Part shown: one piece after another, positions 1 through 38,834 of the stretch
Layout: each line of letters begins with the position of its first letter
Numbering within the stretch: position 1 is the stretch's first letter
From: Gammaproteobacteria bacterium
GTDB lineage: Bacteria; Pseudomonadota; Gammaproteobacteria; GCA-001735895
Direction of reading: 5' to 3'
Length of the DNA: 38,834 nucleotides
Assembly: GCA_050298595.1 (NCBI GenBank)
Contig: JBNKUM010000049.1
Coordinates: 1 to 38,834, forward strand
Position numbers and translations under genes: made by a program
The notes under the pieces: model-generated
What the model saw: only the letters and a program-made list of their open reading frames with translations
Database searches by the model: none
What the model was told of the DNA's origin: nothing

Positions 1-34
1 CGCCGGATTGGGGGATTTGGGGGCTTCCCTTCGG

Positions 35-132
35 GCGAGACGGGAAACAGCCATCTGCTGCGTTGTCATCCTTGAAAAGGGCATGCCATTCCCTGCGGAT
101 GACGCCTTGCATATGACTATTTCCCGTCTCGC
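35..132. repeat. Long imperfect palindrome (CAAGGCG...CAACGCAG-type core on the minus strand), module-free copy
   Basis: Arms GCGAGACGGGAAACAGCCAT (35-54) and ATGACTATTTCCCGTCTCGC (113-132) enclose the inner stem GTCATCC..GGATGAC. The minus strand reads CAAGGCG...CAACGCAG like the other cores in the window. Followed by a CTAG-ending terminus GGACAGTACACTAG (153-166). Confidence 0.75.
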
Positions 133-162
133 TATAATCTACATACAGTTTAGGACAGTACA

Positions 163-325
163 CTAGGCTCGAGAAGCGTGGTTTGGTTATTCCAAATGAG
201 CGACGAGCAAAGCTTCCGCTCCTGCTCACGCTCCTTACCTACGTCCATGTAGGCAAAGCTTCCGCTCCTGCTCACGCTCCTTACCTACGTCCATGTAGGC
301 AACAACGAGTGGCGGTTTTTAAACC
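163..325 (+). repeat. Truncated palindromic core repeat carrying two tandem 46-nt modules
   Basis: TAGGCTCGAGAAGCGTGGTTTGGTTATTCCAAATGAGCGACGAG is followed by exact tandem GCAAAGCTTCCGCTCCTGCTCACGCTCCTTACCTACGTCCATGTAG at 207-252 and 253-298, then GCAA. The left arm is missing, cut at CTAG. Confidence 0.85.
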
Positions 326-382
326 TCAACCCGAAGCATCCAAAGGGCATAAAGGCTGGGACCATTTTCCCTCCAGCGGCGT

Positions 383-712
383 TTGACGCCGGCGCAACAA
401 TCACTGGCGGAATTTCTTGAGATCGATATCGATCTGCTGGCAGGTTTGGGGATGGACGAGAAGGCAACCCCACTCGAAGCACCTGATGACAGGGAAACTG
501 ATGTCTGGCTGGACAAATTGCCGAAGACCGAGGTCAGGGGGTACCTTCGACAGATGCTGAATGGGCAAGGTGCGAAGCGAACGCCGAGCGAGAGTCGAAT
601 CGACGATATGCCGCCTGACAACTGCAGTTTGTGCCGGCGCAGGGACTACGTCGCTCGGTCGAGGAATTGTGGCAATTGGCCGAACAGGCCAAACAGCAAC
701 GACTGGCCAAGG
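383..712 (+). pseudogene. Fragment of a conserved hypothetical protein gene
   Basis: No RBS or ATG. Protein-like LTPAQQSLAEFLEIDIDLLAG...WLDKLPKTEVRGYLRQML continues in a shifted frame as LRRSVEELWQLAEQAKQQRLAK and ends at the nested module cluster at 708. Confidence 0.5.
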
Positions 713-814
713 ATGTAGGTGTTAGGGCAAAGCACGACTCCAGGGAGGGGGAGGTACGAGCTCAAGGATGAGCGAAGGTAGGACAATGCAGGAGCTATTG
801 TCGAGGGCGAAGCA
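708..814 (+). repeat. Triple-nested GGA-hairpin modules (A-like > B > C)
   Basis: A-like fragment 708-734; module B 5' part 735-756 and 3' part 805-814 (matches the reverse complement of 37261-37308); 48-nt module C at 757-804 inserted inside B. Confidence 0.8.
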
Positions 815-867
815 ATGGTAAGAACAGCGTGAAAGACCGGGTATCCACTCTTCGTAAACCCCTTAAG

Positions 868-920
868 ATGTTCCTTTTTGTCGGCATATATTGACATTTG
901 CCGACATTATGGAACATGAT
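868..920 (+). promoter_or_regulatory. abiE promoter with overlapping inverted-repeat operator
   Basis: ATGTTCC-N4-TGTCGGCA (868-886) and TGCCGACA-N4-GGAACAT (899-917) flank a perfect TTGACA (891-896). Candidate -10 CATGAT at 915-920. AbiEi antitoxins are known to autorepress through promoter inverted repeats. Confidence 0.7.
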
Positions 921-926
921 TACAGT

Positions 927-1526
927 ATGAAAAGTGCCGGTCAACAGATTCTAGACATAGCCCACTCGCAAGGGCTTATCCGTCCTCGCGATATTTCTGC
1001 GCGAGGGCTTCCCCGAGTTACTCTGACCAGGCTTGTGCGCGAGGGACGCCTCATCCGGATAGGACGAGGCATGTATGCACTCCCCGACAGGCAAACCTCG
1101 GAGCATGGCTCGCTTGCAGAAGTTGCCAGCAAATATCCCGAAGGAATCATTTGCCTACTATCCGCGCTTCGCGTACATGATCTCACCACGCAATCACCTT
1201 TCGAAGTCTGGCTTGCCATACCTCACAAAGGTCGAGCACCGAAAATGGACTACCCTCCTCTCCGAATAGTGCGCGTCTCAGGCAAAGCTCTGACCGAAGG
1301 TATTGAAGAGCGCATAATAGACGGAGTTACCGTAAGAGTATCCAATGCTGCACGAACCGTGGTCGATTGTTTTAAGTTTCGCAATAAGATTGGACTGGAT
1401 GTCGCACTGGAAGCCCTGCGAGAGGCCTGGGACCATAAACGCGTCAGTATGGATGAGCTGTGGCACTATGCAACGATATTCAGAGTCGCGAATGTAATGC
1501 GCCCTTACATGGAAAGTATTTCATGA
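927..1526 (+). CDS. abiEi: Type IV toxin-antitoxin antitoxin, AbiEi family
   Basis: N-terminal wHTH (LTRLVREGRLIRIGRGMY), SALRVHDLTTQSP and RTVVDCFKFRNKIGLDVALEAL motifs. Likely start is the ATG at 927; ATGA overlap with the next gene. Confidence 0.9.
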   Translation: MKSAGQQILDIAHSQGLIRPRDISARGLPRVTLTRLVREGRLIRIGRGMYALPDRQTSEHGSLAEVASKYPEGIICLLSALRVHDLTTQSPFEVWLAIPHKGRAPKMDYPPLRIVRVSGKALTEGIEERIIDGVTVRVSNAARTVVDCFKFRNKIGLDVALEALREAWDHKRVSMDELWHYATIFRVANVMRPYMESIS

Positions 1527-2440
1527 CTAAGCGACACGTAGCAGCTTCCGTACGTGCCCGCCTGTTCAATCATGCACGTGAAACAAACCAGGATTTTAGC
1601 CTCGTACTAACTCGATTCTGCCTTGAGCGATTGCTGTACCGAATTAGTGTTTCTAAGCACGCGGAGCACTTCCTTCTGAAAGGTGCATTGCTGTTTGACC
1701 TCTGGTTTGACGTACCACACCGAACGACACGAGATGTAGACTTTCTGGGATTTGGATCACCTGAATTATCGAGCGTCGAAAAAACATTTAAAGATATTTG
1801 TAGTATTGATGTAGACGATGGCGTCCTATTCTTACCTGATACAGTTCGGGCTGAGGAAATACGAAAAGACGCCAATTACGCAGGCATACGCATAATGCTA
1901 TTGGCCACTCTGGATGGGGCACGTTGTCAAATTCAGGCTGATGTTGGGTTTGGCGATGCTGTTACGCCAGAGCCACTGGAAGTGGAATACCCAACCATAT
2001 TGAAAGACCTTGATGCACCGAGACTTCATGCATATCCACACTACACCGTTGTTGCTGAAAAGTTCGAAGCGCTGTCAAAACTGGGCATGACCAACAGTCG
2101 TATGAAGGACTATTTCGATCTATGGATTCTCGCGCGCCATACCGATTTTGATGGAGAAACGCTTTGCCAGGCGATCAAAGCTACTTTTTCTCGTCGAAAA
2201 TCGAATCTTCTAGCAGAACCTCCGTTGGGCTTAACGATGGTTTTTGCACAGGAGCCCAAAAAACAGATTCAGTGGCAGGCTTTCCTTCGCAAGAATGCAC
2301 TCGAAGAGCTGCCGTTAAAGGACGTTGTTGATTTTCTCGCTGACTTTTTAATGCCAGCCGCCACTGCAGCTAGTAACGCACAATCCTTCAATTTATGCTG
2401 GGTCCCCGGCGGGCCCTGGGTATTACCAGCAACAGACTGA
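1523..2440 (+). CDS. abiEii: Type IV TA toxin, AbiEii/AbiGii nucleotidyltransferase
   Basis: FLLKGALL..RTTRDVDF nucleotidyltransferase motif, AEKFEA and NSRMKDYFDL. Start ATG at 1523 is coupled to the abiEi stop. Confidence 0.9.
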   Translation: MTKRHVAASVRARLFNHARETNQDFSLVLTRFCLERLLYRISVSKHAEHFLLKGALLFDLWFDVPHRTTRDVDFLGFGSPELSSVEKTFKDICSIDVDDGVLFLPDTVRAEEIRKDANYAGIRIMLLATLDGARCQIQADVGFGDAVTPEPLEVEYPTILKDLDAPRLHAYPHYTVVAEKFEALSKLGMTNSRMKDYFDLWILARHTDFDGETLCQAIKATFSRRKSNLLAEPPLGLTMVFAQEPKKQIQWQAFLRKNALEELPLKDVVDFLADFLMPAATAASNAQSFNLCWVPGGPWVLPATD

Positions 2441-2520
2441 TAAAGGCACAATTCAGTATGGTCAAACTCTCTCAGTTCGAATGATAGAATAGTAGCCAAC
2501 CATTCTTCTATGCAAAGAGA

Positions 2521-2600
2521 TACAAGGGTGGTGAGGTACGAACACAATCTTGTCGGCCGTCTTAAATTGATGCGGTTCGCAAGGTTCACTGCATCCTACG
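2521..2600. repeat. Degenerate REP doublet (GTAG family)
   Basis: GGTGAGGTACGAACACAATC ... GATGCGGTTCGCAAGGTTCACTGCATCCTACG. The right unit reads CGTAGGATGCAGTGAAC..GAACCGCATC on the minus strand. Confidence 0.6.
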
Positions 2601-2622
2601 AACTGATTAAATTAGGGAAATT

Positions 2623-3180
2623 ATGAGATCAATAATCCACTTAGCCAAACTACTGTTACTGGTAGTCTCACTACTAACAACAACCTCTTGCACCCAGAAA
2701 ACTACACATGAAGTCACTGAATCTGCTGTTAAAGAAGATTACCAGTCTTACAGCAAAGATGGCCTGAGTTTGCAATATCCCAGCCACTGGTCGCTGGCTT
2801 ATGATGATAATGATGCTCTTCTTGCAAATCGTGATGTCAGCTTTGAAACTCTGGAATTTTCAAAGATAAGCGTACTCATCTATATTAAAAGCTCAGTGGA
2901 TGAGTCTGAGGTTGCCGATATTTTAATACACTCTATAAAGCCTGATACTAATAAGAATATTCAAGGTTTTCAACAAACCCCTATAGAAATCTCAGGTTTC
3001 AGAGGTTATCGGTTTACCTGGAAAAATACATTACTCGGTTCCACTGCCGTTGAAACGACGATATTGAAGATCAGTGTTTCACCTAAACCCGTTTTTGCAG
3101 TTTTTAATTTACTGGCTGAGGATATTGAAAAAGAGTCAGCTAACTTCATCCCCTTTTTAAAGAGCATTTCCTTTCAATAA
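2623..3180 (+). CDS. Hypothetical lipoprotein (possibly PsbP/Mog1p-like fold)
   Basis: Hydrophobic signal ending TTSC. YSKDGLSLQYPSHW resembles the PsbP-like strand motif. RBS-like AGGGA upstream; AT-rich. Confidence 0.7.
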   Translation: MRSIIHLAKLLLLVVSLLTTTSCTQKTTHEVTESAVKEDYQSYSKDGLSLQYPSHWSLAYDDNDALLANRDVSFETLEFSKISVLIYIKSSVDESEVADILIHSIKPDTNKNIQGFQQTPIEISGFRGYRFTWKNTLLGSTAVETTILKISVSPKPVFAVFNLLAEDIEKESANFIPFLKSISFQ

Positions 3181-3213
3181 ATATAAGGTATCAGGGTTTG
3201 ATTTGAGCCGATG

Positions 3214-3243
3214 CGTAGTATGAAGTGAAGTACGAACAGCATC
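3214..3243 (+). repeat. Degenerate REP unit
   Basis: CGTAGTATGAAGTGAAGTACGAACAGCATC aligns by eye with the REP units at 2521-2600. Confidence 0.5.
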
Positions 3244-3350
3244 TTTCCGGACCACCCTCAATCTACGGGCATACTGCCCAAATCGGTGGTGAGAAATTTA
3301 TCTGCGTTTAATTAGCTGAGTTTAAGGTGTAATCAGAAAAAAATTTCACA

Positions 3351-3383
3351 GGCTCACGTCATGAGCCACCTCCTCTCTATAAT
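3351..3383 (+). promoter_or_regulatory. Palindromic operator and -10 box
   Basis: GGCTCA-CGTCA-TGAGCC (3351-3367) lies 10 nt upstream of a perfect TATAAT (3378-3383). Confidence 0.55.
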
Positions 3384-3458
3384 AGCCGCAATTGATCAGG
3401 GCGTGTTGTCCTGGTTTTTGAATTGTCGTTAATTTTTAGACATTAAGAGAGGCTGGTC

Positions 3459-4268
3459 ATGCATACTGTAACAAACCATAGTGATACTCATTCAAAGCGC
3501 GAGCCATTCTTTGCTAAGCAAAATCTGGCTCCATCACCTTCTGGCACTTGCCAGTTATATTCTTCACTTAACTGTAACCGTATCGCTCTCAAATGCCTGA
3601 AGATCAGGGGTAATCAATTCGACGAATCGTTAATGATGATGGCGGTGACTGCTTTGTTACAATGGTTCGACACACAGCTGCTTAAGCCAATCAAGATTGT
3701 TGAAAAAGACTCGGTTCGGGAAATCAGCGTTTTTGACTGTATCCAATATCAGCGACATGAGCCGTCTAAATCTTTCAGCAGCTCTCTGCGTGTCGGAAAA
3801 TCTGAAACCCGTTTGATTCCCTGCCAGGTTACCTTAAACCAGTTGCTGCCCGATCAATGGATGGAAGCCGTCCTGAGACAGGCAGTTGCAGCCGTGTATC
3901 TGAAAGAGATTCGGATGAATCGGGCGGTTTACCGATGTTTACAGGAGGAAACTATCAAGCTGGTACAACGTGACCCAAGATTCCAGCATTTGATTAAAAA
4001 CCTGCTGCCCTGTGCGCTCGCGCTGGATGAACAGTTGCTGTCGATTGCACATCAGTTGTTTCCACATGCTAATGCCAGCTTTGAGGATCTGACCCTGATC
4101 TGGCAAAACCTGCACGTTTATCAAAGGATGATTGATGAGGAAAACCCGTTATTACGCCTGTTTCACCTGACCCGCTTACAACGTTTGAAGTGTCCTGTGA
4201 GTAAACGCAGATCCTGCGCTACCCAGCAAAAGCAACCCAGAGGCCTGACTTTAGTGGCTGTTTATTGA
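3459..4268 (+). CDS. Hypothetical protein, probably 3'-truncated or frameshifted
   Basis: 269-aa ORF with GAGG RBS. The C-terminus looks out of frame and is followed by a 14-nt direct duplication TACTGTTGCGTTGG (4280-4293, 4295-4308). Confidence 0.55.
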   Translation: MHTVTNHSDTHSKREPFFAKQNLAPSPSGTCQLYSSLNCNRIALKCLKIRGNQFDESLMMMAVTALLQWFDTQLLKPIKIVEKDSVREISVFDCIQYQRHEPSKSFSSSLRVGKSETRLIPCQVTLNQLLPDQWMEAVLRQAVAAVYLKEIRMNRAVYRCLQEETIKLVQRDPRFQHLIKNLLPCALALDEQLLSIAHQLFPHANASFEDLTLIWQNLHVYQRMIDEENPLLRLFHLTRLQRLKCPVSKRRSCATQQKQPRGLTLVAVY

Positions 4269-4404
4269 GCCCAGCCACATACTGTTGCGTTGGGTACTGT
4301 TGCGTTGGCTGTCAAATATTTGTGACATATTTGTAACCCCCTACCGGGTTAGAGCAAGGCAGTGTAGTATTCTTTAAATCGTTGCAAATTGAGACCTAAC
4401 TGAG

Positions 4405-4584
4405 ATGTTTTATTCTGAAGACACTACTATTGAAGACACTAATAACGTGAAAGAACCCGTCAAACATAACGATCAATTATTGATTATTGATGGTACTAGC
4501 TGTCTGGATTATACAACTGATCAACCTGAATCAAATAATGAAAACTTTATGCAGTCTTTTTGGGAACAGGTAAAGAACATCTGA
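4405..4584 (+). CDS. 59-aa acidic small protein, paralog of 5057-5257 (below the ORF-track cutoff)
   Basis: Translates to MFYSEDTTIEDTNNVKEPVKHNDQLLIIDGTSCLDYTTDQPESNNENFMQSFWEQVKNI. Shares MFYxEDTT and LI(I/L)DGT(S/T)CLDY with the neighbour. Confidence 0.7.
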   Translation: MFYSEDTTIEDTNNVKEPVKHNDQLLIIDGTSCLDYTTDQPESNNENFMQSFWEQVKNI

Positions 4585-4658
4585 TTCATTCGTCATTGCA
4601 AGGCCTGAAAAAACGCAGTTAGTACGGGCTCAAGGATTAGATGTCGTGAAGGTATAAC

Positions 4659-4961
4659 CCTGGATTCCGCAGTTGGACGAGTTGTAGTGCGTTTGAGGTG
4701 CTGTAGACCAAGGTGTGACGACGCACAATAGCGAGCTTTTCCAGGGAGTTACAAAGCTATCGCGTCCTGCTCACGCCCCTTACCTATGTCCCTATAGGCA
4801 AAGCTTCCGCGTCCTGCTCACGCCCCTTACCTATGTCCCTATAGGCAAAGCTTCCGCATCCTGCTCACGCCCCTTACCTATGTCCCTATAGGCAACACAG
4901 AGATACGTTTAGGAAACAGAAAGATACTCTCTAATACGAGCGCTCAACTGCGGATTCCAGA
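4659..4961 (+). mobile_element. MITE with IS1380-like ends carrying three tandem 47-nt modules
   Basis: Ends CCTGGATTCCGCAGTTG / CAACTGCGGATTCCAGA. Units start at 4752, 4799 and 4846, followed by CAA at 4893. No matching TSD. Confidence 0.85.
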
Positions 4962-5056
4962 TTCAAGCAGACTTTACCGCGTGATATGTGAACCGATGCA
5001 GAGTTTATTTCTAGAAATCTCATAGTATTAATATTGTTCAAGTCTGAGATATTGCC

Positions 5057-5257
5057 ATGATGTTTTATTTTGAAGATACAACACAGATTGAAAAAATCGT
5101 CGAGCAGGAAAACAAGATACTCATTCTGGATGGTACAACTTGTTTAGATTATGTTGACGAGAAACCGGTATTTGACAAGAAAAGTAGATTAAAGACATTT
5201 TTTGGGTATCTAAGCACTCATATCAACAACCACCGGCATATAAAGCCAGTGGCTTGA
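5057..5257 (+). CDS. 66-aa small protein, paralog of 4405-4584
   Basis: MFYFEDTT...ILILDGTTCLDY is conserved at protein level with synonymous nucleotide differences. Confidence 0.7.
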   Translation: MMFYFEDTTQIEKIVEQENKILILDGTTCLDYVDEKPVFDKKSRLKTFFGYLSTHINNHRHIKPVA

Positions 5258-5328
5258 GATAACTGCGGGAAGCCGGTCATTTCATGTCTGAGCAACTAAA
5301 AAGTAAAGCTTCTCAAAAATCAGTACTG

Positions 5329-5454
5329 CTATGATGCGGAATGATCAAATACACTGTGAGCGGTCTTTTTCTCTTTCTTAGCAGCCTTTTTCTCTTTTGC
5401 AGTCATTAATGGCTTCTTTTTATCTTCTTTGTTACCTTTCTTTTCTTTACTCAT
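5329..5454 (-). CDS. 41-aa lysine-rich small protein (not in ORF track)
   Basis: MSKEKKGNKEDKKKPLMTAKEKKAAKKEKKTAHSVFDHSAS with AAGGAG RBS 8 nt upstream of ATG. Confidence 0.7.
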   Translation of the reverse strand: MSKEKKGNKEDKKKPLMTAKEKKAAKKEKKTAHSVFDHSAS

Positions 5455-5703
5455 GATATTTGCTCCTTAGCACGGGACATAGATTGCCCTAAGTCCACCA
5501 TATACCTGAATTTTGCCAATAGCGAATCAGTTAAACTGATCAGCTAAAGAATGGGTCGATATAAATCCTAATAAGGCGCATAATGAGTTACGCAATTCTT
5601 TATTAGCCTGACTTCACTTCTGCTGATCTTCACTAACCGTCTCCAAACCGAAACTTGAAGATTCACAGCCTTCTACATCACAAACATATCACTGGACCCA
5701 AAC

Positions 5704-6768
5704 ATGTCACCCAACAATGGTAACAATAAGACACCCTCTTCATGGAATAGTCGGGCAAGTAGCTCAACCCCACCAGATCTTGAGGATCTGCTGCGCCAGG
5801 GACAGCATCGTTTACGTAATCTGATACCCAGTGGTGGTCAGTATGGCATCATTAGTATCTTGATAGTTTTCCTTATAGGTCTTGGCCTGTGGACATCCTA
5901 TTACACCGTACCCAGTGACTCTGTTGCCGTGGTTCAGCGATTTGGAAAGTACCTGAAAGAAGTACCACCAGGACTGCACTTTAAACTTCCTCTTGGTGTT
6001 GATATCGCTACTACTGTTCCAGTCAAACGACAACTTAAGCAGGAATTTGGCTTCTCGACACCAGGCGCTAAGGATCCATACCAGAGCCCTACAGATGGGC
6101 ACAAGGAAACCGAAATGGTGACTGGAGACCTTAACGCCGCATTAGTGGAATGGGTGGTTCAATACCGCATATCAGATCCGCAGAAATATCTTTTCGAGGT
6201 TAGAGAACCGAGCGCTACCTTGCGTTATGTTTCAGAGTCGGTGATGCGTGAAGTGGTCGGTGACAGAACAGTCGACGAAGTAATCACTATTGGACGTCAG
6301 GAAATAGAAACTGAAGCACTCACCAAGATGCAGGCTTTAACCACCAAATATGCCATGGGTATCAGTATTGATCAGGTGCAGTTGAAGAACATCAATCCCC
6401 CTGCCCCGGTGCAGGCTTCGTTTAATGAGGTCAACCAGGCTCAACAGGAAAAAGAAAAACTGATCAATGAAGCACGACGTGATTACAACAAGATCATCCC
6501 GCTTGCAGAAGGTGAAAAGGATCAGCGTATCCGCGAAGCTGATGGATATAGACTGAAACGAATTAACGAAGCCGAAGGTGATGTAGCAAGATTTTCAGCA
6601 CTATTGGCTGAATATAGTAAGGCACCTGAAGTGACACGACGTCGTATTTACATAGAAACCATGCAGGACATACTTCCCGGTATTCATTCCAAGATCATTC
6701 TTGACTCGCAGGCACGTAGTATTTTGCCCTTGCTCAATCTGGATTCTAAAAAGGAGTCAAAGCTATGA
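5704..6768 (+). CDS. hflK: FtsH modulator HflK (SPFH domain)
   Basis: PPDLEDLLR N-terminal motif, TM helix, VVQRFGK, MVTGDLN..VEWVVQYRI, APEVTRRRIYIETM. Confidence 0.92.
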   Translation: MSPNNGNNKTPSSWNSRASSSTPPDLEDLLRQGQHRLRNLIPSGGQYGIISILIVFLIGLGLWTSYYTVPSDSVAVVQRFGKYLKEVPPGLHFKLPLGVDIATTVPVKRQLKQEFGFSTPGAKDPYQSPTDGHKETEMVTGDLNAALVEWVVQYRISDPQKYLFEVREPSATLRYVSESVMREVVGDRTVDEVITIGRQEIETEALTKMQALTTKYAMGISIDQVQLKNINPPAPVQASFNEVNQAQQEKEKLINEARRDYNKIIPLAEGEKDQRIREADGYRLKRINEAEGDVARFSALLAEYSKAPEVTRRRIYIETMQDILPGIHSKIILDSQARSILPLLNLDSKKESKL

Positions 6769-7736
6769 AGATCATGCAAATACTAATTTTTGTAGTAGGA
6801 ATCCTGATAATTTATACCACAGGAAGTGCAATCTATACGGTAAACGAAGTTGAACAGGTCATCATTACTCAGTTTGGTAAACCCGTGGGTGAACCCGTTA
6901 CCGAAGCAGGATTAAAATTCAAAGTCCCCTTCATTCAGGAAATTAATCCGATTGATAAACGGGTACTGGAATGGGATGGCAGCCCTTCAGATATGCCTAC
7001 CAAAGATAAACTTTACATCTCGGTTGATCTGTTTGCACGGTGGCGCATTGTTGATCCATTGCAATACTTTTTGCGCCTACGTGATGAGCGCAGTGCGCAA
7101 TCACGTCTTGACGATATTCTGGGCAGTGAAACCCGAAATGCAGTCGCCAAACATGAACTCATAGAAATCATCAGAACTACCCAGGGACGTGAACCTCTAC
7201 GTGATGCCTTACTGACTGAAGCAGAACGTAATCAGGATATAGGAGCACTATTACCGATTACAAAAGGTCGTAAACTTGTTGAGCAGGCTATCTATGCTGC
7301 TGCAGCAGAAAAGGTAAAGGTATTTGGTATCGAGTTACTGGATATTCGTTTTAAGCGTATCAATTACAACAATAGCGTACGCCCTAAGATTTATGATCGT
7401 ATGATCAGTGAACGTAGACAGATTGCAGAGCGCTTTTTATCCGAAGGTAATGGAGAAGCTGCCAGAATTCGCGGTAATCGTGTACGCGATTTGAACAAGA
7501 TTCAATCAGAGGCCTACCGTAAAGTTGAAGAGATTCGCGGCTTTGCAGATGCAAAGGCTACAGAAATCTATGCTCGTGCCTATAACAAAAACGCTCAATC
7601 GGTTGAGTTCTACGAATTCACCCGCACCATGCAGGCCTATAAAACAATTATCGCCAAAGATACTACACTGGTCTTGAGTACAGAGAGTGATCTTTTCAAA
7701 TTTCTTAAGGGAATGAATGCCGGAGGTAACAAATAA
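6765..7736 (+). CDS. hflC: FtsH modulator HflC
   Basis: IITQFGKPV, GLKFKVPFIQ, RMISERRQIAERFLSEG, EFYEFTRTMQAY; ATGA-coupled to hflK. Confidence 0.92.
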   Translation: MKIMQILIFVVGILIIYTTGSAIYTVNEVEQVIITQFGKPVGEPVTEAGLKFKVPFIQEINPIDKRVLEWDGSPSDMPTKDKLYISVDLFARWRIVDPLQYFLRLRDERSAQSRLDDILGSETRNAVAKHELIEIIRTTQGREPLRDALLTEAERNQDIGALLPITKGRKLVEQAIYAAAAEKVKVFGIELLDIRFKRINYNNSVRPKIYDRMISERRQIAERFLSEGNGEAARIRGNRVRDLNKIQSEAYRKVEEIRGFADAKATEIYARAYNKNAQSVEFYEFTRTMQAYKTIIAKDTTLVLSTESDLFKFLKGMNAGGNK

Positions 7737-8011
7737 TGCCATTAGAATTTCCCAATAGCAGCCGCAGTTTTGATGAAAGTAAAAATCGGATTAACTTCTG
7801 GGGTTATGACCGTACAATTGAGGTGTCCTATTTCATCGGCGTGGATGCACTAAAACGTTTTAACCAAAAAGTAGCTACTCAGGAAGCTGAATTACTTAAA
7901 GTGTTTGATTCAGAGATAGAAAAGATTCACAAGGTAGCCGCTAATGTATATAAAAACTGTACAAAAGGAAAAGGTGCGTATACCTTTATTCTAGATGCTG
8001 AAGATTTCTGA
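7736..8011 (+). CDS. DUF1488-like small protein
   Basis: MPLEFPNSSRSFDES..RINFWGYD..EVSYFI..DAL pattern; TAATG coupling to hflC. Confidence 0.7.
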   Translation: MPLEFPNSSRSFDESKNRINFWGYDRTIEVSYFIGVDALKRFNQKVATQEAELLKVFDSEIEKIHKVAANVYKNCTKGKGAYTFILDAEDF

Positions 8012-8133
8012 CATTAAGCAACCATATTGGTTATAGGCTGCAGCTAAGATCCCTGTTTTCATAAAGTCTATCTGGCTTATGTAAAAAGCTATAGTAAAAT
8101 CATTTACCTTCAACGCAATTAAACAGGCATTCC

Positions 8134-8823
8134 ATGAGTTACCATGAACCTCACCGTTCACATCGAGTCGGCTGGCTACGTGCAGCAGTTTTGGGTGCTA
8201 ATGATGGTATAGTCTCAACAGCTAGCCTGATCATAGGTGTCGCAGCTGCAAACACTACACAGGAAAACATTCTACTTGCGGGCATCGCAGGTTTAGTTGC
8301 AGGAGCCATGTCTATGGCAGCCGGTGAATATGTGTCTGTCAGCTCTCAGGCGGATACTGAGAAAGCCGATTTAGAGATTGAGAGGATATCATTGGAAAAT
8401 GATTTTGAGTTTGAAAAACATGAACTCGCTAAAATTTATCGAGAGCGAGGACTAGATGGAGAGTTATCCATTCAAGTCGCTGAACAGTTAATGGAACATG
8501 ATGCATTGGGGGCACATGCCAGAGACGAGATTGGAATATCGCATGTCACCGATACTCAGCCGGTACTAGCAGCATTTTCTTCAGCGGGAACCTTCATCAT
8601 CGGTGCAGCACTGCCACTGATCGTAGCCTGGCTCGTATCAGGTACTAGCCAAATTCCTGCTATCGCCCTTTCTTCACTCATATTTTTAGCATCACTAGGC
8701 GCGATTGCCGCACGAGCTGGCGGTGCTCCTATGATTTCAGGTGCCATTCGGGTCACGTTCTGGGGTGCGCTGGCAATGGTGATTACCGCAGGTGTTGGAA
8801 GAGTGTTTGGAGTCACTATTTAA
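8134..8823 (+). CDS. VIT1/CCC1 family Fe/Mn transporter
   Basis: WLRAAVLGANDGIVSTASL and GAMSMAAGEYVSVSSQAD signatures. Confidence 0.92.
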   Translation: MSYHEPHRSHRVGWLRAAVLGANDGIVSTASLIIGVAAANTTQENILLAGIAGLVAGAMSMAAGEYVSVSSQADTEKADLEIERISLENDFEFEKHELAKIYRERGLDGELSIQVAEQLMEHDALGAHARDEIGISHVTDTQPVLAAFSSAGTFIIGAALPLIVAWLVSGTSQIPAIALSSLIFLASLGAIAARAGGAPMISGAIRVTFWGALAMVITAGVGRVFGVTI

Positions 8824-8858
8824 CCTATCCCTGTGCAGGACTCTAAACGAGATTCGCT

Positions 8859-10199
8859 TTAGCTGTAAAACATATCCCGATACATGCCTTCTGCCCAGGC
8901 CAGTCCCGCCTGCCCTGATTGTGGACTCCATTTTTCCATTAGATGTACACGATCAAATGCAAAGCTTTTTTCCTTATCATCATATTTGTAAAAAGCGATG
9001 ATACTCATAGCTTCTAATGGATCAATTTTTACGCCCGAAAAACACATAGTTTGCGGGCTACGCCAGTCTATCTGTTTCCCTTTAGCGTGAGCGATTATCA
9101 CCTCGGCTACATACTTCGCTTCTGAGTGTGCAGTGTTACCACTTTTGGAAAAAGGTTGAGAACGAGAGTCACCTGTAACATAAACATATTCATCGTCTAG
9201 CATATGATATTTAAAGGGATCGATGGCTGCTTCTTTTTGAGAGTTTTCGCTGTCTACCAGCCCAAACGTTTCAAGAATTCTTGCTGCCCTTACAGGAGGA
9301 TAAATAACGGCATCATCAAATTGATAGCTATCGAATTCGGTTTCAACTTCTTTATCTTCCACATTGATAGCTGAAATTTCAGCGCTGGACAGATAATCAA
9401 TAATATCTGGATAGTAGTCCTTAAATGCGCGATGGAATCCATCTGCTTTAATCCGAATTTCCGGGTTAGCATCTAGCAGCACTATCTTTCCCTTTATATG
9501 ATTTCTTTTCATGATAGCCGCAGCCATACAGGCCCTTTCATAAGGTGCGGCCATACAGCGATAATTGCCTGGTGGCACCGACATCAATAGCGTGCCCCCT
9601 TTAAAATTCTCCAGTTTATGCTTAATCGCCATAACTTCTGAGGCACTATTAAAACCCGCCGGGTAATTCATGCGAATGGCAAATTCATCTTCAGGATTTT
9701 CAACGCCTATGCGTGCGTAGTCATAATCAATACCTGGCGCCACAACCAGATAATCATATTGAATCGACCCGATGGTGGTAATAAGCTTTTTACTGACCCT
9801 GTCCAGCTCAATCGCTGTAGCATTCAAAAAAAGATAATTATTATTGTTTGCTGCCTCAACATAACTATGGGTTAGAAAATCCAGATTGATCTGACCAGCC
9901 ATCCAGACATTGCTGAGTGGACAGGAGACGAATTGATCTTTCTTATCGATCAGGATGACATCAAAAGCAGGGTTATATTTCTTCAGGTATTTAGCCATAG
10001 TGAGGCCAGACCACCCTGCCCCAAGCACAACTACTCGTTGACCTTTTTTAGCTGGTATTTCTGCCGGTGATGAATAGACACCTCCTATCGATGGAGTTAC
10101 GACACTGTCCTGAGCCAGACTTGAAGAACTGGTAAGCGTTGCTGACGCCAATGCTGTTGAAGTCTGTAAAAAGGTACGCCGATTAATTTTTTTGCTCAT
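8859..10199 (-). CDS. Flavocytochrome c sulfide dehydrogenase flavoprotein-like (FccB/SoxF family)
   Basis: Tat signal NRRTFL, GAGWSG Rossmann motif, SCPLSN, YRCMAAPYERA, KSGNTA and C-terminal TMCFS cysteine. Confidence 0.85.
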   Translation of the reverse strand: MSKKINRRTFLQTSTALASATLTSSSSLAQDSVVTPSIGGVYSSPAEIPAKKGQRVVVLGAGWSGLTMAKYLKKYNPAFDVILIDKKDQFVSCPLSNVWMAGQINLDFLTHSYVEAANNNNYLFLNATAIELDRVSKKLITTIGSIQYDYLVVAPGIDYDYARIGVENPEDEFAIRMNYPAGFNSASEVMAIKHKLENFKGGTLLMSVPPGNYRCMAAPYERACMAAAIMKRNHIKGKIVLLDANPEIRIKADGFHRAFKDYYPDIIDYLSSAEISAINVEDKEVETEFDSYQFDDAVIYPPVRAARILETFGLVDSENSQKEAAIDPFKYHMLDDEYVYVTGDSRSQPFSKSGNTAHSEAKYVAEVIIAHAKGKQIDWRSPQTMCFSGVKIDPLEAMSIIAFYKYDDKEKSFAFDRVHLMEKWSPQSGQAGLAWAEGMYRDMFYS

Positions 10200-10221
10200 C
10201 GCAAACTCCTTTAATAGCCGG

Positions 10222-10923
10222 TTAATTAAAGTCAGGGTTACGCCAGTTTAAAGAAGGCGCACGTTCTGCCTCTGGAACCGGGATGTAGGATACGTAATTG
10301 ATAATATCTTTCAGGTTATCATCTGTCATTTGATCGACTATTGCCTTCATTGCTGGATCGACAACCCTTAAACCAGTTTTGATATGGTCTATCTGGCGCA
10401 TCATATAGGGATAATGCTGCCCACGGAGTTTGGGGATGCGTTGGGTGTTGTTACCTGCTGCCCTGGTACCATGGCAGACAGCGCAGTGCTGCTTAAATAA
10501 CTTTTCACCATTTTTATACTGGGGGGTAGAGTCATTATCAGGACCCTTTTGATGATGAGGATGCATGGGTAATTTGGCGATATAAGAAACCACATCGACC
10601 AGTGATTGATAGCCGCCTATCGTTCTTTGCTGAACAAATGGGTACATCACAGGATTTTCTCTGCGTCCTTCTCGGATATCCAGCAGTTGTTTGAGTAAAA
10701 AGTTCAGATGCTGACCCGCTATTTGAGGATAGGTACCATCTTCACTGCCCCAGCCCTCAGGTAAATGACAGGCAGCACAGGTTTCATAGATAGCGCGACC
10801 ATTTCTTAAATCAGGTTGAAAAGTCAGCGTTATGGATACGGGTTCATCTGCTCTAGCTACGTTCAAATAACTGAGCAAAACGCCCCATACGAGCCACAAC
10901 CCTATATTCCTGCAAATCATCAC
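10222..10923 (-). CDS. Periplasmic diheme cytochrome c (c4/c553 type)
   Basis: Signal peptide, CAACH and CAVCH, PQIAGQH and PKLRGQH motifs. Confidence 0.9.
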   Translation of the reverse strand: MMICRNIGLWLVWGVLLSYLNVARADEPVSITLTFQPDLRNGRAIYETCAACHLPEGWGSEDGTYPQIAGQHLNFLLKQLLDIREGRRENPVMYPFVQQRTIGGYQSLVDVVSYIAKLPMHPHHQKGPDNDSTPQYKNGEKLFKQHCAVCHGTRAAGNNTQRIPKLRGQHYPYMMRQIDHIKTGLRVVDPAMKAIVDQMTDDNLKDIINYVSYIPVPEAERAPSLNWRNPDFN

Positions 10924-11391
10924 TCTTATTCCTGAATATTGTAAGATTTTATAATGAGGCCGCCGTATCCCAACTTCCCCTTCCAGTTATACAGTTAACC
11001 ATCACCAACCTGTGATGGTATCGATCAGTTATAGTATCAGACTTTTGAGTTATATCTGTACTCGATCACGCCGCTTCAAAAAAATCTGCAGGTATAAAGA
11101 CTAAGGGATTCCTTATCTGAACCCCTTTTATTTTTAATAAAAACAGTCGCCTGACACCCAGTTTTCAGTTTCATTTAAGCTAGTGATGTTAATTTTCCAG
11201 GCCTGAATCATGGAGATTTTTTGTTTGTCGATCCCTGAATTATTCTGGGCCGAATAAATTGCTACATGTTATAAGTTTTTAAAATCTTACGCATCAAAAG
11301 CGATCTATACGGTGATTGGGTATGACCCAAAAACATTGGCATGAAGATGTAAATTCTACTTGCGCAATAACGACTCTGGCTTAAAGTAAGC

Positions 11392-12531
11392 ATGTTACAT
11401 TTTCTGAAGGTTCCTCAGTTGAAAATTAAATCGTATTCCTTAGTATTTGTAGTGTTTTTAACTACCATCCTGGCCGCCTGCAATCAATCCCCAGACATGC
11501 AAGCCAGTGCTGCAGCGAGTAAAACTGGTCGTGCAGAGCGACCCGCACACGCAGTCGAAACTATAGTAGTGTCAAGACAGTCCATAGCGATCAAACGCAC
11601 ACTGACTGGTACGCTTGAAGCCCCCCGAACTGTGCACATTCACACCGAACAATCTGGTCGAATCATCGAATTACCCTATTATGAAGGTGATAAGGTCAAT
11701 AAAAATGCGACACTGGTCAGGCTGGATGACTCCCTGTTGAGAGCGAATCTGGCAAAAGCAACCGCTTCACGTAAACAATCCGAACTCGATTTGAAACGCC
11801 TGAAACGTCTGGTTCCCAGCAAACTCGCCAGTGAAGATGAACTTGCCCGAGCTAGTACTTCACTGGAGCTTGCCAATGCTGAAGAATCTTTACAGCGCAC
11901 CCTGCTCTCAAGAACCATCATAAAAGCTCCTTACGACAGTGTTGTCAGTGAACGGCTTAAGGAACCCAGCGATATCGTTGCGGTTAATGATCACATTTTG
12001 ACGCTGTTTGATCCCAAATTAATGACCGCAGCCATTCAGGTACCGGAACAATTACATGGCCGGGTAGCCATAGGTGATTCAGTAAAGATGCGCATCGATA
12101 GCCTGGGCGATAGCAGTTTTGCAGCCAAAATTTTACGCATTCATCCCGTTGTTGATCCCAATACCCGTCAGGGAACGGTTGAGGTTCGAGTCGATCCGGT
12201 ACCCGCAGGTGCTCGTCCCGGGCAACTATGTCGTGTTACGCTGGAAACGGCTGAAACCCCCAGGCGACTAATTCCTTTAAATGCTCTGCAATTTGATGGC
12301 AAAGGCAGTTATGTTTATCGCGTGAGTGAAGACTCTAAAGCGCTACGCACTGCAGTGACTATCGGTTTACAAATTGGAGAATCGATAGAGATTATCGATG
12401 GTGTTAAGGATGGGGATGAGGTCGTCTCCAAAGGCTTTCTGGGACTTAAATCGGGTAAAACGGTACGCATCATTAAACCTGCGGAAAAACAGTCAGTCAG
12501 CATGACCGCCTATCCACTTATTCAGGGGTAA
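11392..12531 (+). CDS. RND efflux periplasmic adaptor (lipoprotein); start uncertain
   Basis: LAAC lipobox, lipoyl/hairpin motifs (EGDKV, IKAPYD), VDPNTRQ. Confidence 0.9.
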   Translation: MLHFLKVPQLKIKSYSLVFVVFLTTILAACNQSPDMQASAAASKTGRAERPAHAVETIVVSRQSIAIKRTLTGTLEAPRTVHIHTEQSGRIIELPYYEGDKVNKNATLVRLDDSLLRANLAKATASRKQSELDLKRLKRLVPSKLASEDELARASTSLELANAEESLQRTLLSRTIIKAPYDSVVSERLKEPSDIVAVNDHILTLFDPKLMTAAIQVPEQLHGRVAIGDSVKMRIDSLGDSSFAAKILRIHPVVDPNTRQGTVEVRVDPVPAGARPGQLCRVTLETAETPRRLIPLNALQFDGKGSYVYRVSEDSKALRTAVTIGLQIGESIEIIDGVKDGDEVVSKGFLGLKSGKTVRIIKPAEKQSVSMTAYPLIQG

Positions 12532-12537
12532 ATCGCT

Positions 12538-15500
12538 ATGCAAAAACGTTTCCGTAGTGGAGGTCTGGCCGCCTGGTCGATCCGCCACCCCATAGGCGTC
12601 ATTATGCTGGCCCTGGCTGTTGTTGTGCTGGGTCTGGGTTCATTGCAACGACTGGGCATCAATCTACTGCCTGACCTGATCTATCCTGAGGTACGAGTTC
12701 GTGTTAATGATTCGGGAGTTCCCGCACGCATTATGGAAGATCGCATCACTCGTCAGCTAGAAGAACAGCTCGCTATTACCGAAGGTTCTATCCAGGTACA
12801 GTCCAACTCTCGCGAAGGCCGCAGCTCGGTCGACTTAAGCTTTCCTTACGGCAGTGATATCGACCTCGCTTTCCGTGATGCCAGTGCCCGCCTTGATCGC
12901 GCCAAGCGTTTTCTCCCCGATAGTATCGATCCACCAACAATTTTTAAACGTGACCCGTCCCAGATCCCGGTACTGGAAATGGTGGTGAGCTCTACCGACC
13001 GCGACCCCGTTGCACTGCGTAGCTGGGTTGACTATACCTTTGCCAAATGGTTTTTAAACGTACCCGGAGTTGCTGCTGCCGAGGTGGGTGGTGGCCTACA
13101 ACGTGAGATACAGGTTGTGGTCGATCAGGAGCGTCTGAGCGCTTTCGGCTTTACGCTGGAAGATGTCTCCAACATGTTGAGTAATGAAAACCTGGATAGC
13201 CCAGGCGGTAATCTGCAGACAGCAAATAGAGAAATCAGCGCGCGCGCATCGGGTCGCTTTAGCAGTCTGGCTGAGATGGCGGCTTTGCCATTATGGAAAG
13301 ACAGTCAAAGCGATACTGGACTGCGTCTGGAAGATGTTGCTCAGGTCATGGATATACATGCTGATGAAAAATTACGCATACGACTGAATGGCATACCAGG
13401 TATCAAGTTATCCATACAGAAACAGCCTTCTGCGAATACCGTAGCGGTGGTAGATGAGGTCAATAAGCGACTCGACTGGCTGCGCCAACAGGGCCAGATT
13501 CCTCCCGATATACACATCGACCGTGTCGGTGATCAATCCACCTATGTACGTCATGCACTTCGCAATGCTGCTATGGCAGCGATCTCTGGTGCCCTGCTGG
13601 CGATGACCGTAGTGTATATATTCCTGGGAAATTTGCGCCGCACCCTGATCATCGGCACAGCAATCCCGCTCGCTACGCTGGTAACCTTTACGATTATGGA
13701 TATGGGAGGCCTGACGCTCAATATTATGACCCTGGGCGGGTTGGCACTGGGCATTGGCATGCTGGTGGATAACACTATCGTTATGCTGGAGAATATTACG
13801 CGCCATCAACGCCTGGGTGAAAGCGATCTGGAAGCGCCCATCAATGCAGCGCGCGAGGTAAATAGTGCCGTAGTCGCATCCACATCTACCAACCTGGCGG
13901 CGGTATTACCGTTTCTGTTTATCGGTGGACTGGTCGGCTTACTATTCCGTGAACTTATCATTACCATTTCGGCAGCCATAGTTGCATCACTGATAGTTGC
14001 CCTGACACTGGTCCCAACTCTGGGTGCGCGGGTTCATGATAAAGGGCGTAACCTTTTACAGCGTTTTATGGACATCAGCATGAGTTCGATGCAGTCAGCC
14101 TACGCCAGCTTGACCACAACGCTGTTAAAACGGCCATGGATTACTCCAGTAATCCTGGTTCCTTTACTGATTTTATCGCTGCCTGTATTTGTCGAAGGTA
14201 AACAGATCTTCCTGCCTTCTATGGATGAAGGAGAAATCTCGGTACGCCTGACCGGGGAAACAGGTATGCGTCTAGATGAAACCGATAGCGCCATTATCAA
14301 GCTGGAAAACCTGTTTCTCGCACAACCCGATGTATTGACTGTATTTACCTCTGCCGGTGGCCGGGTATATGGACGATCTCAATATGAAGCATCCAACTCT
14401 GGATCAATAGACTTAAGACTGACTCCGATCACTGAAAGAACTCGTAGTAGTGAACAATGGGTTAAGGATATGAAAAAAGAGATTGCGGCATTGAAACTGA
14501 CCGGATTACAGGTCCATATGAGGATTCGTGGTATTCGTGGGGTACGCATGAGCTCTGGCGATGATGATTTGAGTATTCGAGTACAGGGTCCTGACATTGA
14601 GGTGCTAACCGCACTGGGTGAAGAAATCGTCAATCGGCTAGAAGGAACCGAAGGCTTGAGTAATCTCAGTCACAGCTACGAAGAAACTCGCAATGAAGTG
14701 GCTATCAATATTGATCGTCAGCGCGCAGCTGATCTCGGCATCCGCGTCGATGACATTGGCCGAGCCTTACGCATAGCTCTGGACGGACAGGTTGTTTCTG
14801 ATTTCATTGATGGGGACCGCCAGTTCGACGTGCGCATACGCCTGCCAAGAACCGGATTTCGTTCACCAGACGATCTGGGTAATATCCTGGTCGGATTACA
14901 TCAGGGGCAACCCGTTCGCTTACGCAGTGTTTCAGATATCAAATTTACCCCTGCCCCGGCTAGTATATTGCGCGATAATCAACGTCGAATCGTTGAAATC
15001 ACTGCAACTTTATCAGCTGATACAGGCCCCGAACAGGCAATGAATCAAATCAACCAGAGACTTGCTGATATGCCTATGCCCGAAGGTTATACCCTGTATG
15101 ATGGCGGTGCAGTCAAGACTTTGCAGGAAGGTCGTCAACTGACGTATATGCTACTGGGTCTGGCGATTTTCATGGTTTTTGTAGTGATGGCAGTGCAATA
15201 CGAATCACTGCGTAACCCACTGATCATCCTGATCAGTATCCCATTTACACTGATCGGTGTTGCCGCCGGTATTCACTGGCTGTCTATCCCTATATCCATG
15301 CCCATCTGGCTCGGCCTTATCATGCTCGCAGGAATTGTGGTTAATAATGCTATCGTGCTGGTTGAACAGATTGAAATCGAACGTGAGAAAGGTCTGGATA
15401 TCATACCGGCCATTGTTGAAGGCGCCCGTTTGCGTCTGCGTCCAATTCTGATGACTTCGCTCACTACCGTGGCAGGGATGCTGCCCTTAGCGGTAGGTTT

Positions 15501-15663
15501 TGGTGAAGGCTCTGAAATGCTTCAACCGCTGGCGGTTGTCATCGTCTGGGGGCTGAGTTTTTCCATGCTAGTGAGCCTGGTTCTGGTGCCTTCTGTTTAT
15601 CGTATGATGCATTTTCAACGTAAACAGCCTGAACCGACGCCTGTACACGCAAAATCACTCTGA
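12538..15663 (+). CDS. RND efflux transporter permease (AcrB/D/F superfamily)
   Basis: 1041 aa; GMLVDNTIVMLENI, GIVVNNAIVLVE, RLRPILMTSLTT. Confidence 0.93.
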   Translation: MQKRFRSGGLAAWSIRHPIGVIMLALAVVVLGLGSLQRLGINLLPDLIYPEVRVRVNDSGVPARIMEDRITRQLEEQLAITEGSIQVQSNSREGRSSVDLSFPYGSDIDLAFRDASARLDRAKRFLPDSIDPPTIFKRDPSQIPVLEMVVSSTDRDPVALRSWVDYTFAKWFLNVPGVAAAEVGGGLQREIQVVVDQERLSAFGFTLEDVSNMLSNENLDSPGGNLQTANREISARASGRFSSLAEMAALPLWKDSQSDTGLRLEDVAQVMDIHADEKLRIRLNGIPGIKLSIQKQPSANTVAVVDEVNKRLDWLRQQGQIPPDIHIDRVGDQSTYVRHALRNAAMAAISGALLAMTVVYIFLGNLRRTLIIGTAIPLATLVTFTIMDMGGLTLNIMTLGGLALGIGMLVDNTIVMLENITRHQRLGESDLEAPINAAREVNSAVVASTSTNLAAVLPFLFIGGLVGLLFRELIITISAAIVASLIVALTLVPTLGARVHDKGRNLLQRFMDISMSSMQSAYASLTTTLLKRPWITPVILVPLLILSLPVFVEGKQIFLPSMDEGEISVRLTGETGMRLDETDSAIIKLENLFLAQPDVLTVFTSAGGRVYGRSQYEASNSGSIDLRLTPITERTRSSEQWVKDMKKEIAALKLTGLQVHMRIRGIRGVRMSSGDDDLSIRVQGPDIEVLTALGEEIVNRLEGTEGLSNLSHSYEETRNEVAINIDRQRAADLGIRVDDIGRALRIALDGQVVSDFIDGDRQFDVRIRLPRTGFRSPDDLGNILVGLHQGQPVRLRSVSDIKFTPAPASILRDNQRRIVEITATLSADTGPEQAMNQINQRLADMPMPEGYTLYDGGAVKTLQEGRQLTYMLLGLAIFMVFVVMAVQYESLRNPLIILISIPFTLIGVAAGIHWLSIPISMPIWLGLIMLAGIVVNNAIVLVEQIEIEREKGLDIIPAIVEGARLRLRPILMTSLTTVAGMLPLAVGFGEGSEMLQPLAVVIVWGLSFSMLVSLVLVPSVYRMMHFQRKQPEPTPVHAKSL

Positions 15664-15865
15664 GCTTCACGCTTTTAGAAAAGAATTGGGTAAAAACGCA
15701 CGCATTAAATCATGATTAAGCGGCTTGAATTCGTCACTGACGTGAAAGAATTTACAAAAGTTAAAAATCCCAGCACTAAATCACCAAAAATTGCAAATTA
15801 TTTAAAGCAATTATCACTTTAATATGTGATAATTCGCGCCCAATTTTTTTAGCCTTGAGGTAGAT

Positions 15866-16606
15866 GTGAGTCAGATTGATATAGATATTCAGTTGAAGGT
15901 CTGGAAAGACCTCGCCCTAAGTAAACAGGTATTGATGGGAGCAGCTACTGACGCTCTTGGCTTAGATGCTGAATGCAGTTCCACTGAGTTAAAAGAAGCT
16001 CTGGAAAGCGCTATAAAGAAAGTTAAAGAAGCTGACGCTAACATCCTTGCAACTAAAGAAAAAGCTGAAAAAGAAGTCGCTGAAATGAAAGCCCTGGTCG
16101 CAGCAAGTGATCAGGCCCGTAAAGAAGCAGAAGAAAGAATTGCTGCCGCTGAAGAAGCGCGCGAAATCGCAGACCGTCAACTAGCTGCCGGACGTGCTGA
16201 AAATAGTGAACTGCTGAAAAAAGCTCGCGCTGAAGTTGCTGATAAGCAAAATAAGCTGAAAGCTATCTCCAAGGCACTGGCTGACACCCCTGAAAATGTG
16301 GTTAAAAAGCTGAAGACCCTGAAAAAGCAGAAAATGGACGAAGCAAAGCTACGTACCCAGACAGAAGCCAGGCTTAAAACAACCACTAAAGAAAAAGCGA
16401 AACTGGAAGCCGAACTGGAAGCACAAAAAGCTTTTATCGAAAAAGCCAGTGCTGCCTCTGAACAGATCGAAACACTACATAAGCTGTGTAAAGATCAGAA
16501 CAAGAAAATCAAATCACTAAGCGAAGAAAAGGATGATCTTTTTGAAATCCCCAAACTTGATAAGGAATTGATTGAAGCACTCAAAAGTGTAGGCACTGAT
16601 AAGTAA
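15866..16606 (+). CDS. Coiled-coil hypothetical protein
   Basis: GTG start with GAGG RBS, K/E/A-rich heptads, no TM segment, own terminator. Confidence 0.8.
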   Translation: MSQIDIDIQLKVWKDLALSKQVLMGAATDALGLDAECSSTELKEALESAIKKVKEADANILATKEKAEKEVAEMKALVAASDQARKEAEERIAAAEEAREIADRQLAAGRAENSELLKKARAEVADKQNKLKAISKALADTPENVVKKLKTLKKQKMDEAKLRTQTEARLKTTTKEKAKLEAELEAQKAFIEKASAASEQIETLHKLCKDQNKKIKSLSEEKDDLFEIPKLDKELIEALKSVGTDK

Positions 16607-16625
16607 ACAATCACTATCCTGAGCT

Positions 16626-16663
16626 AAAAAAAAGGTCGCCAGTTTATCTAGCGACCTTTTTTT
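16626..16663. terminator. Bidirectional rho-independent terminator
   Basis: A8-GGTCGC-loop-GCGACC-T7 between convergent genes. Confidence 0.88.
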
Positions 16664-16678
16664 ATGAAATGAATCAAG

Positions 16679-17254
16679 CTACTTTCTAATCCCTTCTATA
16701 GATAGAGTTATTTCAACTTTTTCAGAAGCGGGCCCCAGGTTTTTATCTATCCCAAAATCAGAGCGATTGATTTCAGCGGTTCCATAAAAACCAGCGCGAT
16801 ATCCGCCCCAGGGATCTTTACCTTCTCCGATCTGATCCACCTTGATAGAAACGGGTTTAGTTACGCCATGCATGGTCAGATTACCAACAAGTGTGCCGCT
16901 ATTCACGCCTGTGGGTGTATATTTGGTACTGGTAAATGTTATTTCCGGGTATTTATCTGTATTTAAAAAATCAGCACTGCGTAAATGCTTGTTACGTTCA
17001 GCATGATTTGTATCCAGGCTAGCGGCTTTTATGACTACTGAGGCCTTAGCTTTCGCAGGGGTATTCCTGTCATAACTGAAGTCACCTGAGAAATCCTTAA
17101 ACCCTCCATACAGCCAGCTATACCCAAGATGCTGTATTCTGAAATTTATGAAGGCATGCATACCCTTGGTATCGATGCTGTAATCTGCAGCATGGACTAA
17201 TGGTGTCAAGGTAAGCATTAGAAAGCCCAGTATTAATGATTGCATTTTGTTCAT
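16679..17254 (-). CDS. yceI: YceI polyisoprenoid-binding periplasmic protein
   Basis: HAFINFRIQHLGYSWLYG, DTNHAERNKHLRSADF, DPWGGYRAGF. Confidence 0.93.
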   Translation of the reverse strand: MNKMQSLILGFLMLTLTPLVHAADYSIDTKGMHAFINFRIQHLGYSWLYGGFKDFSGDFSYDRNTPAKAKASVVIKAASLDTNHAERNKHLRSADFLNTDKYPEITFTSTKYTPTGVNSGTLVGNLTMHGVTKPVSIKVDQIGEGKDPWGGYRAGFYGTAEINRSDFGIDKNLGPASEKVEITLSIEGIRK

Positions 17255-17817
17255 TTAGTTTCTCCTATGGTGGTGGTTGTAATCCCCAGCATGCGCTTGA
17301 GGGTTAAATCTTTAACTATGAAATGATGGTATAAAGCTGCCAGGGCATGAATGGCAGCAAGTATGATAAAACTGGTCGCGATAATTTCATGGATATCGCC
17401 GGCCCAATCTGCTCTATCTGAATCCTCAGCGATCAGAGATGGGACAGTAAACCAGTCAAATACATCGATACCCATCCCCTCTGCGGTAGAGATCATGTAC
17501 CCACTGATGAAAATCATTACAACCAGCAGGTAAAACAGGTTATGAGTAATTCGAGCAACGAGTTCAGTTTTTTTATCGGAAGATATGGGGGCAGGACTGG
17601 TTTGAAATTTATTCCAGAAAAAGCGCAATAACATCGTCATCACCAACAATATACCTATGCTCTTATGTATCTCAGGTGCACGATGGTACCAGGGATCATA
17701 GTAATCAAGTTCCACCATATATTGGCCAAGAAAAAATATGGCAATAAAAGCAATCGCCATTGCCCAGTGTAAAAATATCGATAACCAGCCGTATTGAGTC
17801 TTTGAGTTCAAGATCAT
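17251..17817 (-). CDS. yceJ: Cytochrome b561 (YceJ-like)
   Basis: LHW, HKSIG, H..AALYHHF..KD.TLKRM; coupled to yceI. Confidence 0.88.
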   Translation of the reverse strand: MILNSKTQYGWLSIFLHWAMAIAFIAIFFLGQYMVELDYYDPWYHRAPEIHKSIGILLVMTMLLRFFWNKFQTSPAPISSDKKTELVARITHNLFYLLVVMIFISGYMISTAEGMGIDVFDWFTVPSLIAEDSDRADWAGDIHEIIATSFIILAAIHALAALYHHFIVKDLTLKRMLGITTTTIGETK

Positions 17818-17940
17818 GATTTTTAATTTTTAGTTTTATTTAATCAGGTGTAGTCTTTGAATAAGTTATAAAGTTTCATTTCTGAGTAATTATGTGGAAA
17901 TTTTTTGCTTATTTGCTTATAGGATTTGAACGAGACTGAT

Positions 17941-17980
17941 ATTTCACCGGTATTTCACATCAGCTTGACATCAACTTCAC
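17941..17980 (+). promoter_or_regulatory. Four 11-bp-periodic direct repeats (OmpR/PhoB-family box-like)
   Basis: TTCAC 17943, TTCAC 17954, TTGAC 17965, TTCAC 17976. Confidence 0.55.
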
Positions 17981-18038
17981 AGCTTCACCACTACTATTTA
18001 ACAATAGAAATACAACGCTGAAAGGAGAGAACATCACC

Positions 18039-18440
18039 ATGTCTATCGATCATGCTATCATCAAAATTCAAAATCTGAGACTAAGAACATTCATAGGATT
18101 TAATGCTGATGAAAAAACCAAGCAGCAGGATGTTGTCATCAACATTGAAATAAAATACCGCATCTCTGAAGCCGCTTTAAATGACCAGATAGAGCATGCG
18201 CTAAATTACAAAACCATCACCAAATCAGTGATTCAACATGTTGAACAGGGTCGATTTCTACTGTTAGAAAAGCTGGTTTCTGACATCGTCAAAATATCAA
18301 GCGAGCACCCAGACGTCGCATACGCTAAAGTGACCGTCGATAAACCGCATGCTTTAAGATTCGCAGATTCAGTATCATTGACCCTTGACCACCACAGCAA
18401 AGCTCAAGACCACATCAACTACCTGGAGAAAGCATCATGA
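18039..18440 (+). CDS. folX: Dihydroneopterin triphosphate 2'-epimerase
   Basis: [46 protein letters not shown]. Confidence 0.9.
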
Positions 18441-19129
18441 GCCCTGAACCTGTATACCTGAAAAAACAGCAAGCTGCTTCAGAAAACAAGATAAGTGCCG
18501 AAGCCATCCTGGTGCGTGATGCCCTGATAGCCCGAGGCCTGGAAACCCCTATGCTTGAGAATGGATTAACTCCGGAGCAGAAATATAGCCGGGTAAAAGA
18601 CCTTTTCACCGAGATAGTTACCACCCTGGGGCTGGACTTAACCGATGACAGCCTGGCAGAGACACCTCACCGCATATCCAAGATGTACGTACACGAAATT
18701 TTCTCCGGCCTTGATTACAAGCATTTCCCCAAGCTCAGTCTAATCGATAATAAGATGGGCGCGGACGAAATGATCAAGATCCGAGATATTGATATGACCA
18801 GCACCTGTGAGCATCACTTTGTTACTATTGATGGTAAAGCCAGGGTTGCCTACATACCCAAAAATCGGATTATCGGCCTGTCCAAAATCAATCGTGTTGT
18901 ACGTTTCTTTGCACAACGACCACAGGTACAGGAACGCCTGACTCGACAGATTCTAGTCGCAATGCAAACCCTGCTGGAAACCGATGATGTTGCTGTCAGT
19001 ATTGACGCAGTGCATTACTGTGTGAAATCCCGAGGGGTGCAGGATACCAATTCGCAAACTAGTACCACAGCTTTGGGTGGATGCTTTCGTGAAAACATCC
19101 ATACGCGGGCTGAATTTCTCAATCCCTGA
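18437..19129 (+). CDS. folE: GTP cyclohydrolase I
   Basis: [35 protein letters not shown]. Confidence 0.95.
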
Positions 19130-19173
19130 TACGCTGTTAAAGAGATTAGTCAGACAGGTTGAATCTGTTATAT

Positions 19174-19200
19174 TAAAACCTCGTTAATACACGGGTTTTA
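19174..19200 (+). terminator. Probable terminator after folE
   Basis: TAAAACC(T)CGT-loop-ACGGGTTTTA. Confidence 0.5.
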
Positions 19201-19231
19201 ATCATGAATTGTATCTATCTGGCTGAATCAA

Positions 19232-19900
19232 GTGCTTAATGTAAAAGCACTTTCAAAACAGTATCACGCTGCCAATTTCAGCCAGTCGATTTTTGAAGAC
19301 CTGAACCTGAGCATCAAACCTGGAGAGCTGGTGGCATTGATTGGTGCTAGCGGCAGTGGTAAAACCACCCTGTTAAACCTGTTAAGTGGCATCGATGACC
19401 CCGACAATGGCCAGGTATTTATTGATGGCTCAGATATCCACGCACTAAAAGAGCCTCATCGAACCCTGCTCAGACGCCAGAAAATCGGTTTTGTATTCCA
19501 GTTTTTTAACCTCATTCCTACGCTAACTGTAAGGGAAAATATCGCATTACCGATGGAGTTACTGGGGCATGAAACTTCCGCAATAGACCAACGTGTTGAT
19601 CACTTGTTACATAGCGTGGGTCTGCACTCTATGCATCAACGTTACCCTGACACATTATCTGGTGGCGAACAGCAGCGCACTGCGGTAGCCCGAGCCCTGT
19701 CGCACTACCCTGCTCTGTTATTGGCCGATGAACCCACCGGCAATCTGGATGAAGATACGGGTAAACAGGTCATTGACCTGCTAACCGACCTTGCCAGAAA
19801 TCAGCAAACAACCATGCTGATAGTCACCCATAGCCATAACGTGGCAAAGCATGCTGACCGAATCCTTAAACTTACACATGGTTCATTGGTTGAACAGTGA
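19232..19900 (+). CDS. ABC transporter ATP-binding protein (LolD/MacB-like)
   Basis: GASGSGKT, LSGGEQQR, LLADEPTGNLD, VTH. Confidence 0.93.
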   Translation: MLNVKALSKQYHAANFSQSIFEDLNLSIKPGELVALIGASGSGKTTLLNLLSGIDDPDNGQVFIDGSDIHALKEPHRTLLRRQKIGFVFQFFNLIPTLTVRENIALPMELLGHETSAIDQRVDHLLHSVGLHSMHQRYPDTLSGGEQQRTAVARALSHYPALLLADEPTGNLDEDTGKQVIDLLTDLARNQQTTMLIVTHSHNVAKHADRILKLTHGSLVEQ

Positions 19901-22413
19901 AAGCTGGCTTTCTACCACCGCTATTACTACGTTCAGGTCTGCGTCATCAATTGACACATCGCTGGCAGACGCTACTGGCTTTAAGCGGCATCATCATGGG
20001 TGTCGCTATCGTACTGGCGGTTGATCTCGCCAATAGTGCGGCCAAAGCTTCCTTCCAGTTATCCTCAGCCCAACTGCGAGGCACAGCAACGCATCGACTG
20101 GTCAGCCAGACCGATCAATTACCTCAGTCGCTGTATCAGAAGCTATATACCAGCCCCAATCATCCACCACTGGCACCTGTTATTACAGCAAGAGTCACTA
20201 TCGAGAATGCCCCCAACAGGTATCAGCTGGTAGGTATAGATGTTTTTGCAGAAAGCCAGTTCAGACCTCAGTGGTTTAGCGAGATTAACTCAAATGGTAA
20301 TCTGTCAGAGTGGTTGACTGATCCATCTGCGCTAATCATCAGTCATAACATCGCTGAAAAACTGGGTTTAACAATAAACGATCCTATCAAGGTTATATTT
20401 CAGCAAGAAACATTTGAATTAAAAATATTCGAACTAAACCGAACCTCGAAAGCGGGTGCCAACAATCTGTTTATTGTCGATATAGCCACTGCACAGGCCA
20501 TCACAGGGCGCACAGACAGGCTGTCGCAGATCGATCTCATCTTATCCAGTCAGCAGGATATAGACTGGATAAAACAACGCCTACCTGAATCTGTACAGCT
20601 GATCGATATCACCCAGCAAACCAATGGCGTGGTGAGACTTTCTGAAGCTTTCGAGCTGAATCTCACTGCGATGAGCCTGCTGGCACTGATGGTAGGTCTG
20701 TTTTTAATCTTCAATGCAATGAGCTTTTCTATCGTGCAACGGCGCAACCTGTTTGGACGATTGCGCGCTTTAGGCGTCTTCCAGTTTGAGCTATATCGAC
20801 TGTTACTCGCCGAGGCGCTGGTACTCGGCATCATCGGCACCCTTTTTGGGGTTCTGTTAGGCCAGTGGCTGGGCAAGGAGCTGACAGGCATCGTTGCTGA
20901 AACCGTCAGTCAACTTTATTACCAGGTCAGTGCTGACGCTATGCAGATGAGCGGATTCTCTCTGGTTAAAGCGATCATTCTGGGTATAGGCGGTACCCTG
21001 CTCGCAACCCTGATCCCGGCTTTTCTGGCGGCACGCATACCACCGCTGACGACCCTGTCCAGAGCTGCACTGGAAAAATCCAGCAAGCAACTCATCCCGC
21101 TACTGGGCGTCATTGGTTGTCTAATGCTGGGTATGGGTTTGATGATTGCATTTCTACTACCCGGCGGGATACTAAATGCTTTTATCGGACTATTTATTGC
21201 GCTACTGGGTTGCGCATTGATGACCCCGTCAAGCCTGTTACTTGCTCAGTGGCTATTGGCTCGCATCCCTTTAAGCGGTATCTGGCGTATGGCTACCCGT
21301 GATATGGATAGACATTTATCACGTCTGGCAACTGCAGCTGCCGCGTTGATGGTTGCCTTATGCGCGTCTGTGGGTGTCAGTATCATGGTGAGCAGTATGC
21401 AAAGCTCGGTTAGCGACTGGTTAAAAGAGTTACTCAATGCCGATGTGTATATCGCAGCCCAGGGTTTTGAGCAGGGTTCAGTATTAAAACCTGAAGTGCT
21501 GGCAATAGCGCAAAAAATGGAATATTTGAGTGATATAAGCCTGTATAGAAACACCCGCATTACTCTTGATAACCGGTCAGTACGTCTGGTAGGAGCACGT
21601 CTTGCGAAGGCATCGCGCGCAGGATACCAGATACTTGCCGGTAATCCTGCAACCGTCTGGGACCAATATGATCAGGGTTCTATTTTTATATCCGAGCCAT
21701 TGGCAAATCGACTAAAACTGGGCACAGGAGACAAACTCACACTACCCACCCTGAAAGGCAAAACTTCATTCACCATCGCAGCGGTTTTACGTGATTACTC
21801 CAGTGAACACGGTCGCATCTATATGCCTCTCAAGGTTTATCGATATTACTGGGATGATGATACGGTGAATACCATGGCAATATTTTCAACGCAGCTTGCA
21901 GCTACAGATCTGATGCAATATGCACAAAGCTACTTTGGCTGGAAGAATGACCTGGTTTTTACCGATGCTCGTGCAATATACGATGAATCGATGGGTATTT
22001 TTGAACGAACCTTTCGCATTACTGAAGTGCTGAGACTACTTTCCATGCTGGTAGCCTTTATCGGCATTCTGACAGCCCTGATGGCCATACAGCTAGAACG
22101 GCGCAAGGAGTTTGCCGTATTACGTGCTCTAGGTCTTACTCGACTCCAGGTGAGCCAGCTCATCGTGATTGAATCACTACAACTTGGGCTGGTATCCGCA
22201 TTCATGGCCATCCCGGCGGGAATAGCCATGGCCTGGGTACTTACCGATTCAGTTCAGTTACGCGCTTTTGGATGGAGCATGCCACTACAAATCACCGCCA
22301 GCCCTCTATGGATGACCCTGTTGCTCGGTTTGCTGGCTGCATTTATTGCCAGCCTTTATCCAGCCTGGCATGCAAGCCGTCATAATCCAGCTGGTCAGTT
22401 ACGCGAGGATTAA
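19897..22413 (+). CDS. Duplicated FtsX-like ABC permease
   Basis: 838 aa with two MacB/FtsX repeats (RLRALG, VLRALG); GTGA overlap with the ATPase. Confidence 0.9.
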   Translation: MKAGFLPPLLLRSGLRHQLTHRWQTLLALSGIIMGVAIVLAVDLANSAAKASFQLSSAQLRGTATHRLVSQTDQLPQSLYQKLYTSPNHPPLAPVITARVTIENAPNRYQLVGIDVFAESQFRPQWFSEINSNGNLSEWLTDPSALIISHNIAEKLGLTINDPIKVIFQQETFELKIFELNRTSKAGANNLFIVDIATAQAITGRTDRLSQIDLILSSQQDIDWIKQRLPESVQLIDITQQTNGVVRLSEAFELNLTAMSLLALMVGLFLIFNAMSFSIVQRRNLFGRLRALGVFQFELYRLLLAEALVLGIIGTLFGVLLGQWLGKELTGIVAETVSQLYYQVSADAMQMSGFSLVKAIILGIGGTLLATLIPAFLAARIPPLTTLSRAALEKSSKQLIPLLGVIGCLMLGMGLMIAFLLPGGILNAFIGLFIALLGCALMTPSSLLLAQWLLARIPLSGIWRMATRDMDRHLSRLATAAAALMVALCASVGVSIMVSSMQSSVSDWLKELLNADVYIAAQGFEQGSVLKPEVLAIAQKMEYLSDISLYRNTRITLDNRSVRLVGARLAKASRAGYQILAGNPATVWDQYDQGSIFISEPLANRLKLGTGDKLTLPTLKGKTSFTIAAVLRDYSSEHGRIYMPLKVYRYYWDDDTVNTMAIFSTQLAATDLMQYAQSYFGWKNDLVFTDARAIYDESMGIFERTFRITEVLRLLSMLVAFIGILTALMAIQLERRKEFAVLRALGLTRLQVSQLIVIESLQLGLVSAFMAIPAGIAMAWVLTDSVQLRAFGWSMPLQITASPLWMTLLLGLLAAFIASLYPAWHASRHNPAGQLRED

Positions 22414-22415
22414 GC

Positions 22416-23531
22416 ATGAAAATAGTCTCAATCCTTTGCCTGTTGTTAATGATATCAGCCTGTGATTCTTCCGCTCCTGTAGACCAGCAAAGCGAGAGCT
22501 TAAGTGTCAGTCGCGCGATGCAGGCCTTACCCGATGCAGGCTTTAAACGCGCTGAAGCTATTCGTGAATTTAGTTTCCCTGCCGACCATGGCGCTCATGA
22601 AGAATTCGCTACCGAATGGTGGTACTTTACGGGTAATTTAAATTCAGATGCAGGGGATGCTGTAGGCTATCAACTGACCCTGTTTAGATTAGGTATGAAG
22701 TCTGCAGTAATTAATGACATCTCTCCCTGGCGCACTCACCAGTTGTATATGGGACATCTTGCCCTTAGTGATATTAACAACCGCAAGCATTACAGCGCAG
22801 AGCGCTTTAGTCGAGCGGCTGTAGGCCTGGCTGGCGCAGAAACCTATCCGCTGAAAGTCTGGTTAGGTCCCTGGTCTATATCTGGCGCTCAGGATGGCTT
22901 ATTTCCTATCAAACTAAACGCTGAAAATAATGATATTGCTATCGATTTAATCTTACAGGACTCGGGTAAGCCTGTTGTATTGCAAAGTAATAAAGGTCTC
23001 TCACAAAAAAGTGCCGCAGCAGGTAATGCCTCATATTATTACTCTTACACTCGTCTACTCACACAAGGAAGCGTACGTATAGCGAATCGTAACCTGACTG
23101 TTATGGGAAACTCCTGGTTTGACCGCGAATGGTCAAGCTCAGCACTGGCAAAGGATCAACAGGGCTGGGACTGGTTTTCACTGCAACTGGATGATCAGCG
23201 TGAAATCATGTTCTATCAGCTACGCGATAAACAGGGACATGCACAGAGATTCAGCGAGGGAGTTCTGGTCGAAAGCAATGGTAAATCACAAAAGCTCAAC
23301 CTGGATAACACTCAACTAAAGCCACTGTCCACATGGCAGAATCCACAGGGTGTGAGTTACCCCGTTAGCTGGTCACTTATGATACCCGAGCAACATATAG
23401 ATCTACGAGTAGATGCAGCATTTAATGATCAGGAAATGCGCCACAGTGTGCATTACTGGGAAGGCGCAGTAGTGGTTAGTGGTAGCCACAGCGGGAAAGG
23501 TTATCTTGAATTAAGTGGCTACGAAAAATAA
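22416..23531 (+). CDS. AttH/CrtC-like lipocalin-domain lipoprotein
   Basis: ISAC lipobox, FPADHGAH..EWWYFTG, SYYYS, WFDREWS, GWDWFSLQL, YWEG. Confidence 0.88.
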   Translation: MKIVSILCLLLMISACDSSAPVDQQSESLSVSRAMQALPDAGFKRAEAIREFSFPADHGAHEEFATEWWYFTGNLNSDAGDAVGYQLTLFRLGMKSAVINDISPWRTHQLYMGHLALSDINNRKHYSAERFSRAAVGLAGAETYPLKVWLGPWSISGAQDGLFPIKLNAENNDIAIDLILQDSGKPVVLQSNKGLSQKSAAAGNASYYYSYTRLLTQGSVRIANRNLTVMGNSWFDREWSSSALAKDQQGWDWFSLQLDDQREIMFYQLRDKQGHAQRFSEGVLVESNGKSQKLNLDNTQLKPLSTWQNPQGVSYPVSWSLMIPEQHIDLRVDAAFNDQEMRHSVHYWEGAVVVSGSHSGKGYLELSGYEK

Positions 23532-23572
23532 AACACTGTTGTTTATTTACTGGTAGGAAAAATGCAATTTTA

Positions 23573-23592
23573 CCTGAATCCTTAGATTCAGG
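23573..23592. repeat. 20-bp palindrome resembling two fused IS1380-type ends
   Basis: CCTGAATC-CTTA-GATTCAGG with TTTA on both flanks. Confidence 0.4.
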
Positions 23593-23654
23593 TTTAAGGC
23601 ACCTCTGATCAATTCTGTTATGTCTCTGCGAGCCAGAGATACAACATAATTGAT

Positions 23655-23686
23655 AAAACGGGGAAGCAGCTTGCCTCCCCGGATTT
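23655..23686. terminator. Terminator between convergent units
   Basis: AAAA-CGGGGAAGCA-loop-TGCCTCCCCG-GATTT. Confidence 0.55.
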
Positions 23687-23743
23687 GCTTAAACTTGAAA
23701 GGGAAAAATTATTTTTCACCTGAGATTATTCTACCTGAGCAAG

Positions 23744-24570
23744 CTATGAACCTTCCCTGGAAACATAGAATATAAGGTTTAAACCTAGATTCCGCAGTTG
23801 ACCGCTCGCAATAGAGGTTACCCCACTGCTTCATAAACCATTACAGTTGATGTGTATAATCACCCAATCGGTGCATCCCGCTACGAACTGAATTACACGT
23901 TTGAGGCGGCGTATCTCTTCGTTGTAACTCCTTGGAATAGCTGGCTATTCCGCGTCGTTACGCCTTGATCTACACCACCTCAAACGCACACTTCAACTCG
24001 TCCAACTGCGGATTCTAGGTTAAAGGGTCATCTTCATCTGCATGAAAAAAACCCTGACTGTCCCAGGGCACCAATCGGGGAATATCTCCAACAGCGGTAT
24101 CACGAATTTCGGTATCATCAAATTGAAATTGAAAACGACACATTGTTGAACGGCACTCATTGCCAACCACGCTAACACCTGAATATTGTTTATTGCTGAT
24201 ATTGTTCATAATCTCGTTTTGTGCCCAGTTGCTCTAATTCGACATCTTGATTAGTATCAGCAGCAGTAGTTTCCTGTTAACTCTCCTGGCTCTCATGTTC
24301 TAGCTCAGTGTTTTCGGCTTGATTTTGCTGCGTAGCCTGTTGTAAGTCATTCAGCTGTTTTTGAAGACTTTTTAAATCTTGCTGCAAATAGGAAACTTCA
24401 TCCCGATACAGCTCCAGGTCTGAGTTATTAGTTGTGGTTTCTTTGGGTGTTGGTATGAAGGCCTGTGACTTTGTTGGAACAGAGTCGATATTATTTGTTG
24501 CAATCCACAAAATAGCCAGTCCACATATAAAGCCAATAATCGTAGCTGTAAATGTATGTGTAGTTTTCAT
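23744..24570 (-). pseudogene. Membrane-anchored protein gene (ECRSTMCR motif) broken by a stop, a frameshift and a MITE insertion
   Basis: ORF pieces 24277-24570 (TM plus coiled coil) and 24015-24209. Removing 23784-24019 plus one TTAAA restores in-frame ...HADEDDPLNLIFYVSREGS-stop at 23744. Confidence 0.75.
23784..24019 (-). mobile_element. Complete 236-bp MITE, IS1380/ISEcp1-like ends, 5-bp TSD, module-free core
   Basis: CCTAGATTCCGCAGTTG ... CAACTGCGGATTCTAGG (17 bp, 1 mismatch) flanked by TTAAA at 23779-23783 and 24020-24024. Confidence 0.9.
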
Positions 24571-24886
24571 ATTTTAGATCCGTAGTAATAGTGACAGAGT
24601 ATACTGTCTCTGCCACAAATCAACATCGCGATTAAGAATAGTTCATGCCTTAGTTTTTTCTGTATCACTGATTATGTGAAGCTCTCAGCTAGACTATTCG
24701 TCAACTCGATAGCTCACCAGAGAAACGCAACAGGCATCGAGTTAAGACCATCCATCCCTCAGCAGGCCTGTCTTCAAAATAGTCCAGAACTTGTGGTTAC
24801 TAATAAAGGTGCCAGACAGGTGTAACCACAATCATTATTGTAAATAAAACTATTTTTGATTGATCTAAAAAAAGGCTTATATTGTG

Positions 24887-25050
24887 AACATATGCATGTA
24901 GAGCACAGCCATGCTTCTCGACCTGCTCCTTCAGATGCTGAATATAAAACTGATCATCATCGTCTGCACAAAAACAAGGAGAACGGTTGTTCCCCCTCTG
25001 AATAATATGCCAGGGTATTCCCGGACCGATAAGCGTGATCTACGTGGCAT
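24887..25050 (-). pseudogene. REP-associated tyrosine transposase (RAYT/TnpA-REP, Y1 HUH) 5' remnant
   Basis: MPRRSRLSV, then a frameshift, then GIPWHIIQRGNNRSPCFCADDDDQFYIQHLKEQVEKHGCALHAYV. Similarity stops just before the expected MTNHVH HUH motif. Confidence 0.82.
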
Positions 25051-25203
25051 TCTCACTTCCTGTTGTGTATTAAATGAACTCCATACTTGATCAAGAGACC
25101 AGAGATTTCAATTAATTGTGGTCGGGCTTTCACCGCCAATCTTTTGCCGATTTATCTCGGCGCAGTGGATGTCAATAATTATTCCCTCTTCACTCTGCAG
25201 ATG

Positions 25204-25393
25204 AACCCCGCTACGAGCTGAATTGCACGTTTGCGCAGGCGACCTCTGCGTTGCCTATAAGGACATAGGTAAGGGGCGTGAGCAAGACGCGGAAGTCTTG
25301 TAATTCCCTGGAATAGCCTGCTATTCCGCGTCGTCACACCTTGATCTACACCACCACAAACGCACTTCAGCTCGTCCGACTGCGGATTCCAGG
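25204..25393 (-). mobile_element. One-ended MITE copy with a single 47-nt module
   Basis: Colinear with about 23873-24019. Module between TTG 25251-25253 and TTG 25298-25300. End CGACTGCGGATTCCAGG. Confidence 0.82.
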
Positions 25394-25441
25394 TTGAAGC
25401 GCTACACTAGTGTCCTTGTGTCTATATAAACCCCGGCCCAA

Positions 25442-28400
25442 TCACACCGGGTCATCATCTTTTGGCGCTATAAACTCTTCGGGTCTAGTACGCAGCCTTC
25501 TATCCATCAATAACTTGAAAAAGAACGGAACAAAAAACACTGCGAGGAAGGTCGCCGCAAGCATCCCTCCCATGACTCCGGTACCCACTGATTTACGTGC
25601 TCCTGCCCCTGCTCCTACCGAGTAAGCTAGCGGTAGCACACCAAGAATGAAGGCAAGTGAAGTCATGATAATCGGACGGAATCTGATGCGTGCAGCTTCA
25701 ATCGACGCCGCTGCGGCATGCCAGCCATGTTGTTTTTGCAGCAAGGCAAATTCAACAATCAAAATTGCATTTTTGGCTGCGAGCCCCAGTAACGTCACCA
25801 GTCCTATCTGAAAATATACATCGTTGGTATAATCCCGTAACCATACTGCAACAAGAGCGCCGAAGGTTCCAAACGGTAATGCCAGCAAAACAGAAAGTGG
25901 CAAAGACCAGCGTTCATACAATGCGGATAGAATCAGGAACACCATGATGACAGCAAGGCCAAGAGCAATTACAGAATTGTCTTCGGTTTTCTTTTCCTGA
26001 TAGGAAGCGCCACTCCAGTCGATTGAAAAATCTTTCCCCAGAGACTGCCCAGCAACCTCTTCAACCGCCTGCAACGCCTGCCCCGAACTGATACCAGGTG
26101 CCGCTGAACCGAATAGTTTAACCGCCGGTAAATTATTAAACCTGTCCAGCGTATCTGGGCCAGAGGTATATTTAACCGTTGCAAATGCGGACAGTGGCAC
26201 CATTTCACCAGCACTACTTCTGACATACATGCGGCCAATATCTTCAGGCTTTTTACGGTATTGCGAATCCGCTGATAGCATCACCTGCCAGGCCTGACCA
26301 TATCGGTTAAAGTCATTCACATAGTAAGAGCCAAGTGTTGCTGCCAACGTGTTAAATGCTTTGTCTAAAGGAATACCCAGAGACTTGGCGCGTTCACGAT
26401 CTACATCAACAAATAATTGCGGGGCTGCTGGTCTCCATAGACTGTTAATCATGCCCAGTCGAGCATCCTTACGTGCGGCGCCCTGAAAGTTACGCATCGC
26501 TTCAGCCAGTTTAGCGGGATCACTGCCCCCCTTGTTCTGGATATAGAACTCAAAACCACCGGTACTACCCAGACCGAAAATTGCTGGTGGATTAAAGGCT
26601 AGTACCAGCGCCTCTTTGATACCTGCCGTTTTAGCAAATAATTCACCTACCAGAGCCTTACTTGGTGTTGTGCGATCATCCCAGTGTTGTTGTGTAACAA
26701 ATAAGGTAGCTGCATTATTTTTATAACCACCACCGAGAAAATCGAAGCCCGAAAAAGAAACCACATCTTTATTTGCCGGATTAGACTTTATCGCTTCAAT
26801 GACCCTGGCTACGACCTTGTCGGTACGCTCCAACGAAGAACCATCAGGCAGGAAAACTGCCGCAATAAAAAAACCCTGATCTTCATCCGGCACCAGTGAA
26901 CCCGGTGTGATTTTCCATAATTGAGCAGTGACGCCGACCATAGTGGCGAACAGTATTACCGCAAACACAGAACGCTTAATTATAAATCGCACGCCACCCA
27001 TATAGCCGTGGGTTAACAGACTGAAAAACCGGTTAAACCAGTCAAATATAAAATTAGTCTGCTTATGCTCATGGCGCAAAATCATCACACATAATGAGGG
27101 TGTCATCGTCAAGGCGACTACACCTGATAGCGTAACTGATATCGCGATAGTAATAGCGAACTGACGATATAACTCACCGGTTAAACCTCCCAGAAAAGCA
27201 ATCGGCACAAACACGGAAACCAGTACCAGCACTATCGCTACGATTGGGCCACTCACTTCGTGCATGGCCTTTATCGCCGCATTACGCGCACCCAGCCCCT
27301 GTTCGTGCATAATACGTTCAACATTCTCCAGCACCACGATGGCATCATCCACGACTATACCTATCGATAGCACCATACCAAATAGGGTCAGAGTGTTAAT
27401 CGAATAGCCCAGCAGATACATGCCTGCAAAGGTACCCAGTAATGAAACGGGTACCGCCAGTGTCGGGATAAGGGTTGCACGCCAGTTTTGCAGAAATATA
27501 AAAACAACCAGAAACACCAGCACCATCGCTTCGCCCAGGGTTTTTAATACCTCGCGAATAGAGACTTCGACAAACCGGGTGGTATCGAAGGGAACAGCAT
27601 AATGCAAACCTGGTGGAAAACTCTCCGCGAGCTTGTCCAGTTTCTGCTTAACTTCATCAGCAACGCTTAAGGCATTGGCACCTGGCTGTAGAAAAACACC
27701 TATCAGCGCCGAAGCCTTGCCATTGTATTTACCATTAAAGTTATAGTCCTTGGATCCGAGTTCGATGCGAGCTACATCTTTTAGTCGCAGGCTACTGCCA
27801 TCTGCATTGGTACGCAGAATAACCTGCCCAAACTCTTCGGCTGTGACCAGACGCCCTTTGGTGGTAATACTGTAGACCAGTTCCTGATTACCTCCTGTGG
27901 GATTTTCTCCAATTTTACCGGAGGCAAATTGAGCATTCTGTTCGTTTATCGCTGCCGCTAAATCTCCAACCGTTAGGCCCAGTTGAGTCATGCGGTCTGG
28001 TTTGATCCAGATACGCATCGCATAATCCTTGGCACCGAATATCTGCACATTGGTCGTACCCGGTATGCGCTTGAGTTGATCAAGAACATTCAACTTAACA
28101 AAGTTAGATACGTAGATATCGCTGTATAACTCATCATCTGGGTAAAAAGAGATAACCTGCAAAAAGGATGAACTACCCTTCTGTACGGTAACCCCCTGTC
28201 GTCTCACCTCCTCTGGCAGACGCGCCTCAACCTGTTTGACGCGGTTATTGACATTGAGTGCAGCCTGCTCGACATCGGTACCGATATCGAAGGTGACCGA
28301 GATAGTCAGTGTTCCACTTGAAGTAGAAGTTGAAGCCTGATAAATCATGCCTTCAACACCGTTAATTGAATTCTCGATCGGTGCAGCCACCGTTTGTTCG

Positions 28401-28573
28401 ATAACCTGGGCAGAAGCGCCCGGATAAACGGCTCTCACCTGAACTACGGGCGGCGCAATCTCGGGGTACTGAGAGATAGGCAATACACGCATGGCAGCTA
28501 AACCCGCCAGCATAATAAATATCGCAATCACAAAAGCGAAATTCGGTCGATCAATAAAATACCGTGCAATCAT
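25442..28573 (-). CDS. Multidrug RND permease (HAE1, AcrB/MexF-like)
   Basis: GIVVDDAIVVLENVER, GLAAKNAILIVEFA, RFRPIIMTSLAF. Confidence 0.95.
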   Translation of the reverse strand: MIARYFIDRPNFAFVIAIFIMLAGLAAMRVLPISQYPEIAPPVVQVRAVYPGASAQVIEQTVAAPIENSINGVEGMIYQASTSTSSGTLTISVTFDIGTDVEQAALNVNNRVKQVEARLPEEVRRQGVTVQKGSSSFLQVISFYPDDELYSDIYVSNFVKLNVLDQLKRIPGTTNVQIFGAKDYAMRIWIKPDRMTQLGLTVGDLAAAINEQNAQFASGKIGENPTGGNQELVYSITTKGRLVTAEEFGQVILRTNADGSSLRLKDVARIELGSKDYNFNGKYNGKASALIGVFLQPGANALSVADEVKQKLDKLAESFPPGLHYAVPFDTTRFVEVSIREVLKTLGEAMVLVFLVVFIFLQNWRATLIPTLAVPVSLLGTFAGMYLLGYSINTLTLFGMVLSIGIVVDDAIVVLENVERIMHEQGLGARNAAIKAMHEVSGPIVAIVLVLVSVFVPIAFLGGLTGELYRQFAITIAISVTLSGVVALTMTPSLCVMILRHEHKQTNFIFDWFNRFFSLLTHGYMGGVRFIIKRSVFAVILFATMVGVTAQLWKITPGSLVPDEDQGFFIAAVFLPDGSSLERTDKVVARVIEAIKSNPANKDVVSFSGFDFLGGGYKNNAATLFVTQQHWDDRTTPSKALVGELFAKTAGIKEALVLAFNPPAIFGLGSTGGFEFYIQNKGGSDPAKLAEAMRNFQGAARKDARLGMINSLWRPAAPQLFVDVDRERAKSLGIPLDKAFNTLAATLGSYYVNDFNRYGQAWQVMLSADSQYRKKPEDIGRMYVRSSAGEMVPLSAFATVKYTSGPDTLDRFNNLPAVKLFGSAAPGISSGQALQAVEEVAGQSLGKDFSIDWSGASYQEKKTEDNSVIALGLAVIMVFLILSALYERWSLPLSVLLALPFGTFGALVAVWLRDYTNDVYFQIGLVTLLGLAAKNAILIVEFALLQKQHGWHAAAASIEAARIRFRPIIMTSLAFILGVLPLAYSVGAGAGARKSVGTGVMGGMLAATFLAVFFVPFFFKLLMDRRLRTRPEEFIAPKDDDPV

Positions 28574-28588
28574 AATGTGGACTCTTGC

Positions 28589-29815
28589 TTATTGAGGGTT
28601 AGCTGTAGATTGCGCATCGGCCAATTGAACAGGCATACCGGGATAGAATATTCTTGCTACACCATCAACAATGACTTTATCGCCCACTTCCAGACCGGAA
28701 TTGACGATCCAGTAGTTCTTGCGATCCTTATCCAGATCAACCCATTCGCCCAGTTGGATACTTTTCTGTAATGCTACTGTGCCCTTGTCGGTTGTAGTGG
28801 CAACGTACACATACTTGCCACCGGGGCCATCCAGCACCGCGCGTTGAGGAACCGCTATTGCGTCAGGGCGGTAAACACCATTCAGACGAACGCGCACAAA
28901 CTGGCCGGGGGAAAGCAGCTTGTCTTCATTGGCAATGGTGGCACGCATGGCAAAGTTGCCATTATTGCTGTCTACCTTGTAATCTTTAAAATTCAGTTCT
29001 CCCGATTTAATAGCAACCCTGCTATCTGCTTCGAGTAGATCAACCTTGAAGGTTTTGTCTGCAAACTTTAAAGCACCGTTAGCCAGATCATGGCGGATTT
29101 TCACCCATTCATTTTCTGGAATGCCAAAATTGGCATACACCGGATCAATCTGTACCAGCGTCGTTAACAGGCTATTACTACCTGACTGAACCAACGCACC
29201 ACGATTCTGTAATGCACGTCCAATAACGCCGCTGACCGGTGCGCGAATACGGGTGTAATCCAGATTGATTTTTGCTGTAAGCAGATTAGCCTCTGCCAAA
29301 CTTATGGCGGCATCAGCCACGACCAGATTGGCATTAGCAATATCTACATTAGATTCCGCATCGTCCTGCTGGTTTTGACTTAGCATCTGCTTTTTAGCCA
29401 GAGGGGTAACCCGCCGAAGTTCGCGTTCAGCCTGTTTTAATTTTGCCTTGGCACTTACCTTTTGTGCGCGCGCGCTATCAATAGCCGCCAGTGCCTGCTG
29501 ATACTCGGCCTTAAAAAGTGCATCATCCAGCGTAAACAGTAATTGCGACGCTTTAACTTCACTGCCTTCATCAAAATGCTGCTGCTCAACAATACCCGTG
29601 ATACGGCTTCTGATTTCAACATCTAAAGACCCTGCAATCTGCCCGACATATTCGAAATTAATCGGGATATTTTCGCGTGCAGCCGTGATGCTGGTTACCG
29701 CAGTAGGTGGAGGGGCAGCGGCATGACTACTTTCTGCTGAAGCAGATTCTTTATTACAGGCGGTTAATAAGGCTAATAGACTTACAAATAGTCCAGATAA
29801 TATTTTTCTTCTCAT
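28589..29815 (-). CDS. RND periplasmic adaptor (AcrA/MexA-like lipoprotein)
   Basis: LTAC lipobox, NLDYTRIRAPVSG, LSPGQFVRV, VPQRAV. Confidence 0.93.
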   Translation of the reverse strand: MRRKILSGLFVSLLALLTACNKESASAESSHAAAPPPTAVTSITAARENIPINFEYVGQIAGSLDVEIRSRITGIVEQQHFDEGSEVKASQLLFTLDDALFKAEYQQALAAIDSARAQKVSAKAKLKQAERELRRVTPLAKKQMLSQNQQDDAESNVDIANANLVVADAAISLAEANLLTAKINLDYTRIRAPVSGVIGRALQNRGALVQSGSNSLLTTLVQIDPVYANFGIPENEWVKIRHDLANGALKFADKTFKVDLLEADSRVAIKSGELNFKDYKVDSNNGNFAMRATIANEDKLLSPGQFVRVRLNGVYRPDAIAVPQRAVLDGPGGKYVYVATTTDKGTVALQKSIQLGEWVDLDKDRKNYWIVNSGLEVGDKVIVDGVARIFYPGMPVQLADAQSTANPQ

Positions 29816-29997
29816 TCTTGATCCGAATTTTTGATGATAAATAGATGGTAAAAAAATGACGTGAGCCGAGAACGGCTATCATAGACTTTTCGAAATTGAA
29901 ATTCTAATCGTTCATTTTAATGATGACGTAACAAATTGTAACTGCTGGAGTTGTAAGCAAAAACACCTATTTTACTGTGGAATTAATCAGTGATTCA

Positions 29998-30345
29998 CTA
30001 CTCCTTATCCTTTTCGCCCTGTCCAGCCAGATACGCAGAGATGATCCCAACCACCCAGATACCCCCTAATAGCAGAGTAACCAGATTCATCAAATCGCCT
30101 TCACTGCCTGCGGATTGCTTTGACACCATTTCAGCAATGATAACCGGATCGAGCGGAACCGCGCCACTTTGAATCTGATCCACAATCTGATAAGCCTGAT
30201 CTATTGCTTTAGAAACAATATAGTAAGTACACGCGACTGCTATGCCTGAAATGACTGCCCCTGGAACATACCGCTTCAGATAAAAATGGCCAATACCCGG
30301 AAAGACCAATCCTGAAAGTAAAGCAGCCCTGGTGGATTTTTTCAT
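29998..30345 (-). CDS. Small membrane protein (TM2-like LSxxxPGxGHFY motif)
   Basis: AALLSGLVFPGIGHFYLKRY plus two further hydrophobic segments. Confidence 0.78.
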   Translation of the reverse strand: MKKSTRAALLSGLVFPGIGHFYLKRYVPGAVISGIAVACTYYIVSKAIDQAYQIVDQIQSGAVPLDPVIIAEMVSKQSAGSEGDLMNLVTLLLGGIWVVGIISAYLAGQGEKDKE

Positions 30346-30414
30346 TAATTAATTTCCTTGTGTGAATTCTGGTTAATACAGGGGCAAATCATACACCTGA
30401 AAAGATAAATCTCT

Positions 30415-30882
30415 CTATTGCTGAATTTCAGCAAACACGCCATTAAGCAGCTTTCTCAGGTCTTCTGGATTTAACTCTAGATCTAATCCTCTTCGACCGG
30501 CACTCACATAAATAGTGCTAAACTTTTTAGCCGAAGTATCGATGACGGTCTTTAAGCGTTTTTTTTGTCCCAACGGACTCACGCCACCGAGCACATAACC
30601 TGTTGACCTTAAGACATCATCTTTATCAGCCATAACTGCTTTTTTTACCCCAAGAGCCTTTGCCATGCGCTTCATACTGAGCATATTAGGTACAGCTATC
30701 ACCGCCACTGCCAGTTGATTATCACCGGTACTGACGACCAGTGTTTTGAACACCCTGTGCTCATCAAGGCCTAGCTTCTCAGCAGCTTCCTTACCGTAAG
30801 AGTCGCAATTAGCATCATGCTCGTATTCAAGAACGCTATGATTAATTTTATGCTTCTGCACGAGTTTAATAGCTGGAGTCAT
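30415..30882 (-). CDS. ybaK: Cys-tRNA(Pro) deacylase
   Basis: MTPAI, VFKTLV, TGYVLGGVSPLGQKK, VSAGRRGL. Confidence 0.95.
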   Translation of the reverse strand: MTPAIKLVQKHKINHSVLEYEHDANCDSYGKEAAEKLGLDEHRVFKTLVVSTGDNQLAVAVIAVPNMLSMKRMAKALGVKKAVMADKDDVLRSTGYVLGGVSPLGQKKRLKTVIDTSAKKFSTIYVSAGRRGLDLELNPEDLRKLLNGVFAEIQQ

Positions 30883-30902
30883 AAAACCGTTTCAAATACA
30901 GG

Positions 30903-31409
30903 TTAAAGTTTTAATCTAGAGACTGCCAAACGAAGAAGAGCTCGCGAATAAAGCCGATGAAAGCCTAGCAGCGCTTTAAACAGAAAACCCATTCCTGATT
31001 CACCTGTTATTCTATCAACAATAGGTACCACCGCAGAACCGAAATACAGACGCGTTGAATGACCGCTGCTATCAACAACGCTCATCAACCACGAACGTGT
31101 GCGTCCCTGGAAATCCTTCAACAATAACTGATTGAGAGCTCTATCTTCAACACTCCATGCAGCAAAGCCTTCGATGCTACCCTCAGCCAACCCGCGAGCC
31201 TGTAGATCTGTTGAAGGACGCGCAAGCAACAAGCTCAACAGCAATCGTTCGAGTTTAAACAAAGGCGTGGTATAAAAAGCTTCAACGAATTGAGCCTGTG
31301 AAACCTGCCCTGTGATTTCGCTGACATAACAATCGGTGTATGCGCCACTGTCCTGATAGCGTCTAAGCAGTGCTTTATCGGGTAATTTACAGGTTTGAAT
31401 TGAGGCCAT
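30903..31409 (-). CDS. Conserved hypothetical protein (DUF2867-like)
   Basis: AYTDCY, FVEAFYTTPLFKLER, LYFGSAV, LLGFHRLYSRALL; likely start MASIQ at 31409. Confidence 0.75.
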   Translation of the reverse strand: MASIQTCKLPDKALLRRYQDSGAYTDCYVSEITGQVSQAQFVEAFYTTPLFKLERLLLSLLLARPSTDLQARGLAEGSIEGFAAWSVEDRALNQLLLKDFQGRTRSWLMSVVDSSGHSTRLYFGSAVVPIVDRITGESGMGFLFKALLGFHRLYSRALLRLAVSRLKL

Positions 31410-31480
31410 AATTGATAATATCCATTTGATCAAAGGAGTACAGCCTTTATTAAAGTTTAATAGACTTCGGATTCACCCGC

Positions 31481-31515
31481 AAAAAAACAAACCCCGTGAA
31501 ACGTCAACGGGGTTT
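31481..31515 (-). terminator. Terminator of the sarcosine oxidase operon
   Basis: AAACCCCGT-loop-ACGGGGTTT followed by a T-run on the minus strand. Confidence 0.8.
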
Positions 31516-31535
31516 ATAAAAATGACAAGGTTTTT

Positions 31536-32207
31536 TTAAGCCTCAATAACCAGACCAAATTCACGACTGGTATCCTGTATCCAGAGCCAGATGTAGTCGG
31601 CAAAGCTTCGACGGATAACCAGTTCAAAACGCTTATCATCGATACGTCGAATGACCGCTGCACTCTTGGCAAAAACTGTGGACACAACCTTACCCACTGG
31701 AAACTGCTTGATATGTAGATCTACTGGCGTACATTTCTTCAATAAATCAACCACATTATCACCAGACAATTCCAGTACGGTTGAACCGCCACTACTGTTT
31801 ACCAGTGAGTAGTGCCCTGCCATCTCATCACGAAATTTTGACTCTATATCAAAGGCTTCCTGACCAGGTACCAGAATCAGCCATTCATCCGGTGAAATCC
31901 AGCGTATAGAATAATCGCCCTTTTCTACTGATGTTAGCGGCTTTAGTGGCAGCCTTGTTCCTAGCACACGTTCAACAGCTGCGAGCTGGTCTGCATTTTC
32001 CGGGTTACATCGAAGCGTCAGGTGCCCAAGTAGCTTTCTCTCACGCAGATGGATACCACCGGTTTTCGGCCCCTGTTTTGCCAGACTTTCCAGTTCTACA
32101 TGGTGTAGTGGAGACTGCCCCTGAATTTCAACAGCCGGTACCTGATTCATAACTGCTGCTTTTGTTGCTGCAGTCTGCTCTGCAGTCATTACCTGTTGAT
32201 CAGACAT
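31536..32207 (-). CDS. soxG: Sarcosine oxidase subunit gamma
   Basis: WISPDEWLI, KCTPVDLH, RRSFADYIW; probable start MSDQQ overlapping the soxA end. Confidence 0.92.
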   Translation of the reverse strand: MSDQQVMTAEQTAATKAAVMNQVPAVEIQGQSPLHHVELESLAKQGPKTGGIHLRERKLLGHLTLRCNPENADQLAAVERVLGTRLPLKPLTSVEKGDYSIRWISPDEWLILVPGQEAFDIESKFRDEMAGHYSLVNSSGGSTVLELSGDNVVDLLKKCTPVDLHIKQFPVGKVVSTVFAKSAAVIRRIDDKRFELVIRRSFADYIWLWIQDTSREFGLVIEA

Positions 32208-35200
32208 TTTGACGTTCCCCTTTTGGATCATAGAAGATGGGGCTGCAGATCTCAGCCTCAATCACGCGACCATCGGCCAGCGGGTAGTATACTTTATCAC
32301 CCATTTTATCCAGCCCACCCTTTATCACACCCATCGCAATGGAATGTCCGAGACTCTCACTCCAGTAACTGGAGGTCACATGGCCTACCATAGGCATGGG
32401 TATGGGCGCATCAGGATCAAGCACGGCCTGTGCACCTTCTGGAATGACTACCTTAGGGTCAGTGGTTTTTAGCCCCACCAGTTGCTTACGATTTTCCCTC
32501 ACGCAGTCCTCACGATTCATCCCGCGCTTGCCAATGAAGCTAAACGGTTTCTGGTTTGAGACACACCATCCCATACCCAGATCGTAAGGATGCATCGAGC
32601 CATCGGTATCCTGCCCGGTGATAATAAAGCCTTTCTCAGCACGCAGGATATGCATGGTCTCTGTGCCATAGGGTGTTAGATCATACTTTGCGCCAGCCTC
32701 AATTAACTGCTCCCACACATGCATACCGTAGTTAGCCTGTACATTGATCTCAAATGAAAGCTCGCCGGTGAATGAGATACGGAAAACACGTGCGGGTACA
32801 CCAGCTACGGTCATCTGCTTCCAGTCCATAAAGCTGAAATTTTCATTACTGAGATCGAAATCCGTCAGCTCTGCCAGCAACTTTCGGCTATTCGGTCCGG
32901 TAATGGTTGCGGTCGCCCAGTGGTCGGTGACGGTATTGAAATACACTTCCAGCTCTGGCCATTCGGTTTGATGGTAGAGCTCCAGCCATTCATAGACATG
33001 TGCAGCACCACCGGTAGTCGTGGTCATTACAAAATGGTTTTCGCCGAGACAAGCAGTAACACCGTCGTCAAACACCATGCCATCTTCACCACACATCAGG
33101 CCGTAACGACATTTGCCTACAGGTAATTTAGCCCAGGCATTGGTATACACACGCCCCAGAAATTCACGAGCATCCTTACCCTGGATATCAATCTTACCCA
33201 ACGTCGATGCATCCAGAATGCCGATTGAGTTGCGCACTGCAAGACATTCACGGTTGAGTGCATCCTGCATGCTTTCGCCTGCTTTGGGAAAATACCAGGG
33301 ACGCTTCCACTGACCAACATCTTCAAATTTCGCACCATGCTCTACATGCCATTTGTGCATAGCGGTGTAACGCTTGGGAGCAAAAAGTTCACCACAGTTA
33401 CGCCCGGCAATGGCGCCAAAGGTAACCGGCGTGTAATTGGGTCGAAAGATCGTGGTACCTGTTTCAGGGATAGATTTATTAAGAGCTTTTGCAGCTACGG
33501 CCATGCCATTGATATTGCCTAGCTTGCCCTGATCAGTGCCGAAACCCATAGCCGTATAACGCTTAACATGCTCGATGGATTCAAAGCCTTCGCGACAGGC
33601 CAGCTCGATACCGGCGGCAGTCACATCAGTCTGGTAATCGATAAACTGTTTCGGTGCCTGGGAGGTCGGCTTAACATGAGGAATATGGAACAGGCTCATC
33701 GGTGCATCCTGCTGTAACATCTGTGCTTCTGGCAGATCCATTTCAGCAGCAGCCAGTCCTATTTCGCTCAAGGCTTTTTGACCGGCCTCTAAACCCTCAT
33801 TGAGTGCAGCAGCCGTTTCATACTGGCCGTTTATGCCACCAGCGCTCAGCTGTTTCTGTACAGTAGGACCCGGCAGAAAACCAACTACTTCATCACTCCA
33901 TGTCGGACGACTCCCGGTGTGGCAGGACAGGTGAATAACCGGACTCCAGCCCCCAGAGGTGGCAACGGTATCTGCTTTCAGATTCGTTACCGGACCGATA
34001 ACCTTATCACCACTGCCGCTGATCGAAGCAATACTCACGCCTGATACACGCTTACTACCCTGCACTTCTATAACCGCAGCGCCGCATATAATCTTCAGGC
34101 CACGTTTGCGCGCGGCTTCAACTCTATCACCGCTGGAAGTCGCACGAGTATCAACTATGGCCACCACCTTACGACCGGCATCATCCCAGTCCAGAGCAGC
34201 CTGATAGCCATAATCGTTGGTGGTCATCACTACCAGATCATTACCCGGCACCACACCATAGCGATTGATGTAGCTGGATACTGCATTGCAAAGCATACAA
34301 CCGGGTACATCGTTATTGGAAAAAACCAGTGGACGTTCATGAGCACCCGTCGCCAGTACCACCCACTTCGCGCGAACACGATGCATGCGCTGGCGCACCT
34401 GATTGTCTGGCGCTTTGTCTACTAGATGATCGGTGCAACGTTGGTGAATAGTCAGGAAGTTATGATCGTGATAACCATTTACAGTAGAGCGTGGCAGTAA
34501 AAGAACATCTTCATAGCTGCTCAATTCTTCAACTACAGAACTCACCCATTCTGCTGCGGGTTTACCGTCCAGAGTTTCCTTGCTGCTCAATAGACTGCCG
34601 CCAAATTCATTCTGCTCATCGGCAATTATGACTCGCGCTCCACCACGTGCAGCGGTCAATGCTGCCGCCAGACCGGCGGGGCCTGCACCAACAATCATCA
34701 CATCGCAATGCTGGTTAACACTGTCATAGGTATCGAGGTCATTTTGCAGTGGCGAACGCCCCAGTCCAGCTGCCTTACGAATCATCGACTCATAGGTATC
34801 CCATAGAGATTGTGGATACATGAAGGTTTTGTAATAGAAGCCGGGGGGCATCATTTTGCCACCGACCTTACCAATGATCCCCATCAGATCATTATCGACA
34901 CTCGGCCAGCCATTGGTTGAAGCAGCAACCAGGCCATAGAATAATTCCTGCTGAGTCGCACGAACGTTGGGTACCTGAGTGGCTTCGGTAGCCCCTAGCT
35001 GCAAAACAGCATTGGGCTCTTCTGCTCCGCAGGCAATGATGCCACGCGGACGGCTGTATTTAAAACTACGGCCAACCACATCAATGCCATTGGCTAGCAT
35101 GGCAGAAGCCAGCGTATCACCCTGATAGCCCTGATATTCCTTTCCATTGAATATAAAGGTCAGCGGTTTAGTACGGTCGATTCGACCGCCGCTTTGCAGG

Positions 35201-35217
35201 CGATTTTTCTGTGTCAT
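32200..35217 (-). CDS. soxA: Sarcosine oxidase subunit alpha
   Basis: GDTLASAMLANG, RSFKYSRPRG, GAGPAG, HVKRYT..GFGTDQGK, GcvT-like C-terminus. Confidence 0.96.
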   Translation of the reverse strand: MTQKNRLQSGGRIDRTKPLTFIFNGKEYQGYQGDTLASAMLANGIDVVGRSFKYSRPRGIIACGAEEPNAVLQLGATEATQVPNVRATQQELFYGLVAASTNGWPSVDNDLMGIIGKVGGKMMPPGFYYKTFMYPQSLWDTYESMIRKAAGLGRSPLQNDLDTYDSVNQHCDVMIVGAGPAGLAAALTAARGGARVIIADEQNEFGGSLLSSKETLDGKPAAEWVSSVVEELSSYEDVLLLPRSTVNGYHDHNFLTIHQRCTDHLVDKAPDNQVRQRMHRVRAKWVVLATGAHERPLVFSNNDVPGCMLCNAVSSYINRYGVVPGNDLVVMTTNDYGYQAALDWDDAGRKVVAIVDTRATSSGDRVEAARKRGLKIICGAAVIEVQGSKRVSGVSIASISGSGDKVIGPVTNLKADTVATSGGWSPVIHLSCHTGSRPTWSDEVVGFLPGPTVQKQLSAGGINGQYETAAALNEGLEAGQKALSEIGLAAAEMDLPEAQMLQQDAPMSLFHIPHVKPTSQAPKQFIDYQTDVTAAGIELACREGFESIEHVKRYTAMGFGTDQGKLGNINGMAVAAKALNKSIPETGTTIFRPNYTPVTFGAIAGRNCGELFAPKRYTAMHKWHVEHGAKFEDVGQWKRPWYFPKAGESMQDALNRECLAVRNSIGILDASTLGKIDIQGKDAREFLGRVYTNAWAKLPVGKCRYGLMCGEDGMVFDDGVTACLGENHFVMTTTTGGAAHVYEWLELYHQTEWPELEVYFNTVTDHWATATITGPNSRKLLAELTDFDLSNENFSFMDWKQMTVAGVPARVFRISFTGELSFEINVQANYGMHVWEQLIEAGAKYDLTPYGTETMHILRAEKGFIITGQDTDGSMHPYDLGMGWCVSNQKPFSFIGKRGMNREDCVRENRKQLVGLKTTDPKVVIPEGAQAVLDPDAPIPMPMVGHVTSSYWSESLGHSIAMGVIKGGLDKMGDKVYYPLADGRVIEAEICSPIFYDPKGERQNV

Positions 35218-35229
35218 TATTCCGCTCCC

Positions 35230-35514
35230 TTAGTCGGCTACTACAGAAGGCTGTTCACCAACCTTGTAGACTTCTTTGATTTCGTAGGTCTGGGTGTCAC
35301 GAGTCATGTTAAAGAACTTACGACAACCGGCAGCATGCACCCATAATTCGTGATGCAATCCTCGAGGGTTTTTGCGGAAGAACAGGAACTCGCCCCACTC
35401 TTTATCAGAACAGGCTTCTGGATCCAGAGGTCTTGCAATATGCGCCTGACCTGCCGGATGAAACTCTTCTTCTTCGCGATATTCTGCACAGTGCGGGCAG
35501 TAGATATGAAACAT
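35230..35514 (-). CDS. soxD: Sarcosine oxidase subunit delta
   Basis: CPHC...HELWVHAAGCRKFFN zinc site. Confidence 0.95.
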   Translation of the reverse strand: MFHIYCPHCAEYREEEEFHPAGQAHIARPLDPEACSDKEWGEFLFFRKNPRGLHHELWVHAAGCRKFFNMTRDTQTYEIKEVYKVGEQPSVVAD

Positions 35515-35530
35515 AGTATTAGTTCTCCCT

Positions 35531-36784
35531 TTAGTGGGCTACGCCAGCAGCGCCGTGCTCATCGATAAGCGCGCCGTTGTGGAATCGAAACATAGAGAAT
35601 GGCTCGGCTAAGGGGTGCATCTCACCCTTTGCCAGACAGGCTGCAAAAACGTTACCGGAACCTGGTGTCGCCTTGAATCCGCCGGTTCCCCAACCACAGT
35701 TAAAAAACAGGTTATTAACTGGCGTCTTACTCATGATAGGACAGGCATCTGGACAGGTATCGACAATACCGCCCCATTGACGATTCATGCGCACCCGACT
35801 AAAGATGGGGAAGAGTTCAACAATCGCCTGAACGGTATGCTCAATAGTCGGGTATGAACCGCGTTGGCCATAACCGTTATAACCATCGATACCAGCACCA
35901 ATCACCAGGTCGCCTTTATCTGACTGGCTGACATAGCCATGCACCTGATTCGACATCACGACCGTATTTAGTATCGGTTTGATCGGTTCAGACACCAGAG
36001 CCTGCAGGGGATGTGATTCCAGAGGTAACTCGAAACCGGCCATCTTTGCCACCACTCCCGAATTACCGGCCACTACGCTACCTACACGGTCAGCTTTAAT
36101 CTCGCCATAACGATTTGTGTTTACACCGGTAATAGTGCCATCCTCAATAATCAGTCCCGTGACTTCGGTTTGCTGAATCAGATCCACGCCGTAGGAATCA
36201 GCACCACGAGCAAAGCCCCAGGCAACAGCATCATGCCGTGCCACACCACCGCGTGGTTGCCAGGATGCACCCAACACGGGATAACGTGTGTTCGCAGAAC
36301 AATCCATATGCGGCACGATTTCTTTAATCTGCTGCGCATCCAGAACTTCACCATCGATGCCATTAAGACGATTAGCATTCACCCGGCGTTGAATATCACG
36401 CATATCCTGCAGAGTATGCCCCAGATTCAATACGCCACGTTGTGAGAACATCACGTTATAGTTGAGGTCCTGAGACAGGCCTTCCCACAACTTCATAGAA
36501 TGTTCATACAGGTGAGCCGATTCATCCCAAAGATAGTTAGAACGCACGATGGTGGTGTTACGCGCGGTGTTACCGCCACCCAGATAGCCCTTCTCAATCA
36601 CTGCAACATTAGTCACACCGTGCTCTTTAGCTAGATAGTAAGCTGTTGCCAGGCCATGACCGCCGCCACCGATAATGATCACATCATATTTCTTCTTCGG
36701 AGTCGGATTTCGCCATACGCGCTGCCAGTTTTCATGGTGCGTCAGACTGTGTTTGAGCAGTCCAAAACCTGAATAACGTTGCAT
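35531..36784 (-). CDS. soxB: Sarcosine oxidase subunit beta
   Basis: [45 protein letters not shown]. Confidence 0.96.
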
Positions 36785-36968
36785 TTTTTAAGCTCCTGAA
36801 TAATAAAAACCGCCACGACAAAAAACGGCGGTCAAAAGGAAATATTAACGGCACAGCAAAACCCCGTTATGCGTCAAAGCGCCTTTGGATAGTCTATTTA
36901 CGACAGAGATAAAGTGAATAGAAAAAGCACCTGATTTATACCTCAAAGTTCAATGCCTGCCAACCACT

Positions 36969-37097
36969 CTTTCCACCCTGCTCCAGTACATGCATCAGTG
37001 GCATCATGGCCGCCATAATCTATCGTCCTTTGTTGAAATCGTTTTCCAGTACGCATGCCCGGAACAAAGCGAGATATTCTTCAGGTAGAAAATTTGA
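36969..37097 (-). pseudogene. Internal fragment of a dihydrodipicolinate synthase (DapA)-family gene
   Basis: SNFLPEEYLALFRACVLENDFNKGR*IMAAMMPLMHVLEQGGK with an in-frame TAG; family recognised from memory only. Confidence 0.6.
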
Positions 37098-37152
37098 AAG
37101 TGATCTATAGTTTATCTGCACATATCTGGCGAGTGATTATTAACAGTTCAAA

Positions 37153-37395
37153 CCTGGATTCCGAAGTTGGACGAGTTGTAGTGCGTTTGAGGTAGTGTAG
37201 GTCAAGGCTACGACGCGGAATAGCGAGCTATTCCAAGGAGTTACAAGTCCTGTCGCGTCCTCGGCTCGGGCATCCTGCTTCGCCCTACCTCCTCCCTCCC
37301 TGGAGTCGTGCTCACGCCCCTTACCTATGTCCTTATAGGCAAGGCTTCCGCGTCCTGCTCACGCCCCTTACCTATGTCCTTATAGGCATCACAGA
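37153..37395 (+). mobile_element. One-ended MITE copy with two modules, the first interrupted by module B
   Basis: Starts CCTGGATTCCGAAGTTG. Unit 1 at 37244-37339 contains the 48-nt insert 37261-37308; unit 2 at 37340-37386. Confidence 0.85.
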
Positions 37396-37545
37396 TCACG
37401 TCGACAGATGGAACGTCTGTTTCGCCTCACCTGGCTCGATCAGACAAAAGCATAATAATTAAAATTATCTGCTCACACATAACATTAGGTATAAAACTTA
37501 ACTTAATGATTTTATTATAAAATATTGCAGGAAGTGTTAACTGCA

Positions 37546-37576
37546 CAGATCTCTTCGATAAGCCTCGAAGAGACCT
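37546..37576 (-). terminator. Hairpin downstream of the FKBP-rhodanese gene
   Basis: CAGATCTCTTCGA-TAAGCC-TCGAAGAGACCTG; weak U tail. Confidence 0.45.
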
Positions 37577-37588
37577 GCGTTACAGAGA

Positions 37589-38317
37589 TTAAAACTTTAC
37601 TACCGAATTACCTTCACTTATCCATCTGGTAATGCCATCTTTTACATTGTAGATTTTGTTGAAGCCGAGCTTCTTACTGAAATATGCAGCAGCACTTTTG
37701 GTACGGTTTCCTGTGCGGCATATAAGAATGACGGGCTCATTCTTATCAATTTCTTTAATAAAAGTCGGTATAAAATCCTTGTTCAGACCGCCTTTCGCAT
37801 CAAACAGAGTTAGCTTACGACTACCCGCAACAACACCGGTTTGCTTCCATTCTTCTTCTCTACGAATATCATAGATTTTTACGCCTTCGCTCAACAGTTT
37901 TTTAAGTTCTTCATTACTAATGTTGGTATAAGTAGGCACAACAATTGAAAGCAGCTCAACCTCAAACTTCAGGGTTGAGTCAGCCGGAATCAGGCCGCCG
38001 CCTACCTCGCGACTGCCATAAGCAAGCTCAGCAGGAATGATGAGTTCACGCTTACTGCCGACGTGCATACCAACAACTCCCTGATCCCAACCCTTGATAA
38101 CACGTCCAGCCCCGAGCTCGAACTCAAAAGGCTGATTACGATCAACGCTAGAATCAAACTTTTTGCCGTCCATTAACCAGCCGGTATAGTGAACCGAAAC
38201 CGTATCACCCGTCTGGGCAATAGCACCTTCGCCTTTTTGAAGCTCTTTGATTTCGAGTCCGGCAGCATAGGCAGTTGCCAATGACAGAGATAAAAATAAT
38301 CCAATGATATAACGCAA
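37589..38317 (-). CDS. Exported FKBP-type PPIase fused to a rhodanese domain
   Basis: Signal peptide (AYA/A); VHYTGWL, FDSS, VIKGWDQG, IP.ELAYG, FEVELL; then DIRREEEW..G and ILICRTGNRT, GITRW. TTG start with GAGG RBS. Confidence 0.9.
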   Translation of the reverse strand: MRYIIGLFLSLSLATAYAAGLEIKELQKGEGAIAQTGDTVSVHYTGWLMDGKKFDSSVDRNQPFEFELGAGRVIKGWDQGVVGMHVGSKRELIIPAELAYGSREVGGGLIPADSTLKFEVELLSIVVPTYTNISNEELKKLLSEGVKIYDIRREEEWKQTGVVAGSRKLTLFDAKGGLNKDFIPTFIKEIDKNEPVILICRTGNRTKSAAAYFSKKLGFNKIYNVKDGITRWISEGNSVVKF

Positions 38318-38406
38318 AACTAATTCCTCTTAAAATGGCAAGTAAAGTTCCAGAGCTTTTAAGACCATTGTAGGTAACAATAATTCCCCAGAATCTGGTG
38401 CGCCCC

Positions 38407-38436
38407 AGGGCCTGTCAACACGTGTTAACAGGCCCT
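38407..38436. repeat. 30-bp palindrome resembling two abutting IS5-family-like termini
   Basis: AGGGCCTGTCAACAC-GTGTTAACAGGCCCT, one mismatch, no spacer. Confidence 0.55.
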
Positions 38437-38684
38437 AAAAAGCTCGAGAAACATAAAAGGATTCTGGTCACACCCAATTACAAGGAAAAAGTTCTCGTTA
38501 ACTAGTTGTCACCACTCACCATCATTTACTATGTTTTAAAAGCGAACAAAGGCTGATGACTATCAACTTGAAATTATTTTCATTCACTAAAACTAATGTC
38601 CACAAATGAGGGGCTCAGATCTGGCTTTTTGAATTGATCATTAATTGAACTATTTATTGATAAGAGCAATTCAATCTCTTCGTG

Positions 38685-38834
38685 CTAGGAATGGTTATTT
38701 CTCCATCTAGTCATACCCAAAACTGCTAATCCAACACCAAACAGTATTAGAGGTTTTGGCTCGGGAATGTCGACACTATTTATCGTAACTAAGGTGTTTG
38801 TAAAAGAAACATCGGCAAAACTACCGGGTAACGC
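38685..38834 (-). CDS. C-terminus of a PEP-CTERM sorting-domain protein (runs off the window)
   Basis: ...TLVTINSVD-IPEP-KPLILFGVGLAVLGM-TRWRNNHS-stop: PEP motif, TM helix, basic tail. Confidence 0.85.
   Translation of the reverse strand, partial: ALPGSFADVSFTNTLVTINSVDIPEPKPLILFGVGLAVLGMTRWRNNHS

Follow-up and report, generated by a model that had tools for sequence, protein, structure and literature searches.

Bacterial genomes commonly carry short dispersed repeats, among them REP, BOX, ERIC and Correia sequences, and to our knowledge the reason why their sequences are retained is mostly unknown. PATEs, which derive from IS200/IS605, lack terminal inverted repeats (TIRs), carry a hairpin towards each end and insert beside a fixed short sequence; the cyanobacterial SDR of Nostoc punctiforme, 21-27 nt long, look mobile and nest in other repeats, and we know of no link between them and a protein-binding motif. 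The dimer of the global regulator CsrA reaches two sites over a range of about 10-63 nt. REP sequences are short extragenic palindromes that can fold as single-stranded DNA or RNA, and tandem arrays and nesting have been described for them (PMC3116915). BOX elements lie between genes, with an enrichment between convergent ones, and any transcript of them is predicted to fold (PMC3049150). The consensus obtained for CsrA by SELEX is RUACARGGAUGU, and the optimum for RsmE is (A/U)CANGGANG(U/A) (PMC6849547, PMC4347634).

The repeat described here, module A, was found in a window of 38,834 nucleotides (the whole stretch of DNA analysed) from a gammaproteobacterial genome that we call G000. Like the decoy sRNAs CsrB, CsrC and RsmX/Y/Z, it has several GGA motifs in hairpin loops on one strand, and it shares with them an architecture of repeated units and a loop and closing pair that, as sequence, match the CsrA/RsmE consensus. 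Unlike those sRNAs it is not a gene: it lies in 57 dispersed arrays in mobile elements, in both orientations, and its 47 nt are near-identical across orders. Its host element resembles BOX (boxA-boxBn-boxC, Streptococcus pneumoniae) and BIME in having a frame of inverted ends around variable tandem internal modules, and both BOX and the module in G000 are intergenic and commoner between convergent genes. In occurrence and architecture the two are set apart: BOX belongs to another phylum, whereas module A also occurs alone in unrelated host elements elsewhere and has loops with what appears to be a defined protein-binding consensus. As in REP and REPIN-RAYT systems, the module is repetitive, extragenic and palindromic, in a genome rich in Y1 transposase genes, but its units are direct and form no inverted doublets like those of REPINs, its loops are conserved while its stems vary (REPs do the reverse), and it flanks no RAYT-type gene in G000. 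It has in common with PATEs the lack of TIRs, the hairpins towards the ends and the fixed short flank; it differs in its much smaller unit, in having TTG on both sides and in showing no consistent replication-strand bias, and no cognate transposase was identified. By description it is like the SDR in being mobile-looking, below 50 nt and nested in repeats. A DDE-type MITE is defined by TIRs and a target-site duplication, and the 47-nt unit shows no such TIRs.

A discrete insertion unit of 46-47 nt

Module A is a non-autonomous repeat of very small size, 46-47 nt, and behaves as a discrete insertion unit. Pairwise alignment of 25202-25365 with the module-free host element at 23774..24025 leaves one clean 47-nt gap, a filled/empty pair with TTG flanks, the empty site reading ...CTCTTCG|TTGTAAC. 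Of 116 distinct contexts upstream of the module, 108-113 have TT(G/A) before it, and the unit itself ends with TTG; with TTG on either side, a 3-bp duplication and insertion after TTG are indistinguishable. Reading of both ends of the 47-nt unit gave no terminal inverted repeat. The surrounding elements, bounded by TIRs, carry 0, 1, 2 or 3 units, one of them (G000:C1:47067-47602) has modules in both orientations, and they are quite different between orders. Table 1 lists the features of the window.

Table 1. Module A units, related modules and host elements in the window (strand is that of GGA; TRF, Tandem Repeats Finder)
Position	Strand	Feature	Component positions	Basis
207..298	(-)	Module A, 46-nt subtype, two identical units	TRF 207-302: period 46, 2.1 copies, 100% matches; extended hp1 stems 233-258, 281-302; GCAGGAGC and GCAGGA sites 218-225, 264-271	TRF, repeat family D2, hairpin scan
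738..802	(+)	B/C-type modules, member of two-hairpin family	ctcc-AGGGAG-gggg 738-751; gctc-AAGGAT-gagc 760-773; gacaat-GCAGGAGCT-attgtc 782-802	Hairpin scan, covariance model R1
4650..4970	.	MITE-like host element with three module A units	TIRs 4659-4675 (+), 4945-4961 (-); about 35-75 genomic blastn matches along element	TIR scan, repeat families D4-D6 and D8
4752..4895	(-)	Module A, three tandem 47-nt units in MITE-like host element	TRF: period 47, 3.1 copies, 96% matches; CCTAT-AGGGAC-ATAGG 4778-4803, 4825-4850, 4874-4895; GCAGGA sites 4763-4770, 4810-4817, 4857-4864	TRF, hairpin scan
23774..24025	.	Same MITE-like host element as 4650..4970, module A absent	TIRs 23784-23800, 24003-24019; empty site around 23921	TIRs
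25200..25399	.	Partial host element, filled site	TIR 25377-25393	Families D3, D4, D7; TIR; alignment A2
25251..25300	(+)	Module A, single 47-nt unit	CCTAT-AAGGAC-ATAGG 25251-25272; second site mutated to GCAAGA, 25282-25289	Direct read, hairpin scan, alignment A2
37143..37390	.	Incomplete host element (TIR on left side only), with B-type modules and two module A units	TIR 37153-37169; B-type modules about 37247-37310; CTCC-AGGGAG-GGAG 37292-37305	Families D1, D2, D5, D8
37293..37388	(-)	Module A, two tandem 47-nt units, AAGGAC loops	Units 37293-37338, 37340-37385 (repeat search); CCTAT-AAGGAC-ATAGG 37319-37344, 37369-37388; GCAGGA site 37351-37358	Repeat search, hairpin scan

Folded on its purine-rich strand, every module A unit of the window gives a hairpin whose loop is A-N-GGA-C, and Shine-Dalgarno-like strings (TAAGGAG, CAGGAG) adjoin the hairpins. 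The units at 207..298 run, on the minus strand, from hp1 (CCTAC-ATGGAC-GTAGG) through TAAGGAG and GCAGGAGC to GGAAGCTTTG. As RNA, the minus strand of 204-302 has a predicted fold of -38.7 kcal/mol (z -3.79) that leaves both AUGGAC hexaloops exposed; the opposite strand also folds better than shuffles (z -4.45). The original prediction had placed ANGGAN-loop hairpins in arrays at 207-298, 4752, 25254 and 37244 and in modules B and C, and a scan of both strands recovered all of them, although the last array has to be moved: its module A copies start at 37293, whereas 37244 is where the B-type modules next to them begin. A second GCAGGA, expected roughly 25 nt downstream, lies at a GGA-to-GGA distance of 24 nt inside one unit (46-47 nt from unit to unit), and its change to GCAAGA in the 25254 copy was seen.

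No other 14-mers in the 5.49-Mb genome of G000 are as abundant as those of module A, which reach up to 60 copies. Removal of 15 of 96 core matches, those with less than 60% identity outside the core, leaves 81 copies genome-wide, and the arrays they form all lie outside long ORFs, most of them nested in MITE-like elements. Recurrence of the module, in the window as in the genome, is far above chance. Counted by a loose core, arrays consist of one unit (44), two (18), three (4) or four (1), and all multi-copy arrays are head-to-tail with a spacing of 46-48 nt. Units differ at 0.93 positions within arrays and at 2.63 between them (of 43), a contrast reached in 0/2000 permutations; the modules are amplifiable, as had been claimed, and arrays of 1-4 units grow head-to-tail by local duplication. 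G001 and G000 are different species of the same genus, and where G001 has an array of 6 copies G000 has a 234-nt gap free of modules. The arrays are non-coding, since a period of 46/47 nt shifts the reading frame, and we rejected a coding sequence on that ground and a CRISPR array on the absence of spacers. From the inverted arms of the host repeat around 207-298, an attC-like reading was considered and set aside.

Conserved loops and the CsrA/RsmE consensus

The modules at 738..802 place the window within a wider two-hairpin family: covariance model R1 matches G000:C49:759-801 at 54.4 bits (E 2.4e-8), and the module supplies the first row of alignment A1, whose 32 distinct two-hairpin sequences come from G000 and from further taxa. 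The family is present in 27 of 150 sampled genomes of the class, each of a different genus. Its loops are fixed, as C-A-N-GGA-Y-G in hp1 and GCAGGAGCA in hp2, while its stems covary; in A1 the invariant positions are A6, G8, G9, A10, G12 and GCAGGA, and C5 is kept in 30/32, giving C-A-N-GGA-N-G. Identical loops sit on 27 distinct stems of hp1 and 18 of hp2, in G000 and in many other taxa. The claim that stems covary around a constant loop holds up well, with 94.4% of A1 stem cells paired against 64.2% in shuffles (0/500) and 106 cells changed on both sides against 34.7, and RNAalifold recovers the identical two helices from A1. Non-Watson-Crick stem positions read on the GGA strand are GT in 14 cases and AC in 2 (binomial p 0.004). 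Compensatory changes and this wobble asymmetry together argue for long-term constraint on the folded strand.

A census of C-A-N-GGA-Y-G, not selected on stems, gave the same picture: four more complementary pairs flank the core in 72 (50 distinct sequences) of 334 occurrences between genes; within genes the figure is 12 of 808, and permuted cores give 2-18. Within G000, GGA is kept in the hp1 loop of all 81 copies of module A, and in the 47-nt type no site varies more than loop position 2 (G46, A8, T6, C2; n=62). Conservation extends beyond the GGA loops, the whole 47 nt, linkers included, being nearly identical across many orders. This identity exceeds what CsrA binding should need, and would suit either recent spread or a mobilising enzyme that recognises the unit.

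The hp1 loop of the 207-298 units, ACAUGGACGU, fits the RsmE optimum at 10/10 positions, and CUACAUGGAUGU, the commonest hp1 form in other taxa, agrees with the CsrA SELEX consensus at 10/12, the invariant ACA and GGA included. Read as sequence, hp1 loop and closing pair are the published CsrA/RsmE consensus. Both GGA spacings of module A fall inside the reach of the CsrA dimer, and binding of module RNA by CsrA is plausible. The host has the requisite regulator: csrA is present twice in G000, and contig C115 carries an Rsm-like sRNA with a Gac-box, a terminator end and 7 GGA, including two hairpins of its own with AGGAC and AAGGAA loops, to which model R1 gave no match at E up to 0.01. The presence of csrA in carriers (18/20 for module A, 23/27 for R1) is a test without power, given 348/400 among sampled genomes overall. 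No csrA match was found in two carriers, G156 (12 scored modules, 90% complete) and G161 (17 modules, 73% complete).

Candidate readers of the module

We put at about one in two the probability that module A is a mobile repeat whose loops are conserved for RNA recognition by CsrA or a protein of the CsrA family. The single-stranded structure forms on the purine-rich strand, where hp1 has a hexaloop A-N-GGA-Y usually closed by C-G, and the second GGA, 24 nt on, is supplied by GCAGGA, which in sister modules appears as the loop GCAGGAGCA of the second hairpin. Were this strand transcribed within a UTR or a read-through RNA, each unit would offer two sites to one CsrA dimer, and a row of units would work as a short decoy stretch of the CsrB/RsmZ type; copy number and insertion site might then set the amount of CsrA held, or decide which neighbouring mRNA end is bound.

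A stronger version, which we regard as doubtful, makes the module a self-spreading CsrA-decoy cassette, a bidentate site spread horizontally through many gammaproteobacterial orders by nesting and tandem amplification, unless CsrA instead protects the RNA of the element. Some 150 high-affinity CsrA hairpins per genome would on this account lie outside the one canonical Rsm sRNA, their number and insertion sites tuning the pool of free CsrA and bringing neighbouring transcripts under Csr control. We offer a CsrA sponge or control of UTRs as a hypothesis, because orientation in G000 is unbiased, signals for a GacA box, promoter or terminator are lacking, conservation covers the whole unit and the csrA test is powerless. 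A GacA box was found within 350 nt upstream of 0/228 modules, and a scan of two elements, 4650-4970 and 37143-37390, gave no promoter-like or terminator-like signals within them. Among sequencing runs searched with positions 1-6000 of the window, no RNA run contained the locus. Searched at gathering thresholds the window has no Rfam match, and five loci have none even up to an E of 1; the models CsrB, PrrB_RsmZ and RsmY had no match across the whole genome. For want of these signals in the modules and elements covered, a stand-alone sRNA gene of the CsrB/RsmZ type was rejected. The original prediction of paired CsrA/RsmA-type sites thus stands at the level of sequence and structure, on consensus, covariation, wobble strand and csrA; orientation, the GacA box and promoter and terminator signals did not bear it out.

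Relative to flanking co-directional genes, the module A arrays of G000 are sense in 12 cases and antisense in 12, its other GGA hairpins 16 and 21; module A outside G000 is sense in 29 and antisense in 14 (p 0.03), and sister modules in the complete genome G088 are sense in 1 and antisense in 6. Convergent gene gaps hold modules more often than divergent ones, 12 vs 8 in G000 and 20 vs 9 in other taxa. The modules of G000 show neither replication-strand nor gene-strand bias. Within the window, the GGA strand of 4752..4895 runs antisense to the plus-strand ORFs on either side (3459-4268 and 5704-6768), and that of 37293..37388 is sense to its minus-strand neighbours and lies between an FKBP-rhodanese ORF (37589-38317) and a terminator-like site (36833-36808); this pair likely falls within a 3' UTR.

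The hairpins might instead be single-stranded DNA structures, a left-end and a right-end hairpin recognised or nicked by an HUH/Y1 enzyme of the IS200/RAYT kind, with the likeness to CsrA sites incidental. We think this unlikely, although much of the mobile behaviour suits it: an insertion unit lacking TIRs beside a fixed short TTG flank, different host elements in different orders, conservation of the whole unit beyond its loops and unbiased gene orientation in G000. There are 26 Y1_Tnp matches in G000, and Y1 (IS200/RAYT-type) transposases are found in 22/27 two-hairpin carriers vs 67/123 other genomes (Fisher p 0.01, kinship and genome size uncontrolled); the Y1 proteins enriched in carriers are roughly 230-340 aa long. 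Proximity speaks against it, for module A 14-mers occur within 1.5 kb of 0/23 Y1_Tnp loci in G000, a hairpin scan found no systematic module-type hairpins flanking these genes, and 3/32 R1 matches lie less than 5 kb from a Y1 gene where by our own arithmetic about 1.3 are expected. In the clear-skew regions of G088, one fixed strand coincides with the C-rich strand at 15/17 loci (a post hoc partition, p 0.002), but the bias is not reproduced, the GGA strand being on the G-rich strand at 42/81 loci in G000, 69/118 in G362 and 2/17 in G088. That both loops should fit the CsrA consensus on one strand by chance has, on a rough count, a probability of ~1e-4 to 1e-3.

The modules might also act on RNA through some other partner or structure, as Shine-Dalgarno mimics holding the 30S subunit, as barriers to 3'-5' exonucleases or as RNase targets in UTRs. 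Proposals of this kind exist for the BOX, REP, ERIC and Correia repeats. The Shine-Dalgarno-like strings beside the hairpins would suit such a role, as would the favourable folding of both strands of 204-302, the probable 3' UTR position of 37293-37388 before a terminator-like site, and the excess of convergent over divergent placement, which pneumococcal repeats share (PMC3049150). We nevertheless hold it quite improbable, as structure alone cannot explain C-A-N-GGA-Y-G loops fixed over 50 distinct stems, the asymmetry of GT over AC is left without an explanation and, for half of the G000 copies, it is the pyrimidine strand that would be in the mRNA.

Neutral, selfish or slippage-prone DNA whose loops are alike through recent common descent, possibly from a fragment captured from a Csr-type sRNA gene, seems very improbable: the module A copies of G000 do differ by only about 2.6/43 positions, arrays expand locally and we saw no function-linked placement, but identical loops on so many distinct stems across many taxa, a family spread over 27 genera and the compensatory changes with their wobble asymmetry all weigh against it.

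Occurrence in cultivable bacteria and significance

Module A and its relatives are a real repeat family and apparently an undescribed one, a literature search with subscription journals and supplementary files outside its scope having found nothing on the module or on CsrA-linked dispersed repeats. Its conserved parts coincide, by sequence comparison, with the binding consensus of a global regulator. Should CsrA bind, the Csr/Rsm network would have in dispersed mobile DNA a layer that has escaped notice until now and a fast route to its own rewiring; if it does not, there is still a clean mobile unit below 50 nt with defined borders, which should help to find the mobilising enzyme. The module occurs in cultivable bacteria, in named isolates of Methylotuvimicrobium, Methylobacter, Pseudoalteromonas and Rheinheimera that include Methylotuvimicrobium buryatense 5G, Methylobacter tundripaludum SV96 and Pseudoalteromonas distincta ATCC 700518, and the question of what reads a bacterial repeat thereby becomes directly testable. 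A 92-nt query matched 0 phage and 0 E. coli records and, in a plasmid collection, 5 records (4 large Pseudoalteromonas replicons and 1 from Saccharobesus); one annotated match had no feature beneath the matched stretch.

A contig joint 206->299 was rejected as evidence of an allele, as it stems from module-free copies of the host repeat; the depth of the contigs is repeat-collapsed. Module repeats break short-read assemblies, and the contigs of four sequencing runs stop there.

A family of very small modular repeats

Module A, a hairpin repeat of 46-47 nt, belongs to a real family of very small modular repeats that is apparently undescribed so far; we found no description of it in the literature searched, and its nearest analogues are the BOX (A-Bn-C) and REP/BIME elements. 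On the purine-rich strand, here called the GGA strand, a unit reads TTG, CCTA(C/T)-A-N-GGA-C-(G/A)TAGG (the first hairpin, hp1), TAAGG(A/G)GCGTGA, GCAGGA..., and GGAAGC(C/T)TTG, the GGA of the loop and that of the GCAGGA site lying 24 nt apart. A hairpin scan recovered from the window all the hairpins and GCAGGA sites of the original prediction, each where it had been placed except for the copies put at 37244, whose true start is 37293. The array of 3.1 copies and the single unit are antisense to neighboring genes; the pair of units is sense to its neighbors and lies ahead of a terminator-like site.

Positions of repeat modules in the window and of CsrA-related features elsewhere in the source genome
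Feature	Location	Strand	Remarks
Module A tandem repeat	207-302	purine strand minus	period 46, perfect
Module A tandem repeat	4752-4895		period 47, 3.1 copies
Module A units, two	about 37293-37388		from repeat search and hairpin reading
Module A unit, single	25251-25300	opposite to other window copies
Sister module, window example	759-801
Divergent CsrA-family paralogue, 66 aa	C87 (L002) 604-804	minus	57.7 bits to PF02599; 2.3-kb contig, adjoins two response-regulator-like ORFs
Candidate Rsm-like decoy sRNA	G000:C115 ~142,500-142,834	minus	outside the window; ~170 nt, 7 GGA

The source genome (G000; 5.49 Mb, 45% G+C, 119 contigs, the window being C49) has as its most frequent 14-mers those of module A, at up to 60 copies. 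Searching with a 17-nt core at no more than 3 mismatches gave 96 matches, and discarding 15 with less than 60% identity outside the core left 81 genuine copies, all 81 of which retain the loop GGA; in the 47-nt type, loop position 2 is the most variable (G46, A8, T6, C2; n = 62). A 22-nt core gave 85 units in 57 arrays, none of which lies inside a long ORF, the nine cases scored as "in ORF" being ORFs of 81-151 aa from crude ORF calling. With a looser core, arrays contain one (44), two (18), three (4), or four (1) units, spaced 46-48 nt.

Most of these copies are nested in a MITE-like host element with inverted ends (TTGAACCTGGATTCCGCAGTTG...), the end motif of which has 82 matches in G000 at up to 4 mismatches and the full-length copies of which measure ~300-540 nt. 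The window has this element in both states, filled and empty; aligning 23872-23989 with 25202-25365 opens a single clean gap of 47 nt, and TTG stands at the joint. When flanks were tallied for G000 and 113 loci of other genomes, position -3 was T in 108 of the 116 distinct upstream contexts and position -2 was T in 113, while position -1 was G in 96 and A in 19; the unit itself ends T-T-G in 118, 109, and 83 of 120, respectively. Units of the same array show 0.93 differences on average (28 pairs, 13 identical) and those of different arrays 2.63 (2052 pairs), a within-array likeness reached by none of 2000 permutations; since units resemble others of their own array more closely than those of other arrays, we conclude that arrays grow by local duplication. 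A 6-unit array in the congener G001 (L117) corresponds to a G000 interval of 234 nt without a module, and one G000 host element bears modules in both orientations.

The exact 34-nt degenerate pattern is found in more than 113 stretches of a one-genome-per-species collection, from isolates that include Pseudoalteromonas, Methylotuvimicrobium, Methylobacter, Rheinheimera, and Thalassotalea and from MAGs labeled Chromatiaceae, Lysobacterales, Methylophaga, Nitrincola, and others. Module flanks vary by taxon and are palindromic repeat elements wherever they were read (e.g., L057 1432-1650, with inverted ends). A 92-nt BLAST query placed the repeat in 20 of 400 sampled class genomes (20 of 321 genera, G000 counted); it had no match in the phage or E. 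coli collections, and its matches in the plasmid collection were confined to large Pseudoalteromonas replicons and one Saccharobesus record.

Paired hairpins and the strand that folds

Module A has sister modules of a wider two-hairpin family, which occur beside it in G000 and in fetched loci. Their layout is [stem1]-A(N)GGA(Y)-[stem1'], 4-10 nt (often ..GTAGA), [stem2]-GCAGGAGC(A/T)-[stem2'], and CGAG, the second hairpin (hp2) also having a GGA loop. In A1, an alignment of 32 distinct two-hairpin modules that align readily, A6, G8, G9, A10, G12, and GCAGGA are invariant, with C5 conserved in 30 of the 32, and 40 distinct modules contain 27 different hp1 stems and 18 different hp2 stems. The expectation that stems covary around a fixed loop was borne out: 94.4% of helix cells pair as against 64.2% after shuffling (reached by 0 of 500), both-side changes occupy 106 cells against 34.7 in shuffles for the two helices, and slid controls pair at 26%-53%, the pairing figures being biased upward because an example was chosen only if each stem had 3 or more of 5 Watson-Crick pairs. 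RNAalifold predicted the same two helices. A census blind to the stems gives the same message, in that C-A-N-GGA-Y-G outside long ORFs (n = 334) is flanked by four further complementary pairs in 72 cases (50 distinct), compared with 12 of 808 inside ORFs and 2-18 (2-13 distinct) for five permuted cores.

A covariance model built from A1 (R1) has at least 32 matches in G000, where 150 of 2219 candidates were scored, and matches in 27 of 150 sampled class genomes, each of another genus, with 50 matches in G088 and at least 150 in G362; arrays of 47-nt period also occur in G088 and G140. Among non-Watson-Crick stem positions, G-T outnumbers A-C by 14 to 2 (binomial p = 0.004), two mismatches that module selection treats alike. 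Within arrays, the ..CTTG of the preceding unit lengthens hp1 to 10 pairs, including a G-T that is C-A on the other strand. Folded as RNA, the purine strand gives -38.7 kcal/mol (z -3.79) for 204-302 and -46.3 (z -2.2) for 4749-4898; the opposite strand gives -29.8 (z -4.45) and -26.9 (z -1.0), respectively. From the wobble asymmetry and the folds, it is the GGA strand that carries the constrained structure, whether as RNA or as single-stranded DNA.

Proposed CsrA-type recognition and its alternatives

As given in two sources (PMC4347634, PMC6849547), the CsrA SELEX consensus is RUACARGGAUGU with ACA and GGA invariant, GGA is preferred in a hairpin loop, and the RsmE optimum is (A/U)CANGGANG(U/A). 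Conservation in hp1 falls on exactly the residues C-A-N-GGA-N-G; the 207-298 copies read ACAUGGACGU, and the commonest form in other taxa is CUACAUGGAUGU. The conserved, predicted single-stranded loops of the family coincide with the CsrA/RsmE consensus, and by a rough count that allows for other recognizable motifs, the chance of both loops fitting it on one strand is ~1e-4 to 1e-3. Mainly because a chance double match is so improbable, we rank first the possibility, to which we assign a probability of about 0.5, that CsrA-type recognition of a transcribed purine strand would explain the conserved loops.

G000 encodes csrA (C91:9156-9311). Its candidate sRNA on C115 looks, from sequence, like a typical, canonical Rsm/Csr decoy: a palindrome resembling the GacA box, with one mismatch, is accompanied by a -10-like box, an intrinsic terminator, and two hairpins of its own with AGGAC and AAGGAA loops. 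The Rfam CsrB, RsmY, and RsmZ models missed it, and one end of the MITE-like host element of module A directly follows it. Presence of csrA does not discriminate between readings: of module A carriers 18 of 20 have a match, and of R1 carriers 23 of 27, compared with 348 of all 400 sampled genomes, a tally that takes in four genomes flagged unpublished (G063, G165, G319, and G331). Completeness is 69%-90% for the four R1 carriers without a match, which include two with 12 and 17 scored modules.

The loops fit the predicted CsrA/RsmA-type sites, but orientation and upstream signals speak against a selected RNA role. A search of sequencing runs with window positions 1-6000 listed none from RNA that contains the locus. 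Relative to co-directional neighbors, module A arrays in G000 are 12 sense and 12 antisense, and at the level of hairpins the sense:antisense ratio is 14:15 for module A and 16:21 for the others. In other taxa module A gives 29:14 (p = 0.03) from partly non-independent loci, several being Pseudoalteromonas copies, and sister modules in G088 give 1:6. No promoter-like or terminator-like site was found inside the scanned host elements, and a GacA box lies upstream of none of 228 modules. Some other RNA role for the modules we think unlikely.

A second, more tentative proposal is that the modules form a single-stranded DNA structure recognized by a mobilizing enzyme; it is not exclusive of CsrA recognition. 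Y1_Tnp is commoner among R1 carriers (22 of 27 versus 67 of 123; Fisher p = 0.01), a comparison uncontrolled for genome size and kinship that assumes the two 150-genome samples to be identical, as their listings suggest, and includes G165, flagged unpublished. G000 has unusually many matches (26) to Y1 (IS200/RAYT-type) transposases, many with internal stops and about ten long (214-293-aa frames) but low-scoring. However, module A 14-mers occur within 1.5 kb of none of 23 Y1_Tnp loci of G000, and GGA hairpins do not systematically flank these genes. Transposition of single-stranded DNA by IS200/IS605-type enzymes is expected to give a replication-strand rule, and none was reproducible: GGA lies on the G-rich strand in 42 of 81 cases in G000, 69 of 118 in G362, and 2 of 17 in G088, the last counted post hoc in clear-skew regions with 12 loci omitted. 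The closed G088 genome (C1) has sister-module arrays of at least 7 units, each with an hp1 whose ATGGAT loop is closed by T-A, an hp2 with a GCAGGAGCA loop, and CGAC; along the chromosome these arrays keep strongly to one strand (15 of 17 clear-skew loci), a pattern not seen in G000 or G362. Because modules travel in host elements, such strand tests mostly read the orientation of the host element. Neutral descent of the modules seems to us the least probable explanation.

Neighboring repeats and genes

A different repeat of ~36 copies, with ends such as GAATGGCACTTACTTAAGC, lies beside several Y1_Tnp genes of G000 (C21 35712-35908 and 39887-40035; C76; C110) and is a better candidate than module A for a REP/RAYT-type pairing; a B-type module is nested in it at C21:35814-35842. 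Immediately downstream of csrA-tRNA (G000:C91 ~8450-8900), the intergenic region has several GGA-orientation modules, and its counterpart in the congener G012 (L119 1300-1640) contains a MITE that carries two module A units; this could reflect an insertion hot spot or be coincidental.

Near the repeat-rich start of the window, the mutually overlapping ORFs 383-718 (+) and 319-621 (-) lie between repeat modules, lack a Pfam match, and are probably not genes. Adjoining this region, two plus-strand ORFs overlap, one like the AbiEi antitoxin (891-1526) and one like the AbiEii nucleotidyltransferase toxin (1460-2440); together (891-2440) they apparently form a type IV toxin-antitoxin or abortive-infection pair. 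Ordinary genes at 8859-10923 and 31536-36784 include a flavocytochrome c sulfide dehydrogenase pair, two RND efflux operons, folB-folE, and a four-subunit sarcosine oxidase operon.

Follow-up and report, generated by a model that had tools for sequence, protein, structure and literature searches.

The window analysed here, a gammaproteobacterial contig stretch of 38,834 nt, carries near its start the truncated 5′ part of a gene (gene X; 383..713, + strand) whose family is unassigned and for which a Pfam search gave no match. The remnant is 88% identical to G012:C34:496-821 and G010:C39:20116-20441 in two related genomes; both homologues run about 280 nt further (alignment A1), and homology to these full-length genes ends at about position 713. 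Here, at a common GGA (711-713), gene X is joined to the 3′ remnant of an A-type head hairpin (709..724, +), which in G010 and G012 stands complete in front of this composite (loci L023-L026), and this is followed by the tail of the A-type module, GGGCAAAGCA (725..734, +). Next come the head hairpin of module B (735..756, +; 22 nt, one base below the common form), the 48-nt module C (757..804, +) and, parted from its head by C, the B tail, GGGCGAAGCA (805..814, +). From the fold of 757-804, module C consists of a head hairpin with stem GCTCA/TGAGC and loop AGGA (757..780, +) and a second hairpin, made up of the tail GGACAATGCA and a closing piece, with stem GACAAT/ATTGTC and loop GCAGGAGCT (781..804, +). 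A degenerate 3′ piece of the outer module (about 815-829, +) has a likewise degenerate orthologue in G012:C34, and intact copies of the composite have one or two 3′ pieces at the matching position; in alignment A1 the window copy is both truncated and rearranged. On the 3′ side of the array lies a gene pair for an AbiEi antitoxin and an AbiEii toxin (891..2437, +; PF13338 at 1.4e-15 and PF08843 at 2.6e-45).

The sequence-only reading had described this region as C inside B inside an A-like module, and every string it quoted lies where it had been placed. B (735-756 and 805-814) is indeed split by C, and on removal of C the rejoined B nearly matches the intact copy on the reverse strand at 37261-37308, from which it differs by one base fewer in the G-rich loop (32 vs 33 nt). 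The A-like module was right in part: an A-type head remnant and a tail are present (709-734), but the head is represented only by its 3′ part, fused to the truncated gene X. That all this reflects chance similarity, or misassembly at a repeat-rich contig end, is extremely improbable. The region does lie 700 nt from the contig end, and no single public contig spans it; yet unitigs from four public DNA runs cover it in overlapping, exactly matching pieces (664-779, 753-808 and 785-899), the same 107-nt arrangement was assembled independently in G010 and G012, and control searches with reversed patterns returned no matches. An extra A behind 745 is a variant present in unitigs from all four runs, and the contigs of these runs, which drop rare variants, yielded neither joints nor an allele lacking C. 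The public runs listed as containing this sequence include no RNA run.

The 33-nt B pattern has 16 copies in this genome at up to three mismatches, six of them exact, against none for the same pattern read backwards. The whole 48-nt C occurs once, even at up to six mismatches; its first 37 nt and last 32 nt recur in this genome only as separate pieces, the former (757-793) at G000 C110, C67 and C104 (C74 and C69 have matches of almost full length). As a complete 48-nt unit C recurs in related genomes, where it stands behind at least four other kinds of head and is thus found outside B. Across 14 genomes of the genus, intact B outnumbers B with a C-type head by 71 to 8, which argues against the interrupted B as the common ancestral form. 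The 107-nt composite as a whole recurs at 95-97% identity in different flanks in G010 and G012, and therefore spreads as a block. The same recurrence at other loci means that the ordered record of insertion events proposed earlier was not written in situ at this locus.

These modules share one architecture, as the sequence-only reading had suggested. The basic unit measures 48 nt and has neither terminal inverted repeats nor coding capacity. It opens with a head hairpin that has GGA in its loop; the linker GGTAG then leads either to a second hairpin or to a GCGAAGC tail, with GCA-GGA at the loop or junction, and the unit closes with a short 3′ piece whose last bases are CGA(G). Its termini, 5′-CGR...YCGA-3′, are not inverted. 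The 3′ pieces occur as GGAT and GGAA subtypes, both of which are carried by single units, so that subtype could not decisively pair heads with their own 3′ pieces. Module C (757-804) folds into two hairpins at -10 kcal/mol with a z score of -4.3. Over 105 distinct copies from many genera, the head stem covaries with a score of 0.297, compared to a shuffled mean of 0.117 (0 of 500 shuffles reached the observed value) and to at most 0.101 in all slid controls. G-T wobbles are confined to the purine-rich strand. The second-hairpin stems of C and its relatives also covary between families around a constant loop. GGTAG is invariant in all 105 aligned copies, although it formed part of the search pattern; it also stands 5′ of the second hairpin in C and its relatives, in copies that were not selected for it.

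GGA is present in every conserved unpaired part, both in the loop of the head and at GCA-GGA, be that a loop or a junction, and it occurs six times in the 107-nt composite of the window. GGA in hairpin loops is a hallmark of CsrA sites. The modules might accordingly be primarily functional RNA elements, portable sites for a GGA-recognising regulator (CsrA/RsmA) or for translation control, in which selection keeps the loops and nesting is a by-product. Fixed loops on covarying stems would fit such a role, as would the confinement of the modules to Gammaproteobacteria, five of the six matches with non-gammaproteobacterial titles having no flanking conservation. We nevertheless consider this explanation improbable. 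In co-directional spacers the arrays have no orientation preference relative to the neighbouring genes (23 same vs 22 opposite for all arrays, 7 vs 6 for free arrays), many copies (60 of 115) lie inside MITEs, and no Rfam family, the Csr/Rsm models included, matched the window or 18 module loci: nothing reached the gathering score in the window, and the 18 loci searched at E<=1 gave just two weak, unrelated matches.

Within the window, units of this plan are themselves found inside larger repeats. The uninterrupted 48-nt B unit (37261..37308, - strand), with head, tail and 3′ piece and with 37276-37308 as its first 33 nt, sits between the GCA and GGA of a 47-nt repeat unit in a MITE (37143-37395); the same insertion is present in the MITE at G000 C36:1606-1909, and most copies of that MITE are without B. 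Three tandem 47-nt units of the same architecture (families D1 and D2; 4764..4901, -) lie in the MITE at 4649-4902, two tandem 46-nt units of a related family (207..298, -) in the contig-start repeat at 1-368, and one 47-nt unit (I3, I6; 25248..25300, +) in the MITE at 25244-25399.

Two regularities mark how the modules are combined. Adjacent motif pairs lie on one strand without exception (90 of 90, none inverted), in support of the sequence-only reading, which had named co-orientation as a check. In this genome, moreover, arrays are nested (head-tail, head-tail, 3′ piece, 3′ piece) in eight cases vs one in tandem, and 8/8 nested arrays have an A-type head outside and a B head inside. All 16 intact B copies adjoin or lie within other modules, also in line with that reading; they are flanked by GCA on the left in 13/16 and by GGA on the right in 16/16. 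In G001 the arrays consist of a head stack followed by a second-hairpin stack, with counts of (4,3), (3,4), (2,2) and (2,1).

Inserts of exactly 48 nt, with no more than 1-3 ambiguous bases and no target duplication seen, were found in six kinds of filled and empty site pair, in contexts unrelated to one another. In G000, the MITE 47-nt unit has two filled copies and is otherwise empty, and a host repeat is empty at C86 and C44 but filled at C22, C103 and C110. A second MITE family has about 15 distinct empty copies and five filled at one common site, four of these with single units of 44-48 nt that have different stems and the fifth with a two-unit stack. Of the Shewanella hairpin loops, those of L202 and L205 are empty and those of L203 and L204 filled, and two orthologous Pseudomonas REP hairpins are filled in G045 but empty in G061 and G042, respectively. 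Lastly, the phage-defence methyltransferase gene pglX of E. coli ZF34 is filled relative to the alleles PEC408 and EC291, its 48-nt insert being in frame and adding 16 residues. Units of this genus have GCA or GTA on their left (GTA for C), and the flanks in the Pseudomonas REPs are different, which suggests that no single short sequence serves as the target. The modules land at a short junction or hairpin loop, a position that three MITE families, the REP hairpins of Pseudomonas and one protein-coding gene also offer, and they do not target modules as such, contrary to the earlier view that modules preferentially target each other.

Such mosaics could in principle arise with no dedicated mobility if replication slippage, template switches and ectopic gene conversion acted at the conserved linkers (GGTAG-tail-GCAGGA, GGTA, CGAG); nesting would then be one of several equivalent parsings. 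Most junctions do parse in several ways, because units start and end with their own flanking motifs, and the 8-10 nt of tail redundancy around B allows such alternatives. Tandem amplification is also clear, with runs of three 24-nt heads and of four second hairpins in G001, and of 47-48-nt units repeated three times in G000 C8 and 26 times in G041. Several arrays, some of those in G001 among them, have unequal numbers of heads and second hairpins, and some nested arrays lack one 3′ piece; slippage or deletion therefore shapes arrays too. Moreover, the window locus bears a microhomology deletion, and orthologous array loci within the genus gave no clean module gain, those compared (G012:C24 vs G000:C67 and G010:C88 vs G000:C103) being separated by large complex rearrangements. 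What these processes leave unexplained is the first arrival of exact 48-nt units where homology is 3 nt or less (pglX, the Pseudomonas REP hairpins and the MITE site GCGAG^GAG), the four single units with different stems in the same MITE site, the near lack of tandem order in this genome, and the fixed loops and linkers with covarying stems across gammaproteobacterial orders. On balance, we think it rather unlikely that they suffice.

We propose instead that non-coding mobile modules of very small size were probably nested in a stack of three levels, of which 709-829 is a truncated copy. Units would insert in a single orientation and duplicate no more of the target than 1-3 ambiguous bases, the site being an A^G junction within structures that tend to be single-stranded: the second-hairpin loop (GCA^GGAGC), the head-tail hinge (GTA^GGG), or the apex region of REP and MITE hairpins. 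Each unit itself carries both the second-hairpin loop site and the hinge site, and because it bears both, units would land inside one another, producing bracket-like arrays and composites that could later move as blocks. In the ancestor of the locus, an outer A-type unit would have come first, then B at the junction of the A tail and 3′ piece, and then C at the hinge of the B head and tail; the ancestral A-B-C composite would have been copied to several loci, and a deletion at GGA microhomology would afterwards have removed the 5′ end of the window copy along with the 3′ part of gene X.

We infer that the substrate of insertion is single-stranded DNA in a folded state and that its catalyst acts in trans. 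Among single-strand DNA transposases, the favoured candidate is an HUH/Y1 enzyme (IS200/RAYT-like), a choice that we make tentatively and with some doubt, and it is just as possible, and just as doubtful, that another enzyme performs the insertion; that a template-switch process operates without any enzyme seems to us only slightly less likely. Of the 23 Y1-transposase (PF01797) loci in this genome, just one lies within 2.5 kb of an array, so the REPtron layout that RAYTs typically show is absent; across the genus, Y1 gene counts and module counts are only loosely parallel. Neither adjacency nor genus-level counts thus support a link to Y1 transposases. A mechanism like that of IS200/IS605 also predicts an orientation bias relative to replication, and the absence of a bias by local GC skew in this draft genome (58 vs 54 for arrays, 8 vs 5 for B heads) counts against it, although the test is weakened by the many arrays that ride on MITEs.

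REPs, which are similar in form, are described as short intergenic imperfect palindromes with GT[AG]G at the 5′ foot of the hairpin, G-T stem pairs and many families with covarying stems, which form clusters and occasionally lie inside other palindromes or genes (PMC6006769, PMC3733652). Like REPs and BIMEs, which are imperfect palindromes of about 20-65 nt, the modules form hairpins (z -4.3 for C) with a covarying head stem, and they have the GT[AG]G tetranucleotide at the hairpin 5′ foot, where its functional role is putative. Unlike REPs, they are fixed two-hairpin units of 48 nt; they have no inverted neighbours, whereas REPs, BIMEs and REPINs typically form inverted pairs; they lie near just one of 23 Y1 loci, whereas REPs normally flank their cognate RAYT gene; and conservation of their loops and linkers extends across orders, whereas most REP families belong to a single species or genus. 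Elements of the IS200/IS605 family have subterminal hairpins close to either end; they lack terminal inverted repeats, cause no target duplication, insert in a specific orientation next to a short motif and act on single-stranded DNA (PMC6006769). They and their non-coding derivatives resemble the modules in the hairpins near both ends, in the lack of inverted repeats and target duplication and, as proposed here, in oriented insertion beside a short motif and in a single-stranded substrate; the modules differ in showing no replication-strand bias, in a left flank that is apparently not one fixed tetranucleotide across taxa, and in having no linked transposase. To our knowledge, no IS200/IS605-family element or non-coding derivative is nearly as small as 48 nt.

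The small dispersed repeats (SDRs) of Nostocaceae offer another parallel, being very small hairpin repeats of tens of nucleotides that are held to be mobile and to insert at a short palindromic motif (PMC5861425; cf. PMC3116915); they are cyanobacterial and said to be absent outside Nostocaceae (PMC5861425). The modules differ from SDRs in their 48-nt size, two hairpins and gammaproteobacterial hosts. SDRs reportedly measure 21-27 nt and nest in each other. Rickettsia palindromic elements (RPEs) and similar repeats are described as hairpin repeats lying in frame within coding sequences that stay open (PMC3184786, PMC3733652). The in-frame 48 nt (16 codons) in pglX is a likeness to them; RPEs are confined to Rickettsia, and self-nesting is not reported for them. 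They are also longer than the modules. MITEs, finally, share with the modules that they are non-coding, multi-copy and present or absent at orthologous sites, but the modules lack terminal inverted repeats and any duplication beyond 1-3 ambiguous bases and are several times smaller; here, MITEs are their hosts.

Modules occur in many Gammaproteobacteria, from Pseudomonas to Shewanella. A chance origin of the 17-mer matches outside the genus is rejected, as untargeted flanks are conserved in 135 of 145. Core strings from the conserved core GGTAGRGCGAAGCAGGA were not found in the text of the literature searched, and concept searches led to papers on REPs, REPINs, MITEs and Thiomargarita, none of which was found, in the portions retrieved, to describe such modules; self-nesting modules of this size have apparently gone undescribed. 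They may represent an undescribed class of transposable unit, among the smallest known, with 48 nt, two hairpins and no inverted ends, present in many gammaproteobacterial orders. An enzyme that is conserved and acts in trans would place the units at A^G in the hairpin loops and hinges of folded single-stranded DNA; each unit would recreate its own target, so giving rise to aⁿbⁿ arrays and adding 16 codons in frame to genes such as the BREX gene pglX. We put this broader proposal forward with reserve.

If true, a 48-nt unit without coding capacity or inverted ends would lower the size limit assumed for mobile DNA elements and would provide a tractable system for the recognition and cutting of folded single-stranded DNA, with a target that is small, defined and self-renewing. 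Nested arrays would preserve relative insertion order and might serve as lineage markers, B, always the inner unit, being the younger one in the genus. The modules would account for contig breaks and odd-looking intergenic mosaics in many gammaproteobacterial assemblies, and GGA loops conserved from Pseudomonas to Shewanella would point to a conserved, putative protein partner. A unit of 16 codons, open in at least one frame, would also be a ready supply of in-frame protein insertions, as found here in pglX. Free arrays lie between convergent genes in 17 of 40 cases, and convergent spacers make up about 17% of intergenic length; the arrays are, by this measure, placed like tolerated selfish DNA.

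In the stack studied, the remnant of an A-like head with its 10-nt tail (709–734) is followed by a B head (735–756), the 48-nt C (757–804) and the tail GGGCGAAGCA (805–814), and every string quoted in the sequence-only reading was found in place in the window. With C removed, B is one base short of the uninterrupted copy at 37261–37308 (reverse strand), with no other difference. In the source genome G000 (a 5.49-Mb draft of 119 contigs, 45% G+C, of which the window is the 38,834-nt contig C49), the 33-nt B occurs 16 times at up to three mismatches, six of them exact, and not once in a read-backwards control, which excludes chance. The complete 48-nt C occurs only once in G000, even allowing up to six mismatches, and its first 37 nt and last 32 nt each recur separately. 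Summed contig depth over 753–793 (C head and tail) was ~30–70 times that of unique flanks in three metagenome runs (X2–X4), so that, with all organisms pooled, this piece is present in those samples as a high-copy repeat.

Reading ~150 arrays yielded one plan common to all modules: a head made of [C/G]GA, a stem of 5–9 bp, the loop N-GGA-N, the returning stem and (A)GGTA; a 10-nt tail with GCA at its 3′ end; and a 3′ piece with GGA at its start and CGA(G) at its end. Aligned across 105 distinct copies, the head stem covaries, with a score of 0.297 (shuffled mean 0.117, reached by none of 500 shuffles; slid controls at most 0.101), one pair, for example, being GC in 51, CG in 22 and AU in 14, and G-T wobbles are confined to the purine-rich strand. 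In some families the tail pairs with the 3′ piece to form a second hairpin with the constant loop GCAGGAGC (stems such as GACAAT/ATTGTC, GTAAC/GTTAC, GCAAC/GTTGC and CAGGTTTT/AAAACCTG); 18 of 219 GCAGGAGC sites in G000 are flanked by a stem of 5 bp or more, compared to 1 of 34 for a control motif. C folds into two hairpins (−10 kcal/mol, z −4.3), and the B-family tail includes GCGAAGC, reportedly a very stable DNA mini-hairpin (Hirao and co-workers).

A strict motif set detected 115 arrays in G000, against 4 in the reversed genome. A first, a second and a third MITE family account for 49, 5 and 6 of the G000 arrays, and the remaining 55 lie elsewhere. Neighbouring motifs (at most 120 nt apart) were co-oriented without exception, in 90 of 90 pairs. 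All 16 intact B copies in G000 touch other modules, flanked by GCA on the left in 13 and by GGA on the right in all 16; GCAGGA itself occurs at 4,532 sites in G000, a small share of them inside modules. When the 68 G000 arrays with a GCGAAGC-type tail (T) were scored for the order of T and the 3′ piece (D), the readings were TD (33), T (21), TTDD (8), TDD (3), and TDTTDD, TTD and TDTDT (one each). Bracket order, with eight TTDD arrays, thus dominates over tandem order where two units meet, and all eight have an A-type outer head and a B inner head. In the nearest relative, G001 (91–93% identity), stacked C-type heads are followed by stacked second hairpins, as repeated insertion at the head/tail hinge predicts, and the unequal counts of the two, (4,3), (3,4), (2,2) and (2,1), indicate that slippage acts too. 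Nesting had been attributed to A, B and C targeting each other, the alternatives being that C never occurs outside B or that B with C is the common ancestral form. Contrary to both, C follows not only B heads but also A heads of four or more kinds (in G001, G004, G005 and G008), and the genus (14 genomes) has 71 intact B copies versus 8 B heads followed by a C-type head, besides one diverged copy and that of the window, which has an indel. C's closing piece joins a tail at 28 places in 7 of these 14 genomes, and at none in the control.

Empty and filled versions of one site could be compared in several hosts. In the second MITE family, the site GCGAG-GAG-CTTGC is empty in ~15 distinct copies (20 of 33 rows, these palindromic elements being read from both ends) and filled in five, of which four hold a single 44–48-nt unit, with stems that differ, and one holds a stack of two; such variety of stems at a single site suggests that the units arrived independently. 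A 48-nt B unit lies between GCA and GGA of a 47-nt unit in two copies of the first MITE family (in the window and on contig C36), a third host repeat in G000 is empty on contigs C86 and C44 and filled on C22, C103 and C110, and the same host hairpin occurs twice on contig C24 of the related genome G012, once empty and once holding the whole stack. GCA-GGAGC hairpin loops of Shewanella hanedai are empty at two loci (L202, L205) and carry 48 nt at two others (L203, L204), and two orthologous Pseudomonas REP hairpins, filled in G045, are empty in G061 and G042 respectively, the two states differing by a net 48 nt. A unit also lies inside pglX, a BREX methyltransferase gene, in E. coli ZF34 and ZF31 (only 2 of 5,426 E. 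coli genomes bear one), one Salmonella plasmid and one Moellerella plasmid. The 48-nt ZF34 insert (4001–4049 of locus L210) is in frame, reads DDCMDAGGRATQDAKA and keeps a 1,233-residue frame open, and the site is uninterrupted in the PEC408 and EC291 alleles, relative to which ZF34 is also without 30 nt just upstream of the unit. At all filled sites the insert can be written as 5′-CGR...YCGA-3′ after A, with 1–3 ambiguous bases, and no duplication beyond these was found at any filled site compared.

The 107-nt composite of the window recurs in other flanks at 95–97% identity in the related genomes G010 (contigs C88 and C28) and G012 (C24 and C100), and also on G012 contigs C51 (95% over 84 nt) and C10 (88%); in these copies the A head is complete, and one or two 3′ pieces are present. 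Its recurrence in different flanks shows that the nested stack arose once and then spread as a block, so that the nesting in the window, which the sequence-only reading took as an ordered record of insertion events, is not one at this locus. The window copy was shortened through microhomology deletion: the ORF at 383–718 matches G010 and G012 genes, themselves ~280 nt longer, up to ~713, gene sequence switches to the middle of the A head at a shared GGA (711–713), and from C's closing piece onward the window is orthologous to a spacer on G012 contig C34 upstream of an AbiEi/AbiEii pair. In the window, these AbiEi antitoxin and AbiEii toxin genes (891–2437) are directly downstream of the array.

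Altogether, our analyses show that exact 48-nt units arrive in one orientation, at the loop or hinge of hairpins and at two equivalent positions within resident units, that composites afterwards move as blocks, and that arrays are remodelled by slippage and microhomology deletion. Stem covariation, strand-specific wobbles and targets that are apparently structural, not sequence-based, argue for folded single-stranded DNA as the putative insertion substrate. Y1 transposases, which act on hairpins with a guide tetranucleotide such as GT[AG]G (PMC6006769), would on this account be the first candidate enzyme, if a tentative one. The family has 26 matches in G000, many with internal stops; against it, an array adjoins only 1 of 23 Y1 loci in G000, Y1 and module counts are only loosely parallel across the genus, and replication-strand bias was not seen, G000 arrays having no preferred orientation relative to local GC skew (58 vs 54). 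Insertion by an enzyme-free template-switch route is, in our estimate, only slightly less probable than a Y1 enzyme. Several Y1 matches in G000 lie in ORFs of 230–290 residues, longer than plain IS200 transposase.

The 17-nt core GGTAGRGCGAAGCAGGA has 27 copies in G000 and was found in 8 of 13 other genomes of the genus, in 2 of 11 from the rest of the family and in none of 16 from other families of the class. A wider scan, with one genome per species, gave at least 121 stretches. Among the matches listed, 135 of 145 had a 3′ piece core matching to within 2 of 10 positions and both flanks were conserved in 73 of 121 stretches, these flanks being outside the search pattern, and the titles named many Gammaproteobacteria: Pseudomonas, Ectopseudomonas, Phytopseudomonas, Shewanella, Marinobacterium, Endozoicomonas, Pseudoalteromonas, Cellvibrionaceae, Sedimenticola, Thiohalomonas, Thiohalophilus, Chromatiales, Lysobacterales and Methylococcaceae. 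Of the 6 matches listed under non-gammaproteobacterial titles, 5 are without flanks and look like chance. Named genomes of Pseudomonas, Shewanella and Marinobacterium have 1 to 5 core copies, and one MAG, G041, has 49; its locus L201 (contig C17, 34000–41000) has 26 tandem 47-nt units split by an IS3-family element (ORFs at 2684–3217 and 3193–4275 of L201).

The GGA-bearing loops resemble CsrA/RsmA sites. We argue against a mainly RNA role, since arrays are randomly oriented relative to genes (in co-directional spacers, 23 same and 22 opposite for all arrays, 7 and 6 for free ones) and no Rfam family matches the modules. Spacers between convergent genes, ~17% of intergenic length, are enriched in free arrays, with 17 of 40. 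Modules share hairpins and a GTAG foot with REPs, but are without inverted pairing and a REP-flanked RAYT gene, two defining REP/BIME features. Like IS200/IS605 derivatives they have no inverted ends and no duplications, but are far smaller, with no strand bias seen; they were rejected as MITEs for having neither inverted ends nor duplications. The nearest concept is that of the Nostocaceae small dispersed repeats (SDRs), very small mobile hairpin repeats that are cyanobacterial, unlike the gammaproteobacterial modules; in-frame insertion, as in pglX, parallels the Rickettsia palindromic elements. The literature searched neither prints the conserved core nor, by concept, describes the modules, and subscription papers and supplements could still do so. 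We file them as small hairpin repeats of REP/SDR type with unusual properties: their unit is fixed at 48 nt, they are strictly co-oriented and self-nesting, and their loops and linkers are conserved across orders.

Other observations concern MITEs and contigs. A 241-nt MITE (ends like AACCTGGATTCCGCAGTTG) at 23779–24019 of the window is absent from the orthologous G001 site, contiguous at 13752–13756 of contig C6, and has copies elsewhere in G001 and G010 that are 95–97% identical. The window begins (1–368) within a multi-copy repeat of a MITE family (ends like AGGGCCTGTTAACAC); this repeat holds two 46-nt module units (207–298) and is the probable reason for the contig break. The flanks of the MITE at 4649–4902 (window 4600–5700) are 14–18 kb apart on G001 contig C3 and G012 contig C34, so that G000 is without a block there or G001/G012 gained one. 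Positions 1–792 of G012 contig C210 are 100% identical to G000 contig C103 over 792 nt, module array included, compared to ~87–92% for the rest of G012, which could reflect mis-binning or recent transfer. A 30-nt near-perfect palindrome, AGGGCCTGTCAACACGTGTTAACAGGCCCT, at 38407–38436 of the window looks like two ends of the third MITE family joined directly to each other.

Follow-up and report, generated by a model that had tools for sequence, protein, structure and literature searches.

A 46–47-nt hairpin unit in tandem arrays within composite MITEs of a marine gammaproteobacterium, comparable in architecture to the inner module of BOX elements

Tandem arrays of a 46–47-nt unit lie inside several kinds of dispersed repeats in the genome of a marine gammaproteobacterium, in a pattern far above chance. 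The explanation favored here, with a probability of about 0.6, is that the unit is a repeat-prone inner module of composite MITEs, that its arrays grow in place, and that it has on rare occasions entered new hairpin loops. Judged by architecture, the role of the unit appears to match that of boxB in the BOX elements of streptococci.

The stretch of DNA analyzed, hereafter the window, is contig C49 (38,834 nt) of a short-read draft genome of 5.49 Mb in 119 contigs. This source genome is designated G000; other G-numbers denote comparison genomes, and L-numbers denote loci in comparison genomes or replicons. A sarcosine-oxidase protein encoded in the window is 99% identical to that of one metagenome-assembled genome and 91% identical to that of Neptunomonas. 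Copy numbers in G000 are best taken as lower bounds because draft contigs break inside these repeats (the window contig itself starts within one), and long arrays are possibly collapsed or missing. The region is also found in public contigs from one study (four runs), but these end at the repeat, at 4688 and 4869; the joints listed from the public runs derive from other copies and give no signal on copy-number variation or excision. The relevant features of the window are listed below, where hosts are the carrier repeats that contain the modules.

1–166, plus strand: right part of host D.
163–383, plus strand: host B (ends approximate), which has a long stem of its own on both sides of the module site.
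208–299, plus strand: two identical tandem 46-nt variant units in host B (TRF, direct reading).
700–747, minus strand: fragment of a related 48-nt module, module-2.
4659–4960, plus strand: host A copy 1, MITE-like, with terminal inverted repeats at 4659–4675 and 4945–4960; the right inner arm is replaced or truncated.
4714–4746, plus strand: optional 33-nt hairpin sub-module at tcaAGG^AGTTA, with a 2-nt (GG) junction ambiguity.
4752–4798, 4799–4845 and 4846–4892, plus strand: three tandem 47-nt units, preceded by GAGTTA and followed by CAAC (CAA = 4893–4895; direct reading, TRF).
23784–24019, minus strand: host A copy 2, no unit; 5-bp target duplication TTAAA at 23779–23783 and 24020–24024.
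23922–23924, within 23915–23930, minus strand: CAA (TTG on the plus strand) of the empty host A site with 0 units, reading GAGTTACAACGAAGAG.
25198–25393, minus strand: host A copy 3, truncated at one end and holding a single unit.
25254–25300, minus strand: the single 47-nt unit in host A copy 3 (direct reading).
37153–37389, plus strand: host A copy 4, left arm only, with an array of another module type, a partial unit and a full unit.
37247–37308, plus strand: the different but related module type of about 62 nt, after GTTACAA(G) at 37240–37247; it recurs at C36:1725.
37309–37339 (last 31 nt of the unit) and 37340–37386 (full unit), plus strand: array of host A copy 4, about 1.7 units; the next triplet is CAT.

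TRF reports 4752–4895 as a repeat of period 47 with 3.1 copies (96% matches, score 267), and 207–302 as one of period 46 with 2.1 copies (100% matches, score 192). The preliminary description had listed sites with zero to three copies of the module, and its counts of three at 4752–4892, one at 25254–25300 and two at 208–299 were reproduced, whereas 37244–37386, which it had read as two copies, consists of one full unit, a 31-nt partial unit and about 62 nt of the other module. Its empty site at 23915–23930 on the minus strand was confirmed by direct reading, and, as it had noted, CAA flanks the unit on both sides (CAT after 37386). Variable insertion positions had been anticipated there as an objection to a site-specific unit; the position is fixed within host A, being AGTTA^CAA at all window copies of the 47-nt unit.

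In the whole genome, an nhmmer search with an HMM of the unit (E<=0.01) recovered 89 units, of which 79 are nearly complete; they form 60 arrays of one (37 arrays), two (18), three (4) or four units (1). An array of 6 units is present in a relative (G001:C4). G000 has 72 tandem repeats with a period of 25–120, and no period is as frequent among them as 47 (17 repeats; period 46, 2 repeats). By neighborhood, the arrays divide into 30 with both host A arms, 15 with one such arm, 6 in host B, one in an A/B hybrid and 8 in other surroundings.

The unit is pyrimidine-rich on the strand as written, and its 3′ end is a 6-bp hairpin. This hairpin is conserved with compensatory changes. Pairing holds in 94.3% of cells over 44 distinct copies drawn from many genomes, and one of the pairs reads UA in 21, CG in 16 and UG in 3 copies; the hairpin of the 46-nt variant at 208–299, CCTACG/TGTAGG, is compensatory with respect to CCTATG/TATAGG. 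The preliminary description was right that the unit is without terminal inverted repeats: one end is not the inverted copy of the other, as it would be in a MITE, and the unit has the one 3′ hairpin instead. Units show no replication-strand bias (24:26), and their orientation is mostly dictated by the carrier.

Host A, the most frequent carrier, is a true MITE and moves as a whole: its ends are inverted, it is flanked by a 5-bp target duplication, it is gene-free and numerous, and the orthologous site of one copy is empty in two relatives. The inverted ends take the form CCTGGAWTCCGCAGTTG, and 71 such end motifs are present in G000. Where the window has TTAAA-[236 nt]-TTAAA, G001 and G012 read GGTTTAAAGGG, host A copy 2 being wholly absent there. 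For most of the carrier insertions of G001, G012 and G010, G000 has either no equivalent or a nearby one in opposite orientation, and the carrier family has thus been mobile since these species split. Since carrier insertions are not shared, no orthologous arrays with comparable copy numbers were found between species. Host A copy 1 folds into a long hairpin with the array near its tip (z -2.2), and its MFE structure pairs the two ends. The 33-nt sub-module is present in 21 and absent in 9 of the 30 arrays with both host A arms, and all four combinations of sub-module and unit, with or without either, occur with exact edges. In G001, the 627-nt contig C407 links the sequence left of C24:149477 with that right of 37387 in the window; as a possible assembly chimera, it was left out of the analysis.

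The first bases of the window belong to host D. In the relative G004 and in a diverged G000 copy (C114:4817), the unit directly precedes host D sequence, so that the window contig starts where a unit would lie. Window 1–166 matches dozens of places in G011 at 97–100% identity, many of them at contig ends, and is probably the end of an insertion sequence or of another high-copy repeat. An AbiEii-type nucleotidyltransferase toxin gene is found at 1460–2440 with an overlapping upstream ORF at 891–1526, and 891–2440 is probably an AbiE-type toxin-antitoxin pair amid the repeats. G011 and G000 also have in common a stretch of 3101 bases that is 100% identical (G011:C102, L161, and G000 C36:198–3298) while the genomes elsewhere differ by 15–30% in DNA; this could be due to recent transfer or to assembly cross-contamination.

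Precisely empty host A sites number four in G000, compared with 30 two-armed filled copies. They are C8:150936, which has the mark CGCAGAG, the type of the filled copies, the window copy, marked CGAAGAG, and two minimal copies without the sub-module. The CGAAGAG sub-family is hugely amplified in G011, with dozens of copies of about 246 nt at 94–99% identity. All 19 listed G011 sites read GTTA[C/T]AACGAAGAGAT and carry the CGAAGAG mark, and the single listed G010 site reads CGCAGAT. G011 has just 3 unit matches, one of which (L109, at a contig edge) has a right arm of the CGAAGAG sub-family. Filled and empty forms of host A are both successful sub-families, and the empty copy in the window, belonging to the separate CGAAGAG sub-family, is therefore not simply the “before” state of its filled neighbors. 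The host A copies are old, since nearest neighbors among the 15 copies alignable in register differ at 7–12 of 93 arm positions (at least 7 in each case), and no recent change of state is seen.

Other carriers likewise exist with and without modules. Host C has an empty version, located inside another repeat. At C21:35200–36250 and, in reverse, C21:39600–40650 are two copies of a unit of about 1.1 kb bounded by inverted repeats, in both of which a RAYT-like Y1 gene is interrupted by a 144-nt MITE, host F, with the ends AATGGCACTTACTTAAG. One copy alone has the 48-nt module-2 in the small hairpin loop of host F, which makes three levels of nesting, and the host F parts of the pair differ, as compared by eye, at 1 base. 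Among 12 paired host F copies, 11 are without module-2 and one has it; BLAST found 4 further filled copies, and because filled copies exist elsewhere, the difference between the C21 copies could be gene conversion rather than a fresh insertion. The junctions of the modules are ambiguous by 2–3 nt (CAA, GG, TC).

How the arrays grow can be read from the differences between their units. The mean number of differences is 1.96 within arrays and 3.23 between arrays, and 0 of 5000 shuffles gave a value as low. Eleven non-consensus variants are common to the units of one array, for example the compensatory pair 36C/43G in C84. Arrays of other modules are found in the same carriers: module-2, which is 48–50 nt long and homologous to the unit, forms arrays of three at C8:18380 and C100:65497, and an unrelated 50-nt module forms a two-copy array at C94:146527. 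The likeness within arrays, together with the arrays of other modules, indicates that arrays grow mainly in place. The preliminary description had offered two options, repeated integration that regenerates its target and insertion followed by slippage; the private variants shared within arrays speak against the former, and the latter fits better. Growth in place by slippage or unequal exchange has been proposed for boxB arrays (PMC3049150). Position 4 (A/G), which varies between neighboring units in 9 of the 18 arrays analyzed (AG five times, GA twice, AGG and AAG), is not predicted by simple duplication unless the 5′ part of the unit mutates fast. Another module of the carrier family, 52 nt long and similar to the 50-nt module of C94:146527, forms a tandem array of three in G001:C55 (L129, about 1700–1860).

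The unit is not confined to one carrier. With sharp edges, it is found in at least seven contexts in G000, namely hosts A, B, C and D and three single contexts. At C40:45543–45589, a hybrid copy has the left arm of host A, one 47-nt unit and the right arm of host B, with the switch exactly at the 3′ edge of the unit; this looks more like a site-specific than a homologous exchange. The unit is also associated with a C-terminal remnant of an ISCR/IS91-family transposase in G000 (C17:36737–36782), in G019 (L102) and in G026 (L110, 1326–1625). The remnant matches positions 443–507 of NCBIfam NF052416 (ISCR family), with 16 extra residues. The codon after which the unit stands, just past an RVF motif, is the same in these three genera; with 45 nt in G019 and 48 nt in G026 the reading frame is kept, whereas the 46 nt of G000 break it. 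The profile PF04986 (IS91/Y2) gave no matches in G000, and the control was also unmatched, which leaves this search uninformative.

Beyond the source genome, the unit is present in 15 of the 41 genomes of a set of relatives (G000 included). Among 401 sampled Gammaproteobacteria genomes it was found in 21, representing 20 genera and about 18 families, at 82–96% identity and amid unrelated flanks. Tandem copies occur in G164, G188 and G088 of this sample, and array edges in other genomes vary by several bases. Some complete genomes hold very few units, with one match in G042, and large replicons of Pseudoalteromonas, Saccharobesus and Catenovulum also carry the unit, again with unrelated flanks. 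No match was found in a phage collection. On a Saccharobesus plasmid (L166, 1300–1610), two units are located about 170 nt downstream of a group II intron, which has an annotated ltrA and a visible domain-V-like sequence. From the sharp edges in at least seven contexts and the presence in 21 of 401 genomes, it follows that the unit has somehow entered new carriers. Passive hitch-hiking does not explain its 85–96% identity across families amid unrelated flanks.

One alternative is that the unit is a tiny non-autonomous element inserted by an enzyme acting in trans, most plausibly a single-strand transposase of the HUH/Y1 type, 3′ of (N)CAA in hairpin loops, and that the arrays are the sum of successive insertions. 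Each insertion would recreate the target, given the GGCAA at the end of the unit. CAA on both sides, sharp edges, precisely empty sites in hosts A, C and F, at least seven types of flank in G000 with many more across the class, the carrier switch at the unit edge of C40:45543 and the unit within the ISCR-type remnant of G019, G026 and G000 are all consistent with such an element. Candidate enzymes are also at hand, with 26 Y1_Tnp matches in G000. In a hand count of the class sample, 19 of the 21 genomes with the unit have Y1 genes, compared with 231 of 379 others (a tally that includes the unpublished G165 and G331, both Y1-positive and module-negative), but this enrichment is weak, genome size and kinship being confounding factors. 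No Y1 gene is found within 4.9 kb of any array in G000 or, in a comparison of coordinates, within about 48 kb of the listed unit copies in G362 and G042. The repeats flanking Y1 genes differ from the unit, RAYT-like genes being flanked or interrupted by host F; adjacency to RAYT genes was rejected, with no Y1 gene flanked by the unit in G000, G362 or G042. Co-occurrence with recombinase genes had been suggested as a check in the preliminary description; no recombinase was linked to the unit by these comparisons, and an IS110 gene lies 1.4 kb from one unit copy. Circle integration at CAA, another of its suggestions, is hard to reconcile with these distances, and a duplex circle of 47 bp is physically implausible given the stiffness of DNA, so that conservative circle integration is unlikely; a single-strand route is possible. 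The private variants common to the units of an array, the one hairpin where IS200/IS605 ends have two, the even distribution over the replication strands and the edges that vary by several bases in other genomes also count against repeated insertion by such an enzyme, which is considered rather unlikely. Of the earlier picture of a small site-specific mobile unit, there remains a unit that evolves apart from its carriers, has sharp edges and belongs to a site of which both filled and precisely empty forms exist; the growth of arrays through repeated integration is not supported. A wider form of this idea, in which the 46–50-nt hairpin units found across the class would be mobile entities and the smallest known bacterial transposable units, written into hairpin loops by a single-strand enzyme, while MITEs and IS remnants would provide landing sites and transport, is speculative and on balance not probable.

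The unit may instead be retained for a function, such as protein binding or a structured DNA or RNA signal, with arrays tuning the dose and with spread by selection rather than mobility. Its 85–96% identity over about 18 families despite differing flanks, the compensatory changes that maintain the hairpin and the very small copy number in some complete genomes, such as the one match of G042, would agree with a function, and unit copies are frequently near gene ends. However, units have no orientation bias relative to neighboring genes (25:21), a covariance search against Rfam gave 0 matches at the gathering score for the whole window and 0 at E<=1 for 4600–5000, and the distribution is patchy (21 of 401 genomes). 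Many copies are truncated or decayed, and one setting of the unit is a broken transposase gene. A functional origin of the pattern is therefore regarded as very unlikely. Equally, the filled state could be ancestral, if a core of about 100 nt, made of the sub-module and the unit, was present in the first carrier and the empty sites are precise deletions, aided by hairpins, between 2–3-nt repeats, nothing ever having been inserted. The order “xAGGCG - small hairpin - linker - unit - CRACGC” recurs, by eye, in hosts A, B and D and in other genera, the empty copies in G000 are few (4 against 30), and those of the window and G011 form a sub-family of their own, all as expected from ancestral filling. 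It is difficult to accommodate the unit in clearly unrelated settings, that is, the protein-coding remnant and unique intergenic DNA in other families. Moreover, empty copies prevail among the paired host F copies (11 of 12), the filled one on C21 has its empty counterpart there, and sub-module and unit combine in all four ways with exact edges. Deletion from an ancestral core is accordingly judged highly doubtful.

According to the favored explanation, that of an inner module of composite MITEs, the entry of the unit into each kind of carrier would have been a rare event at a hairpin loop that left a junction repeat of 2–3 nt (CAA). Entry may have occurred by microhomology-guided copying from another copy, through template switching at a stalled hairpin, or by the action of an enzyme on single strands. 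The number of units would then change in place by replication slippage or by unequal exchange between units, and presence, absence and number would spread with the transposing carrier and, by recombination, among carrier copies. Insertion sequences that bear the unit, such as the ISCR-type remnant, could ferry it between genera. The direction of the change at entry, insertion as opposed to deletion, is taken from parsimony alone.

Among known systems, BOX elements are the closest to this arrangement. The preliminary description knew of no named element class that fits, yet BOX elements share the architecture: according to PMC3049150, those of S. pneumoniae and S. suis have end modules that pair and 0–n tandem copies of boxB, about 45 nt long, in numbers varying between loci. 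The same paper describes one boxB of S. suis that is combined with two different pairs of end modules, an inner module that folds separately from the ends, insertion of elements into each other, and some elements in frame in genes. Likewise, the ends pair here (4659–4675 with 4945–4960), and the unit is present at a fixed place in 0–4 copies in G000 and 6 in G001. Nesting, occasional in-frame copies and one inner module in different carriers are further likenesses. Unlike BOX, the repeats described here belong to another phylum and have nested optional layers (sub-module, unit, module-2 and the 50-nt module), at least seven contexts of the unit in one genome, a range of about 18 families of the class, and a carrier with a 5-bp duplication. 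On these likenesses, the unit and its carriers appear to be a new family of the BOX kind. Since the comparison is by architecture and not by sequence, they are filed as something that would work like BOX and not as members of the BOX family. A literature search by unit sequence and by repeat, with subscription journals and supplements outside its scope, returned no paper naming the repeat.

ERIC/IRU and YPAL (RU-1, RU-2) are likewise hairpin-forming, MITE-like intergenic repeats that have also been found within genes; in ERIC, both the ends and the duplication are TA (PMC2759123). Homology to ERIC, a lead prompted by the ERIC2 primer, was rejected as unsupported. The carrier with its array had no blastn match in 20,395 E. 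coli records, and an HMM of 12 ERIC copies from E. coli K-12 found nothing in G000 at E<=10. Among eight local alignments, six had scores reached by at least 60 of 500 shuffles, one by 17 of 500 and one by 0 of 500, and similarity to the 127-bp consensus was not seen. A 14-nt run of YPAL/RU-2 of Yersinia (PMC2759123, Table 1b) is in common, by eye, with the reverse complement of the unit hairpin in Pseudoalteromonas (L164, 1513–1560).

REP sequences and REPIN-RAYT systems resemble the unit as short hairpin repeats outside genes that sometimes form ordered tandem clusters (PMC3116915), and G000 is rich in Y1 genes. The units, however, are arranged head to tail and not as inverted doublets, and they do not adjoin Y1 genes in G000, G362 or G042; membership in REPIN-RAYT was rejected for both reasons. 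Mini elements of the IS200/IS605 type (PATE) have hairpins near both ends, insert 3′ of a fixed short target without duplication, and favor one of the replication strands. With its CAA target and CAA end, the unit would be compatible with such an element; it has one hairpin, and its replication strands are balanced at 24:26, though its orientation is mostly dictated by the carrier. Rickettsia palindromic elements are small repeats found in frame inside protein-coding genes. They are named in PMC10969869. The unit differs from them, as it is in frame in one remnant gene family only and most of its copies are intergenic and in arrays. Cyanobacterial small dispersed repeats (SDR), the subject of Elhai et al. 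(2008; cited in PMC3116915), are reportedly very small and found inside other repeats, in which they would resemble the unit.

These observations would add marine Gammaproteobacteria to the streptococci as bearers of an architecture of the BOX type. They add to what is known from BOX an inner unit that is kept at 85–96% identity across many families while its carriers differ, and that is precisely present or absent at the hairpin tips of several unrelated carriers. In practical terms, the arrays are markers for strain typing, they break assemblies, and they probably lead to the mis-annotation of small ORFs in these genomes. They also raise a testable question, whether inner modules are copied into new hairpins by a dedicated activity or by replication accidents alone.
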